Assembly (NCBI GenBank): GCA_977016875.1
Contig: CDRNST010000302.1
Coordinates: 310,001-374,000 of the forward strand
Origin: Pavona decussata
Taxonomy: Eukaryota
DNA length: 64,000 nt
Direction of reading: 5' to 3'
Shown: positions 1 to 64,000 of the stretch, piece after piece
Numbering within the stretch: position 1 is the stretch's first letter
Layout: each line of letters begins with the position of its first letter
Position numbers and translations under genes: made by a program
The notes under the pieces: generated by a model
Database searches by the model: none
Told to the model about the DNA's origin: nothing
The model's input: the letters and a program-made list of their open reading frames with translations, nothing else

Positions 1-1460
1 GTCATATTACCTTTTTTTTCTCCTCTCTGTTTGGTTGCCTGAAAAATGTTACAGACCTCAACAGACTGAGCAATCCATCACTGACAGACAGCCGAAGAGA
101 AGCCTTTTCGGCTCCAGAAATGTTCAAATTTCCATGGAGAATAAATTAAATCTTATCTTGTGGAATAATAATCCTCGGAAAGTTAAATAATAAATAACAT
201 AAGACCCTAACGGGAGGAGTCGGAAAACTTTCAAGGAAATTTGATATTTCTCCAAAGTAGATTATAGAGTTGACTACAAGCTCACAACTTTTTTCACGGG
301 GAGCACAAAAATATGAAAATCGCTTGATTGAAGGTGCAGCGTGAGCAAGAGAAGGAATGAGAGCTCAACATCCGTGCTGGGAGCTACTTGACAAGAAATG
401 AGAAACGAAGGACTCTGAGAAATCCTTTCTAGATTAAAGCCTGGAAATTAACTGGGGTACGATCTAAGGCGAGGAGATTTTAAAGAACGATGCCTGAATC
501 ATGCGCATGGGAGTATTGCAAGCCTATCAACCCCATGTTCAATCTCGTATCCATCTATCCAGAGTCCTTAGGCAATTAACCCTAGTCAAAGTACCTGCAC
601 CTCGCCAAGCAACCAACCGCTGGCCAAAGAGCCAATGTTTGTTTGTTGTTTGCTCTCCACTGGGATTCGAAAAATGAATTTGTAGTTGTTACCAAATGAT
701 GCCATTATAAAATTGGCGTATAGGAGTCACCTAGCCCGAGCGCCACCGTCCCTGTACACCAGAACCCAAAATGAATCAGTTCAATCAATTAAATTAACTA
801 TTAACTCTCCCCCCTCCCTCCCCCCTCCCCATTGGAAAATTTTGCCCTTACGCTTTAAAGGAAATCACTGGTAAGCGAAGTTGCAAGGAAAAAGAAGAGA
901 CAAGGTCTGTGTAATTATAGTTTGGCGGGGACGCGCAAAAAGTCCATGGTGACTACAAAGCATACGAAGTTTTCTCTCTCTCCAATCGAGTTAGCTTCTC
1001 ACAATTTCCCCAACAGTTACCATATGAAAAACTAAGGCGCCAGTTACGCGGGCTAAAGAAGCAGTATGGCACGCACGAGATGTTTTTGCGCGAAGAAAAG
1101 ACTGAAAGCCAGTTGGCCCTTCCACATCACGTTCCACCTCGCAATTCCGTGATATCGCTCCCTGTATATGCCAAAGAGACGATTTGTGAGGCGCAAGATT
1201 TCATGAACTTACCTAAATTTAAGCGCCTGCTATCCGCAGTACTGAAAAAGATGGCGGCTGGTAAATTTACAAATAATTCCTAGCGTATGAAAACCTTTAA
1301 AAAAACGCCAGCTCATAAAAACGCACAGAAAAGTTTTCAAAACCTAGCATACACAATGCTGTTGTTACAGGGACGGGTATCCCAAAACACTTGACTTTCT
1401 TTGTGCCTTATGGCTGTGTTAGGTTTCGCGTGGTATTGTGGTTAAAATTACAACCGCAAT

Positions 1461-1540
1461 CTATTCTCAGCGGTCTCACCTCTCACGTATAAAAGGAGAT
1501 GAGACAAAGTGAACAATGCCATTCTGTCGATCAAGCGAAG
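1461..1540 (+). repeat. Split direct repeat A1
   Basis: ctattctcagcggtctcacc...gatcaagcgaag is repeated exactly at 7894-7973. Confidence 0.95.
1488..1525 (+). promoter_or_regulatory. Putative element promoter: TATA box plus Inr-like motif inside repeat A
   Basis: TATAAAAG at 1488-1495, CCATTCT ~30 bp downstream, then aaaATGGCG start context at 1554. Confidence 0.55.
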
Positions 1541-1553
1541 AGCATAGTTCAAA

Positions 1554-3542
1554 ATGGCGGACCCTGCTGTACAAGTCCCGGCGCAGGAAAACCTTCCAGC
1601 AGCTCAAGCGGCCGCGGTTGTTCAACCACCACCACCGCCTCCGCCTCCACCAAACGCAGAAGAACCTCCTCAAAACGCCGCTGGAGAACAAGTCACTTTG
1701 GAGGTTTGTTCAATTTTTGTTTTACTCCAGTATCGTACACGTGTTCTTGCACTTCGTATTCCCGTGGCAGCTTTAAGTCTGTTTTCAGCTCAAGTCATGC
1801 CCTGCTTTAAACGTGTAGCTTTGTAGCTCTGCGGGCAATTTTCTCTTTACCCCCCAGTTTATTTTACGCCCTGCTTCTGAACGTGCGACCTTCGTTGCTT
1901 TGCGGGCATGTTTACAATTCATGTTGCGCCCTGGCTTGGTGGGCAATTTAAAATTCACTTCGCAATTATGTTGTGCCCTGCTGATAACGTGTACTTGGTT
2001 GCTTTGCGGGCAGTTTTAACTCTGTTTACAATTCATGTTCCGCCCTGCTTCAAACGTGTAACTTTTTAGCTTTGCGGGCCGTTTGAAACTGACTTCGTAA
2101 TTATTGTTGCGCCCTGCTTCAAACGTGTAGCTTTTTAGCTTTGCGGGCAATTTTAAATTGACTTCGTAATTATTGTTACGCCTTGCTTCAAACGTGTAGC
2201 TTTTTAGCTTTGCGGGCAATTTGAAATTGACTTCGTAATTATTGTTACGCCCTGCTTCAAACGTGTAGCTTTTTAGCTTTGCGGGCAATTTGAAATTGAC
2301 TTCGTAATTATTGTTACGCCCTGCTTCAAACGTGTAGTTTTTTAGCTTTGCGGGCAGTTTGAAGTTGACTTCGTAATTATTGTTACGCCCTGCTGACAAC
2401 ATGTAGCTTTTAGCTTTGCGGGCAATTTGAAATTGACTTCGTAATTATTGTTACGCCCTGCTGATAATGTGTTTACAATTCATGTTGCGCCCTGCTTCAA
2501 AACGAGTAGCTTTTAGCTTTGCGGGCGGCTTTAGATTGACTTTCTAATTAATTTTTTGCCCTGCTTCAACACGTATAGTTTTGTAGTTTTGCGGGCTACT
2601 TGAAGTCGACTTACTACTTTCTGAATTTTATTTATATGCGCTATTTTTGCCGATTATGTGTACATTCTAATTCTCGGTTAGCTTCAAAAGCTTTTCAATT
2701 TTGTTGACCTCAAAACATACTTCAGCAGAGAACTAGTTATTATCTTTGTGCGATCTTTGTCGATTATTCTCACTCTTCATTTTTTAATTGTCTTAATTTG
2801 CCATTTCTGAGTGCTTGTTTGCCACATTGTTCTACTTGAATTGTTTATTTTCGTATTGTTCTGTTAATTGTTATATTTGCACTCCGACTTTGTCGGAACA
2901 AAAGGTTCCCTGCCGCTTTACCGGGTCTTATCACAATGCTTGTACTCATTTACGAATGTTTTGTATCGCCGCTAAGCGGTATGAAATTACACTTCGCAAT
3001 ACATCTGTCTATTTCATTTTCTCATTCAGGCTTTGCAAGAAAGAATTAAATTTTTGGACAATGCCCAAGGGACCTCCATTCAGGCTTTAAAGAATCGCAT
3101 TACCCATTATGGTAGTCGCCGCCTGGAGGACTTCGACAAATACGAGGCCTTGCGCCTCGCGGAGGAGCTCGTCTCCGTAGCGAAGACAACTGGTGATGAT
3201 AAGGCCGCCAGCTTTGACATCATAGCGGCCACCCTAAGAGAGAAAATACACGTGCCGAAAGAGCAGTTTAAAGCTTACTTTTTGGCTCTTCTCGCGGACA
3301 AGGAATTTACAAGAATCTTTGACACAATCTCCAAGGTCGACAAGTCGTTTAGACGTCCCTCGCCTTACTCGCGTCCTCAGGCCAGAGGCAGTCAGAGGTT
3401 CTCGTCACACCCTCGAGTGACCTGCTACAGATGTGGTACGCCCGGACACAAGTCTACGCAATGTTTTAAGCGGTCTCCGACGACCCGCTATTTTTCTTCA
3501 GGCGGTCCAGGTCACAACCAGCCTCGACCGACATCTCAGTAG
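1554..3542 (+). CDS. gag: Gag-like protein, two exons (1554-1703 + 3030-3542), Pro-rich leader and CCHC zinc knuckle
   Basis: Exon 1 (MADPAV...QVTLE, 50 codons) ends at GAG|gtttgt. Acceptor tttctcattcag|GCT at 3030 is in frame with ORF 3033-3542, which has no ATG and contains CYRCGTPGHKSTQC. Confidence 0.8.
1795..2600. repeat. 69-bp minisatellite (about 6 near-perfect units plus degenerate flanking units) in the gag intron
   Basis: Unit cgccctgcttcaaacgtgtagctttttagctttgcgggcaatttgaaattgacttcgtaattattgtta; copies at 2248 and 2317 give the period. Confidence 0.9.
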
Positions 3543-3864
3543 CAGAATCTGCCCGATCCTCATTTTGTATGCGTTTTAGTACTATTAAAGTCAAATGAAC
3601 ACTATTGCATCACAATGTTTGTTTATTCGTATACATTATACCCACCCCACCAGGGTTTTATTAACATATTATTACTTACATATTTTACGACTCGCTACGC
3701 TGTTCATAGATGTGGGAACCAATTATCTCTTTTCGATCGCACCCTTCCCCCCTCGGGTGGCATTCTCAAAGGGAAGCTCACTTTCCCTCTCGGATTACCG
3801 GGGCTGAGTTTGCCATTCCTTGGGCCCTAATTTATTTCCAAGTTCTTTTTTATTTTCCTTTTAG

Positions 3865-6123
3865 CTGTCAGACCCTTGCTTTCACGATTGGGAAAAGCAT
3901 CCCGGTTTCAAGCCTAACACAGTTGGTATGAATAAGTTACAGTGGATAAGCATCGATGGTTCTGTTGTTGATGAGGCCCAAGGGATGGCAAACAATTCCC
4001 ACATCTCTGATGAGGATATCGCCCTCGTGTTGCAGGGAAATTCATTAGCGGATATGTCTCGCCTTGTTTTCCGCGATCCAGATCACTTCCTAGCAGGGGA
4101 ACTCCATCGCCATGCACCACAATGGAATGCTTTATTAAATGATATGAACGATGAGCGCTTCTCTGAAGTCCGTGATTGGATTACTAACGGTGTAGACGTA
4201 ACGAAGTTCTTTAGACCGTTTAAGGGTAGTTACAAGGGAAGGAATTACGAGTGTGGTAGTCCACCGCCTTGCGTTTTTCCCAACCACCTGTCGTGCAAAC
4301 CTTTTGCCTCGTTTATTTCTGATACGCTCCTGGACCGTTTGCGTTCCGGTGCTATTTCTTTGTGGGGCAAAGTCGGAGAATGCACCCCACCCCACCTTAT
4401 TATGCCCCTCACTGTCGAGCCTAGCAAGCCGCGTCTCTGCAACGACGATAGATTTCTTAATCTGTGGATCGAAGACCGTCCGTTTGCCTTGGATAGCGTC
4501 CAACACTTGCCTAAGTATGTCAATAAAGGATTTTACCAAACAGTGTGCGACGACAAGTCAGGATATGACCACATCAAACTTCACCCCAGCAGTCGAACTT
4601 ACTTTGGCTTCCAGTGGGGAGGTTGGTATTTTGTGTGTGAATGTATTCCTTTTGGCTGGAAATCCTCGGCCTATATATATCATACGACTGGTCTAGTTGC
4701 GTCACACAGACTTCGTTCATGGAACATTCCCTCTTCTTTGTACATTGACGACCGCCATAATGGCCAACTGTCATTTCCAGGTGGCATTTTACCAGCCGCC
4801 TATCAAGCCCTCGCCTCAAGGGATGAAGTGAATTTTGCTCTGGCCGTCGCGGGTATTTTTCTCACGTGCTACATCTTAATTTCCCTCGGCTACTTTATCG
4901 GTCTGGCGAAGTCTCACCTTACCCCGAAAAAACAGGTGCCATACCTTGGTTTCGGTATCGATTCTGAACTACAGGCGTTTACTTTGTTACCCCATAAAAA
5001 AGAAAAGCTTCTTCGTCTCATCAAAGAAACGTTGGCTCGCGATAACCTGGACCTACTAACCTTGCAAAGGCTCAGCGGTAAATGCGTGTCCATGAGCTTG
5101 GCAGTTCCGGGCGCAAGGCTTTATGTTAATGAAATAAACCTAGCTGTGTCTCGCGCCACGCGTTCTGCTCGACCTGTAAAGATGTCTGCCGCTCTAAAGA
5201 ATGAAATTGAGCACTGGCTATTCCTTGAGACCTGGGACGGTTTTCTTCCCTGGCGGTCTGAGAAACACACACATGTCAGGCTGTTCTCCGACTCATCTCG
5301 CTTCGCTTGGGGAGGTGCACTGAGTCCGGGTGCCATTGAGGCGAACGTTTATGATTACTGGGACGCCTCAACAATACAAGCCGATATCGCCACTAAGGAG
5401 ACCTTAGCGCTCAATAATGTCCTTGAATCATTCGCTGATACCATCAAAAACTCGTGGGTCGACGCCTTCGTCGACAGCATGGCTCTAGTCCGTTCATGGA
5501 ATCGACAGGGCTCTCGTTCTCAATCGCTTCCTAGCGCCTTGAAGATATTATTCAACACAATGACGAAACTCAACATCGATTTGCACCTTACTTTTGTGCC
5601 TAGTTCTCAGAACCAAGCCGACTTCCCCTCGCGACGCCTTAGCCTACAGGATGCCAAATTGTGCCCATCCCTATGGACAGTAGTACAAGAGTGGAATGGC
5701 GGCGAAAATGGGCACTCTGTCGATCTAATGGCACGCCCTTCAAACGCCCAATCCGACTTGTCAGGTGCCAAGTTACCTTTCTTCTCTGAAAACCCTCTGC
5801 CGGGATCCCTGGGAGTGAACGTGTTCGCGCAATCGCCCGATCTGTACGATCCGTTTGTATTCAAGAACCCATACGCCTTTCCCCCGATCTGCCTAATACC
5901 TCATGTTATCAGGTATATGAGAAGCCTGCAATTATCCTACACTATCGTAGTACCAGACGTATGCCCAAGGCATTTTTGGTGGCCCTTGTTAACGTCTACA
6001 TGTTCTTCCCGATACCTGCTGGCCGTTGCCGGAACCGTTGGAGCGCTCCTCACTCCCTCTAAACACGGGTTTTCAAACAATTGGCCTATCCCATGGGATC
6101 TCTGGGTGTTCCGCATCGGATAA
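3865..6123 (+). CDS. pol: Reverse transcriptase - RNase H - methyltransferase-like polyprotein (first ATG 3928; frame open from acceptor at 3865)
   Basis: RT: DDKSGYDH, IPFGW, LYIDD. RNase H: LFSDSS, KETLA, FVDS, NQADFPSR. C-terminal DIRS MT-like motifs: VDLMA...NPYAFPP. Confidence 0.92.
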   Translation: MSDPCFHDWEKHPGFKPNTVGMNKLQWISIDGSVVDEAQGMANNSHISDEDIALVLQGNSLADMSRLVFRDPDHFLAGELHRHAPQWNALLNDMNDERFSEVRDWITNGVDVTKFFRPFKGSYKGRNYECGSPPPCVFPNHLSCKPFASFISDTLLDRLRSGAISLWGKVGECTPPHLIMPLTVEPSKPRLCNDDRFLNLWIEDRPFALDSVQHLPKYVNKGFYQTVCDDKSGYDHIKLHPSSRTYFGFQWGGWYFVCECIPFGWKSSAYIYHTTGLVASHRLRSWNIPSSLYIDDRHNGQLSFPGGILPAAYQALASRDEVNFALAVAGIFLTCYILISLGYFIGLAKSHLTPKKQVPYLGFGIDSELQAFTLLPHKKEKLLRLIKETLARDNLDLLTLQRLSGKCVSMSLAVPGARLYVNEINLAVSRATRSARPVKMSAALKNEIEHWLFLETWDGFLPWRSEKHTHVRLFSDSSRFAWGGALSPGAIEANVYDYWDASTIQADIATKETLALNNVLESFADTIKNSWVDAFVDSMALVRSWNRQGSRSQSLPSALKILFNTMTKLNIDLHLTFVPSSQNQADFPSRRLSLQDAKLCPSLWTVVQEWNGGENGHSVDLMARPSNAQSDLSGAKLPFFSENPLPGSLGVNVFAQSPDLYDPFVFKNPYAFPPICLIPHVIRYMRSLQLSYTIVVPDVCPRHFWWPLLTSTCSSRYLLAVAGTVGALLTPSKHGFSNNWPIPWDLWVFRIG

Positions 6124-6367
6124 GCAAGTAGTAGCTCTTGGTTAGCGCACGAGCCAAACAAAGAACACTTAGCTATCTTTAAATTTGCCAATTCTCCCAT
6201 TAATTTAGCTCCATCCATTACTTCAGTGAAATCAATGTTGTGAATAAATCATTGTTTTCCAGTATACATCTGTTGACAGTTGTTTTATAGCTTCATTTAT
6301 ACATTTATGTCAAAACAAATCTAAAGGATAAAGAAGGAACTGTTTGTTTTACTTTCATATCCTTTAG

Positions 6368-7702
6368 GACTTACCTCCAGCCGTTCGAGCGTTTGTACCA
6401 GCCGTGTCATGTCCTTCGTGCAGCCACCCCAACGACAAGCTGTTCTTTTTCTGCCAAATGTGCGGCTACAGGAGGAAAACAGTCTCCCCAAGTGTCCCGA
6501 GCCCTAAACTCTCAGTCGACCTTCAAGCGATAGATAACCGTTTGGAACTCCTAAATAATGCCTCTCTTCAATCGTCATACTCAAAACAGAAGTGCTCACT
6601 TCGTACGGAGTTTGAAACTTTCTTGGCGTCCCTTCCGAATAGTAAAACCATCCTTTCGGCAAGCCCCACTGACATCTCTCGGTTCTTGGTCTGGAAAGAC
6701 CGACATGGCAAAACCATAGTACATAGTAATGGGTGTCCCGATTCCCACCTTCAAAACGCAGCTAAGTGTAAATGTCCTAAACGCCTGGCATTCAAGACAA
6801 TCGACTCCTACATTGGAAAACTGCGAGCCATTTTTAAGGAAACCGGGCGCTGTGGAGAGTGGAACTCCCTGCTAGGTCTGGGTAACCCCGCCGCTTCACT
6901 CGAGGTGCAAAAATATCTTAAGGCGTCAACTGAGGAACAATTACGAGCCCGCATCACGCCAAAGCAAGCAGTTCCCCTATTTTTGTCCAAATTGTTGCTT
7001 CTGGCCCGTTTTTTAAATCGGAAAATTGCGGAGCGCTCGGTTAGTCCTTCTGGTCTGTTTGTATTGACGCGGGACCAAGCGTTTTTCAAAACGTTATTCT
7101 TTAGCGGTGATCGTGGTTCAGATCTTGGCATGGTGAAAACAGAAGAGATCCTGCGTTTCCCCCAGGACAATGGGCTGTTGTTCAACCACGTATGGGGAAA
7201 AACCCTGAGGGATGGCGTCTCTAACGTCTTCGGGATTCGGAGACACCCTAACCCTGAGTTGTGTCCAGTTAAAGCTATTGAGACATATGTAGCCGTGGCT
7301 TCCGAGTTACGCGTTTCTGTGACAAATGGTTACTTGTTTCGACCAACTAATCCCCAAGGTCATATTGTGAACAAACCATTTTCAAGTTCTTCAGCAGAAG
7401 CTCGTTTAAAGCTGTATTTGAAAGAAGCTAAGATCGATGAGGGAGAAACGCTACACAGCTTCCGTTCGGGCTCAGCCATAACGTTAGCGTTATCTGGCTC
7501 CCAGTTGGCGGACATAATGTCTCATGTAGGATGGAATAACAAAGAAACTGCTCTCTACTACATGAAACTAGCGGAGGTGCTTCGTTTGGATAGTCCCTCT
7601 CATTTGCTATCCGCGGACTCTTCCGCGACAGCCGCCCTAACAGAGAACTACATGGAGCTTAACCGTCTAAAAAACTTTATATCCGCTTTTCCGCACGTTT
7701 AA
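6368..7702 (+). CDS. Tyrosine recombinase with N-terminal Zn-finger-like motifs (no ATG at the 5' end; frame opens at a splice acceptor)
   Basis: Catalytic set R (GDRGSDL), K (GKTLRDG), HxxR (LHSFRSG), H (SHVGW), Y (ALYYM); CPSC...CQMC and HxxxC...CKCP at the N-terminus. Confidence 0.92.
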   Translation, partial: DLPPAVRAFVPAVSCPSCSHPNDKLFFFCQMCGYRRKTVSPSVPSPKLSVDLQAIDNRLELLNNASLQSSYSKQKCSLRTEFETFLASLPNSKTILSASPTDISRFLVWKDRHGKTIVHSNGCPDSHLQNAAKCKCPKRLAFKTIDSYIGKLRAIFKETGRCGEWNSLLGLGNPAASLEVQKYLKASTEEQLRARITPKQAVPLFLSKLLLLARFLNRKIAERSVSPSGLFVLTRDQAFFKTLFFSGDRGSDLGMVKTEEILRFPQDNGLLFNHVWGKTLRDGVSNVFGIRRHPNPELCPVKAIETYVAVASELRVSVTNGYLFRPTNPQGHIVNKPFSSSSAEARLKLYLKEAKIDEGETLHSFRSGSAITLALSGSQLADIMSHVGWNNKETALYYMKLAEVLRLDSPSHLLSADSSATAALTENYMELNRLKNFISAFPHV

Positions 7703-7834
7703 TTCTTAACCTTGTTACATCTCGTTTAAAACACTTTACGAATTTTTAGGATGGGGCACCTTGAGTTTGGGATTCTGAGAACGGGATTTCCTTATGGTCC
7801 AGTGGTTTGGGACTTTAGGACACTCTGTAACATA

Positions 7835-7973
7835 GAGACTGTCGGTGCCCAATCTCAACATAGCGTGAGAGAGAGAACGTTGAGAATAAAGTACTATTCT
7901 CAGCGGTCTCACCTCTCACGTATAAAAGGAGATGAGACAAAGTGAACAATGCCATTCTGTCGATCAAGCGAAG
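7835..7973 (+). repeat. Internal B1-A2 junction of the split direct repeats
   Basis: B1 7835-7895 abuts A2 7894-7973, sharing 'ct'; AATAAA lies within B. Confidence 0.95.
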
Positions 7974-8111
7974 TGTTGTAGTATAAAATGCAGCACACGG
8001 TATCCCTTGCCCTGACGTTCTCTCTTTCACCAGCCATCAAGTTTCGTCCTGCGTTTGATTTTCCCTACCCAAACCCTCCCCTTTCCTCTTCAGAACATTC
8101 ATCAACAGGAC

Positions 8112-8172
8112 GAGACTGTCGGTGCCCAATCTCAACATAGCGTGAGAGAGAGAACGTTGAGAATAAAGTACT
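8112..8172 (+). repeat. Terminal split direct repeat B2
   Basis: Exact copy of 7835-7895. Confidence 0.95.
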
Positions 8173-10164
8173 TTTTTCCTGCACGGTGGACAGTCCAGGC
8201 CATGGCAGGCCAAATAGCAACCGGCTCAAGCTCGAAAAGTCGCGCTTAATCTCATATCCAACGCGCGCTGCGGGAATAATTGTTGATTAGTCGAGGAAAA
8301 CGGATCTAAAAAATGTATCTAGCTAGGCTCGGTAAGTTATCGGCACTTTTTAAAGTTTAACTTATCAACGACCGCAGAACAGAGTTATCAGTGAAGAATG
8401 GGACAAAACGAACGGCTTCCAAGCGAAGAGTTATATTCTTTGCGACAATTCCTTTGGGGGAGATTCGTTTACACCAACTTGCTAACCAACGAATTCAAAC
8501 AAAACCTCTAGCCTTAGTGAATAACCGTGCAGCATCAATTATTTCATTGCTAATTATGACATTTTCTCCTTTTCTGTTACATCGAGACAGGTGAAAAATT
8601 TGGTGCCCCGCTCCAGTCGAAGAGACCGTGATCAATTTAAAAATAACCGTAATATAATTCTGATCTCAGTCCCTTTTCAAGGCTCTCTGATGAAACATTC
8701 ATTTTGCGAGGAGTTAGGAAACATTTTGTTCATCTTAGGCTGCGCAGCTGGCGATTTTTTGGATGCCCGCGGTACAGTCGCAAACACGAGCGGCGAGTCT
8801 TCTCGCGGCTTCACCGCTCTTAGCTTTTTCGTCTTCTCGCGGCTTTGCCACCCGTTTTTCAGTTCCACCGCAGGCGACCAAACCTCAACTTAACTGCCAG
8901 CTATCCGTGCTTACGGCTTTTGTGATTCAGAATACAGAATCTGATAACGTTGAAAAAAGATGTGAAAGTTCTGGTGCCGAACTTCAAGGGAAAATCTGTA
9001 GTGGGCAAGAGGCGCTGAGTCATTTCTCCTCACTCATCAAAAATCACAGCTGATCGAAAAAAGTAACATGAGATTTTGTATTGGTCAAGAGATCCAATCG
9101 CATTATTCTGTTTCGCCCAGAGAAGGGATGAAAAGCGACAGCTACGATGAATTATTACTTTATTACAGGTTTTCAATAATTTTTTGATCATAGTCTAGAT
9201 CAATAAAAGTTCTCATATGACGCCCTTGTTTATATACATGTTCTAAACCCAAGTAAGTGAAGGAGTCTCATTCATAATTGAGCTCTCCTACATCGCGATG
9301 CATTTTAAGTAGACCTGGAAAGCAGTGAGCTTTATTTGAGCCTACTCGAAGAAACACATGACGATTAGGAGTCATTCTCTCTTGATTCAACTGAACGAGA
9401 GAAGTTTACGAATCCGATCCAAGATCCACTAAGCAAAGGAATTAAGTCTTTGAACAGTCTCACTTCTTTATTAAAGACTAAGAGTAAAAAAGTGTTTGCT
9501 TTATAAGTCTTTTAAACTGAAGCAAAACTTTTGCATTTTACAAAAATACATTTTTAACAACATACTGAAAAGTACTTAGCAATAAATATACAGCAATTTT
9601 ACAGAAGCATTAATGACGAAAACATTACTCTTACTTCTCCTTGATTAAAACAAACAATCGTTTGTACAACGATTAAAGACGTATATATCAAGGCCTAGTA
9701 AACATTGCATAACTCACTGAAAGTATGTCTTATTTAGTATCTACATCTGCAGTCGAACCTCGTGGACCGAACACCTCTGTTAACCATTTACTTCCAAATA
9801 TATCATTCAAGTTTAAATATTAACTAGTAAATAAAAAATCTCGCTTGTAAAATACCAGGAAACAAACGTCAACACATAAACGTAATTCTCAACAATTTTC
9901 AGCTTGAGTCATTCCATTGAAAACCATATGACCAAGTTGTTACTTTAGACCGACGGCGTCTTTAGTGTGCACTATTATTTCTTCGGTTCAAGTCCTTTCT
10001 TCTTGTTACTCAAGGCAAATCACAATATGTCAGACGTCTACAATTGTTAGCCGACCACTGCACCTTTAGTAGTAGTTTAGATGGTCGCTCACAAGATGTT
10101 CGACTATAAAAGCGTACCCTAAACGTGTTTATTAGTAATTCACCTCATGACCCATAATAAACAA

Positions 10165-13100
10165 CTAAATTAGTATTTTCAATGTTTTATTGACCTTGCT
10201 AACATCAGAAAGGTAATCAGCACCAGAACGATCGATACTGTTCAGAATCATAACCAAATTAGTCAGGGAGGAGTTTACTGTGAGGGCCTGGGAAAGGGAT
10301 TTTGCACCGGTATTACCAATACTGTTCCTACTCAAATCCAAATTAGTCAGGGAGGAATTAACTGTAAGGGCCTGGGAAAGGAATTCAGCACCGGTATCAC
10401 CAATACTGTTGTGAAGTAAATTCAAATTAGTCAGGGAGAAGTTTACTGCGAGGGCCTGGGAAAGGGATTCTGCACCAGTATCACCAATACTGTTGTGACT
10501 CAAATTCAAATTAGTCAGGGAGGAGTTTACTGCGAGGGCCTGGGAAAGGGATTCTGCGCCGGTATCACCAATACTGTTGAAACTCAAATCCAAAATAGTC
10601 AGGAAGTAATTTACTGTGAGGGCCCGGGAAAGGAATTCAGCACCGATATCACCAAAACTGTTCCTACTCAAATTCAAATTAGTCAGGGAAGAGTTTACTG
10701 TGAGGGCCTGAGAAAGGAATTCAGCACCGATATCACCAAAACTGTTCCCAATCAAATACAAATTAGTCAGGGAGGAGTTTACTGTGAGGGCCTGGGAACC
10801 GGTTTCGCCAATACTGTTGTAACTCAAAACCAATTTAGTCAGGGAGGAGTTTACTGTGAGGGCCTGGGAAAGGGATGCAGCACCGGTTTCGCCAATACTG
10901 TTGTAACTCAAATTCAAATTAATCAGGGAGGAATTTACTGTGAGGGCCTGGGAAAGGAATGCAGCACCGGTATCACCAATACTGTTCCTACTCAAATCCA
11001 AATTAATCAGGGAGGAATTTACTGTGAGGGCCCGGGAAAGGAATTCAGCACCGGTATCACCAATACTGTTCCTACTCAAATCCAAATTAGTCAGGGAGGA
11101 GTTTACTGTGAGGGCCTGGGAAAGGGGTGCAGCACCGGTTTCGCCAATACTGTTGTCACTCAAAACCAAATTAGTCAGGGAGGAGTTTACTGTGAGGGCC
11201 TGGGAAAGGGATGCAGCACCGGTTTCGCCAATACTGTTCCAAATCAAAACTAAATTAATCAGGGATAAATTTACTGTGAGGGCCTGGGAAAGGAATGCAG
11301 CACCGGTATCACCAATACTGTTGTCACTCAAATTCAAATTAATCAGGGAGGAATTTACTGTGAGGGCCCGGGAAAGGAATTCAGCACCGATATCACCAAA
11401 ACTGTTCCTACACAAATCCAAATTAGTCAGGGAAGAGTTTACTTTGAGGGCCTGAGAAAGGAATTCAGCACCGGTGTCACCAATACTGTTCCCAATCAAA
11501 TACAAATCAGTCAGGGAGGAGTTTACTGTGAGGGCCTGGGAAAGGAATTCAGCACCGGTATCATCAATACTGTTCCAACTCAAATCCAAATTAGTCAGGG
11601 AGGAGTTTACTGTGAGGGCCTGGGAAAGAGATGCAGCACCGGTTTCACCAATATCGTTCATACTCAAAACCAAATTATTTAGGGAGGAGTTTACTGTGAG
11701 GGCAAGAGAAAGGGATGCAGCACCGGTATCACCAATACTGTTCCTACTGGAATCCAAATGCGTTAGGGAGGAGTTTGCTCCCACAACTTCATACAATAGC
11801 TCTTTTAGTTCGAAATGTTCCGTTACTAAATTTTTGATGCTAAGGTTCCTACCTAATGAATCAACCAAACGGGACTTGAGGCTTTCTTGATAGTTTGCGC
11901 ACTGTGATATATAGTATAAGGCGAATTGCAGATATGACCTAACCTTACCAGATTCAAAACAAAACAAATTAACTGATGAAGCTACCCTACTTACAAAACA
12001 AACGGCTTTTTCTTCACACTGGGAGGCTGTAATTCCAGTCATGAACAGGAACACTTCTTTTAGTTCATCCAAATATTGTTGATCAGTCACTAAGTAATGA
12101 ATATCTTCGTCGTTAATCTCAAACGCGAGATAAAAGCTGGAAAAGAACTCCTGAAAGCTCTTGTGAAAAAAACCACAACGAAAGGAAGGTTTCCTCCTAC
12201 TAGTACCTGCCTGGATTGACAAAAATCCAAACTTGATCAAAAGACTGAAAATGGCGTCACCAGATTCGTTTTCTTCGAAATCTGATTCCCCTTTACGAAG
12301 AGCTTGAAAGGCCATACGTCCCAGATATATAAGTTCTTTTTTGTAAACTGATATAAGATCTTCGTTGTTGCTTGACAATCCGTTCTTTCTTTCGTATCTT
12401 CTCAAAACAAACAGGACAATTTCAATGTATAATTGAGTTCGATTCTCGGGAAGTATGCCATTGAAATCTTCAAAAAGAATACAGAGTAAAGCTGTATTGA
12501 GAGGGTTTACTGTCAGTTGCTTTAAGTCATTTGTCCGAGGATGATTTCGAACACGAACAGGTTCAAATGGCGAAGGCCAAAGCTCCTTAAGAAGCTTTTC
12601 TGCCAACTGTTTCTTGCCTATTTTCCGGAAGTACTTTAGAATGAAACTTCGTGCATCCCTTTCGGCAAACCCGACAATCTCCAACAGTCTGTCACAGTAT
12701 CGCCTTACCTTCTTTCCAGCTTCATGACGAGATGTAAGAACAATGTGACAATTTGCAAACTCTTTACTTTTAAGAAGGTTTTCAATCATTTCTAGTTTAC
12801 TGGCATCCATTTCATCTACTCCGTCGAGTACTAACAGAACGTTAAGCTGATTTTCGCTGATAAATTGAAAGAAAGCCTCTTTAGCCTCTTTGTTTACATC
12901 GCCAGGGAGAATTTGATCATCAATAGCTTCCTTGATGCTAGATGATTTGATATCACGGCATCTTAAAAGCAACAGCACATCAGTCTCGGGGAAAGACTCG
13001 TCCCATTCATCTTGTTTAGTTGCCCAGTCATAAGCCAGCTTTTGACAGTAGGTCGTCTTTCCCATGCCAGGATCGCCCTCGATCAGCACAGTCCGTGGCG

Positions 13101-16100
13101 TTTGGCAATCTTCGTGAGCTTTGAAGATAGCTGTCATGTTGGTGATTTCATCAGTCAATTTTCCTTGTGTCTTTTCTTTGCCAACGATCTTTAGCCTTGT
13201 GAAAATGTCGTTCAGATGAAAGCTTAAGTCTTCACACCAGGGAACTGGCAAAAGCCTTTCTTCACAGGTTTTGTTAAGCTGACGGATACTCTTTATAATA
13301 TAACTTGGATATGACGCATCTAAGGAAATAAAGCATACAAGAATTAAGTTTTAATGCACAGGAGGTTATGTCATATATATTTAATGTCCCTGCCAATTGT
13401 TGGTCACCAAGAATCCCTGTTCTTCCTATGGCGACTATAGTAGCGAGTATCTGCAACCCTGTATGTTGCTGTACTCAGAATTATTTATAAAGTTAAAGTC
13501 GGTAAAAATTTGACCACTTGAAGGTATGGGTTGTGGAAAAACTCCAAGTCATTAGGGGAATGTACATGTGTTGTGATCCGTATCAGTCGTAGCTGATACA
13601 GTCTAGACACAATCTAACGTGCCCACTTTCTTTGCCTCTATAGCATTGGCGACTGCCATAAAAGTCTACAACTAATGAACTACAGGTAAGACAAGAAGGT
13701 GTGTCAAATCATACCTTCATAGTGTGGCCACGTACGGAAAACACAAGAATCACTCAGAATGTGCGTTACAACAGAAGCTGCCATCACACTAGCAAAAGGA
13801 CTCCAACTCTCTGTTGTTGACTCGGCACCATCTGCATAATCAGCTATTGCTTTGACAATGAGCCACTCAATCTGATCATCAAATGCTGCCATAAAAACGC
13901 CTGCAATACAAAATTAATTTTTACAATGCAGATAAGTGGAAAACTTCATAAGAAGAAAGATCAGTTACTTTAATGAATTCCGTATGCCGATTGATACGGC
14001 CTTGGCAACGTGGAAAATGATGAGAGAAACACTGGATGTAACGCAGACATGATTACTGGTACTCGCAGCAACATAACTGATCTAATAAACAGGTTGAACA
14101 GCCTGTGCAAGTTTGGACACAACGACATGAAAGGACAGCGTTCCTCTCATGACTATCCATGACTTTTAAAAATGGATCTATAACCAGGTGGATTCATCAT
14201 GGTTTCTGTGATTAAAAATATGTAGAAACGGATACAAAATCAAATGTTCTAAAAACGCAACGTTTTCGCCAAAACTTCAGCCTTTATCAGAGGAATGCGA
14301 AAAGAATTTACAAATCTCGCGAAGATGGAAAAGAGAAAATGTAATTTTTTTGAAATAATTAAGTTTTATCCTCTAACGTTAGATTTAAATATTCATGTAG
14401 CAGGTGCATGCCATCGTCTCGATTGTTTGGATTCTTGCAGATAGTAATTTGCCATGCCTCTAAAAGGCATCTGTTGCGCCAATTTGCACTTTTGCGTAGG
14501 ATCTTTAAAGATTCCAAAGAGATGGAGTGACCTAAACGTAGACAATGTTTAGCTAATGCAGACTTGGGGATCTTTCAAGATTCTAAAAAAAAAAAGCTTT
14601 GGCCAGTTTTTAAGACAGGAGAAGATTGGCGTTAGATTTAAATATTCATGTAGCAAGTGCATGCCATCGTCTCGATTGATTGGATTCTTGCAGATATTAA
14701 TTTTCCATGCCTCTAAAAGGCATCTGTTGCGCCAATTTGCATTTTTGCGTAGGATCTTGAAAGATGCCCAAGAGATGGAGTGACCTAAACGTAGACAATG
14801 TTTAGCTAATGCAGACTTTAGGATCTTTCAAGATTCTAAAAAAAAGCTTTGGCCAGTTTTTAAGACAGGAGAAGATTAGTGATTTGTGACAGGAAAAGTA
14901 ATATTTGTAAGTAATACGAAGGTTAAAGACGAAATTGGCCTTGGGTTATATGATATATGGACTTTCAAAAAACCATAGACAGCTTCTGGGGATAAAATAC
15001 AACCGTTTTCTAATAGATCAATCATGAGAAAGAGTTTTCCATCCGATTTCCAAACACCGAGAACTGGGCTGAAAAAAAGAGGTGCAGCCGGGTTTTTTAA
15101 ATCAACTTCGAGGTGTTTGAAAATCAGATGAAACATTCTTCAGAGTGTTTTATTAAGCTTCTCAAACCTTTAATATATCGTGGAGCAATTCAAGGAAAAA
15201 TGCACCAAATTTTATGATAATTTAGATCACTTTTTCAAACCTCCTTTACGGTAGTTATTTCCCTTTTTTTCCTTTTTCTCTTAATGAATTATTAATGAGT
15301 TTAAGAATTGGTGTTATTTTATATTCACGGCTCGACTCGTTTTAGTTACCTCATGCTAGAAAATAAGGCACCGAGGCTAAAAACGCACCTTCTCCTTCCC
15401 TTTCAATAGCAATTGCTTGAGGATGGGACTCAGCAACTTCCTTACGACGCGATTCAGCGCTGACCAGTTCTGGACCACTCAAAAACTCTCCATCACAATA
15501 GACATTGGGTTCGTGAGGTTGGGGATTTTTCAGAGGAGCCTTGAAACCATCAGCTGAATGCTTGATGACGTAAAGAAACCGTCTACTCACATAGCTTCGC
15601 ATACCAGATGAAAGTTCTTTTAATTTTGCAGAAACAACAACGTCGCCGAGCTTGGCTTTCTCGGGGTTGAGACTACTGCAGGTTCCCACTGAAATGACGG
15701 CCTTTGGTCGAAGCACAGGTACTGCATTCTTCATAGTAATCAAAGCACCACTAGGACCACTAGATCCCTCATTCGATCGTATTAATGCTACTTTCACTTT
15801 GTCTCTGTCCCCTGTGTTCTCAAAATACACGTAGCCAATGTTGTCATACCAACATCTAAAGGGATTGATCAGCTGCCTGTAACAAGCCAAGAACTCACAA
15901 TCTTTAACTGTCAGCAAGAGAAAATCAACAGGAAGAGGAGCCTCATCTGGTCTCTTTGTTGTTGTTTCAACATCTTGCATGGATGGCAGGCGTTCATTCA
16001 ATTGAGGTGGGTCAACTTCAAGGTGAGCTGTATTTGCCCTGTCACAATCGCTGCTTGCAGCTCTTGACTCGTCATCGCTGCTCGCAGCTCTTGACTCACC

Positions 16101-18735
16101 ATCGCTGCTTCCAGCTCTTGACTCACCATCGCTGCTTCCAGCTCTTGACGTCCTTCTGAGCGAGATGTTACCAAACAAACCGCTGCAAAAGATTATAACA
16201 CATTTCGTTAACGTAAAAGAACACAATTAACGTAGTGGCCATTTTTAGTTAATAAGTGGCAATAAGTGGCAATTGAACGTTCGAATAGCAGGCTGGGTAA
16301 CATAAGTCCCATGGCACGGGTGCTCAGCGGCCAGTTGTCGATAGACAAACAGATTTATTTCCGGGGTCCCCTCGTGTCCTTTTTGTCAAGACCGTCAAGG
16401 GACCATTGTTTCCATCGACCAATCAAAATTACTAAAGGACATGTTTTCTAAATTTAAAGGGCGCTCCATTCAACCTAAATTTCTGTGGTGCCAGTAAAAC
16501 NNNNNNNNNNNNNNNNNNNNNNNNNNNNNNNNNNNNNNNNNNNNNNNNNNNNNNNNNNNNNNNNNNNNNNNNNNNNNNNNNNNNNNNNNNNNNNNNNNNN
16601 NNNNNNNNNNNNNNNNNNNNNNNNNNNNNNNNNNNNNNNNNNNNNNNNNNNNNNNNNNNNNNNNNNNNNNNNNNNNNNNNNNNNNNNNNNNNNNNNNNNN
16701 NNNNNNNNNNNNNNNNNNNNNNNNNNNNNNNNNGGGTAAAGCAAGGATTAAAGCCAATATAAAAAAAAAGTTAAGTCTCTAAAGCTTACTAGCTTAGGAT
16801 AGGTCATCGGTGACAACACTCGATGCAGTTCCGTATTCTAGCGGACATTGGCTCCGTGAATTGACTACCTTTTATTCTTCCAAGAAACGAAATGAGGCAA
16901 AAAATACAAGGTACGAGACAATATATTTCCTTGAACTAACAAATTCGTGAACTAGAATGTGCATGAGCTTACTATGAACAATTCCGCCGCCTTCCATGAT
17001 CGTGTCGTTTGTTGCAGTCAATCCATGTCACGCGTGACTATTATTTTCGAGAATGAAATAAACATGCGTTCGAATAAAGCTCGGCATTCGAATGGAATGT
17101 AGAACATTTCTCTGGAAATCTTTCCGAAAAAGACGCATTAACTGAGAAAAAAAGATTCAAAATACTTGAGAAACAATTGTTATTCTTGAAATACTTGTGC
17201 TGTAATATAAAGAAAAATTAATAGTTTTATACCGTCAGTAAACTAGGGAAATTTCTACGAGAACTCTGAAATCTCTTTGCCGACATCAAACCTGACATGT
17301 AAATAGGCCTTGGCAAACAGGCTTGAAATGGAAATCCGATGTCAAATAATTTTCATAAATTTAAAACATTGCTGCTGAAAAATTCATGAATTGGAAACTT
17401 TTGGCATTAGGAAAAGGATTTCAAGAAAAAAAAATTGGAGGGATGTAACTGTGCCAGAAAGCGTCCAGTCGTGTTTTGAACTTTCCATACATTATCCTGT
17501 GTTTTTTTCCCGCGAACTATTTTTAGTAGCAGTTCACGGCTGGTTCGCTTTACAGACAAATGTATGGAAAGTTCATAGTAAGTTCATACACATTCTAGTT
17601 CAAAAATTTGTTAGTTCAAGGAAATATATTGTCTCGTACTTTGTATTTTTGCCTCATTTCGTTTCTTAGAAGAATAAAAGGTAGTCAATTCACGGAACCA
17701 ATGTCCGCCAGAATACGGAACTGCATCGAGTGTTGTCACCGATGACCTATCCTAAGCTAGTATTAAGCTTTAGAGACTTAACTTTTTTATATTGGCTTTA
17801 ATCCTTATTTGACTAGCAAATGACCTGTGATGTTGAAAAAAGAAAAAGAAAAAAAAAAAAAAGGAAAAAAAAATAAAATAAAAAAATAAAAAAAATGACC
17901 CCAACCCCGACCCCGCGTTTTACTGACACCCAAATTTCTGGTACAGAATCAAATAAATGGACAACCTGGTGTTCTTTTTCCCGGAAATCTGGAAATTCCG
18001 GGAATTTTGATTTTCTACCATTTTACACAAATCCGTTGTATTCCCATAAATGTCCTTTTAATTCACCGGTTCTCCTATAAAAAGCTGTAGACGTTCTCGG
18101 AAATTGTGTGTGCTCCTGGAAATCCACTTTACAAAACATTACAGGTTTGAATGAGAATTTTACCGTGCTTCATGTTAAATTGGTCGAATTGTCATATTTC
18201 AAATAGCTTTAGCAAAATTTCCGAAAAACTAGCTCGATTTAATCAGGTTTAATTTGGTCAAGAGATGGTGCTTTAGTGACTCGCAGTTTGCTTGCATCGG
18301 TCGCCTCACTCGAGGAGAAAATTGGACGAATTTGCTTTTCAGGCGTGAACACAGGTCTGTCTGAATTAATTATATTTAAGTAAGAAAGCTTAATGTCTGA
18401 TTATCTGTGTGTCTTGATCCACTGACTTTCTTCACCACGAGATCTTATGTCAACCGTGTCTATTTATTACTTTCTCCAGTGCGTACGTGTAAACAAACCG
18501 AAATCCTCCGGCGCATACCAAATTCGCCCATATGACAACACGATCAAATTACGCTACACAATTTTGGCATTGGCAAGAGCTGTTCATTTAAACATCTGCA
18601 TTTAATACAACATTGCTTTTTTGCTACAATATTCTACAAAATAAAGCAGTAGCCACATGCAGTCATAAACAGCCTTTTATGTAAACTTGTTTCTACGTAC
18701 CTCACAAAGCTCCTGAAACGTGAAAATCGATTCAT
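10165..18735 (-). CDS. NLR-like immune receptor A: PNP_UDP/ATP-nucleosidase-like - NACHT - 19 LRR; exons 18735-18701, 16182-15389, 13900-13715, 13319-10165 (~1389 aa)
   Basis: GT-AG junctions with consistent phases (2,1,1; 4170 nt total). PNP motifs: VISVGTC, LGDVVVS, AIEREGEG|VFMAA, WLIVKAIADYADG. NACHT: Walker A GDPGMGKT, Walker B LLVLDGVDE, VLTSR, NPL, FFHKSFQEFF. 28-aa LRRs. The first coding exon lies across an assembly gap and is less certain. Confidence 0.85.
10170..11770 (-). repeat. 84-bp coding tandem repeat (19 RI-like LRR units, one with a 4-aa deletion)
   Basis: LTNLxLSxNSIGDTGAxxLSQALTVNSS repeated, with high DNA identity between units. Confidence 0.95.
14377..14877. repeat. ~250-bp tandem duplication in an NLR A intron
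   Basis: cgttagatttaaatattcatgtagca... at 14377 and 14630, near identical. Confidence 0.85.
16501..16733. other. Assembly gap
   Basis: N run. Confidence 1.
16743..17806. mobile_element. Non-autonomous DNA transposon / foldback element with ~240-bp TIRs
   Basis: 16743-16979 is the reverse complement of 17571-17806; the left end abuts the gap. Confidence 0.8.
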
Positions 18736-19109
18736 TGGACGTCAACTACACCTGCATATGGCGTAATAAAAATGCGTTAAGTGAGATAAAACAAAGCCAA
18801 AGATAAATAAAATATTGTTGAGCAATGAGTTTATATATTCAGAAAAAAAAATTCTGCACGCCGCCCTACAACCGCAGTTATAGTCAAAATCCAGAGTCTC
18901 TCTTGAAAGTCAAACGTTTCCATCTGCCATTTTGATTTGCTTAAGAAACGTTGCAAGCGTATCATTAACGAAGGTAACCGAGCCAATTTTGGTTTTTCCT
19001 ATAATGGTGAACAGGTAAGAATAATGTTTCTGGTATGACGTGTGTGATACGCCTAACCTAGTCCCGTTTATAATAATAGCACCAAATTTGTTTAATGAAT
19101 AATAAGACT

Positions 19110-22100
19110 AATAAGTATCATCATCCGAGAGTATCATACAGAAAGTCTTGATGCTCTGGCATTGATCTAAGAAACTAAAATTTAAAAGAAATTTGAAAGA
19201 AAATATTTGTTTCTAAAAGTAGATGAAATGAAAGTCATTTCAACTATGCAAAATATTTAGCAAAAGGATGAGTCTTAAACGTTTAAAACTGCTCAATGAA
19301 TCTCCTGAAGGAATGAAAAAATTAGGCAATGAGTTCTACTGTCTTAGAACAACTGTTGCTTAACTCTTGGTATTAGTTATGGTACAACAAGAAAGTTCTG
19401 CAACGCTGATCTCATGGAACGTTCAGGTTTATAACTACGTAAAGCTCCTTTATATCATATGGTTTTTGGTCATTCAAATAAATAACTTTTTACTATTTTT
19501 CAATTTTTTTTTAATTTTTAAATAACTTATTTTGTTCTAGCTCCTTTTCTTTCCGGCTCCGTACCAAAAGCTCTAAGTATATGCATCAGCGAAATTATAA
19601 CCAGTTCAAACGAACCAAAAAATATTCTAAATGGTTGAAAACATCGCTCATTTACATCAATGGCTTTCAAGCTATCACGAGTTTAAGTTGATCCCGACGG
19701 ATTGGTGTTCAATATTTCGTTTTTTCCCCTTTTATTAGAGAATTAATTTGAAATGATTAGAATTATTGTCGTTTGGAGGAGGTTTGTAATGGTTTGGTCT
19801 GATAGAATTTAAAGTACGTTGATAAGAGTACTAAACAAAACTAATTACTTGATCCGAATATAAGTGCATGTTCGCAATAAGGAAATAACGTCACAATATT
19901 CATCACAGTTAACGTTGCCTTCAACGTTGGGTAGTCTTACACACTATTAATTTTACGAACTTTCAACGATTTTCATATTCGTAACAAGTAAAGGTTGGCA
20001 TTAAAATGAAAAGCTCTTGATTACTGTATGAGTAAAATTATGACTCACGAATACGTTACATGCCAGTTTAGTGATTTCAAAACACTCTGAGCTTAGGAAG
20101 GACTCAGTGTTAGGTGTTATGTTGATGATGATATTGTTATAACTACACTAAAACGCACGTAAGAACGCGAACATTGCAATCATGTCAATTATGGCGGTGC
20201 TTACCAGATGCCCATAAAAGCGACTCCCTAACTCTCTGAACTGATTGGCTTACACGCTTTCATAAATTTCGGAAATAACTATCAGTTTAAAACGGATGGA
20301 AGTGTCAGATACATACCTACATCATCACATATACAAAAAGAAAAGGACACGCTGTTTATCAAAGAGTGGCAGGCGAGGGCGGCTGACAGAAGTGAAAAAG
20401 GAACTCGACCAGAGCTGATTTCGATAAGGCGTAGCATAGCAACAGTGTTTTGTTCGATCAGACACCAAACAAGCTAGTAGCATAAAAACAACTGCCTCCC
20501 GTGTATTTTAGCTGTTTATTAATCTCATTCATAATTGCAACTTTTAATGAAAATAGTAACTCACTAACTCATTTTTGTATACAAAGGAACTAAACTTTGT
20601 TAAACTATTTATAGCAAACGTTGAGAGTTCTGTGTTACTGAAATATTCACAACACACAAGTCACGCTAATTGTCCACGCAAAGCAAATAGTTCTGACTTT
20701 GGTTTATAAATAATACTGAAGTAATAATAAGTATAAAGATCATTATATGGAAGTCTTCATGCTCTAACAATAATCTAAAACTCTAAAAATTAAAAGAAAG
20801 TTAAAAGAAAAACATTTTTACCGGTAGATAAATTGAAAGTCATTTCAACTATGCCAAACATTTGATAAAAGTATTAGCCTTGAACGTTTAAAACTGCTCC
20901 TTGAATGAAAATTAACCAATGACATCCACAGCCTTTGAACAGCTGTTTGAAATGCTCGTTCCCATTAAGTCTTGTATTGGTTGATGGTACAACGAGAAAG
21001 TTTTGAAACGCTGATTTCAAGGAAAGTTCAAGTTTATAACTACATAAAGCTCCTTTATATATTACGGTGCTTGGTCATTCAATAAATAAAAAAAATGTTT
21101 TATATTTTGTTACTTGCTTTAATTTCCAAATACTTCATTTTGTCTTAACTCCTTTTTTACTGGGTATGAAGAAAAACGTTCTATTTTAAAATTGCATACA
21201 TCAGAGCCATTATAAGCTGTTCAGACGAAACTGAATAATATTGTAAATAGTACTAACAATCGCTCATTTAAATTATTTTTAGGTTATATTTATTAAGGCC
21301 AAGCTCGCTCATACTACTGCATATTTGTCAATATGCCTATCACTGAGAATGCTGTAGAAGCGTTAATAATATCAACATTAAAGTTATAAACACCGAATGA
21401 CACATTAAAAAAACAAGCGATTTGCAAGTTTCGCAACAGTTTTAGTTGTTTGCGCTCAGTCATTAAACTAATAATTGCCGACAACCATTTCATGTACGAG
21501 AAAACGTATTTGATTTTAAAACGTCAAACAGACTATTAGTGCATAAACAAATGTCTCATAATAATTAACCGTTTCAACTGTTCGAGATTTTAACACTTTT
21601 CTGAGTTGCACCGATGAAGAATAAAAGTTAAGCATTGACTAATAATTCCTTGCTATCGATGAAACTCGACGCAAAACAATTTTGATATCGAAATATTCCC
21701 AACTTACAAGGCACGCCATATTAACTATGCACAGTTTTAATTAACTGATACTTCTGGAATCTTTGTAAATAAGGCTGTAGTATTCTCGGTGTTTCATAAT
21801 TAAAAACTTTCAGTAAGTTTTATTGCACTTCTGTTTTCCTGCCCTCTTTAACGCAATATCGAGGACTTCTATATGGATTGGTCAGTTAAAACGATTTAGA
21901 GAATATTCGAAGATTTTAAAAACCTGGTCATTTAAATAAAATTAAAGGCACCCACGCTATGATTGATAGGTCTGATAGCTGTTAGTTTGTTGAGCAACAT
22001 TTCGTCTACTGCTCAACTCAATTTGTCATCAAATAATAACCGATTGTAATTATTAACAGTGATAATCAGTTTGGTTCAGAGGTTTGCAAAGCGCCTGTCT

Positions 22101-25100
22101 TGGAGGAAGATTACGTTTTTAGGCCCGCCTAACTTGGATTAATTGATAGGAACGGTACATCGTGCTAGTTAAAATAATATATATAAATAAGCACTATTTT
22201 GTTAATTACAAAAAGCGCCTTGTCCAACGTAGAGGCCTAGGAGGTGTTTTAAGAACTTTAAATTTATTGAGTTTCGTGATTAAGGTCGGCTTTGGAAACA
22301 AGTATTGTATGAAAAACAGTAAATACATTTTAATACAGCTAGAAAGGAAAGAAAATGCTTAATCAGAAAGTTTAGATAACGTCAATACGAGATGCAGAAA
22401 GGGATTTTAAGCCCCATTTCGGCGGAATAGAACGTTGTCTCAGTCTTAGCCATAATCCCGGTTTCTCGACCATAAAACAGACTAAGTTAAAGGCGAGTAT
22501 TGGAATTATTTCAACTCCAGACGCCTGTAAGTGCGACTGAAGCTCTAACTAAGGAAGCGAACGCTTTCATTATATTTGAGCTAGAAATCACTAGGCTATT
22601 CGTGGACTGTTAAAATTTAAGACACATACCTGCATCCTCACACAGATGTATAGTAGAAGAAACGTCGATTCCGAAAAAATAAGTAAACAGGCGAGGGAAT
22701 CTAACAGGAGTGAAAGAGGAACTCGATCAGAGCTAATTTAAATAAGGTGTGGCATAGCAACAGTATGTTTTGATTACGTTTTGGGTGTCTAGCATTTCTA
22801 CCATTTTAACTGGTGGAAGACCACTGTGGACATTCCTGCTTTGGTCTTCGAAACTGGAGGATATTTTTCAAACTACAGCTTAAAAGCGCATATTGGATTT
22901 AGCTTTTCAAATAAACAACTGATTAACAACGTCCTCCATGCATGAAGGAAGATATATGATCTGTCAACGGGGTATCAAGACGCTAAACCAGCCAGTTGCA
23001 TAAAAATAACTGGCTGCTATGTATTTCACCTGTTTATCTGCTATTCTCATTCATAATTTCCACTTTTTACAAAACAAAGTTCGCGTCTGATAGTTCTTGG
23101 TCATAAATTAAACGAGGGAACTTAACTTTGTTAAACTACACCCGACGCTAAGTGTTCTGTGTTATTAAAATATTCACAATTTTAAACATGCAAAAAGTCA
23201 CGCTTTTTAACCACGCATTGCTAGAAGGGTTTTTAATCAAAATAGTTCTTAATTTGCTTTAATAAATAATAGGTAATCACAAGCATTAAGATCATTACAA
23301 CGAAGTCTAGATGTCTTAACAAAGATATAGAACACTAAAAATTAAAAGAAAAAGGTTTTTTTTAACAGTAGGCTAATTGAAAGCCATTTTAGCAGCGCAA
23401 AATATATTTTGTGCAAAGATGAGACTTAAACGTTTAAAATTACTGAATGAATCTCCTGAAAGAATGAAAATTAGTCAATGAGTTCCACAGTCTTATTAGA
23501 ACAGCTCTTTGAAATGCTTGCTCTTAACTCTTAGTATTAGCGGTTAGTATGACAATGAAAAAGTTCTGCAAAGCTGATCTCAAGGAACTTTCGGGTTGAT
23601 AACTACATAAGGCTCCTTTATATATTCCGGTGCTTGGACATTCAAAAAAATAAATGTATTGTATTTTTCACTTTGCTTGATTGTCAAATAATTTATTTTG
23701 TTCTAGCTTCTTTTCTTCCCTGTTCTGTTCAAAAACGAATATTTTTATGCATCAGAGGCATTATAATCAGTTCAGACGAAACCAAAAATATTCTCAACAG
23801 TTGAAAACATTGCTTATTTACATCAATGGCTTTCATGCTATCATGAATTAATGTTGATTCGAACGGATTGGTGTTCAATATGTCTTTTACCGTCCATTTT
23901 ATCTCATTACTTTTTAATGATTAGAATTCTTGTTATTTGGAAGAGGTTTGTGGCGCGTTTGTCTGATAGAAAGTATTTTGATAAGAGTACTGAACAAAAC
24001 TTATTACTTGATTTGAATATTAATGCATGTCCGCAATAAGGAAATAACTTCACTATATTCGCCATAGTTAGCGTTTCCTCCAAAGTACGGAGAAGCCCTA
24101 CACACTATATATTTCACAACGTTTCAACGATTTTCGCATTCGTAACAAGTAAAAGCTCAACAGCAATATGAAAAGCTCTTAATAGGTATACTATATGATT
24201 CACTCAAGAATACGTTTGATGCCAGTTAAGTGATTTCAAATCACTCTGACCTTAGGAAGAACTGTGTTAGCTTTATGTTAACGAAAGAGAGGATCCATGT
24301 TAACGTCGATATCGTTACAACTTCCCTACGCAACTTAACAACGCAAATATTGCACCATGTCAGTCAATGGCGCGGCTTGCCAGATGCTCGTAAATGCTAT
24401 CCGAACTCTCTGAACTGAACAGCTTAAGCTTTTATAAACATCGATCGGAAATAACATGCAGTACTTTTTAACGCGTGGAACTCTTTGATACATACCTACA
24501 TCGTCACATAGATGAAAAAAAGATGACACGCTGTTTATCAAGGAGCGGCAGACGATGGCGTCTGACAGAAGAGAAAGAGGAACGCGGTCAGAGCTGATTT
24601 GAATAAGGTGTGGCATAGCCACAGTGTGTTTTGATCACGTTTGCGCAGTTTCCAGGTTTTATACTATTTCTACCATTTAAACCATTGCTGACATCCCTGC
24701 TCATGCCTTCGAAACTTGATGATTCATTGCAAAAAAACGAATCTTTGAAACTGCAGCTTAAAACACATATTGAATTCAGCCGTCAATTAAACAAATGAGC
24801 AGCAACGTCTTAAATTATGCATGAAGAAAGATGTTTGATTTATTAACGGGTGATCATGACCTCAAGCAAGCTAGTACTTCACACAAACAACTTCCGCTCA
24901 TGTATCTCACCTTTTTATTATTGTAATTCATAATTGCAACTTTTGATGAAAAAAAGTTAGCTACTGTTAGTTCGTTGAAATTTGTAAGCAGGAACTAAAC
25001 TTTGATAAACTTTACCAAACGCTGATTGTTCTGTGCTACTGAAATATTCACGATGCACAAGTCACGCTTATTAACCACGCAGAGCTAGAAGCGTTTTTCA

Positions 25101-28070
25101 TTATAATAAATCTGAATTTTTTTGTAACTAATAAGAATTAAGTCGGTATCAAATGCATCATACGGAAGTCTTGAAGCTCTAACAATGATCTATTAAAACG
25201 CTTAACACCAAAAAATAAAAGAAAACTGAAAGAAAAATATTTTTAACAATAGTTTAATTGAAATCCATTCAACTACACAAGCTGAAATGCTCAGTAAAAC
25301 GATGAGTCCTAAATGTCTGAAAGTACTCAATGAATCTACTAAACGAATACAACCAGGCAATTAGTTCTGCAGTCTTAGAACAACACCTGCTTGAAATGCT
25401 CGCTTTCCTTAACCCTTAGTATTAGTTAACGGTACAACGAAAAAGTTCGGCAACGCTGATCTCAAGGAACGCTCAGGTTTATATATACATAAAGCTCCTT
25501 TATATATTCCGGTGTTTAGTCGTTCAAATAAATAAATGTATTGTATTTTTCACTTTGCTTGATTTTCAAATAATTTATTTTGCTCTAGCTCATTTTCTTT
25601 CCCGCTCTAGGCAAAAACTTATATGAAAGTGTATGCATCAGAGCTATTATAAACTGTTCAGACGAAACTAAAAGTATTCCAAAGGGTTAAAGACATCGCT
25701 CATTTGCGTCAATGGCTTCCATGCTATCATGAATTAAGTTGATGCCAAAGTCCTTTTAAATAGAGCCTGAATTACTTTGTAACAAGAGAGGATGAAGGTA
25801 AGAGAGGTAATCCCCCATATAGGCCCTATCCCCATCGTTATCCCTCTGAAGTTATTTTTAGAAGGTATCGATTTTCTCGCGGATAATGTTACCTCGCGCG
25901 TTACGTGTCTTTCACCCGTTTTCAATCGCACAACGGCTAATCACAATCATACACTTCCATAAAAGAAATTGTTTCTCGCGTAACTTCCAACGAATCTCTA
26001 ACACGTGATTTGAAAGCTAATAGAATGTAGATTTTAATGTCCGAGGAGATTTTAAACTCACTGTGACAAAAATATCAAAATTTTCGTGCCGCGGTTGTGA
26101 TCTTTATACTCGTCTGTTCAATCGCGGCTTCAATTCAAATAAAATGTAACACTCTTGCAAAAAAAGCTAAGTTTTGTTTCTCGCCTTTCTTTTAAAGAAT
26201 CTCTTGGCTACATGCGTGATTAAAAAGCTAATGGAATGTAGATTTCAATGACCAAAGGGATTTGAACTCAGTGGGATAAAAATATCAAAATTCGTGCCGA
26301 GGTTGTGATGTTTATACTCGTCTGTTCAATCGCGGTTTTGACAGCTAAATGTAACACTCTCGCATAAAAAAAGATTTATTTCTCTCGTTTCTTCCAACAA
26401 ATCTCTTAACTACATACGTGATTTAAAAGTAAATAGAACGTAGATTTCAATGACTGAAGGAATTTTGTACTCACTGCGATAAAAATATTAAAATTCTTGC
26501 TGGAGGTTGTGATGTTTATACTCGTCTGTTCAATCGCGGCTTTCAATGTTTCGACAGCTATTAAAATGTAACACTCTTGCATGAAAAAAGATTTGTTTCT
26601 CGCGTTTCTTCCAACGAATCTCTTAACTACATGCGAATTAGAAAGCTAATGGAATGTAGATTTCAAAGACCAAAGGGATTTTGAACCCACTGAGATAAAA
26701 ATATCAAAATTCTTGCTGGAGGTTGTGATGTTTATACTCGTCTGTTCAATCGCCGCTTTCATTGTTTCGACAGCTAAATGTAATACTCTTGCATGAAAAA
26801 AAAGATTTGTTATCGCGTTTCTTCCAACGAATCTCTTAAACCACATACGTGATTAGAAAGTAAATAAAACGTAGATTTCAATGACTGTAGGGATTTTGTA
26901 CTCACTGCGATAAAAATATCGAAATTCGTGCCTGGGTTGAGATATATGTATTTGTCTGTTCAATGACGGCTTTCAATTTTCGCCAGCTAATTGTATTGTA
27001 ATATTCTTGCATTATTTCCGCACCGCTGGGCTCTAAAAGAAATCATACGGGAGCGATTCTTTTCCAATCTGCGTTGTCCAAATACAACCACTTTAAACTC
27101 ACATTCGTCCACAAAACATATGCAAGCAACGCTTTCTGTGTGCATGTTCCGACATTTTGTGTTTAGATCAATTCGCGAAAGACGCGTAGCATTGCGTGGG
27201 AATCGGCTCAGCTGTCAACGTGGGTAAAATTCAGGATATATGATTGGCTATCACCTAACCCTCTTGGGACACTGGATCTCGCGGGAGATCTAAAAATAAC
27301 TTCAGAGGGATTACGATGGAAATAGGGCCTATATGGGGGATTACCTCTCTTACCTTCATCCTCTCTTGTTTGTAATGATTAGAATTCTTGTTGTTTCGAA
27401 GACGTTTGTAATAACGCTTTGGTCTGATAGAAGAGTACGTTAATAAGAGTACTAAACAAAACTAATTACTTGATTTGAATATTGATGCATGTTTGCAATA
27501 AGGAAATAACTTCAGAATATTTATCCCAGTCAGCGACACTTCCAGCGTAAGGGAATTCTACTCACTTTTTCCTGGCCTCGTATTCGCAACAAGTAAAGCT
27601 TAAATTAACAGTAAAATGAAGAGCTCGTAATTACTAGATGACTACATGACTCACAATTGCGGTTCATAACATATAAGTGATTCGAAACCACTCTACCATC
27701 CTTAGCAAGGACTGTGTAAGGGATCATTTGCATGTTGAAATCGTTTTAACTACACTAAACATCGATCCAAAGGACTGACGCGAACATTGCAATCATGTCA
27801 GTTATGGCGGACTTATCAGATGCCTTTAAAAGTGACTCCTTAACCATGCCTTAACTCTCTGTACTGAACAGCCTAAGCTTTCATAATTATCGGCAATAGC
27901 TGTTATATTTAAGCGCGTGGAACTCTCAGATACATACCTACATCATCACATAGATGTAAGGAAAAGGACACGCTGATTCTCTGTGAGCGGCAGACGAGGG
28001 TGTCTAACGGAAGCGAAAGAGGAGCTCGACCAGTGCTGATTTAGATAAGGTGCGGCATGGCAACAGTGTG
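19110..28070. repeat. Degenerate ~2-kb tandem array (about 4 units, interrupted) upstream of NLR A
   Basis: Recurring anchors: acatacct at 20311/22624/24490/27932; gatgagtcttaaacgtttaaaa-like at ~19267/23418/25301; caatggctttca-like at ~19657/23824/25710. Confidence 0.8.
25783..27368. mobile_element. Non-autonomous TIR element (P-element-like termini) with internal ~210-bp tandem repeats
   Basis: ~80-bp TIRs CAAGAGAGGATGAAGG...CCTTCATCCTCTCTTG; 7-bp TSD tttgtaa (25776-25782, 27369-27375); about 5 internal units marked by tcgtctgttcaatcgcggc-like sequence. Confidence 0.88.
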
Positions 28071-28269
28071 GGTGGATGACGTCACTCATTTGTTGCCACT
28101 CGTGTTGATTGTTGGGGAAGGGAAGGTGGTACGATGGGAGGGGAACGGTAGGAAAGGCAGTCGGTTGGTCTCCATGAATATTTGGGTGGTGCTATGTTAC
28201 CTCGGGCTCGGGTTTAGCTAAGTGAACACGCATATGTTCTCCTTCAAAGCAAGCAGCTGTTGTTTGGTT

Positions 28270-28524
28270 GCCTCAAGAGAAATTGGCAGAATAATATCGG
28301 TTGCTTGGAAGAAAACGACGGTGAACCCATGACGCGAACAAAGACGTTGCCCACAACGGCGAAGAGGACGAGGCAACGGTAGCTGTTACTGTCGCTGTCA
28401 TTCCCCTTCTTCTCATACAGTGACGATGTTGGCGACGCTTAAATCTTCTGAAACGTGTCTCTTCTCCAAGTACCGGAAGAGCATTTCATTCAGCGGCTGC
28501 AGCAGTGCCTCTTATCGTTGTTCA
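28270..28524 (-). mobile_element. Degenerate RTE-like LINE reverse-transcriptase fragment
   Basis: Minus strand reads LLQPLNEML...ANIVTV/YEKKGNDSDSNSYR...VVGNVFVRV, resembling the RTE motif DANIVTLYKNKGDRSDCNNYRGISLL. Confidence 0.6.
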
Positions 28525-28717
28525 NNNNNNNNNNNNNNNNNNNNNNNNNNNNNNNNNNNNNNNNNNNNNNNNNNNNNNNNNNNNNNNNNNNNNNNNNNNN
28601 NNNNNNNNNNNNNNNNNNNNNNNNNNNNNNNNNNNNNNNNNNNNNNNNNNNNNNNNNNNNNNNNNNNNNNNNNNNNNNNNNNNNNNNNNNNNNNNNNNNN
28701 NNNNNNNNNNNNNNNNN
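28525..28717. other. Assembly gap
   Basis: N run. Confidence 1.
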
Positions 28718-28739
28718 CTTTTCCATGGGTCCAAAGGCG

Positions 28740-29030
28740 CTAGTTACAAAGTCAAAGTTAAAATTAGTTAAAAATAATTAAAAATAGGTAGATTATAAAA
28801 CACCAAAAATCATTACATGAACCTAAAAAGCGCTTACAAAAATGGCAGTTTTAAGCCGTCTTTTAAAAATGTCAAGTGATCTATCATCTCTAATATGCTG
28901 AGAAAGACTGTTCCAAAGAAGTGGCGCAACAACAGAAAAGGCACGACGGCCATAACTATTTGTGTTAAACGCAGGGACCACAAGTAGATTCTTCTTTGAA
29001 GACCAAAGGTCGAGTGACGGATGGTAGTTT
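28740..29030 (-). mobile_element. 3' end of an L2/CR1-type LINE
   Basis: YHPSLDLWSSKKNLLVVP...SYGRRAFSVVAPLLWNSL...FKRRLKT, a typical ORF2 C-terminus. Confidence 0.75.
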
Positions 29031-29314
29031 ATTCAAGGGATGAATTATTCTCTATTTGCTTAGGATCTAACAGATGGAAGCTATCTCCACAACTTTTAAG
29101 TCATTTGAAAGTGAATTCATTACAGCAGTACCGTGGAAAACGAGCTGGAAGGTCTAAACGGCTACAGAGTGATGATAGAGCGATACCAGTTCTTAATCGA
29201 CCGCGTCGAATGATAACTCTACGGCGTACTAGGAAGCAGACTCTAACATCTCTAATTAACTGTGATTCTTCAAGGCTCCCCTACATTTTCTCACTTGAAA
29301 CCTACTACAACTAG
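29021..29314 (+). mobile_element. Probable 5' fragment of a CR1/L2-type LINE ORF
   Basis: YSRDELF...YRGKRAG pattern resembles the region upstream of the endonuclease in such LINEs. Confidence 0.35.
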
Positions 29315-30062
29315 ATGTCATCACAGCTAAGGACTTTCCCGCAGTTGAGGCAGTCGATGGCTTTCGGCTTAGCTCTTGCAGCATCGAGTGGGGTGTCCAC
29401 CCTCTTCATGATTGGCAATACTGGAAGGGTAGCTGCGCAACTCTTGCCAACTCGTTCTGAGTGGCCTTTAGCTCGAGGTAGTACTCCAACCAGTATTCCA
29501 GCTGTCCGCCTTGATCAGTAATTAATGAACGTTCCTGATTTGGACTAAAGGTGACATGTCAGGGATACTAACTCCTCTCCATCCATCTCGATCGATAGCC
29601 ACACCCTTTAGTTTGTTGGCACGTTCGCTATCCTAGGTCAACCATTACCAATACGCTGAGGCTGAGGTAGATAACAGCAAAGCGGATGCTGAGTTTGTCG
29701 TGACCAGGCTGAAAAAAGAGTGTAGCGTAACAACCGATTGACGGAGTACGCTAAGGTGACTGTCCCCTCAACGCACTGTGTCACAGCAGTGAATCAACCG
29801 AAACAACACATGAGACGCGGCCCAACAGACTTCACCCGCGATTCTTCAGGCGTATAAACCGCATATCACAAGCCGATGACCGAGATTGGTGTTCTGTAGT
29901 GGGTAGACATTCCCAGCGAGCATGCAAACGTGTAAAAGCAAGATCTAACGTACTATGTTAAAATATGGGTCGCTGGTTAGGACTTCAACTACATGCGAAC
30001 ACGCAATAGAAGCGAACTATGTAATACGAATAAGCTGTGCTATTTCCCCGCTTCTACTCTTG

Positions 30063-30137
30063 GTTTGCCTATGGTGTAGCGGTTATTGCTTTTGCCTTGA
30101 ATGCACGTGACCGAGGTTCGAGTCCTCGCCTGTGGAC
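30063..30137 (+). pseudogene. tRNA-derived sequence (SINE head or tRNA pseudogene)
   Basis: A box TGGTGTAGCGG and B box GGTTCGAGTCC at tRNA spacing; acceptor and anticodon stems pair poorly. Confidence 0.5.
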
Positions 30138-30175
30138 GATATGTTCACAGGTTTACTTACTTTGATCCTTTCATA

Positions 30176-30850
30176 TAACAACACAATTCCCTTTCTTGAC
30201 ACGTTGGTAACTAGAGATTCGGCTGGCTACCTCTCTACTAGTGTACAGAAAGCCTACACACACTGATCAGTGCCTAGCGTATAAATCACGCCACCCACAA
30301 TCTGCAAAACATAGCATTGTCAAGTGCCTTTACGATAGATCGAAACACCTCATAACTCAACCATTAGTAATCTCTTAAGAAAAGAAACACCTCTCATCAG
30401 TTCTTGTTCTAACGGTAATCCATTTTCGTTTGTAAAAAACATAACGAAAACAAAGAAACAAACAGCTACAAAAGAACCATCTCCTGAAATTAAATCTACT
30501 GAGGTGCTACCATACGTCAAAGGGTTATCAGAGGCTCTTAGTAAATCGCCTGACACAACACTTAGATCACACCTGGTGCGACCTAAGGACACCGTTGATC
30601 CTGCAAAACAAGACGGAGTAGTCTACAAGATTCCCTGCTAGTGTGGCAAGGTCTATATTGGAGAGACAAAAATATCTATGCATGAATGGATTATACGGCT
30701 TACTCGAACCCAATCCTCCGCCGTTTCAGAACACAGCGATGCGACGGGCCACTATCCTCTCTAGGATGAGGTTAAGTTTGTTGACCTAGAACCACATTGG
30801 TACACCCGTAGGGTTAAAGTGGATATTCACATAAGTCTTCACCTTGACAA
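30176..30850 (+). mobile_element. Degenerate Penelope-like element fragment (RT thumb + GIY-YIG)
   Basis: IPFLDTLV...KPTHTDQ...SRHP, then [17 protein letters not shown], with stops and frameshifts. Confidence 0.8.
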
Positions 30851-30888
30851 CCTGATTTGATCAAGCTCGGCCCTGAAGTGATCCCTTT

Positions 30889-32247
30889 ATTACGCGGGAT
30901 GCCCTGAAGGGGCATACCGTGTCTAAAAACGGGTCGATTTCTTTTTTTTTTTCTTCCTCGTAGCTACAAATCGGTACATTAATTACGCGGGATGCCCTGA
31001 AGGGGCATACCGTGTCTAAAAACGGGTCGATTTCTTTTTTTTTTTTTTTTTTTCTTCCTCGTAGCTACAAATCGGTACATTAATTTATTCATTAAACTCT
31101 CCCCTCTCCTACTCGGGACGTATTGTTCTGATTGTCTTCAACAACAGCAGGCCAATCAAAATCCATTTTAGTCGCTTATATCGCTAGGGAGGGGACCCAC
31201 TCACCCTTACCTGTGTGACGTCAACGCATCATTTGATTTCTTCATTAAAACTGCATTAAATTGTGGCGCCATATTTTTTATAACATATTCTGGACTCAAG
31301 TGTGCCGTTTTCAAACAGCAATTTCACCATTTTGAAGCGGCAAATCGAAAGAATAACTTCTTAGAGGCACTCCACATTTAAAACGGTGGAAATTGGTGAG
31401 TTCATGGCGAAGGAATCGTGCTTTGTTTGACAGTCTTAGACCACGACGCGAGACTGAAAAGAGGTCATTGAGAAGCTTACGTTATCGCAATGGAATTCCC
31501 GCAATTTCCCTTGAAACCCTGAGTAGCGTAACGCAAGGGAAACAACGTAACGCGATCGTCGTGACTCAAACTATTCCATTAGCAAGGATAGTTTTATCAA
31601 TCGGCGAAGCATACAGTTGGAATAAATGAATCAGCCCCAGCATCACGCGCAATGCCAGTATAGCAGGCATCTTGTTTATTCATTAAACTCTCCCCTCTCC
31701 TACTCGGGATGTATTGTCCTGATTGTCTTCAACAAAAGCAGGCCAATCAAAATCCATTCTTGTCGCTCATATTGCGAGGGAGGAGACCCACTCACCCCTA
31801 CCTGTGTGACGTCAAAGCACACTTAATTAACACTGGATTAAACTTGTGTCGCCATATTTTTAACATGTTCTGGACTCAATTGTGCCGTTTTCAAACGGAA
31901 ATTTCACCATTTTGAAGCGGTAAATCGAAAGAATAACTTCTAAGAAGCACTCGACATCTAGAATGGTGGAAATTGGAGAGTTCCTGGCGAAGGAATCGTG
32001 CTTTCTTTGACAGTCTTAAACCACGATTGCAGACAGAAAAGAGGTCATTGAGAACCTTACGTTATCGCAATGGAATTCCCGCAATTTCCCTTGAAACCTA
32101 ACACAAGGGAAACAACGTAACGCGATCTTCGTGACTCAAACTATTCCATTAGCAAAGATTGTTTTATAAATCTGTGAAACATACAGTTGGAATAAATGAA
32201 TCAGCCCCAGCATCACGCGTAATGCCAGTGTAGCAGGCATCTTGTTT
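30889..32247 (+). mobile_element. Helentron-associated non-autonomous element (HINE/DINE-1-like) with duplicated 5' end and duplicated core+3' end
   Basis: 5' sub-TIR attacgcgggatgc plus hairpin and T run at 30889 and 30982; ~590-bp core at 31084 and 31675, each ending in the inverse sub-TIR gcatcacgcg(c/t)aat, hairpin atgcc-N8-aggcat and cttgttt. Confidence 0.65.
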
Positions 32248-32473
32248 AAGATTTTCTGTAACAAATTTCGTTTTCGATACGGGCTCGATAAACAAAAGGG
32301 ACTTTTGTCTGATTGGCTGTTCGCTTTTCTTGTGTTCAGTCTCCCGGCCGTGGCAGCGCGCCAAAAATGAGATAAATAAACAAGATGGCTGCCAAAGGGA
32401 AGGTTTCTTCTCGTCCTTGTTCGATCGTTCGTTCTAAACTTTGTAGCAATTTTAGGTGGTTTTTAAATCTCAA

Positions 32474-35400
32474 ATGGCGGGAAAAGGTTTTTGCAGTGGG
32501 TGTCTAAGAGGCGGGAATTTTTTTTTTTTTTTTTGGAGAAAACACAAATTTTCTTTCGGGTAAAACTTGAAAATGTTTCGCAACAAATGCGCTAAATGCA
32601 CAAGGACAAGGTCAAAATCAAGGTTTATCGGATGGGAAGGTGCTTTTTTGTGCAGAAAATGCTACAACAAAGTGAAGAGAGAGTCGGTGAAGGTGGTCGA
32701 GGACGCAGTAGCTGCCCATGGAGCCCTCGCATCTGAAACAGGTATTTGAGAAAAACGTCGACATTCTGTTCAATTCTTTTGTTTTTATTCAAAGAGAGAT
32801 ATGTTAAATTTAAGTCAAATTCCAATTTTATGTTTGTAAATTACAGAAACGTTACCAGAGGCCGAGTTGCTGTCACCAGCGTCTACATGTACAGCTGACA
32901 GAGAGTTTCTTCGAGTTACCGGTACGGTTTTGAAAGGGTTTTTTTTATCATTGAAATAAACTTATTATAAACAGTGAAAAAAGCTTAAATTTTATTGCAA
33001 TTTATAATTGTTTTGAACGATGATAATTTTGTGGTGATATTATTCTAGCTATGCGTTATAGCTAAGCATAAGCTTACAACTTCCCATGACTTTAAAAACA
33101 CTACAAAAATAAAATTGAAAAAAAAAACAGACTAACAAACTGGTGGTCCTCAGGACTAAATGATCTAAAAACTTTGAAAAAGGGTTTTTAAAACCAAACA
33201 AGTAAAATTTGTTGTCATTTATGTGGTTAGACTACTAGTTCAAGGCATTCAAGGTAATTATAATGATAATTATAATAATAATTTTAGGTGTTTTTTTTGT
33301 TAATTTTTCTGTAGTCATTGCATCTTGACTGCAAGTAAAACATATTGTTTAGAGAATACTAACATGAAAATTAAAACATTTGTAAGTCACACTACTTGAT
33401 TTGGTTCCTTTTTTCTGTACTTTTAGGCCAAAAATTCACACAAGAAATCAGGTCTTTACAAGGAGCCCTGCAGGACCACTGTGGAAAAAACAAGAATCCC
33501 CCGATTTACGAGCCTGATGAATTTTTCCAGTTTTGTTTACTCGCCGGGGCAGCTAATGTTTTCAATTTTATTTTCAACTGCATGACCTCTTCTCGCCATA
33601 CTGGGGATAGAAATCTTTTAAATCGTAAACGCACAGTAGTTATTTTGTATCAGTTATGTTTTGGTTATTCTCAAAAGTGTAATTTTTTTCAAGAGGACAA
33701 TGGTTTATTTCTTTCATTTTGTAATTTGTCTCAATGTGGAATTGAAACGCAACGACAAGAAGTTTACAATTTTGCATCAGGAGACCACAAGATCAGGGGA
33801 CCAGCAAAGTGGATCACATGTGTACTATCATCATCAAAATTGTAAAAGAAGTCCTGCCATTCCTTTTAGTTCTGTTAATTTAGTTCATAACCCTTATGGC
33901 ATTGATATTGATCTTCTTGTAAATAAGTTATGTTCAGTTCAGTTTTTTAGTCAAGTGTGTACTTTTTCATTTGCCTCTTCAATGCCAGAATTTACCTCTG
34001 TTGCCTTTGATCCAGTCATGGGTAGACACCAAATGGAACCCCATGACTATCAAGGTGCTAGTTCTTGTTCTTTACGATCTTTTAAGGATGTTTATTTAAT
34101 TGATTTTGTGAAGTTAGATTTAAAAAGTAAGCAAAATTATGAGGATGCTTTTAATATAGTTTTAGACACTAACATGAGGGAATATCTCTCTAAGTTTATT
34201 GTTTTAATGCCAGCTGACTGGCCTGGCCAATTTTTTCCAAGGCAAATAGTTTACCAGAAAGCCAGTCAAGCAACAACTGCAAGCAATTTTCCCCCAGGTT
34301 CCTGCCGTCACCCACTCAGCTCAGTCATTCCCACCTTAGGTCCCTTGCATGTGGACCTTAATGCTGATGAGGATATTGTTGTTGGCTACATGCCATTTAT
34401 GCGTCTTGTGTATGAATCTGTTTTCCCTGGCAGGAAACTGGCTGACAAGCCAAAACCTTGGCGCATACAGTTTGTGTTGGAGTTGGTTTATGGGGGATGG
34501 ACACTAATCAGAACTGTTGTTAAATCTGTTTTTTCACAGGTCAAAGATGTCCAGTATGGCATTTTAATTAATCTGTTAGACAATTACATTCCTTTGACAC
34601 TTTGTAGCTATAGTATTCTGTTTAAGCTGAACTGTCTTGATGATTATTACTTTTCAGTTTTTAGACTTTGGATCATGTTTTTCTGCTTTCACAGGAAGAA
34701 TTATAACAAGGCACCATTGTTTTGGCTCAGTAACATTCTTTTCTGGCAAACTAATGGATGCAGAGATGTTTACAATTTCTTTTCAGGTTCTCTCAGTGTC
34801 ATTGATGAGTATTTTGTTGAGTTTGTTCACAGCCTTGCAAGGAAATCAACAAATCCATCAGACAGTGTTGATCAACTCCAACAGAAATTGTTTTCCATTT
34901 TTGCATCAGGGGATAGGCAAGCAAACTTCCGTGCTGCCTTTACCCCTTCCAAGAATTATATTTTTAGCCGGCGTCAACTTGTTAATTTATTTTCCAGGGT
35001 TGCAAGCACCATTGTTACCATTTTAAGTTCAATTGCAAATTCACCAGGAGCAGCCCATCCCCTGCCACGGGCACCAGGGCAAAGGAGGAATCTTTCATTG
35101 TGGTGTGCACCAGCTTTGTTTGGAGATGCTTCCATCAAGAGTGACTACCTTCCCCTTGGCTTTCAATTCCAGCCATGTCCAGATCAGGGAAGAAGATGCG
35201 ACAAGTCAGGCTGCACCATTTCTACCAACACCCCATGGAAGGTTTTTGAAGGGTGTTGGCATTCTTTTCATTTATGTTGTTTAACTGTTGTTGATGTTTG
35301 TCCCATTTGTAGAGAAGGAATTGTAACAGCATTGACATCCTTAGCTAATACAGCTAACCAATCTGTTCGTCAACAGCAGGATGCCACTGCAACTGATGGT

Positions 35401-36444
35401 CCCAGTGAAGGGATTGACAACTCGACAGGGTCAGGTGGCGATGATGATGAGCCTCTGACGAGTACAGTGGATGGAAATGTTGATGAAGTTGTTCAGAACT
35501 TGACACGCCAGGTAATGTCTCTTTCTGTTGCATCACCACCTGCGCAGCCTTTGGCCCCATCCAGGGCCAATGTGCCATCAACACCATCATGTCCATCGCC
35601 TCAGAGAAGGCCTCCCCACTGCAGTACCTGTGGTCATCTCAAGCAAGGCCATCAGAGACCAGTGTCACAGCGAGCAGTTGGTAAGTGCCCCGTTTGCCCT
35701 TCTCAGTCGTGCACCAGACATGGGCGTATTTTGCCTTGTCAATGTGCTTGGTGTTCAAGACAGTCACAAATAGGCATTAATCCACCCATCTCTTCTCTTC
35801 CACAGGGACCAGTTGTCAGGGAAACACAGATAAATCCAGATGTGACCGAGTGGCTGATTTCTTTTTCACAATCAACTGTAACCCCTGGGCAAATGGGTAG
35901 CAACGCATGTACCATCATTTCTGTGTATGGGGCTGTCAATTTTCTTATGCCTTCAACAAACTGGAGTCTGCCTTCTCCTCACAGTTTGCCTTTGGAATTT
36001 GTCAGCATGTTTAAACAACTTATGATTTATGGCAACCATTCCTACAATGGGATTGGTAACCCGCAAGCCACTTACAGTGCACCTGAAATTATTAATCATC
36101 CTCAACTTGGTTTTTCAGGGGTTGTGAAATGTGGGGATGAATATCAATTCAACAATTTTACTTCTTTTGCAGGTGAACTTCAACATCTTGCTGCAAGACC
36201 TCAACATTCAAAGCTTGCAGCAGTGATAATCTTACCACCTGATAAAACGATGCTCTTGCTTGTAGGTAGATGTGGTGAGTCGGTACTCATGGAAAGTCAC
36301 ATGCACGGTAATGTTGGTGCAATTATTGCTTCTGCAGGTCCTCACAAATTACATGAGATGGCTCTGTACATTGAATTCATGGCAAGAAGAGACTGGGCCT
36401 ATAATTCCACCCCATTTGACATGACTATTGTTGAGTTGTGCTGA
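32474..36444 (+). pseudogene. Damaged spliced gene for an Academ/DUF6589-like transposase fused to RING, Zn-knuckle and papain-like peptidase modules (exons ~32474-32741, 32847-32921, 33427-36444)
   Basis: Phase-1 GT-AG introns. Core motifs PADWPGQ, LGPLHVDLN, FHRKNYNK, DEYFVE. C-terminal CDKSGC..GCWHSFHLCC..CPIC, CSTCGH..H, GSNACT..ESHMH. T-run disruption at ~32520 and frame switches at ~33760-33855. Confidence 0.55.
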
Positions 36445-37065
36445 GCAAACTAAAATGTGCAACAGGGTACCAATTTTTTTTTCAAGCAAATTTCCTCTTA
36501 AATACTATAATTTCTCCTTTTCGAGGGTGGCAAAGGGGTTCTGCGGGACAAGTGATCAGCCCCAAATTAGCTGCGTGATGCGTAATTGTGCCCAAATTAA
36601 CTGCCCAATGTAGGATCTGACATCACAACATGATGCATGATCTCTGATACATGAATGTTACCTTTTCCTCTTGTGTATTTGTTGTCTCCTGTGTGGTTTT
36701 TCCTCCAAATTTAGAGCGATTATAGCTATTTTCATACAAATACTCATATCCTGCACTGTTCTGTAAATACAGGTGCTCCTATTACAAACTTGGACTACCT
36801 GTACAGATACACTTGACAGAATAATTTTTACTCCTCTGTGGTGCATTTCTTGAAAGCTGGTTGGATTATCATCCCTTATTTACATGACGCGTGTCTCTGA
36901 TGTGTGCTTGGTACCCCCTTTGCCACCCTCCTTTTCTCTTTTCCTTTCACTACAGTAATCATTCATCTTTCTTGCTTCATTCTTCTATCATACTTCATTC
37001 TTGCAAATCTCTCTTTTATAATAATATTTATTTTTATAAATTTTAGTAAGTTGCAAAATGATAAA

Positions 37066-37234
37066 TAGGGACCAGTCACTATATATGGAGGGGGAGGGGG
37101 AGGGTCATCAATAGATATTGAATTAAGAGGGGGGCACTTGCCATTTTTAGGCCTAAAGAGGGGGTTTGTGGCAGAAGTGTTTATCTTTATCTTTCGATTA
37201 ATTTTTTCCTACACATGTAATGACCGGTCCCTTA
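37066..37234. mobile_element. Short MITE
   Basis: TIR agggaccagtca / tgaccggtccct. Confidence 0.55.
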
Positions 37235-40200
37235 GTTCGTTGAATTACTTGTCATGATTATATTCCTTGTTTTGCAAATTATTTTCAACATTAATCAATA
37301 AATTATTTTGTTACATTGTTTCAGATGTCATCCAAAGTGAGTTTGTAAGTACAGCATTAAGGTTCACACAGCATGCAACTGGCTGAGCTCAATGTTTAAT
37401 ATCATTAGCTGGCAAACCCTTAAGGCTGGGTTACATGACTCTATGTGTATTTTGACACTCAATTAGTCAAAATAAATTCATAAAAATCTGCTGTAAGGAA
37501 CAGATTTTTATCATGTTGAGCACACCAAGCAGGTTTGGCACAGTGATGACAGTGCTTGCCTCCCACTAAATTATGTTGCCTGGATTTGATTCCCGGATGA
37601 ACCACCGTGTGTGGGTTGAGTTTATTGTTGGTTCTCATTCTTTCCCCAAGGGTTTTATCCTCTGTAAAGACAAAAATATTGCTTGCAGGTTTTTGTTGCT
37701 TTCTGGTGTTTCTTTTAATTGTTTCAAATTTTCAGCAGTTCAGGAAAAATATAATTTATTTATCTATATTTATTAGTCGTCCCAGAAATGTCTTTCTGTG
37801 TATTAAGAACAAGTATCATTTTTAATTCACCTTTAATACTCCTGAACCTGTCATGTGGCTGTGTACAGTGTACAAAAAGTTAACCTTTCAACTTGCACCT
37901 AATTTCAGTCAGGAGCCAGGGTAAAAATAAAAAACCCTCAATTCACTGAACATCCAAGACAAGTCCAGGCCCACCTTTGCCAATAACTTGGAATTAATAT
38001 TATTCTTTTGTGAACATTTCTATTATGGCCAACATTATTGGCTAATAAATGTTTAAATAATTATTATTATTGAGACAAAAATATTTTATGAAGCTAATGG
38101 CAAGTCAAGGCAACCAGAAAATCTTTTAGCATGAAGGGTATTGCCCATTCATGAAAATCTTACCTAGACTTTAAACATTTTATGAGGCAAGTGTCCTCCA
38201 GAATGCCCACTTTTCAAATTCTGGCTAAAAGCATACAACCCTGAGAAAACTGCTCTAGCCAGGTGCAAGATAAAAAAGTAATGTTTTGACACGGCATTTG
38301 TAGAGTATAGGATCCAAATCACATGCAAAAGTATCCCATTTTATAATGTCTAATTTATATGCCGCATTTAAGCTATGGCGAATAAGGCGAATGTATAAAT
38401 TCAAGCAAACAGCAGAACAGCTGTTTCATTTAACTGATTTTACACCAAACAGGCTAGGGGCATGGTTTCAGGTGTAAAGGTTTAAAATCAAACAGTTGCA
38501 AGTTGTTGCTCAAATATGGCAAATTGGGTCAAAGCTTGTAATTAAGTTGCAATTGCCGCAATGAAATATTGTCATTTTTCAATCATTATGTACAAGGTAG
38601 CACTTGTACAACATTATACTACTATTTATTCTTGAAATAAAAGCAGATGTGCCCATTTGATACTGTCAGGTGCATGACTGTATATTAAAATTTTAAAGTT
38701 TTTAAAACAGTCAAAACTGTACAAATGTAAATAAGTTGCACTCACTGTGCTTTTTATCTACACAATAATTTATTGTAAATTAGTGAGACCATGCAATGGA
38801 CAGATAACTGATGAGAATTTAATTTCATTGTACAAATTGTAAATATGAAAATGTAAAATTATCTATTAATTTAGCAATATATCTTGTGAATAAACATTGA
38901 CATATGGAAACGTGTAATATATTTTAGATGGATTAAACAGAAATTTCTGGTAGAGATTTCTTGTTGTGTATATTGGATCCAATTAATTATAATACATGTA
39001 AAGCTAAAGGAAATTCAGGCTAATTATTCAGAAATAAAACATTTTGTATTGCTAAATCCAGTTTTGTTATCGACTGCGAGCGCTGTTTAGTTTCTTAATT
39101 GCGTTGATAGTATAAAGGGACGAAGTAGGATTTGTTGACAATGTCAGAGCTCGTGTCTGTTCGATGATTCAATTCTCAAGTGCATAATTTGTGGCCAAAC
39201 AATACATCACTTTGATACAATACTTCGCACGCCTTGCCACTTTAAAGAATAAGCTTTCGAAGGAGATAGATTCATGGCAAATATTTCCCTTTGCCATTTA
39301 AAGCGATCCCTGGACCACACCTTTGTTATTGAGATTTGACCATTTTTAACCCAGACAGTGGCGAGATATTATCTTTTTCGGGAACGAAAATTTTAGCTGC
39401 GCGTAAGACAAAGGTCATTATTGTTTACATTTCAGAGAAAGTGGACAAAAAGACTACTTCATCGAACTTCAAAATTACATATTTACAATACAGGGGCTTT
39501 CGAGGGCCAAAATAAAGTTAATTTACGGATACGATGGTAGAAAAACAAACATGGCTTGGTGGCTAAACTAAACCACTTTTCTGCCCAGACGAGTAGAGAA
39601 CATGAGCTCTCGGTATGAGCTATGCCACTTTAGATGGTAATGTTTCTCGGCAGATCCTATCTATGGCTCATAATCTTTGTTCAGTTAAACTGCGTTCCGT
39701 GGACCACGGTTCAAGACAAAAGTCTTGCACAGCTAAACCAAAAGTTTTTTATTTATAAAAAAACGAAATAACTCACTTGTCGATTTTGAGAAAGGTTCTC
39801 GCGTTCGGGTAGATTGCATCTAGTTAGACCGAGAAGACAAAGTAAATTCACACCAGAATACATTGTCACTAACCTCGATTCATTTCACAGACTAACTTTA
39901 AGCTGTGACACCAGGGTGATGATTACAGCCCATTTACGAGTGGCATACCATTTCTGAATCGCATCTGATTCGCAAATTTGCATTTCATACATTTCGAGAC
40001 CGTAATATTCTTGTAATGAAGACACAAATCCAAATGTAAGTCCTGGTTCCAAATAGTTTATTCCATAACAGCAATCATTCTTGTCAACTACATCTTCAAA
40101 AACAAACGTACACTCAGCTGAGAAGGAAAATCTTTTGCTGCTCCTCACAATTCGTGAAGTTCTCCGAGACCACCACGTTTCTTGATCTTCAGTTCACAAG

Positions 40201-40401
40201 CTTGTTTACCTTTCTCCGAAGAAACGGACTTATGAACGTAGAAGCCTTGCATTAGTTTTTCAGACACCAGTCCATCTTCTTTCAATACTTTCGCCCTTAG
40301 CTCAGAAAACACCATTTAAAACTTGTTGAAAAAATACGCGCAATGGCGACGACACAGCCATATTCCTGCGTTCTAAGTCCGTTGGAATACCATTTTGACT
40401 A

Positions 40402-40665
40402 AATAAAAAGGGAAAGGTAAAATATAGTTCTCGAAGACGAGTGTTCAGTGCCAATATGTAGAAATTATTCCAGACGTTTCGGGCTTAGCCCTTCATCAGT
40501 GGAAAAAGATTTACGTTTTCCACTGATGAAGGGCTAAGCCCGAAACGTCTGGAATAATTTCTACATATTGGCACTGAACACTCGTCTTCGAGAACTATAT
40601 TTTACCTTTCCCTTTTTATAAGTACAAGTGCCACGCAGCTAACGGAAATTTTCCCGTTAAACTTT
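40402..40665. mobile_element. Penelope-like pLTR insertion with inverted duplication and 14-bp TSD
   Basis: Perfect 104-bp inverted arms 40403-40506 and 40516-40619; taccattttgacta is duplicated at 40388-40401 and 40666-40679. Confidence 0.85.
40516..40555 (+). ncRNA. Minimal type-I hammerhead ribozyme (mirror copy on minus strand 40467-40506)
   Basis: ttcca-CTGATGA-a-gggc taa gccc-GAAA-cGTC-tggaa: stem I, conserved core, stem II, short palindromic stem III, GUC cleavage triplet. Confidence 0.75.
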
Positions 40666-40779
40666 TACCATTTTGACTAGTTTGCTGGTGGCGTCAGCGC
40701 ATGCGTCACATTAGTCCCCTTTGTTGGCTCGATAGCCATCAGAATTCTATTTTACAATGTATTGCACATCATCGGATTT

Positions 40780-41766
40780 GGAGACGAACTCGGATCAAAA
40801 AGACTCAGGAATTTATGTTATTGCTGTATGCGAAATGGAAGCCGAACAAGAATAATCCCACTTATCACAATAGAGATTACCAAAAACCTCGAGTACGTGA
40901 TTCCAGCGATGACGAAGCTGAAGGTTTTTGCTGACGGCCAACTGGTGGATGTAGAATGGACAGCGAGATACCAAGAGAGAATGAAGGCCAACAAAGACCT
41001 CGAAAGTATTCTAAAGGATCGATTACAGGTCATGCAATACAGAAGTTAAGAAATGATAAGATTCACCTGAGTGTTTACATTGTTTTCGCACCTGCTTTGG
41101 TCATGCATTTTTTAAAATATTATACGTATTGGCATGCTTTCTTCTCACGCTTATACGTCAAATTATTTATCCGCCAACATAACGTCACTGTACTTTAGAT
41201 GCAAGTGTGGAAATTGTGGCGTCGCTTCGTTACACCAAATGCAAAGGTTGTTGATCAATCAGCGGTCGTTTATTGCCTGCTTTCGCAGAAGTATGTACTG
41301 TTGGGAGAGCGGCAACCCCGAAGCTGTCTCGCTTTAACTCTTTCTTTAAACTCTGATTGCGACTGGCGAGCCAGTAAATTATAAACCTTACTCCTTCTTT
41401 GAACTCACGCCACGACTGGCGAGCGGTCAAATCACTAAATTATAAACTTTTCTCGTTCTTTAAATATTACTCATTCTTTACACTCCAAACGCGACTGCCG
41501 AGCCAACTGTCTAACAAACTTAACCCACCTCTTTCTTCGTTCGTTTCTTCGCCTCTGCCCGCTCATCGCCGTAAAAACGCATTGTACGAAGCGCTATTCC
41601 ATCCTGCAAGTTTCTAATGTTACTGCAATCTCCTATGACACATCTGCCCGGCATATTTCGGGCCACTATTGATCTAACTTTCTAAAAGAAGCAAGTGAAG
41701 AGTTCGAAGTCAGTTTTTGTGTCCTCGAAGTGACGTCAAGGCAGCGACGAGACCCATGCTCCTTAA
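40780..41766. mobile_element. Kolobok-like DNA transposon relic (KolX-like remnant on +, THAP-domain start on -)
   Basis: + strand: FADGQLVDVEWTARYQERM...RCKCGNC. - strand: from 41654 MPGRCVIGDCSN (THAP-like). The right end reads cc|TTAA at 41763; a left TIR was not found. Confidence 0.5.
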
Positions 41767-42345
41767 ACCTCGGTCGTGAGCCAAAATGGCGGCGTTTCTT
41801 GAGCTAATGCCCGTAAAAAGGGAAGATTGAAAAAAAAAATCAAAACATGCTTTCGCAGGAATACTCACCAAAATATGAAGATCTTTTCTTTTCTTTTCTT
41901 TCTATTTTTATTCATTGAAAGTGAGCAAAGAAATATTTATATAATCTTGTTATTTTGTCAATAAATTTGTATTACGCGTCGTATCATTGCGATGTCACGT
42001 GATCAAACAAAATAGCCCACGCAATCAATTTAGTCTAAAAATTGTGATATAGGAGAGAAATATTACTCTATAAAACAATAATGATATTCACAGCCAAGAA
42101 GGCCAAATAGATAGGTTAAACTGGAACTTTTCTTCTTTCCTTTCTTCACTCGACAGTCTCATAGGACTGACAAACCTGTGTCCCTCAGATTCCAGATCAA
42201 ATTGAATTTGGAAAGTTGGAAATGTGATCTACATGAAATAAAGTTGAAATGTGAGATAGAAAAGTGATATCTTTGTACCTTTTCGGGTATAAACTAAAAC
42301 AGGGAGTCTGAGGAATTTGCTGATAAATCAGTTCTGCAAAATGAT

Positions 42346-42627
42346 CAGAGCGATTTTCAATTGAGTGTCGAAAGTAATTTCGTGTTTCCTTTGGTTTTGC
42401 ATTACTACGCTCAGCGATTGGTAAGCAAAACTCGAACCACTGTCTCAAACAATGGGAATCTAAACCAAAGCCAATGTTTTGCCGCACGCGTTTTCCCGCA
42501 CTTGGCGCCAGTTACATGTATTTGCTTCGAATTCTGATTGGCTCGTTGTGTTGTTTACATCTGTTGTGATTGGCCAGAATAATAACTTTGGTTTTGGTTT
42601 TACGACACTCAATTAGAAAACACTCTA
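42346..42627. mobile_element. MITE (~280 bp)
   Basis: TIR agagcgattttcaattgagtgtcg / cgacactcaattagaaaacactct. Confidence 0.7.
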
Positions 42628-42723
42628 TACTCTTTATTTGTTTTTATCATTCAGTTTGTTTGTCATTCACTAGGACTTTGTGAAGGATGAACAAATTGCC
42701 CCGAATGCTCGTCAGAAAATGTG

Positions 42724-43100
42724 AAAAGAAAGTCAAAAGGACTACTGCTAGGACTGATCAAACGACGTGAAATGGCTTGAGTGTACGATAATTTGACTGG
42801 CCAATACCATTCTTCACCAGCCGGCCGCACTTGAGCCGCTAGGCATTAACAAACGTGACGGGCTATAACCTGCTACTATATATAGTACAACAATTTGCTT
42901 ACCTTACCACACCATGCTACGTCAAATCGTATGTACTTCCGCTTATTATTTTACAACATATATATTCTGTGAATTTCTGAGTTCTCCTAATAAACCTGAT
43001 GAAGACTGGTATTGGCCAGTCGAAATATCTTACACTCAAGTCTTTTCATGCTGTTTGATCAGTCCTTGCAGTAGTACTTTTAACTTTCTTTTCTATTTTA
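42724..43100. mobile_element. Older Penelope-like pLTR remnant with inverted partial copy and degenerate hammerhead core
   Basis: CTGATGAagactgg-tattgg-ccagtcGAAA at 42996-43025; diverged inverted copy at ~42724-42820. Confidence 0.6.
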
Positions 43101-44545
43101 GTAGATTTTTACTGATCACGATCTTGTTTGATCCCACGCTGTGCAAGATTGATCGTTCATGGTTTTTTTAATGCAAGTTACACCCTTGAGGGAGAAAATA
43201 ATCTGGGCGTGGTTCAAGCTTTACTCAACCCCTAAAAAATGATTGTATAAATGATGCGCATTTTTGAAGACGATAAAATGAAAAGAAATCTTTGCTGGCG
43301 CTCGACACTAAGAGATACCTGGATGACTGAAAACATCAGCATTCCGTTCTGAACGACCAAAGTGATCCCAAAATGGGAAATTTTCACCCATAAGCGAGAC
43401 GATAAGCATCTCCATTCTTTTCCGCCGACAAACGAGTTCCCCTACTAATAATTGTCTGCAATTGTCTGTGAATAACTGCAGGAGTAAAGTCTAATATGGC
43501 AAGAGCTAACATTGTCAGCTGTATTCAAGGGCTTATGAAACAACTGCTATTCTGAGAGGAGGAAACATAACAGTACTCCTGCTTGATCAAAACAAGCATT
43601 TTTATAAGGATTAAAAACATCTTAGATTGACTGTAGACACCGGCCAGCTGACCTAAACTTCGAGAAAACAATGTCGACAATAAAAGGGCCGACTTAACTT
43701 GTCTAAGTAAAGAAGACTTCAGGTCTAAATTAGAAAGAGCTGTTAGTCAAAGGCAAAGTAAATGTCAGTATACTTGTAAGCGTTATTAAACTACACGTGC
43801 ATCTTGAATTCGGAATATAATCGGAAAAAAATCCTCTCTCCCTGTTCAGTCTTCGCCATATTATCTTTTTTTTCTCCTTTCTGTTTGGATGCCTAAAGAG
43901 GTTACAGACCTCAACAGACTAAGCAATCTATCACTGACAGACCGCCAAAGAGAAGCCATTTCACTTATGCTCTCTACGGCTCCATCAACAACTGTTCAAA
44001 TTTCCATGGAGAATAAATCAAATCTTACCTTGTGGAAAAATTAATTCTCGTTAAGTTAAATAATAAATAACATAAGACGCTAACAGGAGGAGAAAACGTT
44101 CAAGGAAAATTGATATTTCTCCAAAGTAGATGCTACTTGAGTAGATTATAGAGCCGACTACAAGTTAAGCTCATATTTGTTTTTCACGGGGAGCACAAAA
44201 AACTGAAAAATCGCTTGGGGGAAGGCGCAGCGTGAGCAAGAGAAGGGATGAGAGTTCAACATCCTTGCTGGAGGCTACTTGATAAGAAATAAGAAACGAA
44301 GGACTCTGAGAAATCCTTTCTAGATTAAAGCCTGGAAATTTAAATTGGGTACGATCTAAGGCGAGGAGATTTTACAGAATGATGTCTGAATCATGCTCAT
44401 CTGAGGTATTGCAGGCCTATCAACCTCACGTTCAGTCTCGTATCCAGAGTCCTCAAGCAATTAACTCTACTTAGTACCTACACCTCGCCAAGCAACCAAC
44501 TGCTGGCCAAAGAGTAAAAAGAGCCCCACTTTTAAAACAGCCATT

Positions 44546-44647
44546 GTGATAGGCTCAATTACCAGCATCTATTCGAGAAATGAGCCTGCGCTCACCCGCG
44601 GAGAAAAATCGGATCCGAGCGAGCACCGGAAATTGAGCCTATCACTG
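44546..44647. mobile_element. Small MITE inside a ~265-bp segment absent from copy A
   Basis: TIR gtgataggctcaatt / aattgagcctatcac. Confidence 0.6.
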
Positions 44648-45884
44648 CGATGGGCAAATTGAAATAAAGGAACAGCCAAGGGGCCTGGCCAAGCTTACTT
44701 AGCAGGAAACACTCTGTCTTGCTCACCCTCATGAGAAAGCCATTTTCACTATGGCGTCATTTGACTACAACTGACAGAATCCTTCTGTTTTTTTGTTTGT
44801 TTTTTGCTCTCCACTGGGATTCAAAAAAATGAATTTGTAGTTGTAACCAAATGACGCCATTGTAAAATTGGCGTTTAGGAGTCAAGTAGCCCCGGCGCTT
44901 CTGACCCTATACACCAGACTGAAATGAATCAGTTCAATCGAGTAAATTAACTATTAACCTCCCCCCTCCACATTGTAAATTGTTGCCCTTAGTAAGATAA
45001 GGTTACGCTTTAAAGGGAATCACTGTTAAACGAAGTTGCAAGGAAAAAGAAGAATAGACAAAGGTCTGTATAGTGAGCAGTTGGATTAATTAATGCGCAA
45101 AGTCTGGCGGGGACGCGCAAAAAGTCCATGGTGAGTACTAAGCATACGAAGCTTTCTCTCTTTTCAATCGAGTCAGCTTCTCGCAATTTCCCCAACAGTT
45201 ACCATATGAAAAATTGAGGCGCCAGCTATGCGGGCTAAAGAAGCAGTATGGCACGCACGAGAGGTTTATGTCCGAAGAAAAGAGAGGAAGCTTTCGTCCT
45301 TTTCCGTATCATGAGACCGCCTCGTAATTCAGTGATATCGTTCCTTGTATATGCTAAAGAGAAGGTTTGTGACACGCAAGATTTCATGAACAAAGGACTT
45401 TTGCCCAAAGCAACGGAAAAGATGGCGCTGGTACATTTACCCATAATTCTTAGCGTGAGAAAACCCTTAAAACGCTAATAAAAGCGCACAAAAAAAAGTT
45501 CTCAAAACTTTAAACCCAGCATATATGTTAGTACAAACGCCGATACTGTAAAAAACGCTTTCTATGTGCCTATTAACTTTGTCGGGCTCGCAACGTCTTG
45601 TAGTTTAAGTTTCTGTAGAGTGGCTGATGACAAGCCAGGCCAGGCCAAATGGCAACCGGCTCATAAAGCTCAAAACCTCGTGTTAAATTAGCTAGCTACG
45701 TATGAAACAATCGCACACCTGGCGAGCTCTGGCTCTGACGACAGACGCTCTCACACAGAGTCTTCGTTCCCCTCGACTAGCGGTCGGGAAACGAGCGACC
45801 CTGGGAAGATCCGATTTGAAGTTCGAAAATATCGGACTTCCGGTTGAATTGCGCAAGCCTAACAAAACGAAAATAAAAAAAAAC

Positions 45885-46017
45885 ATGGCGAGCTGTTGCA
45901 GAAGGTGTACATTTTGCATTAGAAGATTTTGGAAGGGAAAATGTTAGTCTTAGGGATAAACAAATGCAGATACTAAGGAATGTTAATGTGGAGAAGAAAG
46001 ATGTCGTAGCCGTGCTG

Positions 46018-46048
<31 letters not shown>

Positions 46049-46380
46049 AAATCATGCCACCCTTCGCAGATTTCATGGATTCTGGCTTCAGACCGACAGA
46101 AACTAACTCAATTGTATTAGTTATATTACCTCTTAATGCGCTTATAAGGGACCAGGTGACTAAGGTGAGAGAGTGCGGTTTGAAAGCGTGTATTCTTAAA
46201 GCCGATCGCGTGGCTTTAGATGGAGAGGACGACGATGGAGAACAAGTTAGTTTATCTGAGCCACTGCAAAACCTGAAGAACTTTCAATTGATCTTTGCTC
46301 ACCCGGAAGCCCTAGTTGATGAGAACAAAGCAATTATGAAGCTCCTGAAATGGACAGAACTTCAAAGGCGTATGTATGCT

Positions 46381-46412
<32 letters not shown>

Positions 46413-48069
46413 CTGGTATGCATGTGAATTTTATTATCAGACTTCATATTGCTTTCTTAATTATACTTACCGTAATCAAACTACACCTTAGTCATACTGT
46501 TTCCTTACAAGGAGTACGGAATGATTTATATGTAAATTTTATATTCGTATTCTAATTATTCAAGGGCACACTTTAATTGAAGTCTCACTCTGCCGTGTGT
46601 CCCTCGCCATTGTATTTTCTTGGTCGGTGAAAGCTCAAACAAAAAAAATAGATAAACAAATAAATACATCTCTTTTGACCATTGTTTTGTGATATTCTGT
46701 CTTTTCAGTTTCAGTCTGCAAAATGACTTTAATGCAGACGAATGGTGATTTATTTGCAGTAAAAACCATACCTGGGACACAGGCAGCTGCTAACATTTTA
46801 AACTACCATCTGGCCAAGACATTTTTTTTTAAATTAAATTAAATTAAATTAAATGTGTCTAAAATGATTTCAATGGAAATAAAGTTTGACATGCCTGAAG
46901 CTTTCATTCAAGTTGCAGGGGCCTCATGTCATATAATTTGCAATGACCTTCCAATTAATAAATTCTGGAAAGTCCAATGATGTTGACAAAACGTGCATTA
47001 CAGTTATACTATAGCTTTAATTCTTACCGGGTAATATTGAGGAATTTTTTTCCAATGTTGTATTTCTTGTTATGGAAAGCTTGTCACACTGGGAAGCATC
47101 TTCCCAAGAGTACCTTGGCTTTGGCTTACAGCCACTGCAACGGAAAAGGCCAGAACAGAGATTATTGACTACCTGGGCATGTTCAACCCAGTTTTAATTG
47201 TTGCCTACCCAGACAGACCAAACATCTAAATTTTTCGTCATCACCCAGACCAGACAGAGAAGATGATAAATTTAATACAATCTTGAGTCCTCTCGTGGAA
47301 GCATTAAAGAAAGAAAGAATGCAATTTCCACTTACTGTGATTTTTGGCAATTTGGAAACTATTTCGTCATGTTATGCATTTTTTAGCTATGTATGGGAAA
47401 AGAGCAATATGAGCCCATTGGTACCCCACCCAAGCAGAAAACAGGTTGTTTACATATGTTCATGCACAGAACTCTCTTAGAGAAAAAGAAAGAATTATTT
47501 ATGGCCTCACCTTTGGAACTACTAAACTCAGAGTTATATTTGCCACTGTGGCCTTCGGTGTAGGATTGGATGTGAAGGATATCAGACAGATTATTCACAT
47601 AGGTGTACCATGTTCAATGGAGGAGTACTTCCGGGAGGCAGGAAGGGCTGGGAGAGATGGCCTTCCATCAAAGGCACACGTGTTTTATAATTCCTATGAC
47701 ATTTTAAAAGTCAGAAAAAATATGTCCCCAGTGATGCAAAAATATGTACAATCTGATAAGTGTAAAAGAGAGGTGATCATGGGATACTTTGGACTTACAC
47801 CGCTGCCGTGTAATTCAGATCAACTAGTACATAGCTGTTGTGACTATCATGAAAAGCTCTGCAAATGTGAGGACTGCTTACTTTACACTGTTGCATCTAT
47901 GATGGACCCTCCATCGACGGACGAAATTACCCAAACACGTGAAAAGGAAATCCAACCTCGCTCCAGCCTGACTTCTGAACAAAAATCCAAACTCAGTTGT
48001 GAAGAACTTGCAAAGTTCAGGCTGTCACTACCTGGTCATGGCTGTCTCGTTCACTTTTGCAGCGCTTAA
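45885..48069 (+). pseudogene. RecQ-family (SF2) helicase pseudogene carried by the AcademH-like element
   Basis: VLPTGFGKSL (I), ILPLNAL (Ia), VVDEAH (II), LTAT (III, ~47125), FATVAFGVGLDV (V), EAGRAGRDG (VI), CKR..CCD.H Zn region; stop at ~47228 and frameshifts. Confidence 0.8.
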
Positions 48070-48103
48070 ATCGAATGACCGATTTTTGCTGTACTGTGGA
48101 CCT

Positions 48104-49683
48104 GTACAGGCCCGCAAATGATCCCCGGACCATAAAATGATCCCCAAATTGAACCGCAAATGATCCCAGGACGGGAAATGATCCCCATATTGGACCGCAA
48201 ATGATCCGCGATCGCCTTACCATAAATATAGAATGGAATGGACTCAAATTTGGACAGTGGATTTAAACTTTATAGAATTCTTTTTTTTTAATAACACCAC
48301 TCGTTATTTTTAAGCTATCTGCATGCAAATTTCTCACCTTTAAAAATTATAATATAGCAGCACAGTACAACAGAACAACTTACCCATAAACTGTAACATA
48401 CATGTATATGATGTACTTATAACATTAAAATGCCTAAAATGTGCACGAATTGTACGAAACTCTTCCAAATCAAAGAGCGGGTAAGTGAAGACTTTCGCAA
48501 GTTTTATTTTATTTTATTTATTTTTTTTCGAAAAAGAAAGGAGAATCGGTCAATGCACTTCAGATGGGGGTCAAATCTCACCCACTATCGTCGCCTTTGT
48601 TCTTAATCGGATCTTAGTCTTAAGCATAACGTTTAAGCCTCGGTCGTCCAATACGTTATCGCGTAATATGTTGATTTTGTCTTTCGTTTTCGTTTTGCCG
48701 CTAGTTGGACTCCCAGACTTCTTTTTTCTATTTTTTTTTTACAAAACACTCTGTCGTCGGCATAGACATACAGAAGACCATTGCCCCCCTCCGCATGGCG
48801 AACCGCATTCCTTAGCGACCGATTTTGCCATCCAAATTTTCCCTCGATCACTACAGGAGGCATATTGTTTACGGGAGTGCTGTTGATAGTTTAAAACCAC
48901 ATTTTCGGTGCAATACGAGTCTCACCCATCCCATTGTAAAAAGTTCACAGCAATCAACATTCACTAACTGCGTGCAGTCGATTATTTCCGGTTCAGTCAA
49001 AAGCCTTTGAACAATTGAAAAATCCGGAGTAAAATAAAGTGATCGTCGATGTTCAGCGAGTATTAAACACGGCAAAGCAAAGGCGACACACCCGATTGCT
49101 CGTCCTTTACTGGCGATACACCCGAGATAAGAACGACCGAGTTCAAAATCTCCCTCTGAAGAAATTTCTATTAAATATATCAGCTGAGTTAGCCGGCTCA
49201 CGAAGCAAAGGCGACGCACCCAATTACTTATTGTTCTCAGGCGACACACCTGATAGCCTGCGAACGTAGACGTATTCGGCGGCGGTCGAGAGAATTCCGG
49301 CGGAGAAAATCTCGACAGCCCTAAATACGTCTGCGTTCGCAGGCTAAACACCTGAGAGAACAACTGGCATGTATGTTCCAGTTTATATAAAGTAAATTGT
49401 TCTGTTGCACTGAGCTGCTACATTATAATTTTTAAAGTTGTGAAATTTATATGTATATAGCTTAATACTCCGCCCCGTAACGACTGGTATTATTAAGAAA
49501 ATAAAGCGAAGTGTACAAAATTTAAACCTACTGTCCAAATTTGAGTCCATTCCATTTAATATTTATGGTGAGGCGATCGGGGATCATTTGCGGTCCAATA
49601 TGGGGATCATTTCCCGTCCGGGGATCATTTGCGGTTCAATTTGGGGATCATTTCCGGTCCGGGGATCATTTGCGGGCCTGTAC
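48104..49683. mobile_element. Nested non-autonomous element with ~300-bp TIRs and subterminal aaatgatccc repeats
   Basis: 48104-48404 is the reverse complement of 49368-49683. Confidence 0.8.
49254..49346. mobile_element. 93-bp palindromic MITE, TAG...CTA termini, 9-bp TSD
   Basis: tagcctgcgaacgtagacgtatt / aatacgtctgcgttcgcaggcta; TSD cacacctga / aacacctga. Confidence 0.8.
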
Positions 49684-49689
49684 GATCTT

Positions 49690-49964
49690 TGAAACATTTC
49701 AGTGAATGTTTTAAACATGAGGATCTTGTCATAGCAAGGCCGACATATATTTACGAAGGCAACCCGTCAGCGATGTCACATTTAAATCCCGTAAGCCTCT
49801 GTAGGAGAACTAAAATAAGAAAAAAATATATACAGATTCCTTCGTGGTTTTGGTCCGCGAAGATCAATAGGATGTTTTTGTTCGAACACATTGTAATTGC
49901 AGCATCTACACACATTGTAATCAATAGAAGACTTCACCAGTTTTCTTGGCGTAGTGTCCGCCAT
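49690..49964 (-). pseudogene. 5' remnant of the second (probable transposase-side) gene of the AcademH-like element
   Basis: MADTTPRK...VCRCCN start ~140 bp inside the right TIR, pointing inward, then frameshifted and truncated. Confidence 0.4.
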
Positions 49965-52093
49965 ATTGAAGTTCTTCTTAACTTCCGGTCATTTTTATTG
50001 TTTTCATATGCACCAATCACAGTTGATCCTCCAACGGAACTCTCGAGAGTCGCTCGTTTCGTCAAGCCTGCGCAGTAAGGAACGAAGACTCGAGGAACGA
50101 GATTGCTAACGACAGGACTTAATTTGCTTCCTTTACTACTACGCATACGTTCTGCGCATGTCGGGATAGTCTGGTTTCTTATTGACGGTACCTAGTAAAA
50201 CAAAGATATTTTTGCGCAGTTTTTGATTACGACAATTCGTTCGGAGGGGATTTTGCTTAAAAATGGGCTCGCTAACCGCTAAGAGAAAACCCTAGGCTTA
50301 TCGTGCCGTAGCAATAACTTTGCTAATATTGCTTCCTTATCCTTTACATTAAGACAGGCGAAAATTTGGGCTCCGCTCGAAGTGACCGTCTTTAATTTGA
50401 AATTGACCATAATCATGTTCTAATCCCTGCGCCTTTTTAAAAGCTATCTGTTAAAACTTTTTTCGAGGTGTTAGGAAAAGATTTTGTTCATTTTACCCTG
50501 CGCAGGTGGCGGTTTTTGGAGGCCCGCTGTGGAGCCGCAAACCCGAGCGGCGAAACTTTCCACGGCATTGCCACACGTTTTTGCGGTTCCACCGCGGGAA
50601 ACCAAACCTGAACTAAACCGCCAGCTATCCAGACTAGTTCATCTTGGTGCGGAAACTGCCGGAAAGAATAAATTCGTGCCCTCGGTTTTTTGTGATTCAT
50701 ACTAAAGTAGAAAAAAGAGGTGAAAGTACTGGTGCCGAACTAGAAGGGAATATTAAGAGCCATTTCTCCTCACTCATAAAAAAGCACATCTGTTCGAAAA
50801 AAGTATCATGTGATTTTGTATTAATCTGGAGATTCCACCGAAAATGAAAATAATCACCAAGTTTCTTTTGAAAGGGGTGTGATGACTGAAATAAAATTTT
50901 AAAAAGCTTTAGCTCAGGGAAGCGATGAACAGCTTTTCGATAATTTTTTGATCACATTCTATACCAATTCAATTTATCGTATTGGGCATTGGTTTATCTA
51001 CGTGTTCTAAACCCAAATAAAAAAACGAGTCCTTATTATCCTTAGAAATTTTCAAAATGATAAGATCTTTTTATCTTCCAAATTTCAGTTCAGTGCCATT
51101 GAATTTGTTAAAGTTATCTAGAATAAACCATTTTTTCCTCTTAAAAGCCCTTGACCCAGGCCTTAAACTGCTTGAGCTATTAATGACTGAACTGTATCTC
51201 CTACGTCAAGATGCATCTTGCTGTAAAGTGGTAAGCTTCCTTGAAAAAAGAATGATTACTTTTTATTTGACTGAACACGAGAAGATTTTGAACAGATCCC
51301 GATATCCCGCCATTAAGCAAAGGAATTTACTCTTTGAACAGTACATGTCTCACTTCTTTATTTAAGAGCAACAATTAAAACAAAAGTGTTCACATGAGTA
51401 TTTTTTTAAACTGAAGCAATACTTTGTACTTTCAAGTTAAAACGAAAATACAACATGAAAAAGTACTTTGAAAAAATATACAGCTATTTTACAGAAGCCT
51501 CAATTACGAAAACATCACTCTTACTCCTGTTTGACCAAAACAATAACTTTTACAATGATTAAAAACAATAATATCAAGGCCTAATTAGTATTGCACAACT
51601 CACTGTAAATATATTATCTTATTTACCATCTACATGTGCAGTCGAACCTCAGAGAGCTAACACCGCTATTAACCTTTTACTTCCAAATAGATCATTGAAG
51701 TTTGAATCTTAACGAATAAATTAAAGAATTTCGTTTGTAAAATACCAAGAAACAAACGGCAACACATGAAAGTGATTCTCAACAACTTTCATTTCAATGT
51801 TAAAACTTAGTTTGAGTCATTCATTGGAAAACACATAAGGCAGGTTCTGTCTGACTCTAAGACCGAAGGCGTTCTTTGCCTGGTGCACAATTTATTTGCA
51901 GAGAAGTCCTTTCTTTTTGTTATGTAAGTCAAAACAATATATGTGAGACCTCTTTAACGCCACTTCAATTCTTAAGCCACCACTTTTTGTAGTATTTCAG
52001 ATGGTCACTCACAAGAAGTCCTACTCGAAACACCGTAAACGTGTTTTGTTCACCTATCGGCTCATGATTAACGCCTAGACCAAGTACTAGTAA

Positions 52094-55000
52094 CTAGTAT
52101 TTTATTTTTACTGCTTTATTGACTTTGCTAACATCAGAAAAGTAAACAACACCAGAAAGACCGATAGCCCTGTTCAGTGTCAAATCCAAATTAGTCAGGG
52201 AGGAGTTTACTATGAGGGCCTGGGAAAGGGATTCAGCACCGGCATCACCAATACGGTTTCCACTCAAATTGAAATTAGCCAGGGAGGAGTTTACTATGAG
52301 GGCCTGGGAAAGGGATGCAGCACCGGTATCACCAATACTGTTGTTACTCAAATTCAAATTAGTCAGGGAGGAGTTTTTTGTAAGGGCATAAGAAAGGTTT
52401 GCAGCACCGGGATCACCAATACTGTTGTCACTCAAATCCAAATTAGTCAGGGAGGAGTTTGCAGTGAGGGCCTGGGAAAGGTATCCAGCACCGGTACCAC
52501 CAAATCTGTTGAAACTCATATTCAAATTAGTCAGGGAGGAGTTTTTTGTAATGACACGAGAAAGGGATGCAGCACCGGTATCACCAATTCTGTTGAAAGT
52601 CAAATCCAAATTAGTCAGGGAGGAGTTTACAGCGAGGGCCTGGGAAAGGGATTCGACACCGGTATCACTAATACTGTTGTAACTCAAATTCAAATTAGTC
52701 AGGGAGGAGTTTACTGTGAGGGTCTGGGAAAGGGATTCAGCACCGGTATCACCAATACGGTTCTTACTCAAATTCAAATTAGTCAGGGTGGAGTTTCCTG
52801 TAAGGGTCTGGGAGAGGGATTCGACACCGGTATCACAAATACTGTTGTGACTTAAATTCAAATTAGTCAATGAGGAGTTTACTGTGAGAGCGTGGGAAAG
52901 GGATTCAGCACCGGTATCATCAATACTATTGTAACTCAAATTCAAATTAGTCAGGGTGGAGTTTCCTGTTAGGGTCTGGGAGAGGGATTCGACACCGGTA
53001 TCACAAATACTGTTGTGACTTAAATTCAAATTAGTCAATGAGGAGTTTACTGTGAGAGCGTGGGAAAGGGATCCAGCACCGGTATCACCAATACTATTGT
53101 AACTCAAATTCAAATTAGTCAGGGTGGAGTTTCCTGCTAGGGTCTGGGAAAGGGATTCGACACCGGTATCACAAATACTGTTGTGACTTAAATTCAAATT
53201 AGTCAATGAGGAGTTTACTGTGAGAGCGTGGGAAAGGGATTCAGCACCGGGATCACCAATACTGTTGTGACTGAAATTCAAATTAGTCAGGGAGGAGATT
53301 CTTGTAAGGGCCTGGAAAAGGGATTTAGCACCGGTATCACCAACACTGTTGTGACTCAAATTCAAATTAGTCAGGGAGGAGTTAACTGTGAGGATCTGGG
53401 ATAGGGATTTATCACCGGGATCACAAATACTGTTGCAACTCAAATCCAAATCAGTCAGGGAGGAGTTTGTTCCAACAACTTCAAAGAATAACTCATCCAA
53501 ATCTAAACAGTTTGTTAATTTTAAAGTTTTGATATTAAGGTTCGTACCTAATATATCAACTAATTTAGACCTAAGGTCTTTCTGATGGATTGTTAACTGC
53601 GAAATACAGCTTAAAGCAAACTGCAGATATGAGTTAGCGTTAGATTCGTCACCAAAGACGTTTACTAATAAAGCTGCCTTACTCACAAAAGACACCGCTT
53701 TTTCTTCACTTTGGGAGGCTGCAATTCCAGTCATAAACTGGAAAACCTCTTTCAGATCACGCAAATATCGTTTATCAGTCACTAAATAATCAATATCTTC
53801 GTCGCTAATCTCAAACGCGAGATAAAGGCCGGAGAAGAACTCCTGAAAGCTCTTGTGAAAAAATCCACAACGAAGACAAGGTTTCCTCTTAGTAACACCT
53901 GGCTGGATTGTCAGAAACCCAAACTTGATTAGCAGACTGAAAATGGCGTCACCAGATTCGTTTACTTCGAAATCTAACTCTCCTTTACGAAGAGCTTGAT
54001 AGGCCATGCGTCCCAGATAAATCAGTGCTTTTTTGTAAACTGATATAAGATCTTCGCTGTTGCTTGACAATCCGTTCTTTCTTTCGTATCTTCTCAAAAC
54101 GAACAGAACAATTTCAATGTACAATTGAGTTCGATTCTTGGGAAGCCTGCCGTTGAAATCTTCATAAAGAATACAGATTAAAGTAGTATGGAGAGGGTTT
54201 GTTGTAAGTTGCGACAAGTCTCTTGATATGAAATCAGCATACCTGGATTTAGAATACCAAAGTTGCTCCATAAGCTTGTCAGCCAAGTGTTTCTTTCCTA
54301 TGTTCTTGAAGTACTTCGCTATGAAACTCTGTGCATGTCTTTTGGTAAACCCGACAATCTCCCACAGCGTGTCACAGTATCGCCTTACCTTCTTTCCAGT
54401 TTCATGACGAGATGTAAGAACAATGTGACTATTTGCAAACTCATTACTGTTAAGAAGGTTTTCAATCACTTTTAGTTTACTGGCGTCCACTTCATCTACT
54501 CCGTCGAGTACTAACAGAACTTTAAGCTGATTTTCGCTGATAAATTGAAAGAAAACCTCTTTAGCTTCTTTGTTTACATCGTAAGGGAGAATTTGATCAT
54601 CAATGGCTTCCTTAATGCTAGATGATTTGATATCACGGCATCTTAAAAGCAACAGCACATCAGTCTCGGGGAAAGACTCGTCCCATTCATCTTGTTTAGT
54701 TGCCCAGTCATAAGCCAGCTTTTGACAGTAGGTCGTCTTTCCCATGCCAGGATCGCCCTCGATCAGCACAGTCCGTGGCTTTTGGCAATCTTTGTGAGCT
54801 TTGAAGATAGCTGTCATGTTGGTGATTTCATTAGTTAATTTTCCTTGTGTCTTTTCTCTGCCAGCAATCCTTAGCCTTGTGAAAATGTTGTTCAGATGAA
54901 AGCTAAAGTCCTCACACCAAGGAATTGGCAAAAGCCATTCTTCGCGGGTTTTGTTACGCTGACGGATACTCTTTATAATGTAAGTTGGATATGACGCATC

Positions 55001-57359
55001 TAAGGAAAAAAAGGAACAAGAATGTCGTTTTAATACACCCAAGGTTATGTCATAAATATTGTCTTGCCAGTTGTTTGGTCACCAAGAATCCCTGTACTAC
55101 CTACAACGACTATACGAGTATCTGCAACCCTGTACATCGCGGTACTCAAAGATTATTTGTATAGTTTAACTCGGTAGAAATTTGACCATTCGAAGGTCTG
55201 GGTTGTTGTAAAATTCCAAGTCATTAGGGGAAAGTAATGTGATCCATATAAGTCGCAGCTGATACACGTACCCACTTTCTTTGCCTCCCTCTGATCGATT
55301 TATAATATTACGAAATCAAAAACATCTTACAAAAATTACACCACAGGTATCTCCGGACCCTTTGGATTCTCTACTGTTTCCCTAGAAAGGATTTTAGAAA
55401 CTTCTTTGGCCACTCTTTTAAGCTGCGGGAATACTTTCAACCAACACAGAGTTGCCTTAATGGCGCAGTTGGAGATTGGCCTGAACATGAATATATTTAA
55501 TAGATGATCCGAATCCTGAAGTTACAAAAATCCCTGTAGTCGTATGTTTTTATAAAGGCAACATTTTAACTCTAGATGACACCAGGAGCCGCTTAATATA
55601 AAGAAAAAGGGAAAAAATGTTTGACTGGAGACCCTTTTTTGTCATATTAATCCGCAACATAGCATTGACGACTTTAAGTAAGACTAAAAGATGTGTCATA
55701 TCATACCTTCATAGTGTGGCCACGTACGGAAAACACAAGAATCACTCAGAATGTGTGCTACAACAGAAGCTGCCATCACACTAGCAAAAGGACTCCAACT
55801 CTCTGTTGTTGACTTGGTACCATCTGCATAATCAGCTATTCCTTTCACAATGAGCCACTCAATCTGATCATCAAATGCTGCTGTAAAAACGCCTGCATTA
55901 TATACAAAGAATTTTTTAACAATGCATTTAAGTGGAAAAATTCATAAGAAGAAAGGTGGCAACATGTAAAATGATGTGAGAAACACTGGATGTAACGCAT
56001 GCATAATTACCGGTACTTGCAGCAACATCACTGTTCTAAGAAACAGGTTGAACAGCATGTACTAGTTAGAGACAGTGTTCCTCCCGTGGCTATCATTGAA
56101 TTCATAAATTTTATCAATATACTTGAGGTAACTATAGGATTTAAATAAAAGCGATAAAGGAAGCTACTTTACTCATTTAGAGAAACTTGACAATCCTTTC
56201 ACTTAAAAATCCAGAATAAAGGGAAAAAAGCATGGGCCGGTTTTTAGGAGAAGAGAAGAATATAGTGGTAGATCAAACTCCTGTTCAACAAATGTTGAAC
56301 AGTGTGTCATGCAGTGTTGAATGTTGAAATAGGCCGTTCAACATGTTGAACTTAACGTTGATGAACGTTGTTGAACGAAATAGAGAAGAGTTCTATTCCA
56401 TTCAACAAGTTGCCACTTGTTGACCGGCTCTAACCAGTCGGTGAAATTGGTGATACACGGTTCAACATCGTGCAACATTTGTTGATCAACAGAATGTTGG
56501 AAGATGTTGTACCCGTGTGACTCTTCGAGGTTTTTGGAAATTGGATAAAACATTCTTCCGAGTGTTTTATAAAGCCTCTCAAACCAAACCAAATTATGAT
56601 AATTAAGATCACTTTTCCGAATCCCTTTCACGGTAGTTATTTTTCTTTTTTACCCGTCTCTCTCTCTTAAAACTCACCTTCTCCTTCCCTTTCAATAGCA
56701 ATTGCTTGAGGATTAGATTCAGCAAGCTTCTTACGACGCGATTCAGCGCTGACCAGTTCTGGACCACTCAGAAATTCGCCATCGCAATGAACATTGGGTT
56801 CGTGAGCTTGAGCATTGTTCAGAGGAGCCTTAAAACCATCAGCTGAATGCTTGATGACGTAAAGAAACCGTCTACTCACATAACTTCGCATGCCAGTTGA
56901 CAGTTCTTTTAATTTTGCAGAAACAACAACGTCGCCAAGCTTGGCTTTCTCGGGGTTGAGACTACTGCAGGTTCCCACTGAAATGACAGCCTTTGGCCGA
57001 AGCACAGGTACAGCATTCTTGAGAGTAATCAAAGCACCACCAGGACCACCGGATCCCTCATTCGATCGTATTAAGGCCACTTTCACTTTGTTACTGGCTC
57101 CTGCGTTCTCGAAATACACGTAGCCAATGTTGTCATACCAACATCTAAAGGGATTGACCAACTGCTTGTAACAGGCCAAGAACTCACAGTCTTTAACAGT
57201 CAGCAACAGAAAATCAACAGGAAGAGGAACCTCATCGGGTTTCTTCATTGTTGTTTCAACATCTTGCATGGATGGCAGGCGTTCATTTAGTTGAGGTGGG
57301 TCAACTTCAAGGTGAGTTGTCTTTGCATTGTCACCATTGTTGCTTGGAGCCCTTGACAT
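52094..57359 (-). CDS. NLR-like immune receptor B: PNP_UDP/ATP-nucleosidase-like - NACHT - 16 LRR; exons 57359-56678, 55892-55707, 54999-52094 (~1257 aa)
   Basis: Same splice sites and phases as paralog A (186-bp middle exon in both; 3774 nt total); same PNP, Walker A/B and winged-helix motifs. Confidence 0.87.
52100..53460 (-). repeat. 84-bp coding tandem repeat (16 LRR units), including a thrice-repeated 168-bp doublet
   Basis: SHALTVNSSLTNLNLSHNSICDTGVESLSQTL(A/T)GNSTLTNLNLS occurs three times. Confidence 0.95.
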
Positions 57360-60349
57360 GCTTCTCAAAGCTAAACGAACAAAGATTTCAACAGGACAGA
57401 TTGATACATTGCTGTTCGTTCATTTACAATGATAATAACACATTCCATAAATAATGGAGGACAACTTAAGCTTAGTAACCATTTTGAGTTAATTAGTGGC
57501 AATAGAGAATGTACTATAATATGAGACCGATCCCACGGCAAATCAGCAGATAACAAGAGTCGGCGTTTTTTTTCCTGTAAGCTTGTTTCTACGTACCTCA
57601 GAAAGCTCTTGAAATGGTATCAGGTATAACTCTGTTCCTTGTACGAAATCTGTACCCGCACATGGCGTAAAACAACGTGTTAAGTAGGAAAAAAACAAAG
57701 CTAAAGCCACAATATTGTTTATCAATGAGTTCACACACACTCAGAAACAACATTCTCAACTGTGTAGCTATCAAACTCATACGCAACTCTATACTCGCAG
57801 TTTTAGTCAAAACCCAGAGTCTTTCTTGACAGTCAAATGCTTTTATTTGCAAGTTTGTTTTTCTTCAGGAACGTTGCAAACGTATTATTAAGATGACTGA
57901 TACGAGCCATTTTGGTTTTTTTCTTATAATGGTGAATTGATAGGAATAATGGCGAAGCATGTAGAGTTGTTTCTTTGAAATCAGGGCTTTACCAACTTAC
58001 ATTCTTGTAATAGATGTTCAGTTCTCTCAAGCATCATCCAGAATGTGTTGAATCAAAGAGAATTCACGCCTTCAAGGTAAATGAAGGAAGGAAGAAAAGG
58101 AAAATTAGGAGTGAAAGCCTGGTATTGGAAACCTTCTCATATTTCTCACTTTATAGGAAGTCAGTAACTTAGGTTGAACCAACACACCAGTTTTATTCCA
58201 GGAATAAAAATCACCACTCGTGATTTAGTGCATTATCAATCAGCAAGAATGTTCTCGGGAATGTTACTTTTTAAAGCAAAGCGTTCCTAAACTTTTTGTA
58301 ACATTTCCATTGAATTTGTTGTATAGGCCAACTAATACCTCCACTCCAAGAATAGGTATCTCTTTGAATTAGCTGAAGAATTATTAATTAAATAATGAGT
58401 TAAAATCATTATAGAATTAAGCCTTGTCTACCGAGAAAAAAAAGCCATATTGGAAGATCTTTTGAGTGAAAAAAAAATCTGGCTGTAGTCTTTTTGGAAC
58501 CATCCAAAAACCACCTATGCATAAACGCAAAAGCGAGACAAGGCGAAAAGTTACTGTTAAAGGCCATCAAATTTGATAGAAACTCGAGATAAGCACTTCG
58601 ACGTTCTTAAAGACTTTTTTAGTCTTGACAAGCTTTAACGTAGTAATTGAAATGTAAATATTGTCATTTACTTAGACAATATGGGTACTTACTCCATTTT
58701 GTTCTTGCTAGCTTGGCATGGCTACATGGTCAGCCATTGAAGTAACTTGGAGTTCAACAAATCTCTGCTTTATTTCAGCACAGGATCATGAAGTCTATAA
58801 AACATTTTATTAATGTGTATGAGGATCATTGATTAACAATGTAGCTGACAGAGAAAAATTTACGTCCAGATTTAATTCCTTTCAAGCGCTGTTCCGAATC
58901 ATGCAAGGGAGTGTTTTCCTTTAAACGAACATAAAGCTAAGTGCTCGCTAAACAATGGCAATAAAATGTGATCTAATCAACAAAATTTTATTCCAGCTTG
59001 TTGCTAGAAAATAACTGCTAAGAAGAGCCAGTGGAGTGTTATTGAAATGTAATGTGTTCTTTAATTGCTCTTGGTATAAAAACATTCATCAAAACAAGTA
59101 TTTTGGTCTTCCTGGATTTAAATGCGAGACGTATATCAACCTATTCTATCAACAGATTTAAATGTGTTTTTACTGTTACTAACTGAGTTTTGCCAATTTT
59201 ATTTCTCTTTCTCACTGGGATAAAAAAAAAAGGTAAAAAAAATCAGTAAACAATAAAGCAACCCACGTCACTTATTTTGCTATACACTTAGTGATACTGC
59301 AGCGCGTCATAAGACATGACCTACCTACTTGCAATTTCCCAGGAATGTACTCCAGAATCTAGAATCTGCTGGAGGCGCCAAGTGTTTCGCCCTTCAAAAT
59401 AAAGAAAAAAATGATCTAAATGAAACAAATAGTAACTCAAAAAGGTAAGGTTTGTGATTGTGATACTTAAGCAAAAGTTGCTATAAACGTTAGATAAGAA
59501 GTCACCAAGTGTTTATTTAAAGTAAGCAGAGGTTCAAAGTTGGTACAAAATAACGTACATACAAAGAATTACAGGAAGAGAGAAATTTATTACTGAATCG
59601 TAGTACATGGTCAGAAAGTCTGTGCATGGGCTTTACTGTCGATGTTTACTTCTTTAACTTGAAAAATAAGAATAGAACAAGCTTTGACTGAAGAATGTTT
59701 GTTTTGTGGCTGGAGGCTACATGTTTTCTTGTTCTCCTCACTCCCGAGTACAATGTGCGTGATTTCTACTTCAGAGCATCTGGGCAATTGAATGGTTAAT
59801 TTTCTAGATCTGCTTTTTGTGAAAAGCCCTTGATCCCCGATTCAAAACTTGGAAGCCAAAATGTTTATTTTATCTTTGCTGGATCCACAAGAATGGTCAT
59901 GTTGTTAAAGATTCCCCGACACTTGTGTTCTATTTAGAACACAATGACATGGTTGCAGGTTCCATTGTGGCCAAATTAGTGAAGACAAAAACGTGTACAT
60001 AATCTAGTGAAGCATATAAACCTTAGGAAACACTTCCAGAGTAGGGCTCAGTCACATTTTTTTCCCGGGATCAGAAGCCTTGCTTTGGTGGTAAAAATGC
60101 GACTGCTAAAAAAAGGCAGATGTTTCGTGCCTAGTTTTCATAATTCAAGCACCTGGAATAGTAATGTAGAAAAAAAAGGGAAGGCGCGTAGGATGAAAAA
60201 TTTGAATATTCATTTGAATGGAAGTTGTTTTGTTGATAATAGCCGGCGTGGATTTTGTTTTACTGTGCGACATTAAATTTCCGCGTCATTGCATCCTTCA
60301 ACTTTCGGCAAAACATTCAGTGGCCAACATTGTAGGTTATTTCGTTAAC

Positions 60350-63300
60350 ACTGCATTTTGTCAATATGCCTGTCATTGAGAATGGTGTAGAAGTATTAAT
60401 AATATCAATATTAAAGCTACAAAAACCGAATGGCACATTAAAAAAGGAGCGATTTGCAAGTTTTGCAACAGTTTTAATTGTTTGCGCCCAGCCATTAAAC
60501 TAATAATTGCCGACGATCATTTCATGCACGAGAAAACGTATTTGATTTATTAACGTCAAACAGACTATTGGTGCATAAACAAATGTCTCATAATAATAAA
60601 CTGTTTCAACTGTTCGAGATTTTAACACATTTTTGAGTTGCACTAATGAAGAATAAAAGTTAAGCATTGACTAATAATTCCTTGCTATCGATGAAACTCG
60701 ACGCAAAACAATTTTGATATCGAAATATTCCCAACTTACAAGTCACGCCATATTAACTATGCACAGTTTTAATTAACTGATACTTCTGGAATCTTTGTAA
60801 ATATGGCTGTAGTATTCTCGGTGTTTCATAATTAAAAACTTTCAGTAAGTTTTATTGCACTTCTGTTTTCCTGCCCTCTTTAAGGCAATATCGAGGACTT
60901 CTATATGGATTGGTCAGTTAAAACGATTTAGAGAATATTCGAAGATTTTAAAAACCTGGTCATTTAAATAAAATTAAAGGCACCCACGCTATGATTGATA
61001 GATCTGATAGCTGTTAGTTTGTTGAGCAACATTTCGTCTACTGCTCAACTCATTTTGTCATCAAATAATAACCGATTGTAATTATTAACAGTGATAATCA
61101 GTTTGGTTCAGAGGTTTGCAAAGCGCCTGTCTTGGAGGAAGATTACGTTTTTAGGCCCGAGCTAACTTGGATTAATTGATAGAAACGGTACATCGTGCTA
61201 GTTTAAAAAAATATATAAATAAGCACCATTTTGTTAATTACAAAAAGCGCCTTGTCCAACGTAGAGGCCTAGGAGGTGTTTTAAGAACTTTAAATTTATT
61301 CAGTTTCGTAATTAAGGTCGGCTTTGGAAACAAGTATTGTATGAAAAACAGTTCACATTTTAACACAGCTAGAAAGGAAAGAAAATGTTTAATCATAAAG
61401 TTTAGATAAAGTCAATACGAGATGCAGAAAGGGATTTTAAGCCCCATTTCGGCGGAATAGAACGCTGTCTCAGTCTTAGCCATAATCCCGGTTTCTCGAC
61501 CATAAAACAGACTAAGTAAGGCGAGTATTGGAATTATTTCAACTCCAGACGCCTGTAAATGCGACTGAAGCTCTAACTTAGGAAGCGAACGCTTTCATTA
61601 TATTTGAGCTAGAAATCACTAGGCTATTCGTGGACTGTTAAAATTTAAGACACATACCTGCATCCTCACACAGATGTATAGTAGAAGAAACGTCGATTCC
61701 GAAAAATCAGTAAACAGGCGAGGGAATCTAACAGGAGGGAAAGAGGAACTCGATCAGAGCTAATTTGAATAAGGGGTGGCATAGCAACACTATGTTTTGA
61801 TTACGTTTTGGGTGTCTTGCATTTCTATCATTTTAACTGGTGGAAGATCACTGTGGACATTCCTGCTTTGGTCTTCGAAACTGGAGGATTTTTTCAAACT
61901 ACAGCTTAAAAGCACATGTTGGATTGAGCCTTTCAAATAAACAATTCATTAACAACGTCTTTCATGCACGAAGGAAGATATATGATCTGTCAACGGGGGA
62001 TCAAGACGCTATACCAACCAGTTGCATAAAATAACTGGCTATTATGTATTTCACCTGTTTATCTGTTATTCTCATTCACAATTGCCACTTTTTACAAACA
62101 AAGTTAGCGTCTGATAGTTCTTGGTCGTAAACGAAACGAGGGAACTTAACTTTGTTAAACTACACCCGACGCTAAGTGTTCTGTGTTATTAAAATATTCA
62201 CAATTTTAAACACACAAAAAGTCACGCTTATTAACCACTCATTGCTAGAAGGGTTTTCAATTAAAATAGTTCTTAATTTGCTTTATAAATAATAAGTAAT
62301 CATAAGCATTAAGATCATTATAAGGATGTCTAGATGTCTTACCAAAGATATAGAACACTAAAAATTAAAAAAAAAAAAAACGTTTTTTAACAATAGGCTA
62401 AATTGAAAGCTATTTGAGCAGTGCAAAATATATTTTGTGCAAAGATGAGACTTAAACGTTTAAAATTGCTGAATGAATCTCCTGAAAGAATGAAAATTAG
62501 GCAATGATTTCCAAAGTCTTAGAACAGCTGTTTGAAATGCTTGCTCTCCTTAACTCTTAGTATTTGCGGTTAGTATGGCAATGAGAAAGTTCTGCAAAGC
62601 TGATCTCAAGGAACTTTCGGGTTGATAACTACATAAGGCTCCTTTATATATTCCGGTGCTTGGTCATTCAAATAAATAAAGGTATTGTATTTTTCACTTT
62701 GCTTGATTGTCAAATAATTTATTTTGTTCTAGCTCCTTTTCTTTCCTGTTCTATGCAAAAATGAATATTTTTATCCATCAGAGCCATTATAATCAGTTCA
62801 GACGAAAACAAAAATATTCTCATCAGTTGAAAACATGGCTTGTTTACATCAATGGCTTTCATGCTATCATGAATTTAAGTTGATTCGAACGGATTGGTGT
62901 TCAATATTTCCTTTACCATCCATTTTATGTCGGAATTGCTTTGTAATGATTAAAATTCTTGTTGTTTGGAAGAGGTTTGTGGTGCGTTGGTCTGATAGAA
63001 AAGTATTTTGATAAGAGTACTAAACAAAACTAATTACTTGATCCGAACATTAATGCATGTTCGCAATAAGGAAATAACTTCAAAATAATCGCAATAGTTA
63101 GCGTTTCCTCCAAACTACAGAGAAGCCCTACACACTATATATTTCACAACGTTTCAACGTTTTTCGCATTCGTAACAAGTGAAAGCTTAACAGCAATATG
63201 AAAAGCTCTTAATAACTATACTATATGACTCAAGAATACGTTTGCTACCAGTTAAGTGATTTCAAATCACTCTGACCTTAGGAAGGGCTGTGTTAGCTTT

Positions 63301-64000
63301 ATGTTAACGAAAGAGAGAATCCATGTTAACGTTGAGATCGTTAAAACTTCCCTAAACAACTTAACAACGCGAATATTGCATCATCTCAGTTATGGCGCGG
63401 CTTGCCAGATGCTCGTAAATGCGATCCGAACTCTCAAAACTGATCAGCTTACGCTTTTGTAAACATCGATCGGAAATAGCAGTTCTTTTTTAACGCGTAG
63501 AATTCTGATACATACCTACATCGTCACATAGATAAAAAGAAGATGACACGCTGTTTAGGAGCGGCAGACGAGGGCGGCTGACAGAAGTGAAAGAGGAACT
63601 TGATCGAAGCTGATTTAAATAAGGTGTGGTATAGCCAACAGTGTGTTTTGATCACGTTTAGGGTTTTATAGCATTTCTACCATTTAAACTGGTTGAAGAC
63701 CATTGCTGACATCCCTGCTCAAGTCTTCGAAACTGGATGATTTAATGTAAAAACGAACCTTTGAAACTGCAGCTTAAAAACACATATTGGATTCAGCCGT
63801 CAATTAAACAAATGAGCAGCAACGTCTTTTATGCATGAAGAAATATGTTTGATTTATTAACGGGGGATAATGACGCCAAACAAGGTAGTACCCCACACAA
63901 ACAACTTCTGCTCGTTTATCTCACCTGTTTATTATTCTCATTCATAGTTTCAACTTTGGATGAAAAAAAGTAAGCTACTGATAGTTCGTTGAACTTTGTA
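60350..64000. repeat. Copy-B counterpart of the ~2-kb tandem array
   Basis: Closely matches 21310-25000; acatacct anchors at 61652 and 63510. Confidence 0.85.

Follow-up and report, generated by a model that had tools for sequence, protein, structure and literature searches.

The gene that we designate gene A, on the minus strand of the 64,000-nt window from Pavona decussata (the whole stretch of DNA analysed here), is best explained as a stony-coral NOD-like receptor (NLR) with a predicted PNP_UDP-type head, a NACHT ATPase, and 19 ribonuclease-inhibitor-type leucine-rich repeats (LRRs). By analogy with the fungal NLRs whose repeats show high internal conservation (HIC), we consider it fairly probable that the LRR array is a germline, recombination-driven specificity generator whose codons are diversified by selection. 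The original prediction had read the array in this way, and it was supported overall, with each checkable part passing its test.

Architecture of gene A and its LRR array

The LRR array of gene A (10183..11766, minus strand) consists of 19 in-frame units of 84 nt (28 aa) each, from unit 1 (11683-11766) to unit 19 (10183-10266), a diverged C-terminal cap with ~62% identity to the other units. Unit 12 (10771-10842) has 72 nt, is 4 aa (12 nt) short, and keeps the frame, and the ORF listing and translation place a C-terminal tail, LKILI, and the stop codon at 10165..10182 on the same strand. Tandem Repeats Finder reported a single array at 10235-11776 with a period of 84, 18.5 copies, and 86% matches, and the Pfam LRR_6 profile matched the array with E = 1e-58. 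In the minus-strand translation, all 19 units are in register with LxxLxLxxN, and units 1-18 are canonical. The x positions of this motif had been described as strongly variable, and the residues listed for them match the translation exactly: counted over the array units, position 5 carries D in seven, V in four, Y in two, and N in five; position 7 carries S in thirteen, I in three, and C and L in one each; and position 8 carries R in six, W, G, D, Y, and H in two each, M and F in one each, and L in unit 19. Three plus-strand ORFs (10495-11253, 10940-11455, and 11474-11890) were set aside as antisense readings of the 84-nt unit, that is, by-products of the repeat.

The array is single-exon, as predicted, in that an open frame of 1061 codons (1028 counted from the first start codon) begins upstream of the NACHT domain and continues to the stop at 10165-10167. 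The NACHT module and a helical linker (11767..13319, minus strand) share this exon with the array; the Pfam NACHT domain (PF05729, E = 2.9e-25, aa 53-210) lies at ~12622-13095 on the minus strand, and its translation displays a Walker A motif, GMGKTT, and a Walker B-like motif, LLVLDGVDE. A central NACHT NTPase and C-terminal LRRs, the features that define a metazoan NLR, are present within one frame, and a Pfam search of gene A returned no further candidate sensor domain besides the LRRs.

Upstream, a probable splice acceptor AG at 13320-13321 precedes the NACHT-LRR exon, and two probable exons on the minus strand encode the head. The small one (13704..13892, approximate bounds) is a candidate for the C-terminal part of a PNP_UDP-like domain and matches residues 240-259 of a PNP-NACHT-LRR protein from Porites harrisoni with 80% identity over 20 aa, and the main one (15387..16226, with a GT donor near 15387-15388) encodes a PNP_UDP (nucleosidase)-like head with 58% identity over 225 aa to residues 20-241 of the protein P0094 (E = 1e-84), while the PNP_UDP_1 profile of Pfam matches it weakly and below the cut-off (E = 6e-4). 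Searched singly, these two exons align in order along residues 20-259 of the annotated Porites PNP-NACHT-LRR protein. Among public-run contigs of ≤400 nt, we saw no spliced RNA joining the head exons to the NACHT-LRR exon; RNA-run contigs match the NACHT part at just 95-96% and probably derive from relatives. The window contains two N runs (16501-16733 and 28525-28717), and since the former lies just upstream of the head exon, the start of gene A is undefined. Related eukaryotic PNP domains cleave ATP, and coral PNP-NLRs fall in that clade (bioRxiv 10.1101/2023.01.24.525353).

The 19 units had also been called nearly identical in DNA. The number stands, and the wording is somewhat overstated: units 1-18 share a mean pairwise DNA identity of 86.5% (range 77-97%), yet this is far above the 50% shared by the LRR units of L023, a conventional NLR from this genome that served as a control. 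The within-array dS is 0.17. Identity to the consensus is 0.92 for nucleotides and 0.84 for amino acids (0.76-0.87 for amino acids in the paralogs), which places the units of gene A as somewhat less uniform than the 0.85 threshold for fungal HIC repeats, although the fungal criterion is a T-REKS similarity of ≥0.85 and thus another measure than identity to consensus.

Paralogs and exchange of repeat units

The window holds a second gene of this kind, paralog B (52094..55042, minus strand, from ORF and Pfam evidence), with a NACHT domain and 16 LRR units of the gene A unit type (array ~52115-53458; period 84 and 15.3 copies by Tandem Repeats Finder). Its NACHT is 77% identical to that of gene A in amino acids, with a dS of 0.27, and a PNP_UDP-like exon lies upstream at 56667..57368 on the minus strand (weak Pfam PNP_UDP_1 match, E = 1.4e-4). 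In the genome, about 17 genes contain 84-nt units that are 86-97% identical; type-I units mapped in a genome search to NLR gene clusters on contigs C302, C319, and C85, the number of LRR units among paralogs ranges from 9 to 28, and the frame is open through the whole array in gene A and in 14 paralogs. At least four other homogenised LRR unit types are present in the same genome. Public NLRs of Porites, Montipora, Acropora, and Pocillopora display the same pattern, each with a unit flavour of its own, the units from other coral genera cluster by protein, and the variable positions coincide across five coral genera. Homogenised LRR arrays with few variable codons are widespread in corals. The protein collection yielded no allele of gene A, the next best match being 77% identical, and two proteins considered as alleles or orthologs (P0002 and P0004) were rejected as alleles, since in their NACHT parts the match to the genome is no better than 78-80%.

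The prediction that units are shuffled or converted was based on variant motifs shared by non-adjacent units, and these motifs are indeed present as described, LYLIGN in units 4 and 13 and NSFGDIG in units 5, 13, and 14. The DNA of unit 13 is a mosaic, its 5' part resembling unit 4 and its middle part units 5 and 14, and among the units of gene A all four gametes were found at 26 of 78 informative site pairs (Rm ≥6, i.e., at least six). Two near-identical tandem duplicates, L010 and L011, differ by indels of exactly 168 and 84 nt, corresponding to whole units. The comparison of gene A with L008, L010, and L011 extends the argument to separate genes: dS is 0.94-1.01 in the NACHT and 0.16-0.19 in the LRRs, and DNA identity is 72-73% in the NACHT and 84-85% in the array. 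In the unit comparison across the two NACHT clades, no identical units common to both were found, and the closest pair differs at 3 of 84 nt.

Because one unit type, with units at a dS of ~0.17, stands behind NACHTs at a dS of ~1, these sequences indicate that LRR units have been exchanged between paralogous NLR genes, and the mosaic units together with the LRR/NACHT dS mismatch require recombination. Alternatively, a single ancient swap of domains, or a few such swaps, could account for the mismatch in place of ongoing exchange. Taken with the clustering of units by protein, the mosaic and the dS mismatch show the exchange of repeats and the concerted evolution, inside single loci and among several, that mark HIC-repeat NLRs in the fungal sense.

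Variable codons on the predicted solenoid

The nonsynonymous excess expected at the x positions was borne out. Over 18 units, dN/dS is 5.1 at positions 2, 3, 5, 7, and 8 versus 0.48 elsewhere, and among near-identical units the ratio of nonsynonymous to synonymous changes is 121:6 at the x positions versus 215:77 elsewhere (Fisher P = 4e-8). Position-specific estimates over 184 units from 12 genes, which come from a spanning tree rather than a phylogeny and whose assumptions are violated by conversion, give an omega of 3.8 at position 8 (P = 8e-28), 2.0 at position 7, about 2 at position 10, a range of 1.5-2.0 over positions 7, 10, 14, 24, 17, 5, and 3, and 0-0.45 at the scaffold L/N/I positions. 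The duplicates L010 and L011, which are 99.6% identical, carry five synonymous changes and one nonsynonymous change in the NACHT part, versus zero synonymous and seven nonsynonymous changes in the LRR part, five of the latter at unit positions 7, 7, 8, 14, and 24 (Fisher P about 0.005 for 7:0 versus 1:5). These patterns argue that positive selection acts on a small set of repeat positions, which lie at a putative interaction surface. Since the omega of the whole unit is ~1 (0.87, 1.03, and 1.12 in three computations), relaxed constraint on exposed residues could explain much of the variation at positions other than 8.

An AlphaFold model of the array (pLDDT 91.6) shows about 20 strand-helix turns, and in every unit the strand spans positions 3-5 and the helix spans positions 12-25. 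Foldseek ranked ribonuclease inhibitor complexes highest (E about 1e-24; TM up to 0.81 by target), and the modeled units conform to the ribonuclease-inhibitor-type LRR, a strand-helix horseshoe with a 28-residue period. The DSSP pattern and the known fold of ribonuclease inhibitor were the basis for estimating how exposed each position is. Mapping the variable sites on the model gave a divided result for the expectation that they line the concave face: positions 3-5 are in the β-strand and positions 7, 8, and 10 in the loop that follows it, but helix positions 14, 17, and 24 are elevated as well, and the variable surface is not purely concave.

Proposed mechanism, alternatives, and known systems

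In the mechanism we favor, the 84-nt units would be kept alike by recent amplification and recombination (unequal crossing-over or slippage, with short-tract conversion) acting both inside arrays and between the arrays of paralogous genes, and the same recombination would add, delete, and reshuffle units. Selection for amino-acid change would drive a few solvent-exposed codons apart on this uniform scaffold, position 8, directly preceding the conserved asparagine, foremost, followed by positions 7, 10, 5, and 3 in the strand and ascending loop and some helix positions, and each gene copy would thus have its own binding surface. The variable surface may bind ligands, and binding might free the NACHT for oligomerisation and activate the head, for example for ATP cleavage as in related PNP domains, with microbes, symbionts, or non-self tissue as the putative targets.

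Much the same array might arise if a young tandem amplification were simply drifting, that is, if recently duplicated units with relaxed exposed residues had undergone neither adaptive diversification nor continuing exchange. The whole-unit omega of about 1 and the elevated helix positions are compatible with this, and the within-array dS is similar to the dS between close paralogs, which fits a single amplification burst. We nevertheless judge drift improbable: it is opposed by the omega at position 8 and, to a smaller degree, at positions 7 and 10, by the near absence of synonymous changes at the x positions, by the opposite ratios in the LRR and NACHT parts of L010 and L011, by variable positions that coincide in five coral genera, and by the mosaic units and dS mismatch. 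An interface with host partners would not be expected to vary at nearly every unit and paralog or to tolerate 9 to 28 units, and this, together with the lack of another candidate sensor domain in gene A, makes it unlikely that the solenoid serves mainly in autoinhibition or scaffolding, with a surface moulded by co-evolving host partners or paralog-specific regulators rather than by the recognition of foreign ligands. That reading draws on the structure search, which also returned the NLRP LRR domains of oocyte lattice complexes, whose role is not pathogen sensing, and on the zebrafish NLR-B30.2 family, whose LRRs were judged not to be the recognition module (PMC4852459).

We also weighed whether the array, or the order and number of its units, is an artefact of assembly, by collapse or mis-joining of near-identical repeats from several paralogs. 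Units at such identity in about 17 genes are hard for assemblers, and the public runs, with contigs of ≤400 nt, gave no array-spanning read or contig, so unit order and number rest on assemblies that are probably of one individual. However, the frame is open through all 19 units, likewise in 14 paralogs; an identical protein is found on three contigs (389,004, 235,176, and 1,787,327 nt); the record on the 235,176-nt contig, L026, from a second assembly, is 100% identical over 9087 nt, although its source is probably the same individual, so that it adds no independent support; and three samples yielded exact contigs of 135-152 nt that fall within the array and over its 5' edge. An artefact thus seems highly improbable to us.

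Under the favored mechanism of recombination and selection, a broader proposal can be advanced tentatively: scleractinian corals might have a convergent animal counterpart of the fungal HIC NLRs, with near-identical LRR units continually gained, lost, converted, and traded among clustered NLR genes and with selection diversifying the codon that precedes the conserved Asn, along with adjacent codons, and mitotic recombination could also yield somatic variants between the branches of very long-lived clonal colonies. Corals possess NLR genes by the hundred and lack adaptive immunity, and the arrays bear on how they detect pathogens, select their symbionts, and repel foreign tissue. If it is the homogenised arrays that generate specificity, this question becomes directly testable: the variable codons would mark the probable binding surface, and the 84-nt units would make it simple to genotype array alleles with long reads in relation to colony, reef, and the outcome of disease or bleaching. 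A uniform repeat scaffold with few hypervariable codons and shuffling would then also have arisen independently in animals and fungi on different repeat folds.

The LRRs of plant NLRs have hypervariable xxLxLxx positions, and those residues of the strand motif that face the solvent are under positive selection (Noel et al. 1999 is cited in PMC13449251). Plant NLRs also share with gene A unequal crossing-over and sequence exchange between clustered paralogs, but they have an NB-ARC domain, 24-residue LRRs, and low internal DNA conservation, whereas gene A has a NACHT, 28-residue units, and 86% identity. In the variable lymphocyte receptors (VLRs) of lampreys and hagfish, recognition diversity comes from the combination of LRR modules, with variable residues lining the concave face. 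VLRs differ from gene A in their somatic assembly of cassettes into an incomplete germline gene; such assembly was ruled out for gene A, which shows no sign of it, as its germline frame is complete from the NACHT to the stop and type-I units lie at NLR gene clusters.

A close parallel is with the fungal HIC-repeat NLRs, namely the HNWD genes het-e, het-d, and het-r of Podospora (WD40) and their ANK and TPR equivalents (PMC1805685, PMC4986451, PMC12222747, PMC13449251). Like gene A, they combine a STAND NTPase with near-identical tandem repeats, few surface codons under positive selection, variable repeat number, and repeat exchange within and between paralogous loci, and many fungal NLRs carry a PNP_UDP head as well. 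Gene A differs in its animal host and in its repeat, since LRRs are absent from fungal NLRs (PMC4986451); furthermore, allelic hypervariability and a recognition phenotype were shown in fungi, whereas the variation of gene A is known from paralogs. A 2026 survey states that HIC NLRs occur in animals, and our literature search found no published analysis of coral LRR arrays. Coral PNP_UDP-NACHT-LRR genes, of which gene A is a probable member by predicted architecture and host group, were reported by Hamada et al. in 2013 (cited from PMC4986451) and Rousset et al. 2023 (10.1101/2023.01.24.525353); in the portions accessible to us, these reports cover domain combinations and the head domain, without LRR homogeneity, unit turnover, or codon-specific selection. 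The zebrafish NLR-B30.2 genes are likewise a large, clustered animal NLR family, in which synonymous divergence is mismatched between domains because gene conversion acts differently on the NACHT and C-terminal modules; there, however, the B30.2 domain is variable and positively selected and the LRRs are not particularly variable, whereas in gene A the signal is in the LRR array (PMC4852459).

Gene A and its repeat array

The NACHT-LRR open frame of gene A lies at 10165-13251 on the minus strand, has 1028 codons from its first start (it is open for 1061), and matches the Pfam families NACHT (aa 53-210, E = 2.9e-25) and LRR_6 (E = 1e-58). The sole array reported by Tandem Repeats Finder (TRF), at 10235-11776, has a period of 84, 18.5 copies and 86% matches, and in protein register it reads as 28-residue units, 19 in all, that span 11766 to 10183 of the minus strand. 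The first 18 are canonical, with unit 12 shorter by four residues (12 nt, in frame), and after unit 19, a diverged cap, come LKILI and the stop codon. The TRF array and the 19 in-frame units confirm the homogenised LRR array of the original prediction, whose residue lists and recurring motifs match the translated units exactly.

Units 1-18 share a mean pairwise DNA identity of 86.5% (range 77-97%) with a synonymous divergence of just 0.17, against 50% identity among the units of L023, a conventional NLR from this genome. Relative to their consensus, the nucleotide identity is 0.92 and the amino-acid identity 0.84, slightly below the 0.85 similarity used as the cut-off for ‘high internal conservation’ (HIC) in fungal NLRs (PMC4986451). 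The reading frame was unbroken in every array inspected, and the gene A array is matched exactly, in its interior and across its 5’ edge, by contigs of 135-152 nt from three samples. An identical gene A protein is encoded on contigs of three sizes; the one compared was 100% identical over 9 kb and is therefore probably from the same individual. The order and number of the units are those of the assemblies alone, because the array is not spanned by any read.

Two probable upstream exons of gene A, at 15387-16226 and about 13704-13892 (both minus strand), show 58% identity over 225 aa and 80% identity over 20 aa, respectively, to an annotated PNP_UDP-NACHT-LRR protein of Porites harrisoni, and are colinear with its residues 20-259. 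The PNP-like exons were compared with the database singly, exon by exon, and their Pfam PNP_UDP_1 matches are weak. The putative splice sites (GT donor near 15387, AG acceptor at 13320-13321) are compatible with this exon model, in which the exon-to-exon join is inferred because spliced RNA was not seen; the start of the gene is hidden by a run of N at 16501-16733. A second NLR in the window, paralog B, carries 16 units together with a PNP-like exon of its own (52094-57368, minus strand). In the 602 Mb stony-coral assembly, the NACHT part of gene A has at least 90 matches, the closest eight among those listed being on contigs C302 and C319, and the best named homologs are from Porites, Montipora, Acropora and Pocillopora.

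Four copies of a 27-nt repeat (16042-16149, minus strand), encoding ‘SRAGSSDGE’ four times, stand at the start of the frame with the PNP-like exon; paralog B is without this repeat. The putative intron of gene A contains a non-coding tandem repeat of 253 nt x 2 (14377-14877). At 15060-15310, also in this intron, contigs of all four runs stack to a very high summed depth, and this pile-up, with its many different joints and loose ends, suggests a dispersed repeat.

Codon-specific change within the unit

The strong variation noted originally at the x positions of LxxLxLxxN was found to go with an excess of amino-acid change. Among the gene A units, the Nei-Gojobori dN/dS was 5.1 at unit positions 2, 3, 5, 7 and 8 and 0.48 elsewhere. 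In a minimum-spanning forest connecting units from 14 genes at distances of up to 6 nt, nonsynonymous and synonymous changes were counted at 121:6 in these five positions and 215:77 in the others (Fisher P = 4e-8).

We also joined the full set of 184 units of gene A’s type, from 12 genes, in a spanning tree and calculated omega for each position on it, as the ratio of the nonsynonymous rate to the pooled synonymous rate. Position 8 had the highest value (3.8, P = 8e-28), followed by positions 7 (2.0, P = 1e-5), 10 (1.95, P = 1e-5), 14 and 24 (both 1.9, P = 1e-4), 17 (1.7, P = 7e-4), and 5 and 3 (about 1.5, P = 7e-3 and 1e-2). The scaffold positions 1, 4, 6, 9, 11, 23 and 26 were not elevated (0-0.45), and omega of the whole unit was ~1. 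On a conservative reading, positive selection is firm at position 8 and probable at positions 7 and 10, while the other exposed residues evolve under relaxed constraint or diversify weakly.

An AlphaFold model of the LRR domain (mean pLDDT 91.6) has in every unit a strand at positions 3-5 and a helix at positions 12-25, and in structure searches it comes closest to ligand-bound ribonuclease inhibitor, followed by NLRP LRR domains. This layout places the strongest sites, 8, 7, 10, 5 and 3, on the strand and the ensuing loop, which in a ribonuclease-inhibitor-like fold we take to be the concave face and rim. Three further elevated sites (14, 17 and 24) are on the helix.

Turnover and exchange of units

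Unit shuffling or conversion, also proposed originally, finds support within gene A and between recent duplicates. Unit 13 differs from unit 4 by 5 of 84 nt; only one difference (nt 7) falls in the first 30 nt, where the Y, I and G codons are common to both, and three (nt 31, 39 and 41) fall within nt 23-59, a stretch identical to units 5 and 14. With its 5’ part like unit 4 and this stretch identical to units 5 and 14, unit 13 is a mosaic. All four gametes are present at 26 of 78 informative site pairs, implying at least six recombination or recurrent-mutation events in the 84-nt alignment.

Genes with gene A’s unit type carry 9 to 28 units each. The cleanest test is provided by L010 and L011, tandem duplicates on contig C85 that are 99.6% identical, with indels of exactly 168 and 84 nt between their arrays. 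Their NACHT parts differ by one nonsynonymous and five synonymous changes, and their LRR parts by seven and zero (Fisher P about 0.005, our own calculation), with five of the seven at unit positions 7, 7, 8, 14 and 24.

Between gene A and L008, L010 and L011, the NACHT dS is 0.94-1.01 and the LRR-unit dS 0.16-0.19, with DNA identities of 72-73% for NACHT and 84-85% for the array, the latter being the same whatever the register. L007 and L009 (contig C3) carry another unit type and thus served as the contrast: their NACHT dS from gene A is about 1.3 and their LRR-unit dS 1.0-1.2, and for L007 the DNA identities are 71.8% and 64-66%. Gene A and L010 have different C-terminal caps. The low LRR dS, the high NACHT dS and the differing caps together indicate that the internal units have a much more recent ancestry than the flanking domains, which needs recombination between paralogs; this may have consisted of a few old swaps or of continuing conversion. 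Across the two NACHT clades the closest units are 3 of 84 nt apart, and the cross-clade comparison found no identical units common to both.

Homogenised arrays among coral NLRs

Other NLR subfamilies of this genome also have homogenised units, of at least four additional types: those of the C3 genes, alternating 28/30-residue units (contigs C109 and C397), cysteine-rich 28-residue units (C204, C132, C403 and C82) and 31-residue units (C64 and C162). In some NLRs (L023, L015 and L025), the LRRs are ordinary and diverged, or an array of repeats was not detected. The homogenised pattern is also present in public proteins of Porites harrisoni, P. lobata, Montipora foliosa, Acropora millepora and Pocillopora verrucosa, where positions 8, 7, 5, 10 and 13 vary most, each protein has its particular unit flavour, and the nearest unit is nearly always from the same protein. 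Such clustering of units by protein bears the classic signature of concerted evolution, which is family-wide and not peculiar to the gene A locus.

The coral array combines a uniform solenoid scaffold and codon-specific amino-acid diversification with unit gain and loss, mosaic units and exchange between genes. Its evolutionary mode matches that of fungal HIC-repeat NLRs (PMC1805685, PMC4986451, PMC13449251), with another repeat fold and in another kingdom; it is not a new principle. A 2026 survey mentions HIC NLRs, including LRRs, in animals too, giving no detail (PMC13449251, section 12). A passage of PMC4986451 dates the coral PNP_UDP-NACHT-LRR architecture to 2013. Coral genome papers in the open literature cover NLR copy number and domain combinations and not the arrays, and we found no published analysis of coral LRR arrays along these lines, subscription journals aside. 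The diversification reading of the original prediction is supported within the limits of sequence evidence, and the homogenised, diversifying LRR array is a well-supported, testable property of coral NLRs family-wide. In such a receptor, the variable LRR face would bind ligands, binding would relieve autoinhibition and allow NACHT to oligomerise, and the PNP-type head would then act. Related eukaryotic PNP domains, in a clade that includes coral PNP-NLRs, cleave ATP in vitro (bioRxiv 10.1101/2023.01.24.525353).

Several loci and neighbouring features deserve mention. L018 and L019 (G000:C397:35000-49000) share a single 3495-codon NLR frame with a P-loop near its start and about 104 LRR units, read by TRF as period 84 x 104 or as period 174 x 52 (87% matches, 28 and 30 residues alternating); this is either an extreme expansion or an assembly problem. 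L014 (G000:C64:2633400-2641600) and L024 (G000:C162:707200-715400) are NLRs with 11-13 copies of a 31-residue (93-nt) repeat at 82-87% identity, whose variable residues lie in one loop. The short NLRs L016, L020, L021 and L022 have 4-9 cysteine-rich units with 87-91% DNA identity. About 2.5 kb past the 3’ end of gene A, two long ORFs (3928-7702, plus strand), one with a weak reverse-transcriptase match and the other with ALOG and tyrosine recombinase (Phage_integrase) matches, look like a DIRS/Crypton-like mobile element. An ORF of 927 codons (33661-36444, plus strand), located between gene A and paralog B, has a cysteine-rich middle and then a Ser/Pro-rich part, and gave no Pfam match at E ≤ 0.01. 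A 207-codon ORF at 47446-48069 (plus strand) with a C-terminal helicase domain match (Helicase_C) is probably a single exon or fragment of a helicase gene. Non-coding tandem repeats lie at 1934-2462 (69 nt x 7.7) and 25954-26995 (216 nt x 5), and two 41-nt arrays are found about 1.4 kb apart (48112-48207 and 49578-49675). The consensus units of these two arrays seem to be reverse-complementary, and the pair may mark both ends of an element.

Follow-up and report, generated by a model that had tools for sequence, protein, structure and literature searches.

The window analysed here, a stretch of 64,000 nucleotides from the coral Pavona decussata (GCA_977016875.1 CDRNST010000302.1:310001-374000), carries two intact, paralogous PNP-NACHT-LRR genes on the minus strand, gene A (10165-18735) and gene B (52094-57597). 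In both, a short 5' exon is followed by one PNP exon, a second, small PNP exon and a single NACHT-LRR exon; all introns are of the GT-AG type and keep the reading frame, and all exons are open. The nucleosidase-fold head thus encoded comprises about 250 residues and is split by one intron, and splicing connects it in frame with the NACHT ATPase and the LRR array. The features of the two genes are as follows.

10165..13319, minus strand: gene A, NACHT-LRR exon (Pfam NACHT 89.5 bits, LRR_6 191 bits)
13320..13714, minus strand: gene A, intron between PNP domain and NACHT exon (395 bases, GT-AG, phase 1)
13715..13900, minus strand: gene A, second PNP exon (splice sites; joined on either side in transcripts; alignable to the family consensus)
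13830..13853, minus strand: gene A, KAIADYAD; first Asp (13841-13839) equivalent to catalytic D197 of MTAN
13901..15388, minus strand: gene A, intron within the PNP domain (1488 bases, GT-AG, phase 1)
15389..16182, minus strand: gene A, first PNP exon (AG acceptor before 16182, GT donor after 15389, transcript joint)
15396..15404, minus strand: gene A, E-R-E (GAA AGG GAA), aligned to E172-M173-E174 of E. coli MTA/SAH nucleosidase
15891..15902, minus strand: gene A, DCEF on beta-1; Glu equivalent to the general base E12 of MTAN
18701..18735, minus strand: gene A, 3' end of the 5' exon (GT donor right after 18701, frame check)
52094..54999, minus strand: gene B, NACHT-LRR exon (Pfam NACHT 86.5 bits, LRR_6 217 bits)
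55707..55892, minus strand: gene B, second PNP exon (KGIADYAD, 55845-55822)
56678..57370, minus strand: gene B, first PNP exon (splice sites, Pfam PNP_UDP_1 21.8 bits)
57597..57625, minus strand: gene B, 3'-terminal part of the non-coding 5' exon (GT donor follows 57597; the corresponding part of gene A is homologous)

One chain from nucleosidase head to leucine-rich repeats

The first PNP exon of gene A spans beta-1 through the ExE motif, or roughly four fifths of the PNP_UDP domain, and includes a leader of four 27-bp repeats. From the second PNP exon come the helix that follows ExE, the final strand, which bears KAIADYAD, and the fold's C-terminal helix. The NACHT-LRR exon contains Walker A (GDPGMGKTT, 13077-13051) and Walker B (LLVLDGVDE, 12837-12811), both motifs being present in gene B as well, and continues through about 19 ribonuclease-inhibitor-type LRRs to a stop codon. 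The NACHT scores of both genes lie far above the Pfam cut-off of 26.7 bits, and LRR_6 matches 14 stretches in A and 16 in B within the same open exon. Gene B starts at an ATG (57359-57357) in its first PNP exon, which also holds its E-R-E (56693-56685), and its coding sequence runs in frame for 3774 nt (1257 aa). At the position of this start codon, gene A reads ACG (16151-16149); an ATG (18735-18733) in its 5' exon, which was mapped at the 3' end, is in frame with the PNP exon. The 1488-base intron of gene A carries a 253-bp sequence in two copies and a dispersed repeat, and a run of N (about 16485-16740) lies within the 5' intron of this gene.

Transcript contigs confirm the predicted joints of gene A. 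A joint skipping 1488 bases (13899/13900 to 15388/15389) occurs in contigs of runs X1 and X7. A second joint, from 13319 to 13715, omits 395 bases and is seen in X1 and three X5 contigs. Contigs of three studies agree with the predicted intron lengths exactly. Read depth is close to zero in the unique parts of the gene A introns, and a loose contig end at 16181, which matches the gene A 5' exon sequence with few mismatches, points to a further 5' exon. These contigs are mostly 90-99% alike to gene A, which means that some stem from paralogues, and the RNA nature of three of the four runs was guessed. A single contig of RNA run X13 reads from exon 2 into the intron. No Rfam family matched the introns whose RNA depth is very high. 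For gene B, splicing is read from conserved splice sites and the kept frame, the transcript joints having been examined for gene A. PNP head and NACHT-LRR thus lie on one transcript in one frame, as had been claimed for both paralogs in the first-pass annotation, which had asked for RNA confirmation of the junctions; its stretch at 13715-16182 coincides with exact exon limits in gene A.

Fold of the head and its place among coral receptors

Since exons were searched singly, database homologues stood in for the full joined domain. The single first PNP exons score 19.7 bits (A) and 21.8 bits (B) against Pfam PNP_UDP_1 and therefore stay below its cut-off of 25.1; the second PNP exon alone, being too short, matched nothing in Pfam, PADLOC or the PDB. 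The full domain of the Porites homologue P0090 exceeds this cut-off (PF01048, 39.7 bits, profile positions 40-215). For P0243, a coral homologue whose head is 58% identical to that of the window, the AlphaFold model reaches a pLDDT of 85-94 over the head, and residues 42-295 superpose on whole MTAN chains with Z 26-27 and an rmsd of 2.3-2.8 Å over 221-230 aligned residues (Foldseek E 5e-14, target TM-score 0.73-0.80). The NACHT part of the same model matches NLRC4 and NOD2 (Z 27-31). Exon 1 of the window modelled alone reaches a pLDDT of 57, as it lacks the final strand and helix; all of its top 25 structure matches are MTAN, which we count as weak support. On the strength of these homologue models, the N-terminal head of A and B is of the PNP_UDP, MTA/SAH-nucleosidase fold, in agreement with the initial assignment. 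Next to P0090, 11 residues seem to be deleted after VVSAKL; this is no defect, the insert being present in only 29 of 115 relatives.

The order of PNP_UDP head, NACHT and C-terminal ribonuclease-inhibitor-type LRRs is that of known coral receptors: P0090 and 117 other annotated coral proteins (118 in total) contain all three parts in one chain. Compared with annotated proteins from Oculina, Porites, Pocillopora, Stylophora, Montipora and Acropora, A and B are 58-66% identical in the head and 45-62% identical in the NACHT-LRR part. The unannotated genome of P. decussata itself contains at least 139 PNP-exon matches, nearly all of them open, and within it A and B belong to a young local subfamily made up of the eight closest copies, on two contigs. 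The architecture, which the title of the first-pass annotation had presented as a discovery, was already known. PNP_UDP heads on coral NLRs are attributed to work on Acropora digitifera where PMC4986451 cites it (Hamada 2013), and "hundreds of fungal and coral" NLR PNP domains have been placed in a Cap17-like ATP-nucleosidase clade (Rousset 2023, bioRxiv 10.1101/2023.01.24.525353); the latter study agrees with the background that the annotation gives on Cap17, Detocs and the NLRs of fungi and corals. With the gene type known in corals since 2013, the sole new detail is the arginine of the ExE motif.

An arginine within an otherwise conserved active site

Both copies read AIEREGEG, and the C-terminal motif is KAIADYAD in A and KGIADYAD in B, each located at exact coordinates and as given in the first-pass annotation. 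phmmer aligns PQAIAIERE of the window to PQAIAVEME of the E. coli MTA/SAH nucleosidase, and superposition of the P0243 model on MTAN (PDB 1nc1) gives the same offset of 59 for M232/M173 and for D256/D197. The Glu on beta-1, conserved in 113 of 115 coral homologues, sits at an offset consistent with this structural alignment. The window copies accordingly keep the equivalents of MTAN E12, E172, E174 and the catalytic D197, the last a feature of the Cap17-like clade, together with a second Asp. The canonical MTAN-type E-M-E motif is absent from both and replaced by E-R-E.

This replacement is shared with the six next closest paralogues, eight copies in total, and is encoded by AGG wherever checked; Met-to-Arg (ATG to AGG) is thus a lineage-specific variant of the eight closest paralogues in this genome. 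Of the eight R-type paralogues, three more were checked and likewise keep the Glu of ExE and of beta-1 and the Asp residues of IADYAD. A second, unrelated ERE copy of this genome has ARYGD in place of IADYAD. None of the 115 annotated coral proteins compared has Arg at the middle of ExE, where T (49), M (39), I (7), L (6), K (4) and N (3) are found; in this genome, the position is occupied by M, R, S, L or T. It is the most variable site of the ExEGEG block across corals, while the two flanking Glu vary little and are all but invariant among the heads that retain the catalytic Asp.

The catalytic Asp is found in 52 of the 115 annotated heads and is replaced by S, H, R, N or G in the other 63, so its retention in the window copies is informative, and the family evidently tolerates non-catalytic heads. 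Retention of the Asp pairs with E-[MLN]-E and its loss with E-T-E, the window copies falling on the Asp side; among the Asp-retaining heads, Met is the middle residue in 37 of 52. R-type paralogues evolve under purifying selection (dN/dS 0.14-0.31, about 0.23; dS 0.13-0.25). The equivalent Met of MTAN adjoins the ribose 5' substituent. The first-pass annotation had read E-R-E as a hint at altered substrate specificity or a sensor-only role: the change itself is real and extends to eight paralogues, but the inference from it is weakly supported, given that the middle residue is not a fixed Met. E-R-E may shift specificity. A sensor-only or dead role is made less likely by the retained catalytic Asp and three Glu and by the low dN/dS, and the residue pattern favours a live enzyme, possibly of shifted specificity, as the more likely state.

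Nucleotide depletion as the candidate output of the coral heads

Enzymatic activity has been examined in several relatives. ATP and dATP are cleaved by Cap17 and DtcC and also by DDAN of a sponge and NLRN of a fungus; the last two prefer ATP to dATP in vitro and are toxic to E. coli, and D472 of Cap17 and D353 of DtcC, each the Asp of the predicted PNP catalytic site, are functionally essential on mutation (Rousset 2023, 10.1101/2023.01.24.525353). Like Cap17 and DtcC, A and B couple an effector of the PNP_UDP fold to a module for immune sensing or signalling; the Asp of the window is mapped to MTAN D197 rather than to D472 or D353. Unlike the bacterial proteins, which are activated by cyclic nucleotide (via a SLOG domain) or by phosphotransfer, A and B would use NACHT oligomerisation. 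DDAN (Amphimedon queenslandica) and NLRN (Hyaloscypha variabilis) are likewise immune-type proteins of eukaryotes that carry a Cap17-like PNP domain, and NLRN (PNP-NACHT/NB-TPR) shares the head-on-NLR plan; their partner domains differ from those of A and B, being a Death domain in DDAN and TPR repeats rather than LRRs in NLRN. A similar logic, in which a sensor-driven oligomer turns on a metabolite-destroying enzyme head, is found in plant TIR-NLRs and in bacterial Avs with PNP heads, although TIR domains cleave NAD+ and the nucleotide-binding domains are NB-ARC in plants and STAND NTPases in Avs.

The closest solved fold is that of MTAN (PDB 1nc1, 5dk6), whose E12, E172, E174 and D197 have their equivalents in A and B. 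MTAN is a free-standing housekeeping dimer acting on nucleosides, whereas the head of A and B is fused to an NLR, shares 15-20% sequence identity with it and has Arg for M173. Enzymes of the PNP_UDP/MTAN fold work as oligomers. At the level of sequence, the link to the bacterial effectors is too weak for clade assignment by HMM: P0090 matches PDC-M60C (37.5 bits) and a CBASS 'PN-superfamily' effector (32.1 bits) of PADLOC weakly, over the stretch from ExE to the Asp, and the Cap17-type HMM was rejected as a clade test because it fires in 7 of 14 control genomes. A pattern search for bacterial relatives gave 39 matches, of which none was confirmed.

Taken as a whole, A and B are probably tandem members of a large stony-coral PNP_UDP-NACHT-LRR family with an ATP- and dATP-hydrolysing head, in which the Arg tunes binding. 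By analogy with the relatives tested from bacteria, a sponge and a fungus, a ligand bound to the LRRs would release NACHT autoinhibition and drive oligomerisation; the PNP heads would thereby come together and begin to hydrolyse the N-glycosidic bond in ATP and dATP. The ensuing depletion of energy and nucleotides would arrest or kill the infected cell. The Arg of ExE would most likely tune binding of the ribose 5' substituent without abolishing catalysis.

Several other readings of the locus deserve consideration. We regard it as rather unlikely that the head is a pseudo-enzyme in which the Arg blocks the pocket, leaving an oligomerisation or adaptor module or an integrated decoy that baits a pathogen factor directed against host nucleosidases. 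Non-catalytic heads are common, the 63 Asp-less coral heads being kept in full-length NLRs; the unrelated ERE copy shows ARYGD, and Arg is absent from the annotated set. Against this stand the complete set of Asp and Glu residues in the window copies, its recurrence in the three further R-type paralogues and the position of A and B with the Asp-retaining group; the dN/dS of about 0.23 signals constraint, but fails to separate catalysis from scaffolding. The chances are slim that the head is an active N-glycosidase or phosphorylase acting on a substrate other than ATP or dATP (e.g. AMP, ADP, NAD-derived or signalling nucleotides), with the middle residue of ExE choosing between them. The variety at this site (M, T, N, L, S, R, K, I) between little-varying Glu and the place of the MTAN Met next to the ribose 5' substituent would fit such a role, but Met prevails among Asp-retaining heads and ATP was the preferred substrate of every sponge and fungal relative tested.

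It is extremely improbable that the join is only apparent, with the PNP exons and the NACHT-LRR exon belonging to separate genes or being remnants of a decayed gene. The ACG of gene A and the intron-reading contig of X13 would agree with this; they are opposed by exact GT-AG joints in contigs of three studies with near-zero depth in unique intron sequence, by open exons and a frame kept across both junctions in both paralogues, and by the 118 one-chain homologues. A broader proposal, which we consider unlikely, holds that coral PNP-headed NLRs split into chemically distinct effector classes, namely Asp-keeping enzymes and a larger class of pseudo-enzymes. In the former, the ExE middle residue (M, L, N, S, R) may set the nucleotide that is destroyed, E-R-E being a new specificity; in the latter, E-T-E heads with S, R, H or N for the Asp may serve as regulating or baiting pseudo-enzymes.

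Transcript evidence and exact exon limits establish that the enzyme-headed NLR type of corals is real and expressed in this genome, where it is present in well over a hundred copies. Novelty is limited to the lineage-specific Arg of the ExE motif. Because the catalytic Asp is missing from over half of the annotated coral heads, this position should be checked before a head is chosen for assay. The expression and number of such receptors in this genome support the view of ATP or nucleotide depletion as an old immune strategy common to bacteria and early animals. If the heads do fall into distinct chemical classes, an animal NLR family would be diversifying its effector chemistry besides its sensor.

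Splicing of the two NLR genes

The two NLR genes lie on the minus strand in the genome of a stony coral (602 Mb in 1180 contigs), and each contains a long open frame for NACHT and ribonuclease-inhibitor-type leucine-rich repeats (LRRs). Two smaller open frames upstream of each encode products that align along one nucleosidase domain. The proposal of the first-pass annotation that splicing fuses these pieces into single proteins holds for both genes, which share the same exon-intron plan.

Features of genes A and B
10165-13251, minus: gene A NACHT-LRR open frame (Pfam NACHT 89.5 bits, LRR_6 191 bits)
3' end at 18701, minus: gene A 5' exon
2518 bases, minus: gene A first intron (GT-AG, with an N run inside)
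16182-15389, minus: gene A first PNP exon
1488 bases, minus: gene A intron between the PNP exons (GT-AG, phase 1)
13900-13715, minus: gene A second PNP exon
395 bases, minus: gene A intron before the NACHT-LRR exon (GT-AG, phase 1)
13319-10165, minus: gene A NACHT-LRR exon
52094-55042, minus: gene B NACHT-LRR open frame (Pfam NACHT 86.5 bits, LRR_6 217 bits)
3' end at 57597, minus: gene B 5' exon
57370-56678, minus: gene B first PNP exon
55892-55707, minus: gene B second PNP exon
54999-52094, minus: gene B NACHT-LRR exon

In gene A, the junctions are visible in transcripts. Contigs from four runs of four studies, aligned to positions 12300-16450 of this gene, cover the exons, with depth close to zero over the unique portions of the two coding introns. 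Joints skipping exactly 1488 bases, with CT..AC ends on the plus strand, were seen in read runs X1 and X7; X1 and three contigs from run X5 have joints skipping exactly 395 bases. The reading frame is preserved across both phase 1 introns. A loose end at 16181 runs on, with few mismatches, into a match to the 5' exon at about 18701-18730. Three of the four runs were taken as RNA by guess, and the intron-free pattern favours this assignment. Given that many contigs are only 90-99% alike, some of them derive from paralogues. For gene B, splicing to the NACHT-LRR exon is supported by GT-AG sites and an in-frame coding sequence of 3774 nt (1257 codons) that begins with the ATG at 57359-57357. The homologous codon of gene A is ACG (16149-16151), and its start is therefore either the in-frame ATG of the 5' exon (18735-18733) or the Met at 15980.

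Several repeats accompany these genes. The gene A leader carries a fourfold 27-bp tandem repeat (16042-16149) encoding AGSSDGESR-like units, and the intron splitting its PNP domain contains a tandemly duplicated 253-bp unit (14377-14877, 94% alike). In the RNA run X13, contig depth is very high, with many loose ends, over the intronic stretches 14941-15357 (to ~13,000) and 16192-16450 (to ~19,000), which are probably dispersed repeats transcribed elsewhere; neither stretch matched an Rfam family. The two NLR genes are separated and flanked by transposon genes (3033-7702, 33661-36444, and 45964-48069), comprising a DIRS-like reverse transcriptase with tyrosine recombinase, a large RING/Zn-knuckle open frame, and RecQ-like helicase fragments.

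Fold and active site of the head

Queries throughout were individual exons or database homologues. Scored singly, the first PNP exons reach 19.7 (A) and 21.8 bits (B) against Pfam PF01048, slightly short of the cut-off of 25.1. A word search with the NACHT-LRR exon recovered P0090, an annotated one-chain PNP-NACHT-LRR protein of Porites harrisoni (1307 aa), whose complete head matches PNP_UDP above the cut-off (39.7 bits). A further search, limited to the P0090 head, yielded 118 annotated proteins. Their source genera are Porites, Oculina, Acropora, Montipora, Pocillopora, and Stylophora; NACHT occurs in almost all of these proteins and LRRs in most. The AlphaFold model of P0243, a coral homologue sharing 58% identity with the window's head, is confident in this region (pLDDT ~85-94), and its residues 42-295 superpose on complete chains of MTA/SAH nucleosidase (MTAN) with Z 26-27 and rmsd 2.3-2.8 Å over 221-230 of ~230 residues. 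The remainder of the model matches NLRC4 and NOD2 (Z 27-31), and Foldseek agrees. Modelled alone, the window's first PNP exon gave a poor structure (pLDDT 57), the best matches of which are still MTAN. Structure searches returned MTAN for both models, and the assignment to the PNP_UDP fold stands.

The motifs E-R-E and K(A/G)IADYAD read as previously described in both copies. In a phmmer search of the PDB, the first exon of gene A aligns with E. coli MTAN, placing PQAIAIERE on PQAIAVEME (E172-M173-E174). Position offsets of E. coli MTAN relative to the P0243 model fit three predicted equivalences: the beta-1 Glu of DCEF with E12, ExE with E172-M173-E174, and, in K(A/G)IADYAD, the first Asp with D197. 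Genes A and B keep the equivalents of E12, E172, E174, and D197, and carry Arg (AGG, one base from ATG) at the Met173 position. This Met presumably adjoins the ribose 5' group in MTAN, and a basic side chain here could hold phosphates or change the substrate. Replacing the Asp of the predicted PNP catalytic site in two bacterial immune ATP nucleosidases, Cap17 of CBASS (D472A) and DtcC of Detocs (D353A), abolishes defence (Rousset et al., 2023); we infer that these residues correspond to MTAN D197.

The E-R-E subfamily among coral heads

We surveyed the active-site columns of 115 annotated coral PNP heads. Glu occupies the beta-1 column in 113 heads and the first and second Glu columns of ExE in 105 and 95, respectively. 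The middle column is more varied (T 49, M 39, I 7, L 6, K 4, N 3), and Arg occurs there in none of the 115. The catalytic Asp column reads D in 52, S in 23, H in 18, and R in 16, with a few N and G; retention of the Asp is associated with E-[M/L/N]-E and its loss with E-T-E. Among exon-type products of other assemblies, E-N-E is the commonest motif.

The first PNP exon has at least 139 matches in the P. decussata genome, and nearly all of these are open. All eight closest matches (contigs C302 and C319, 84-100% identity) read E-R-E, and IADYAD is present in each of the five checked. Other PNP arrays of this genome read EME, ESE, ELE, or ETE with the Asp mostly present, and some carry ISNYAD, VASFGD, VARYGD, or IAGYGD. 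Across the first exon of the paralogues reading E-R-E (R-type), dN/dS is 0.14-0.31 at dS 0.13-0.25, which shows purifying selection on the head. A distant paralogue (L043, G000:C486:2823400-2827720; 51% identical) combines E-R-E with ARYGD in place of IADYAD, so that the Arg may have more than one origin within this genome.

The catalytic Asp is replaced by S, H, R, N, or G in 63 of the 115 annotated heads (within proteins P0245-P0356), usually together with E-T-E, and also in several arrays of this genome (PNP-exon loci L013-L020, L036, L037, L041-L043, L046, L049, and L057). By their sequences, these Asp-less heads look like conserved pseudo-enzymes; our literature search found no paper on them. 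In other coral proteins (P0036, P0054, P0055, P0259, P0261, and P0267), the same NACHT-LRR core or PNP head is partnered with GT1/GT4 glycosyltransferase, OTU, HEPN_DZIP3, caspase, Death domain, or TPR, which indicates that effector heads are shuffled freely in corals.

Relation to known PNP-headed immune proteins

PNP_UDP as an N-terminal NLR domain was reported in Acropora digitifera (Hamada et al., 2013, as cited in Dyrka et al., 2014; PMC4986451); Dyrka et al. add that a sponge combines PNP_UDP with a Death domain. Cap17 and DtcC are ATP/dATP nucleosidases, PNP domains from hundreds of fungal and coral NLRs were placed in the Cap17-like clade, one sponge head and one fungal head cleave ATP in vitro, and NLRs of this kind have been proposed to cleave ATP upon pathogen sensing (Rousset et al., 2023, bioRxiv 10.1101/2023.01.24.525353). 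The earlier interpretation is partly upheld, for splicing and fold. The architecture was already known from Hamada et al. (2013) and Rousset et al. (2023), and the distinctive feature of the present genes is that they belong to the R-type subfamily. The PADLOC model PDLC00759, built for the 'PN-superfamily' effector of CBASS, also gives matches in 7 of 14 ordinary control genomes and therefore cannot by itself separate immune from housekeeping PNP domains.

The evidence shows the gene and how it is spliced, the fold of the head, the retention of its catalytic residues, and selective constraint on it. By analogy with relatives, the LRRs would sense a pathogen and the NACHT part would oligomerise, activating the heads by proximity; these would then cleave ATP or dATP at the N-glycosidic bond, and the cell would arrest its growth or die.
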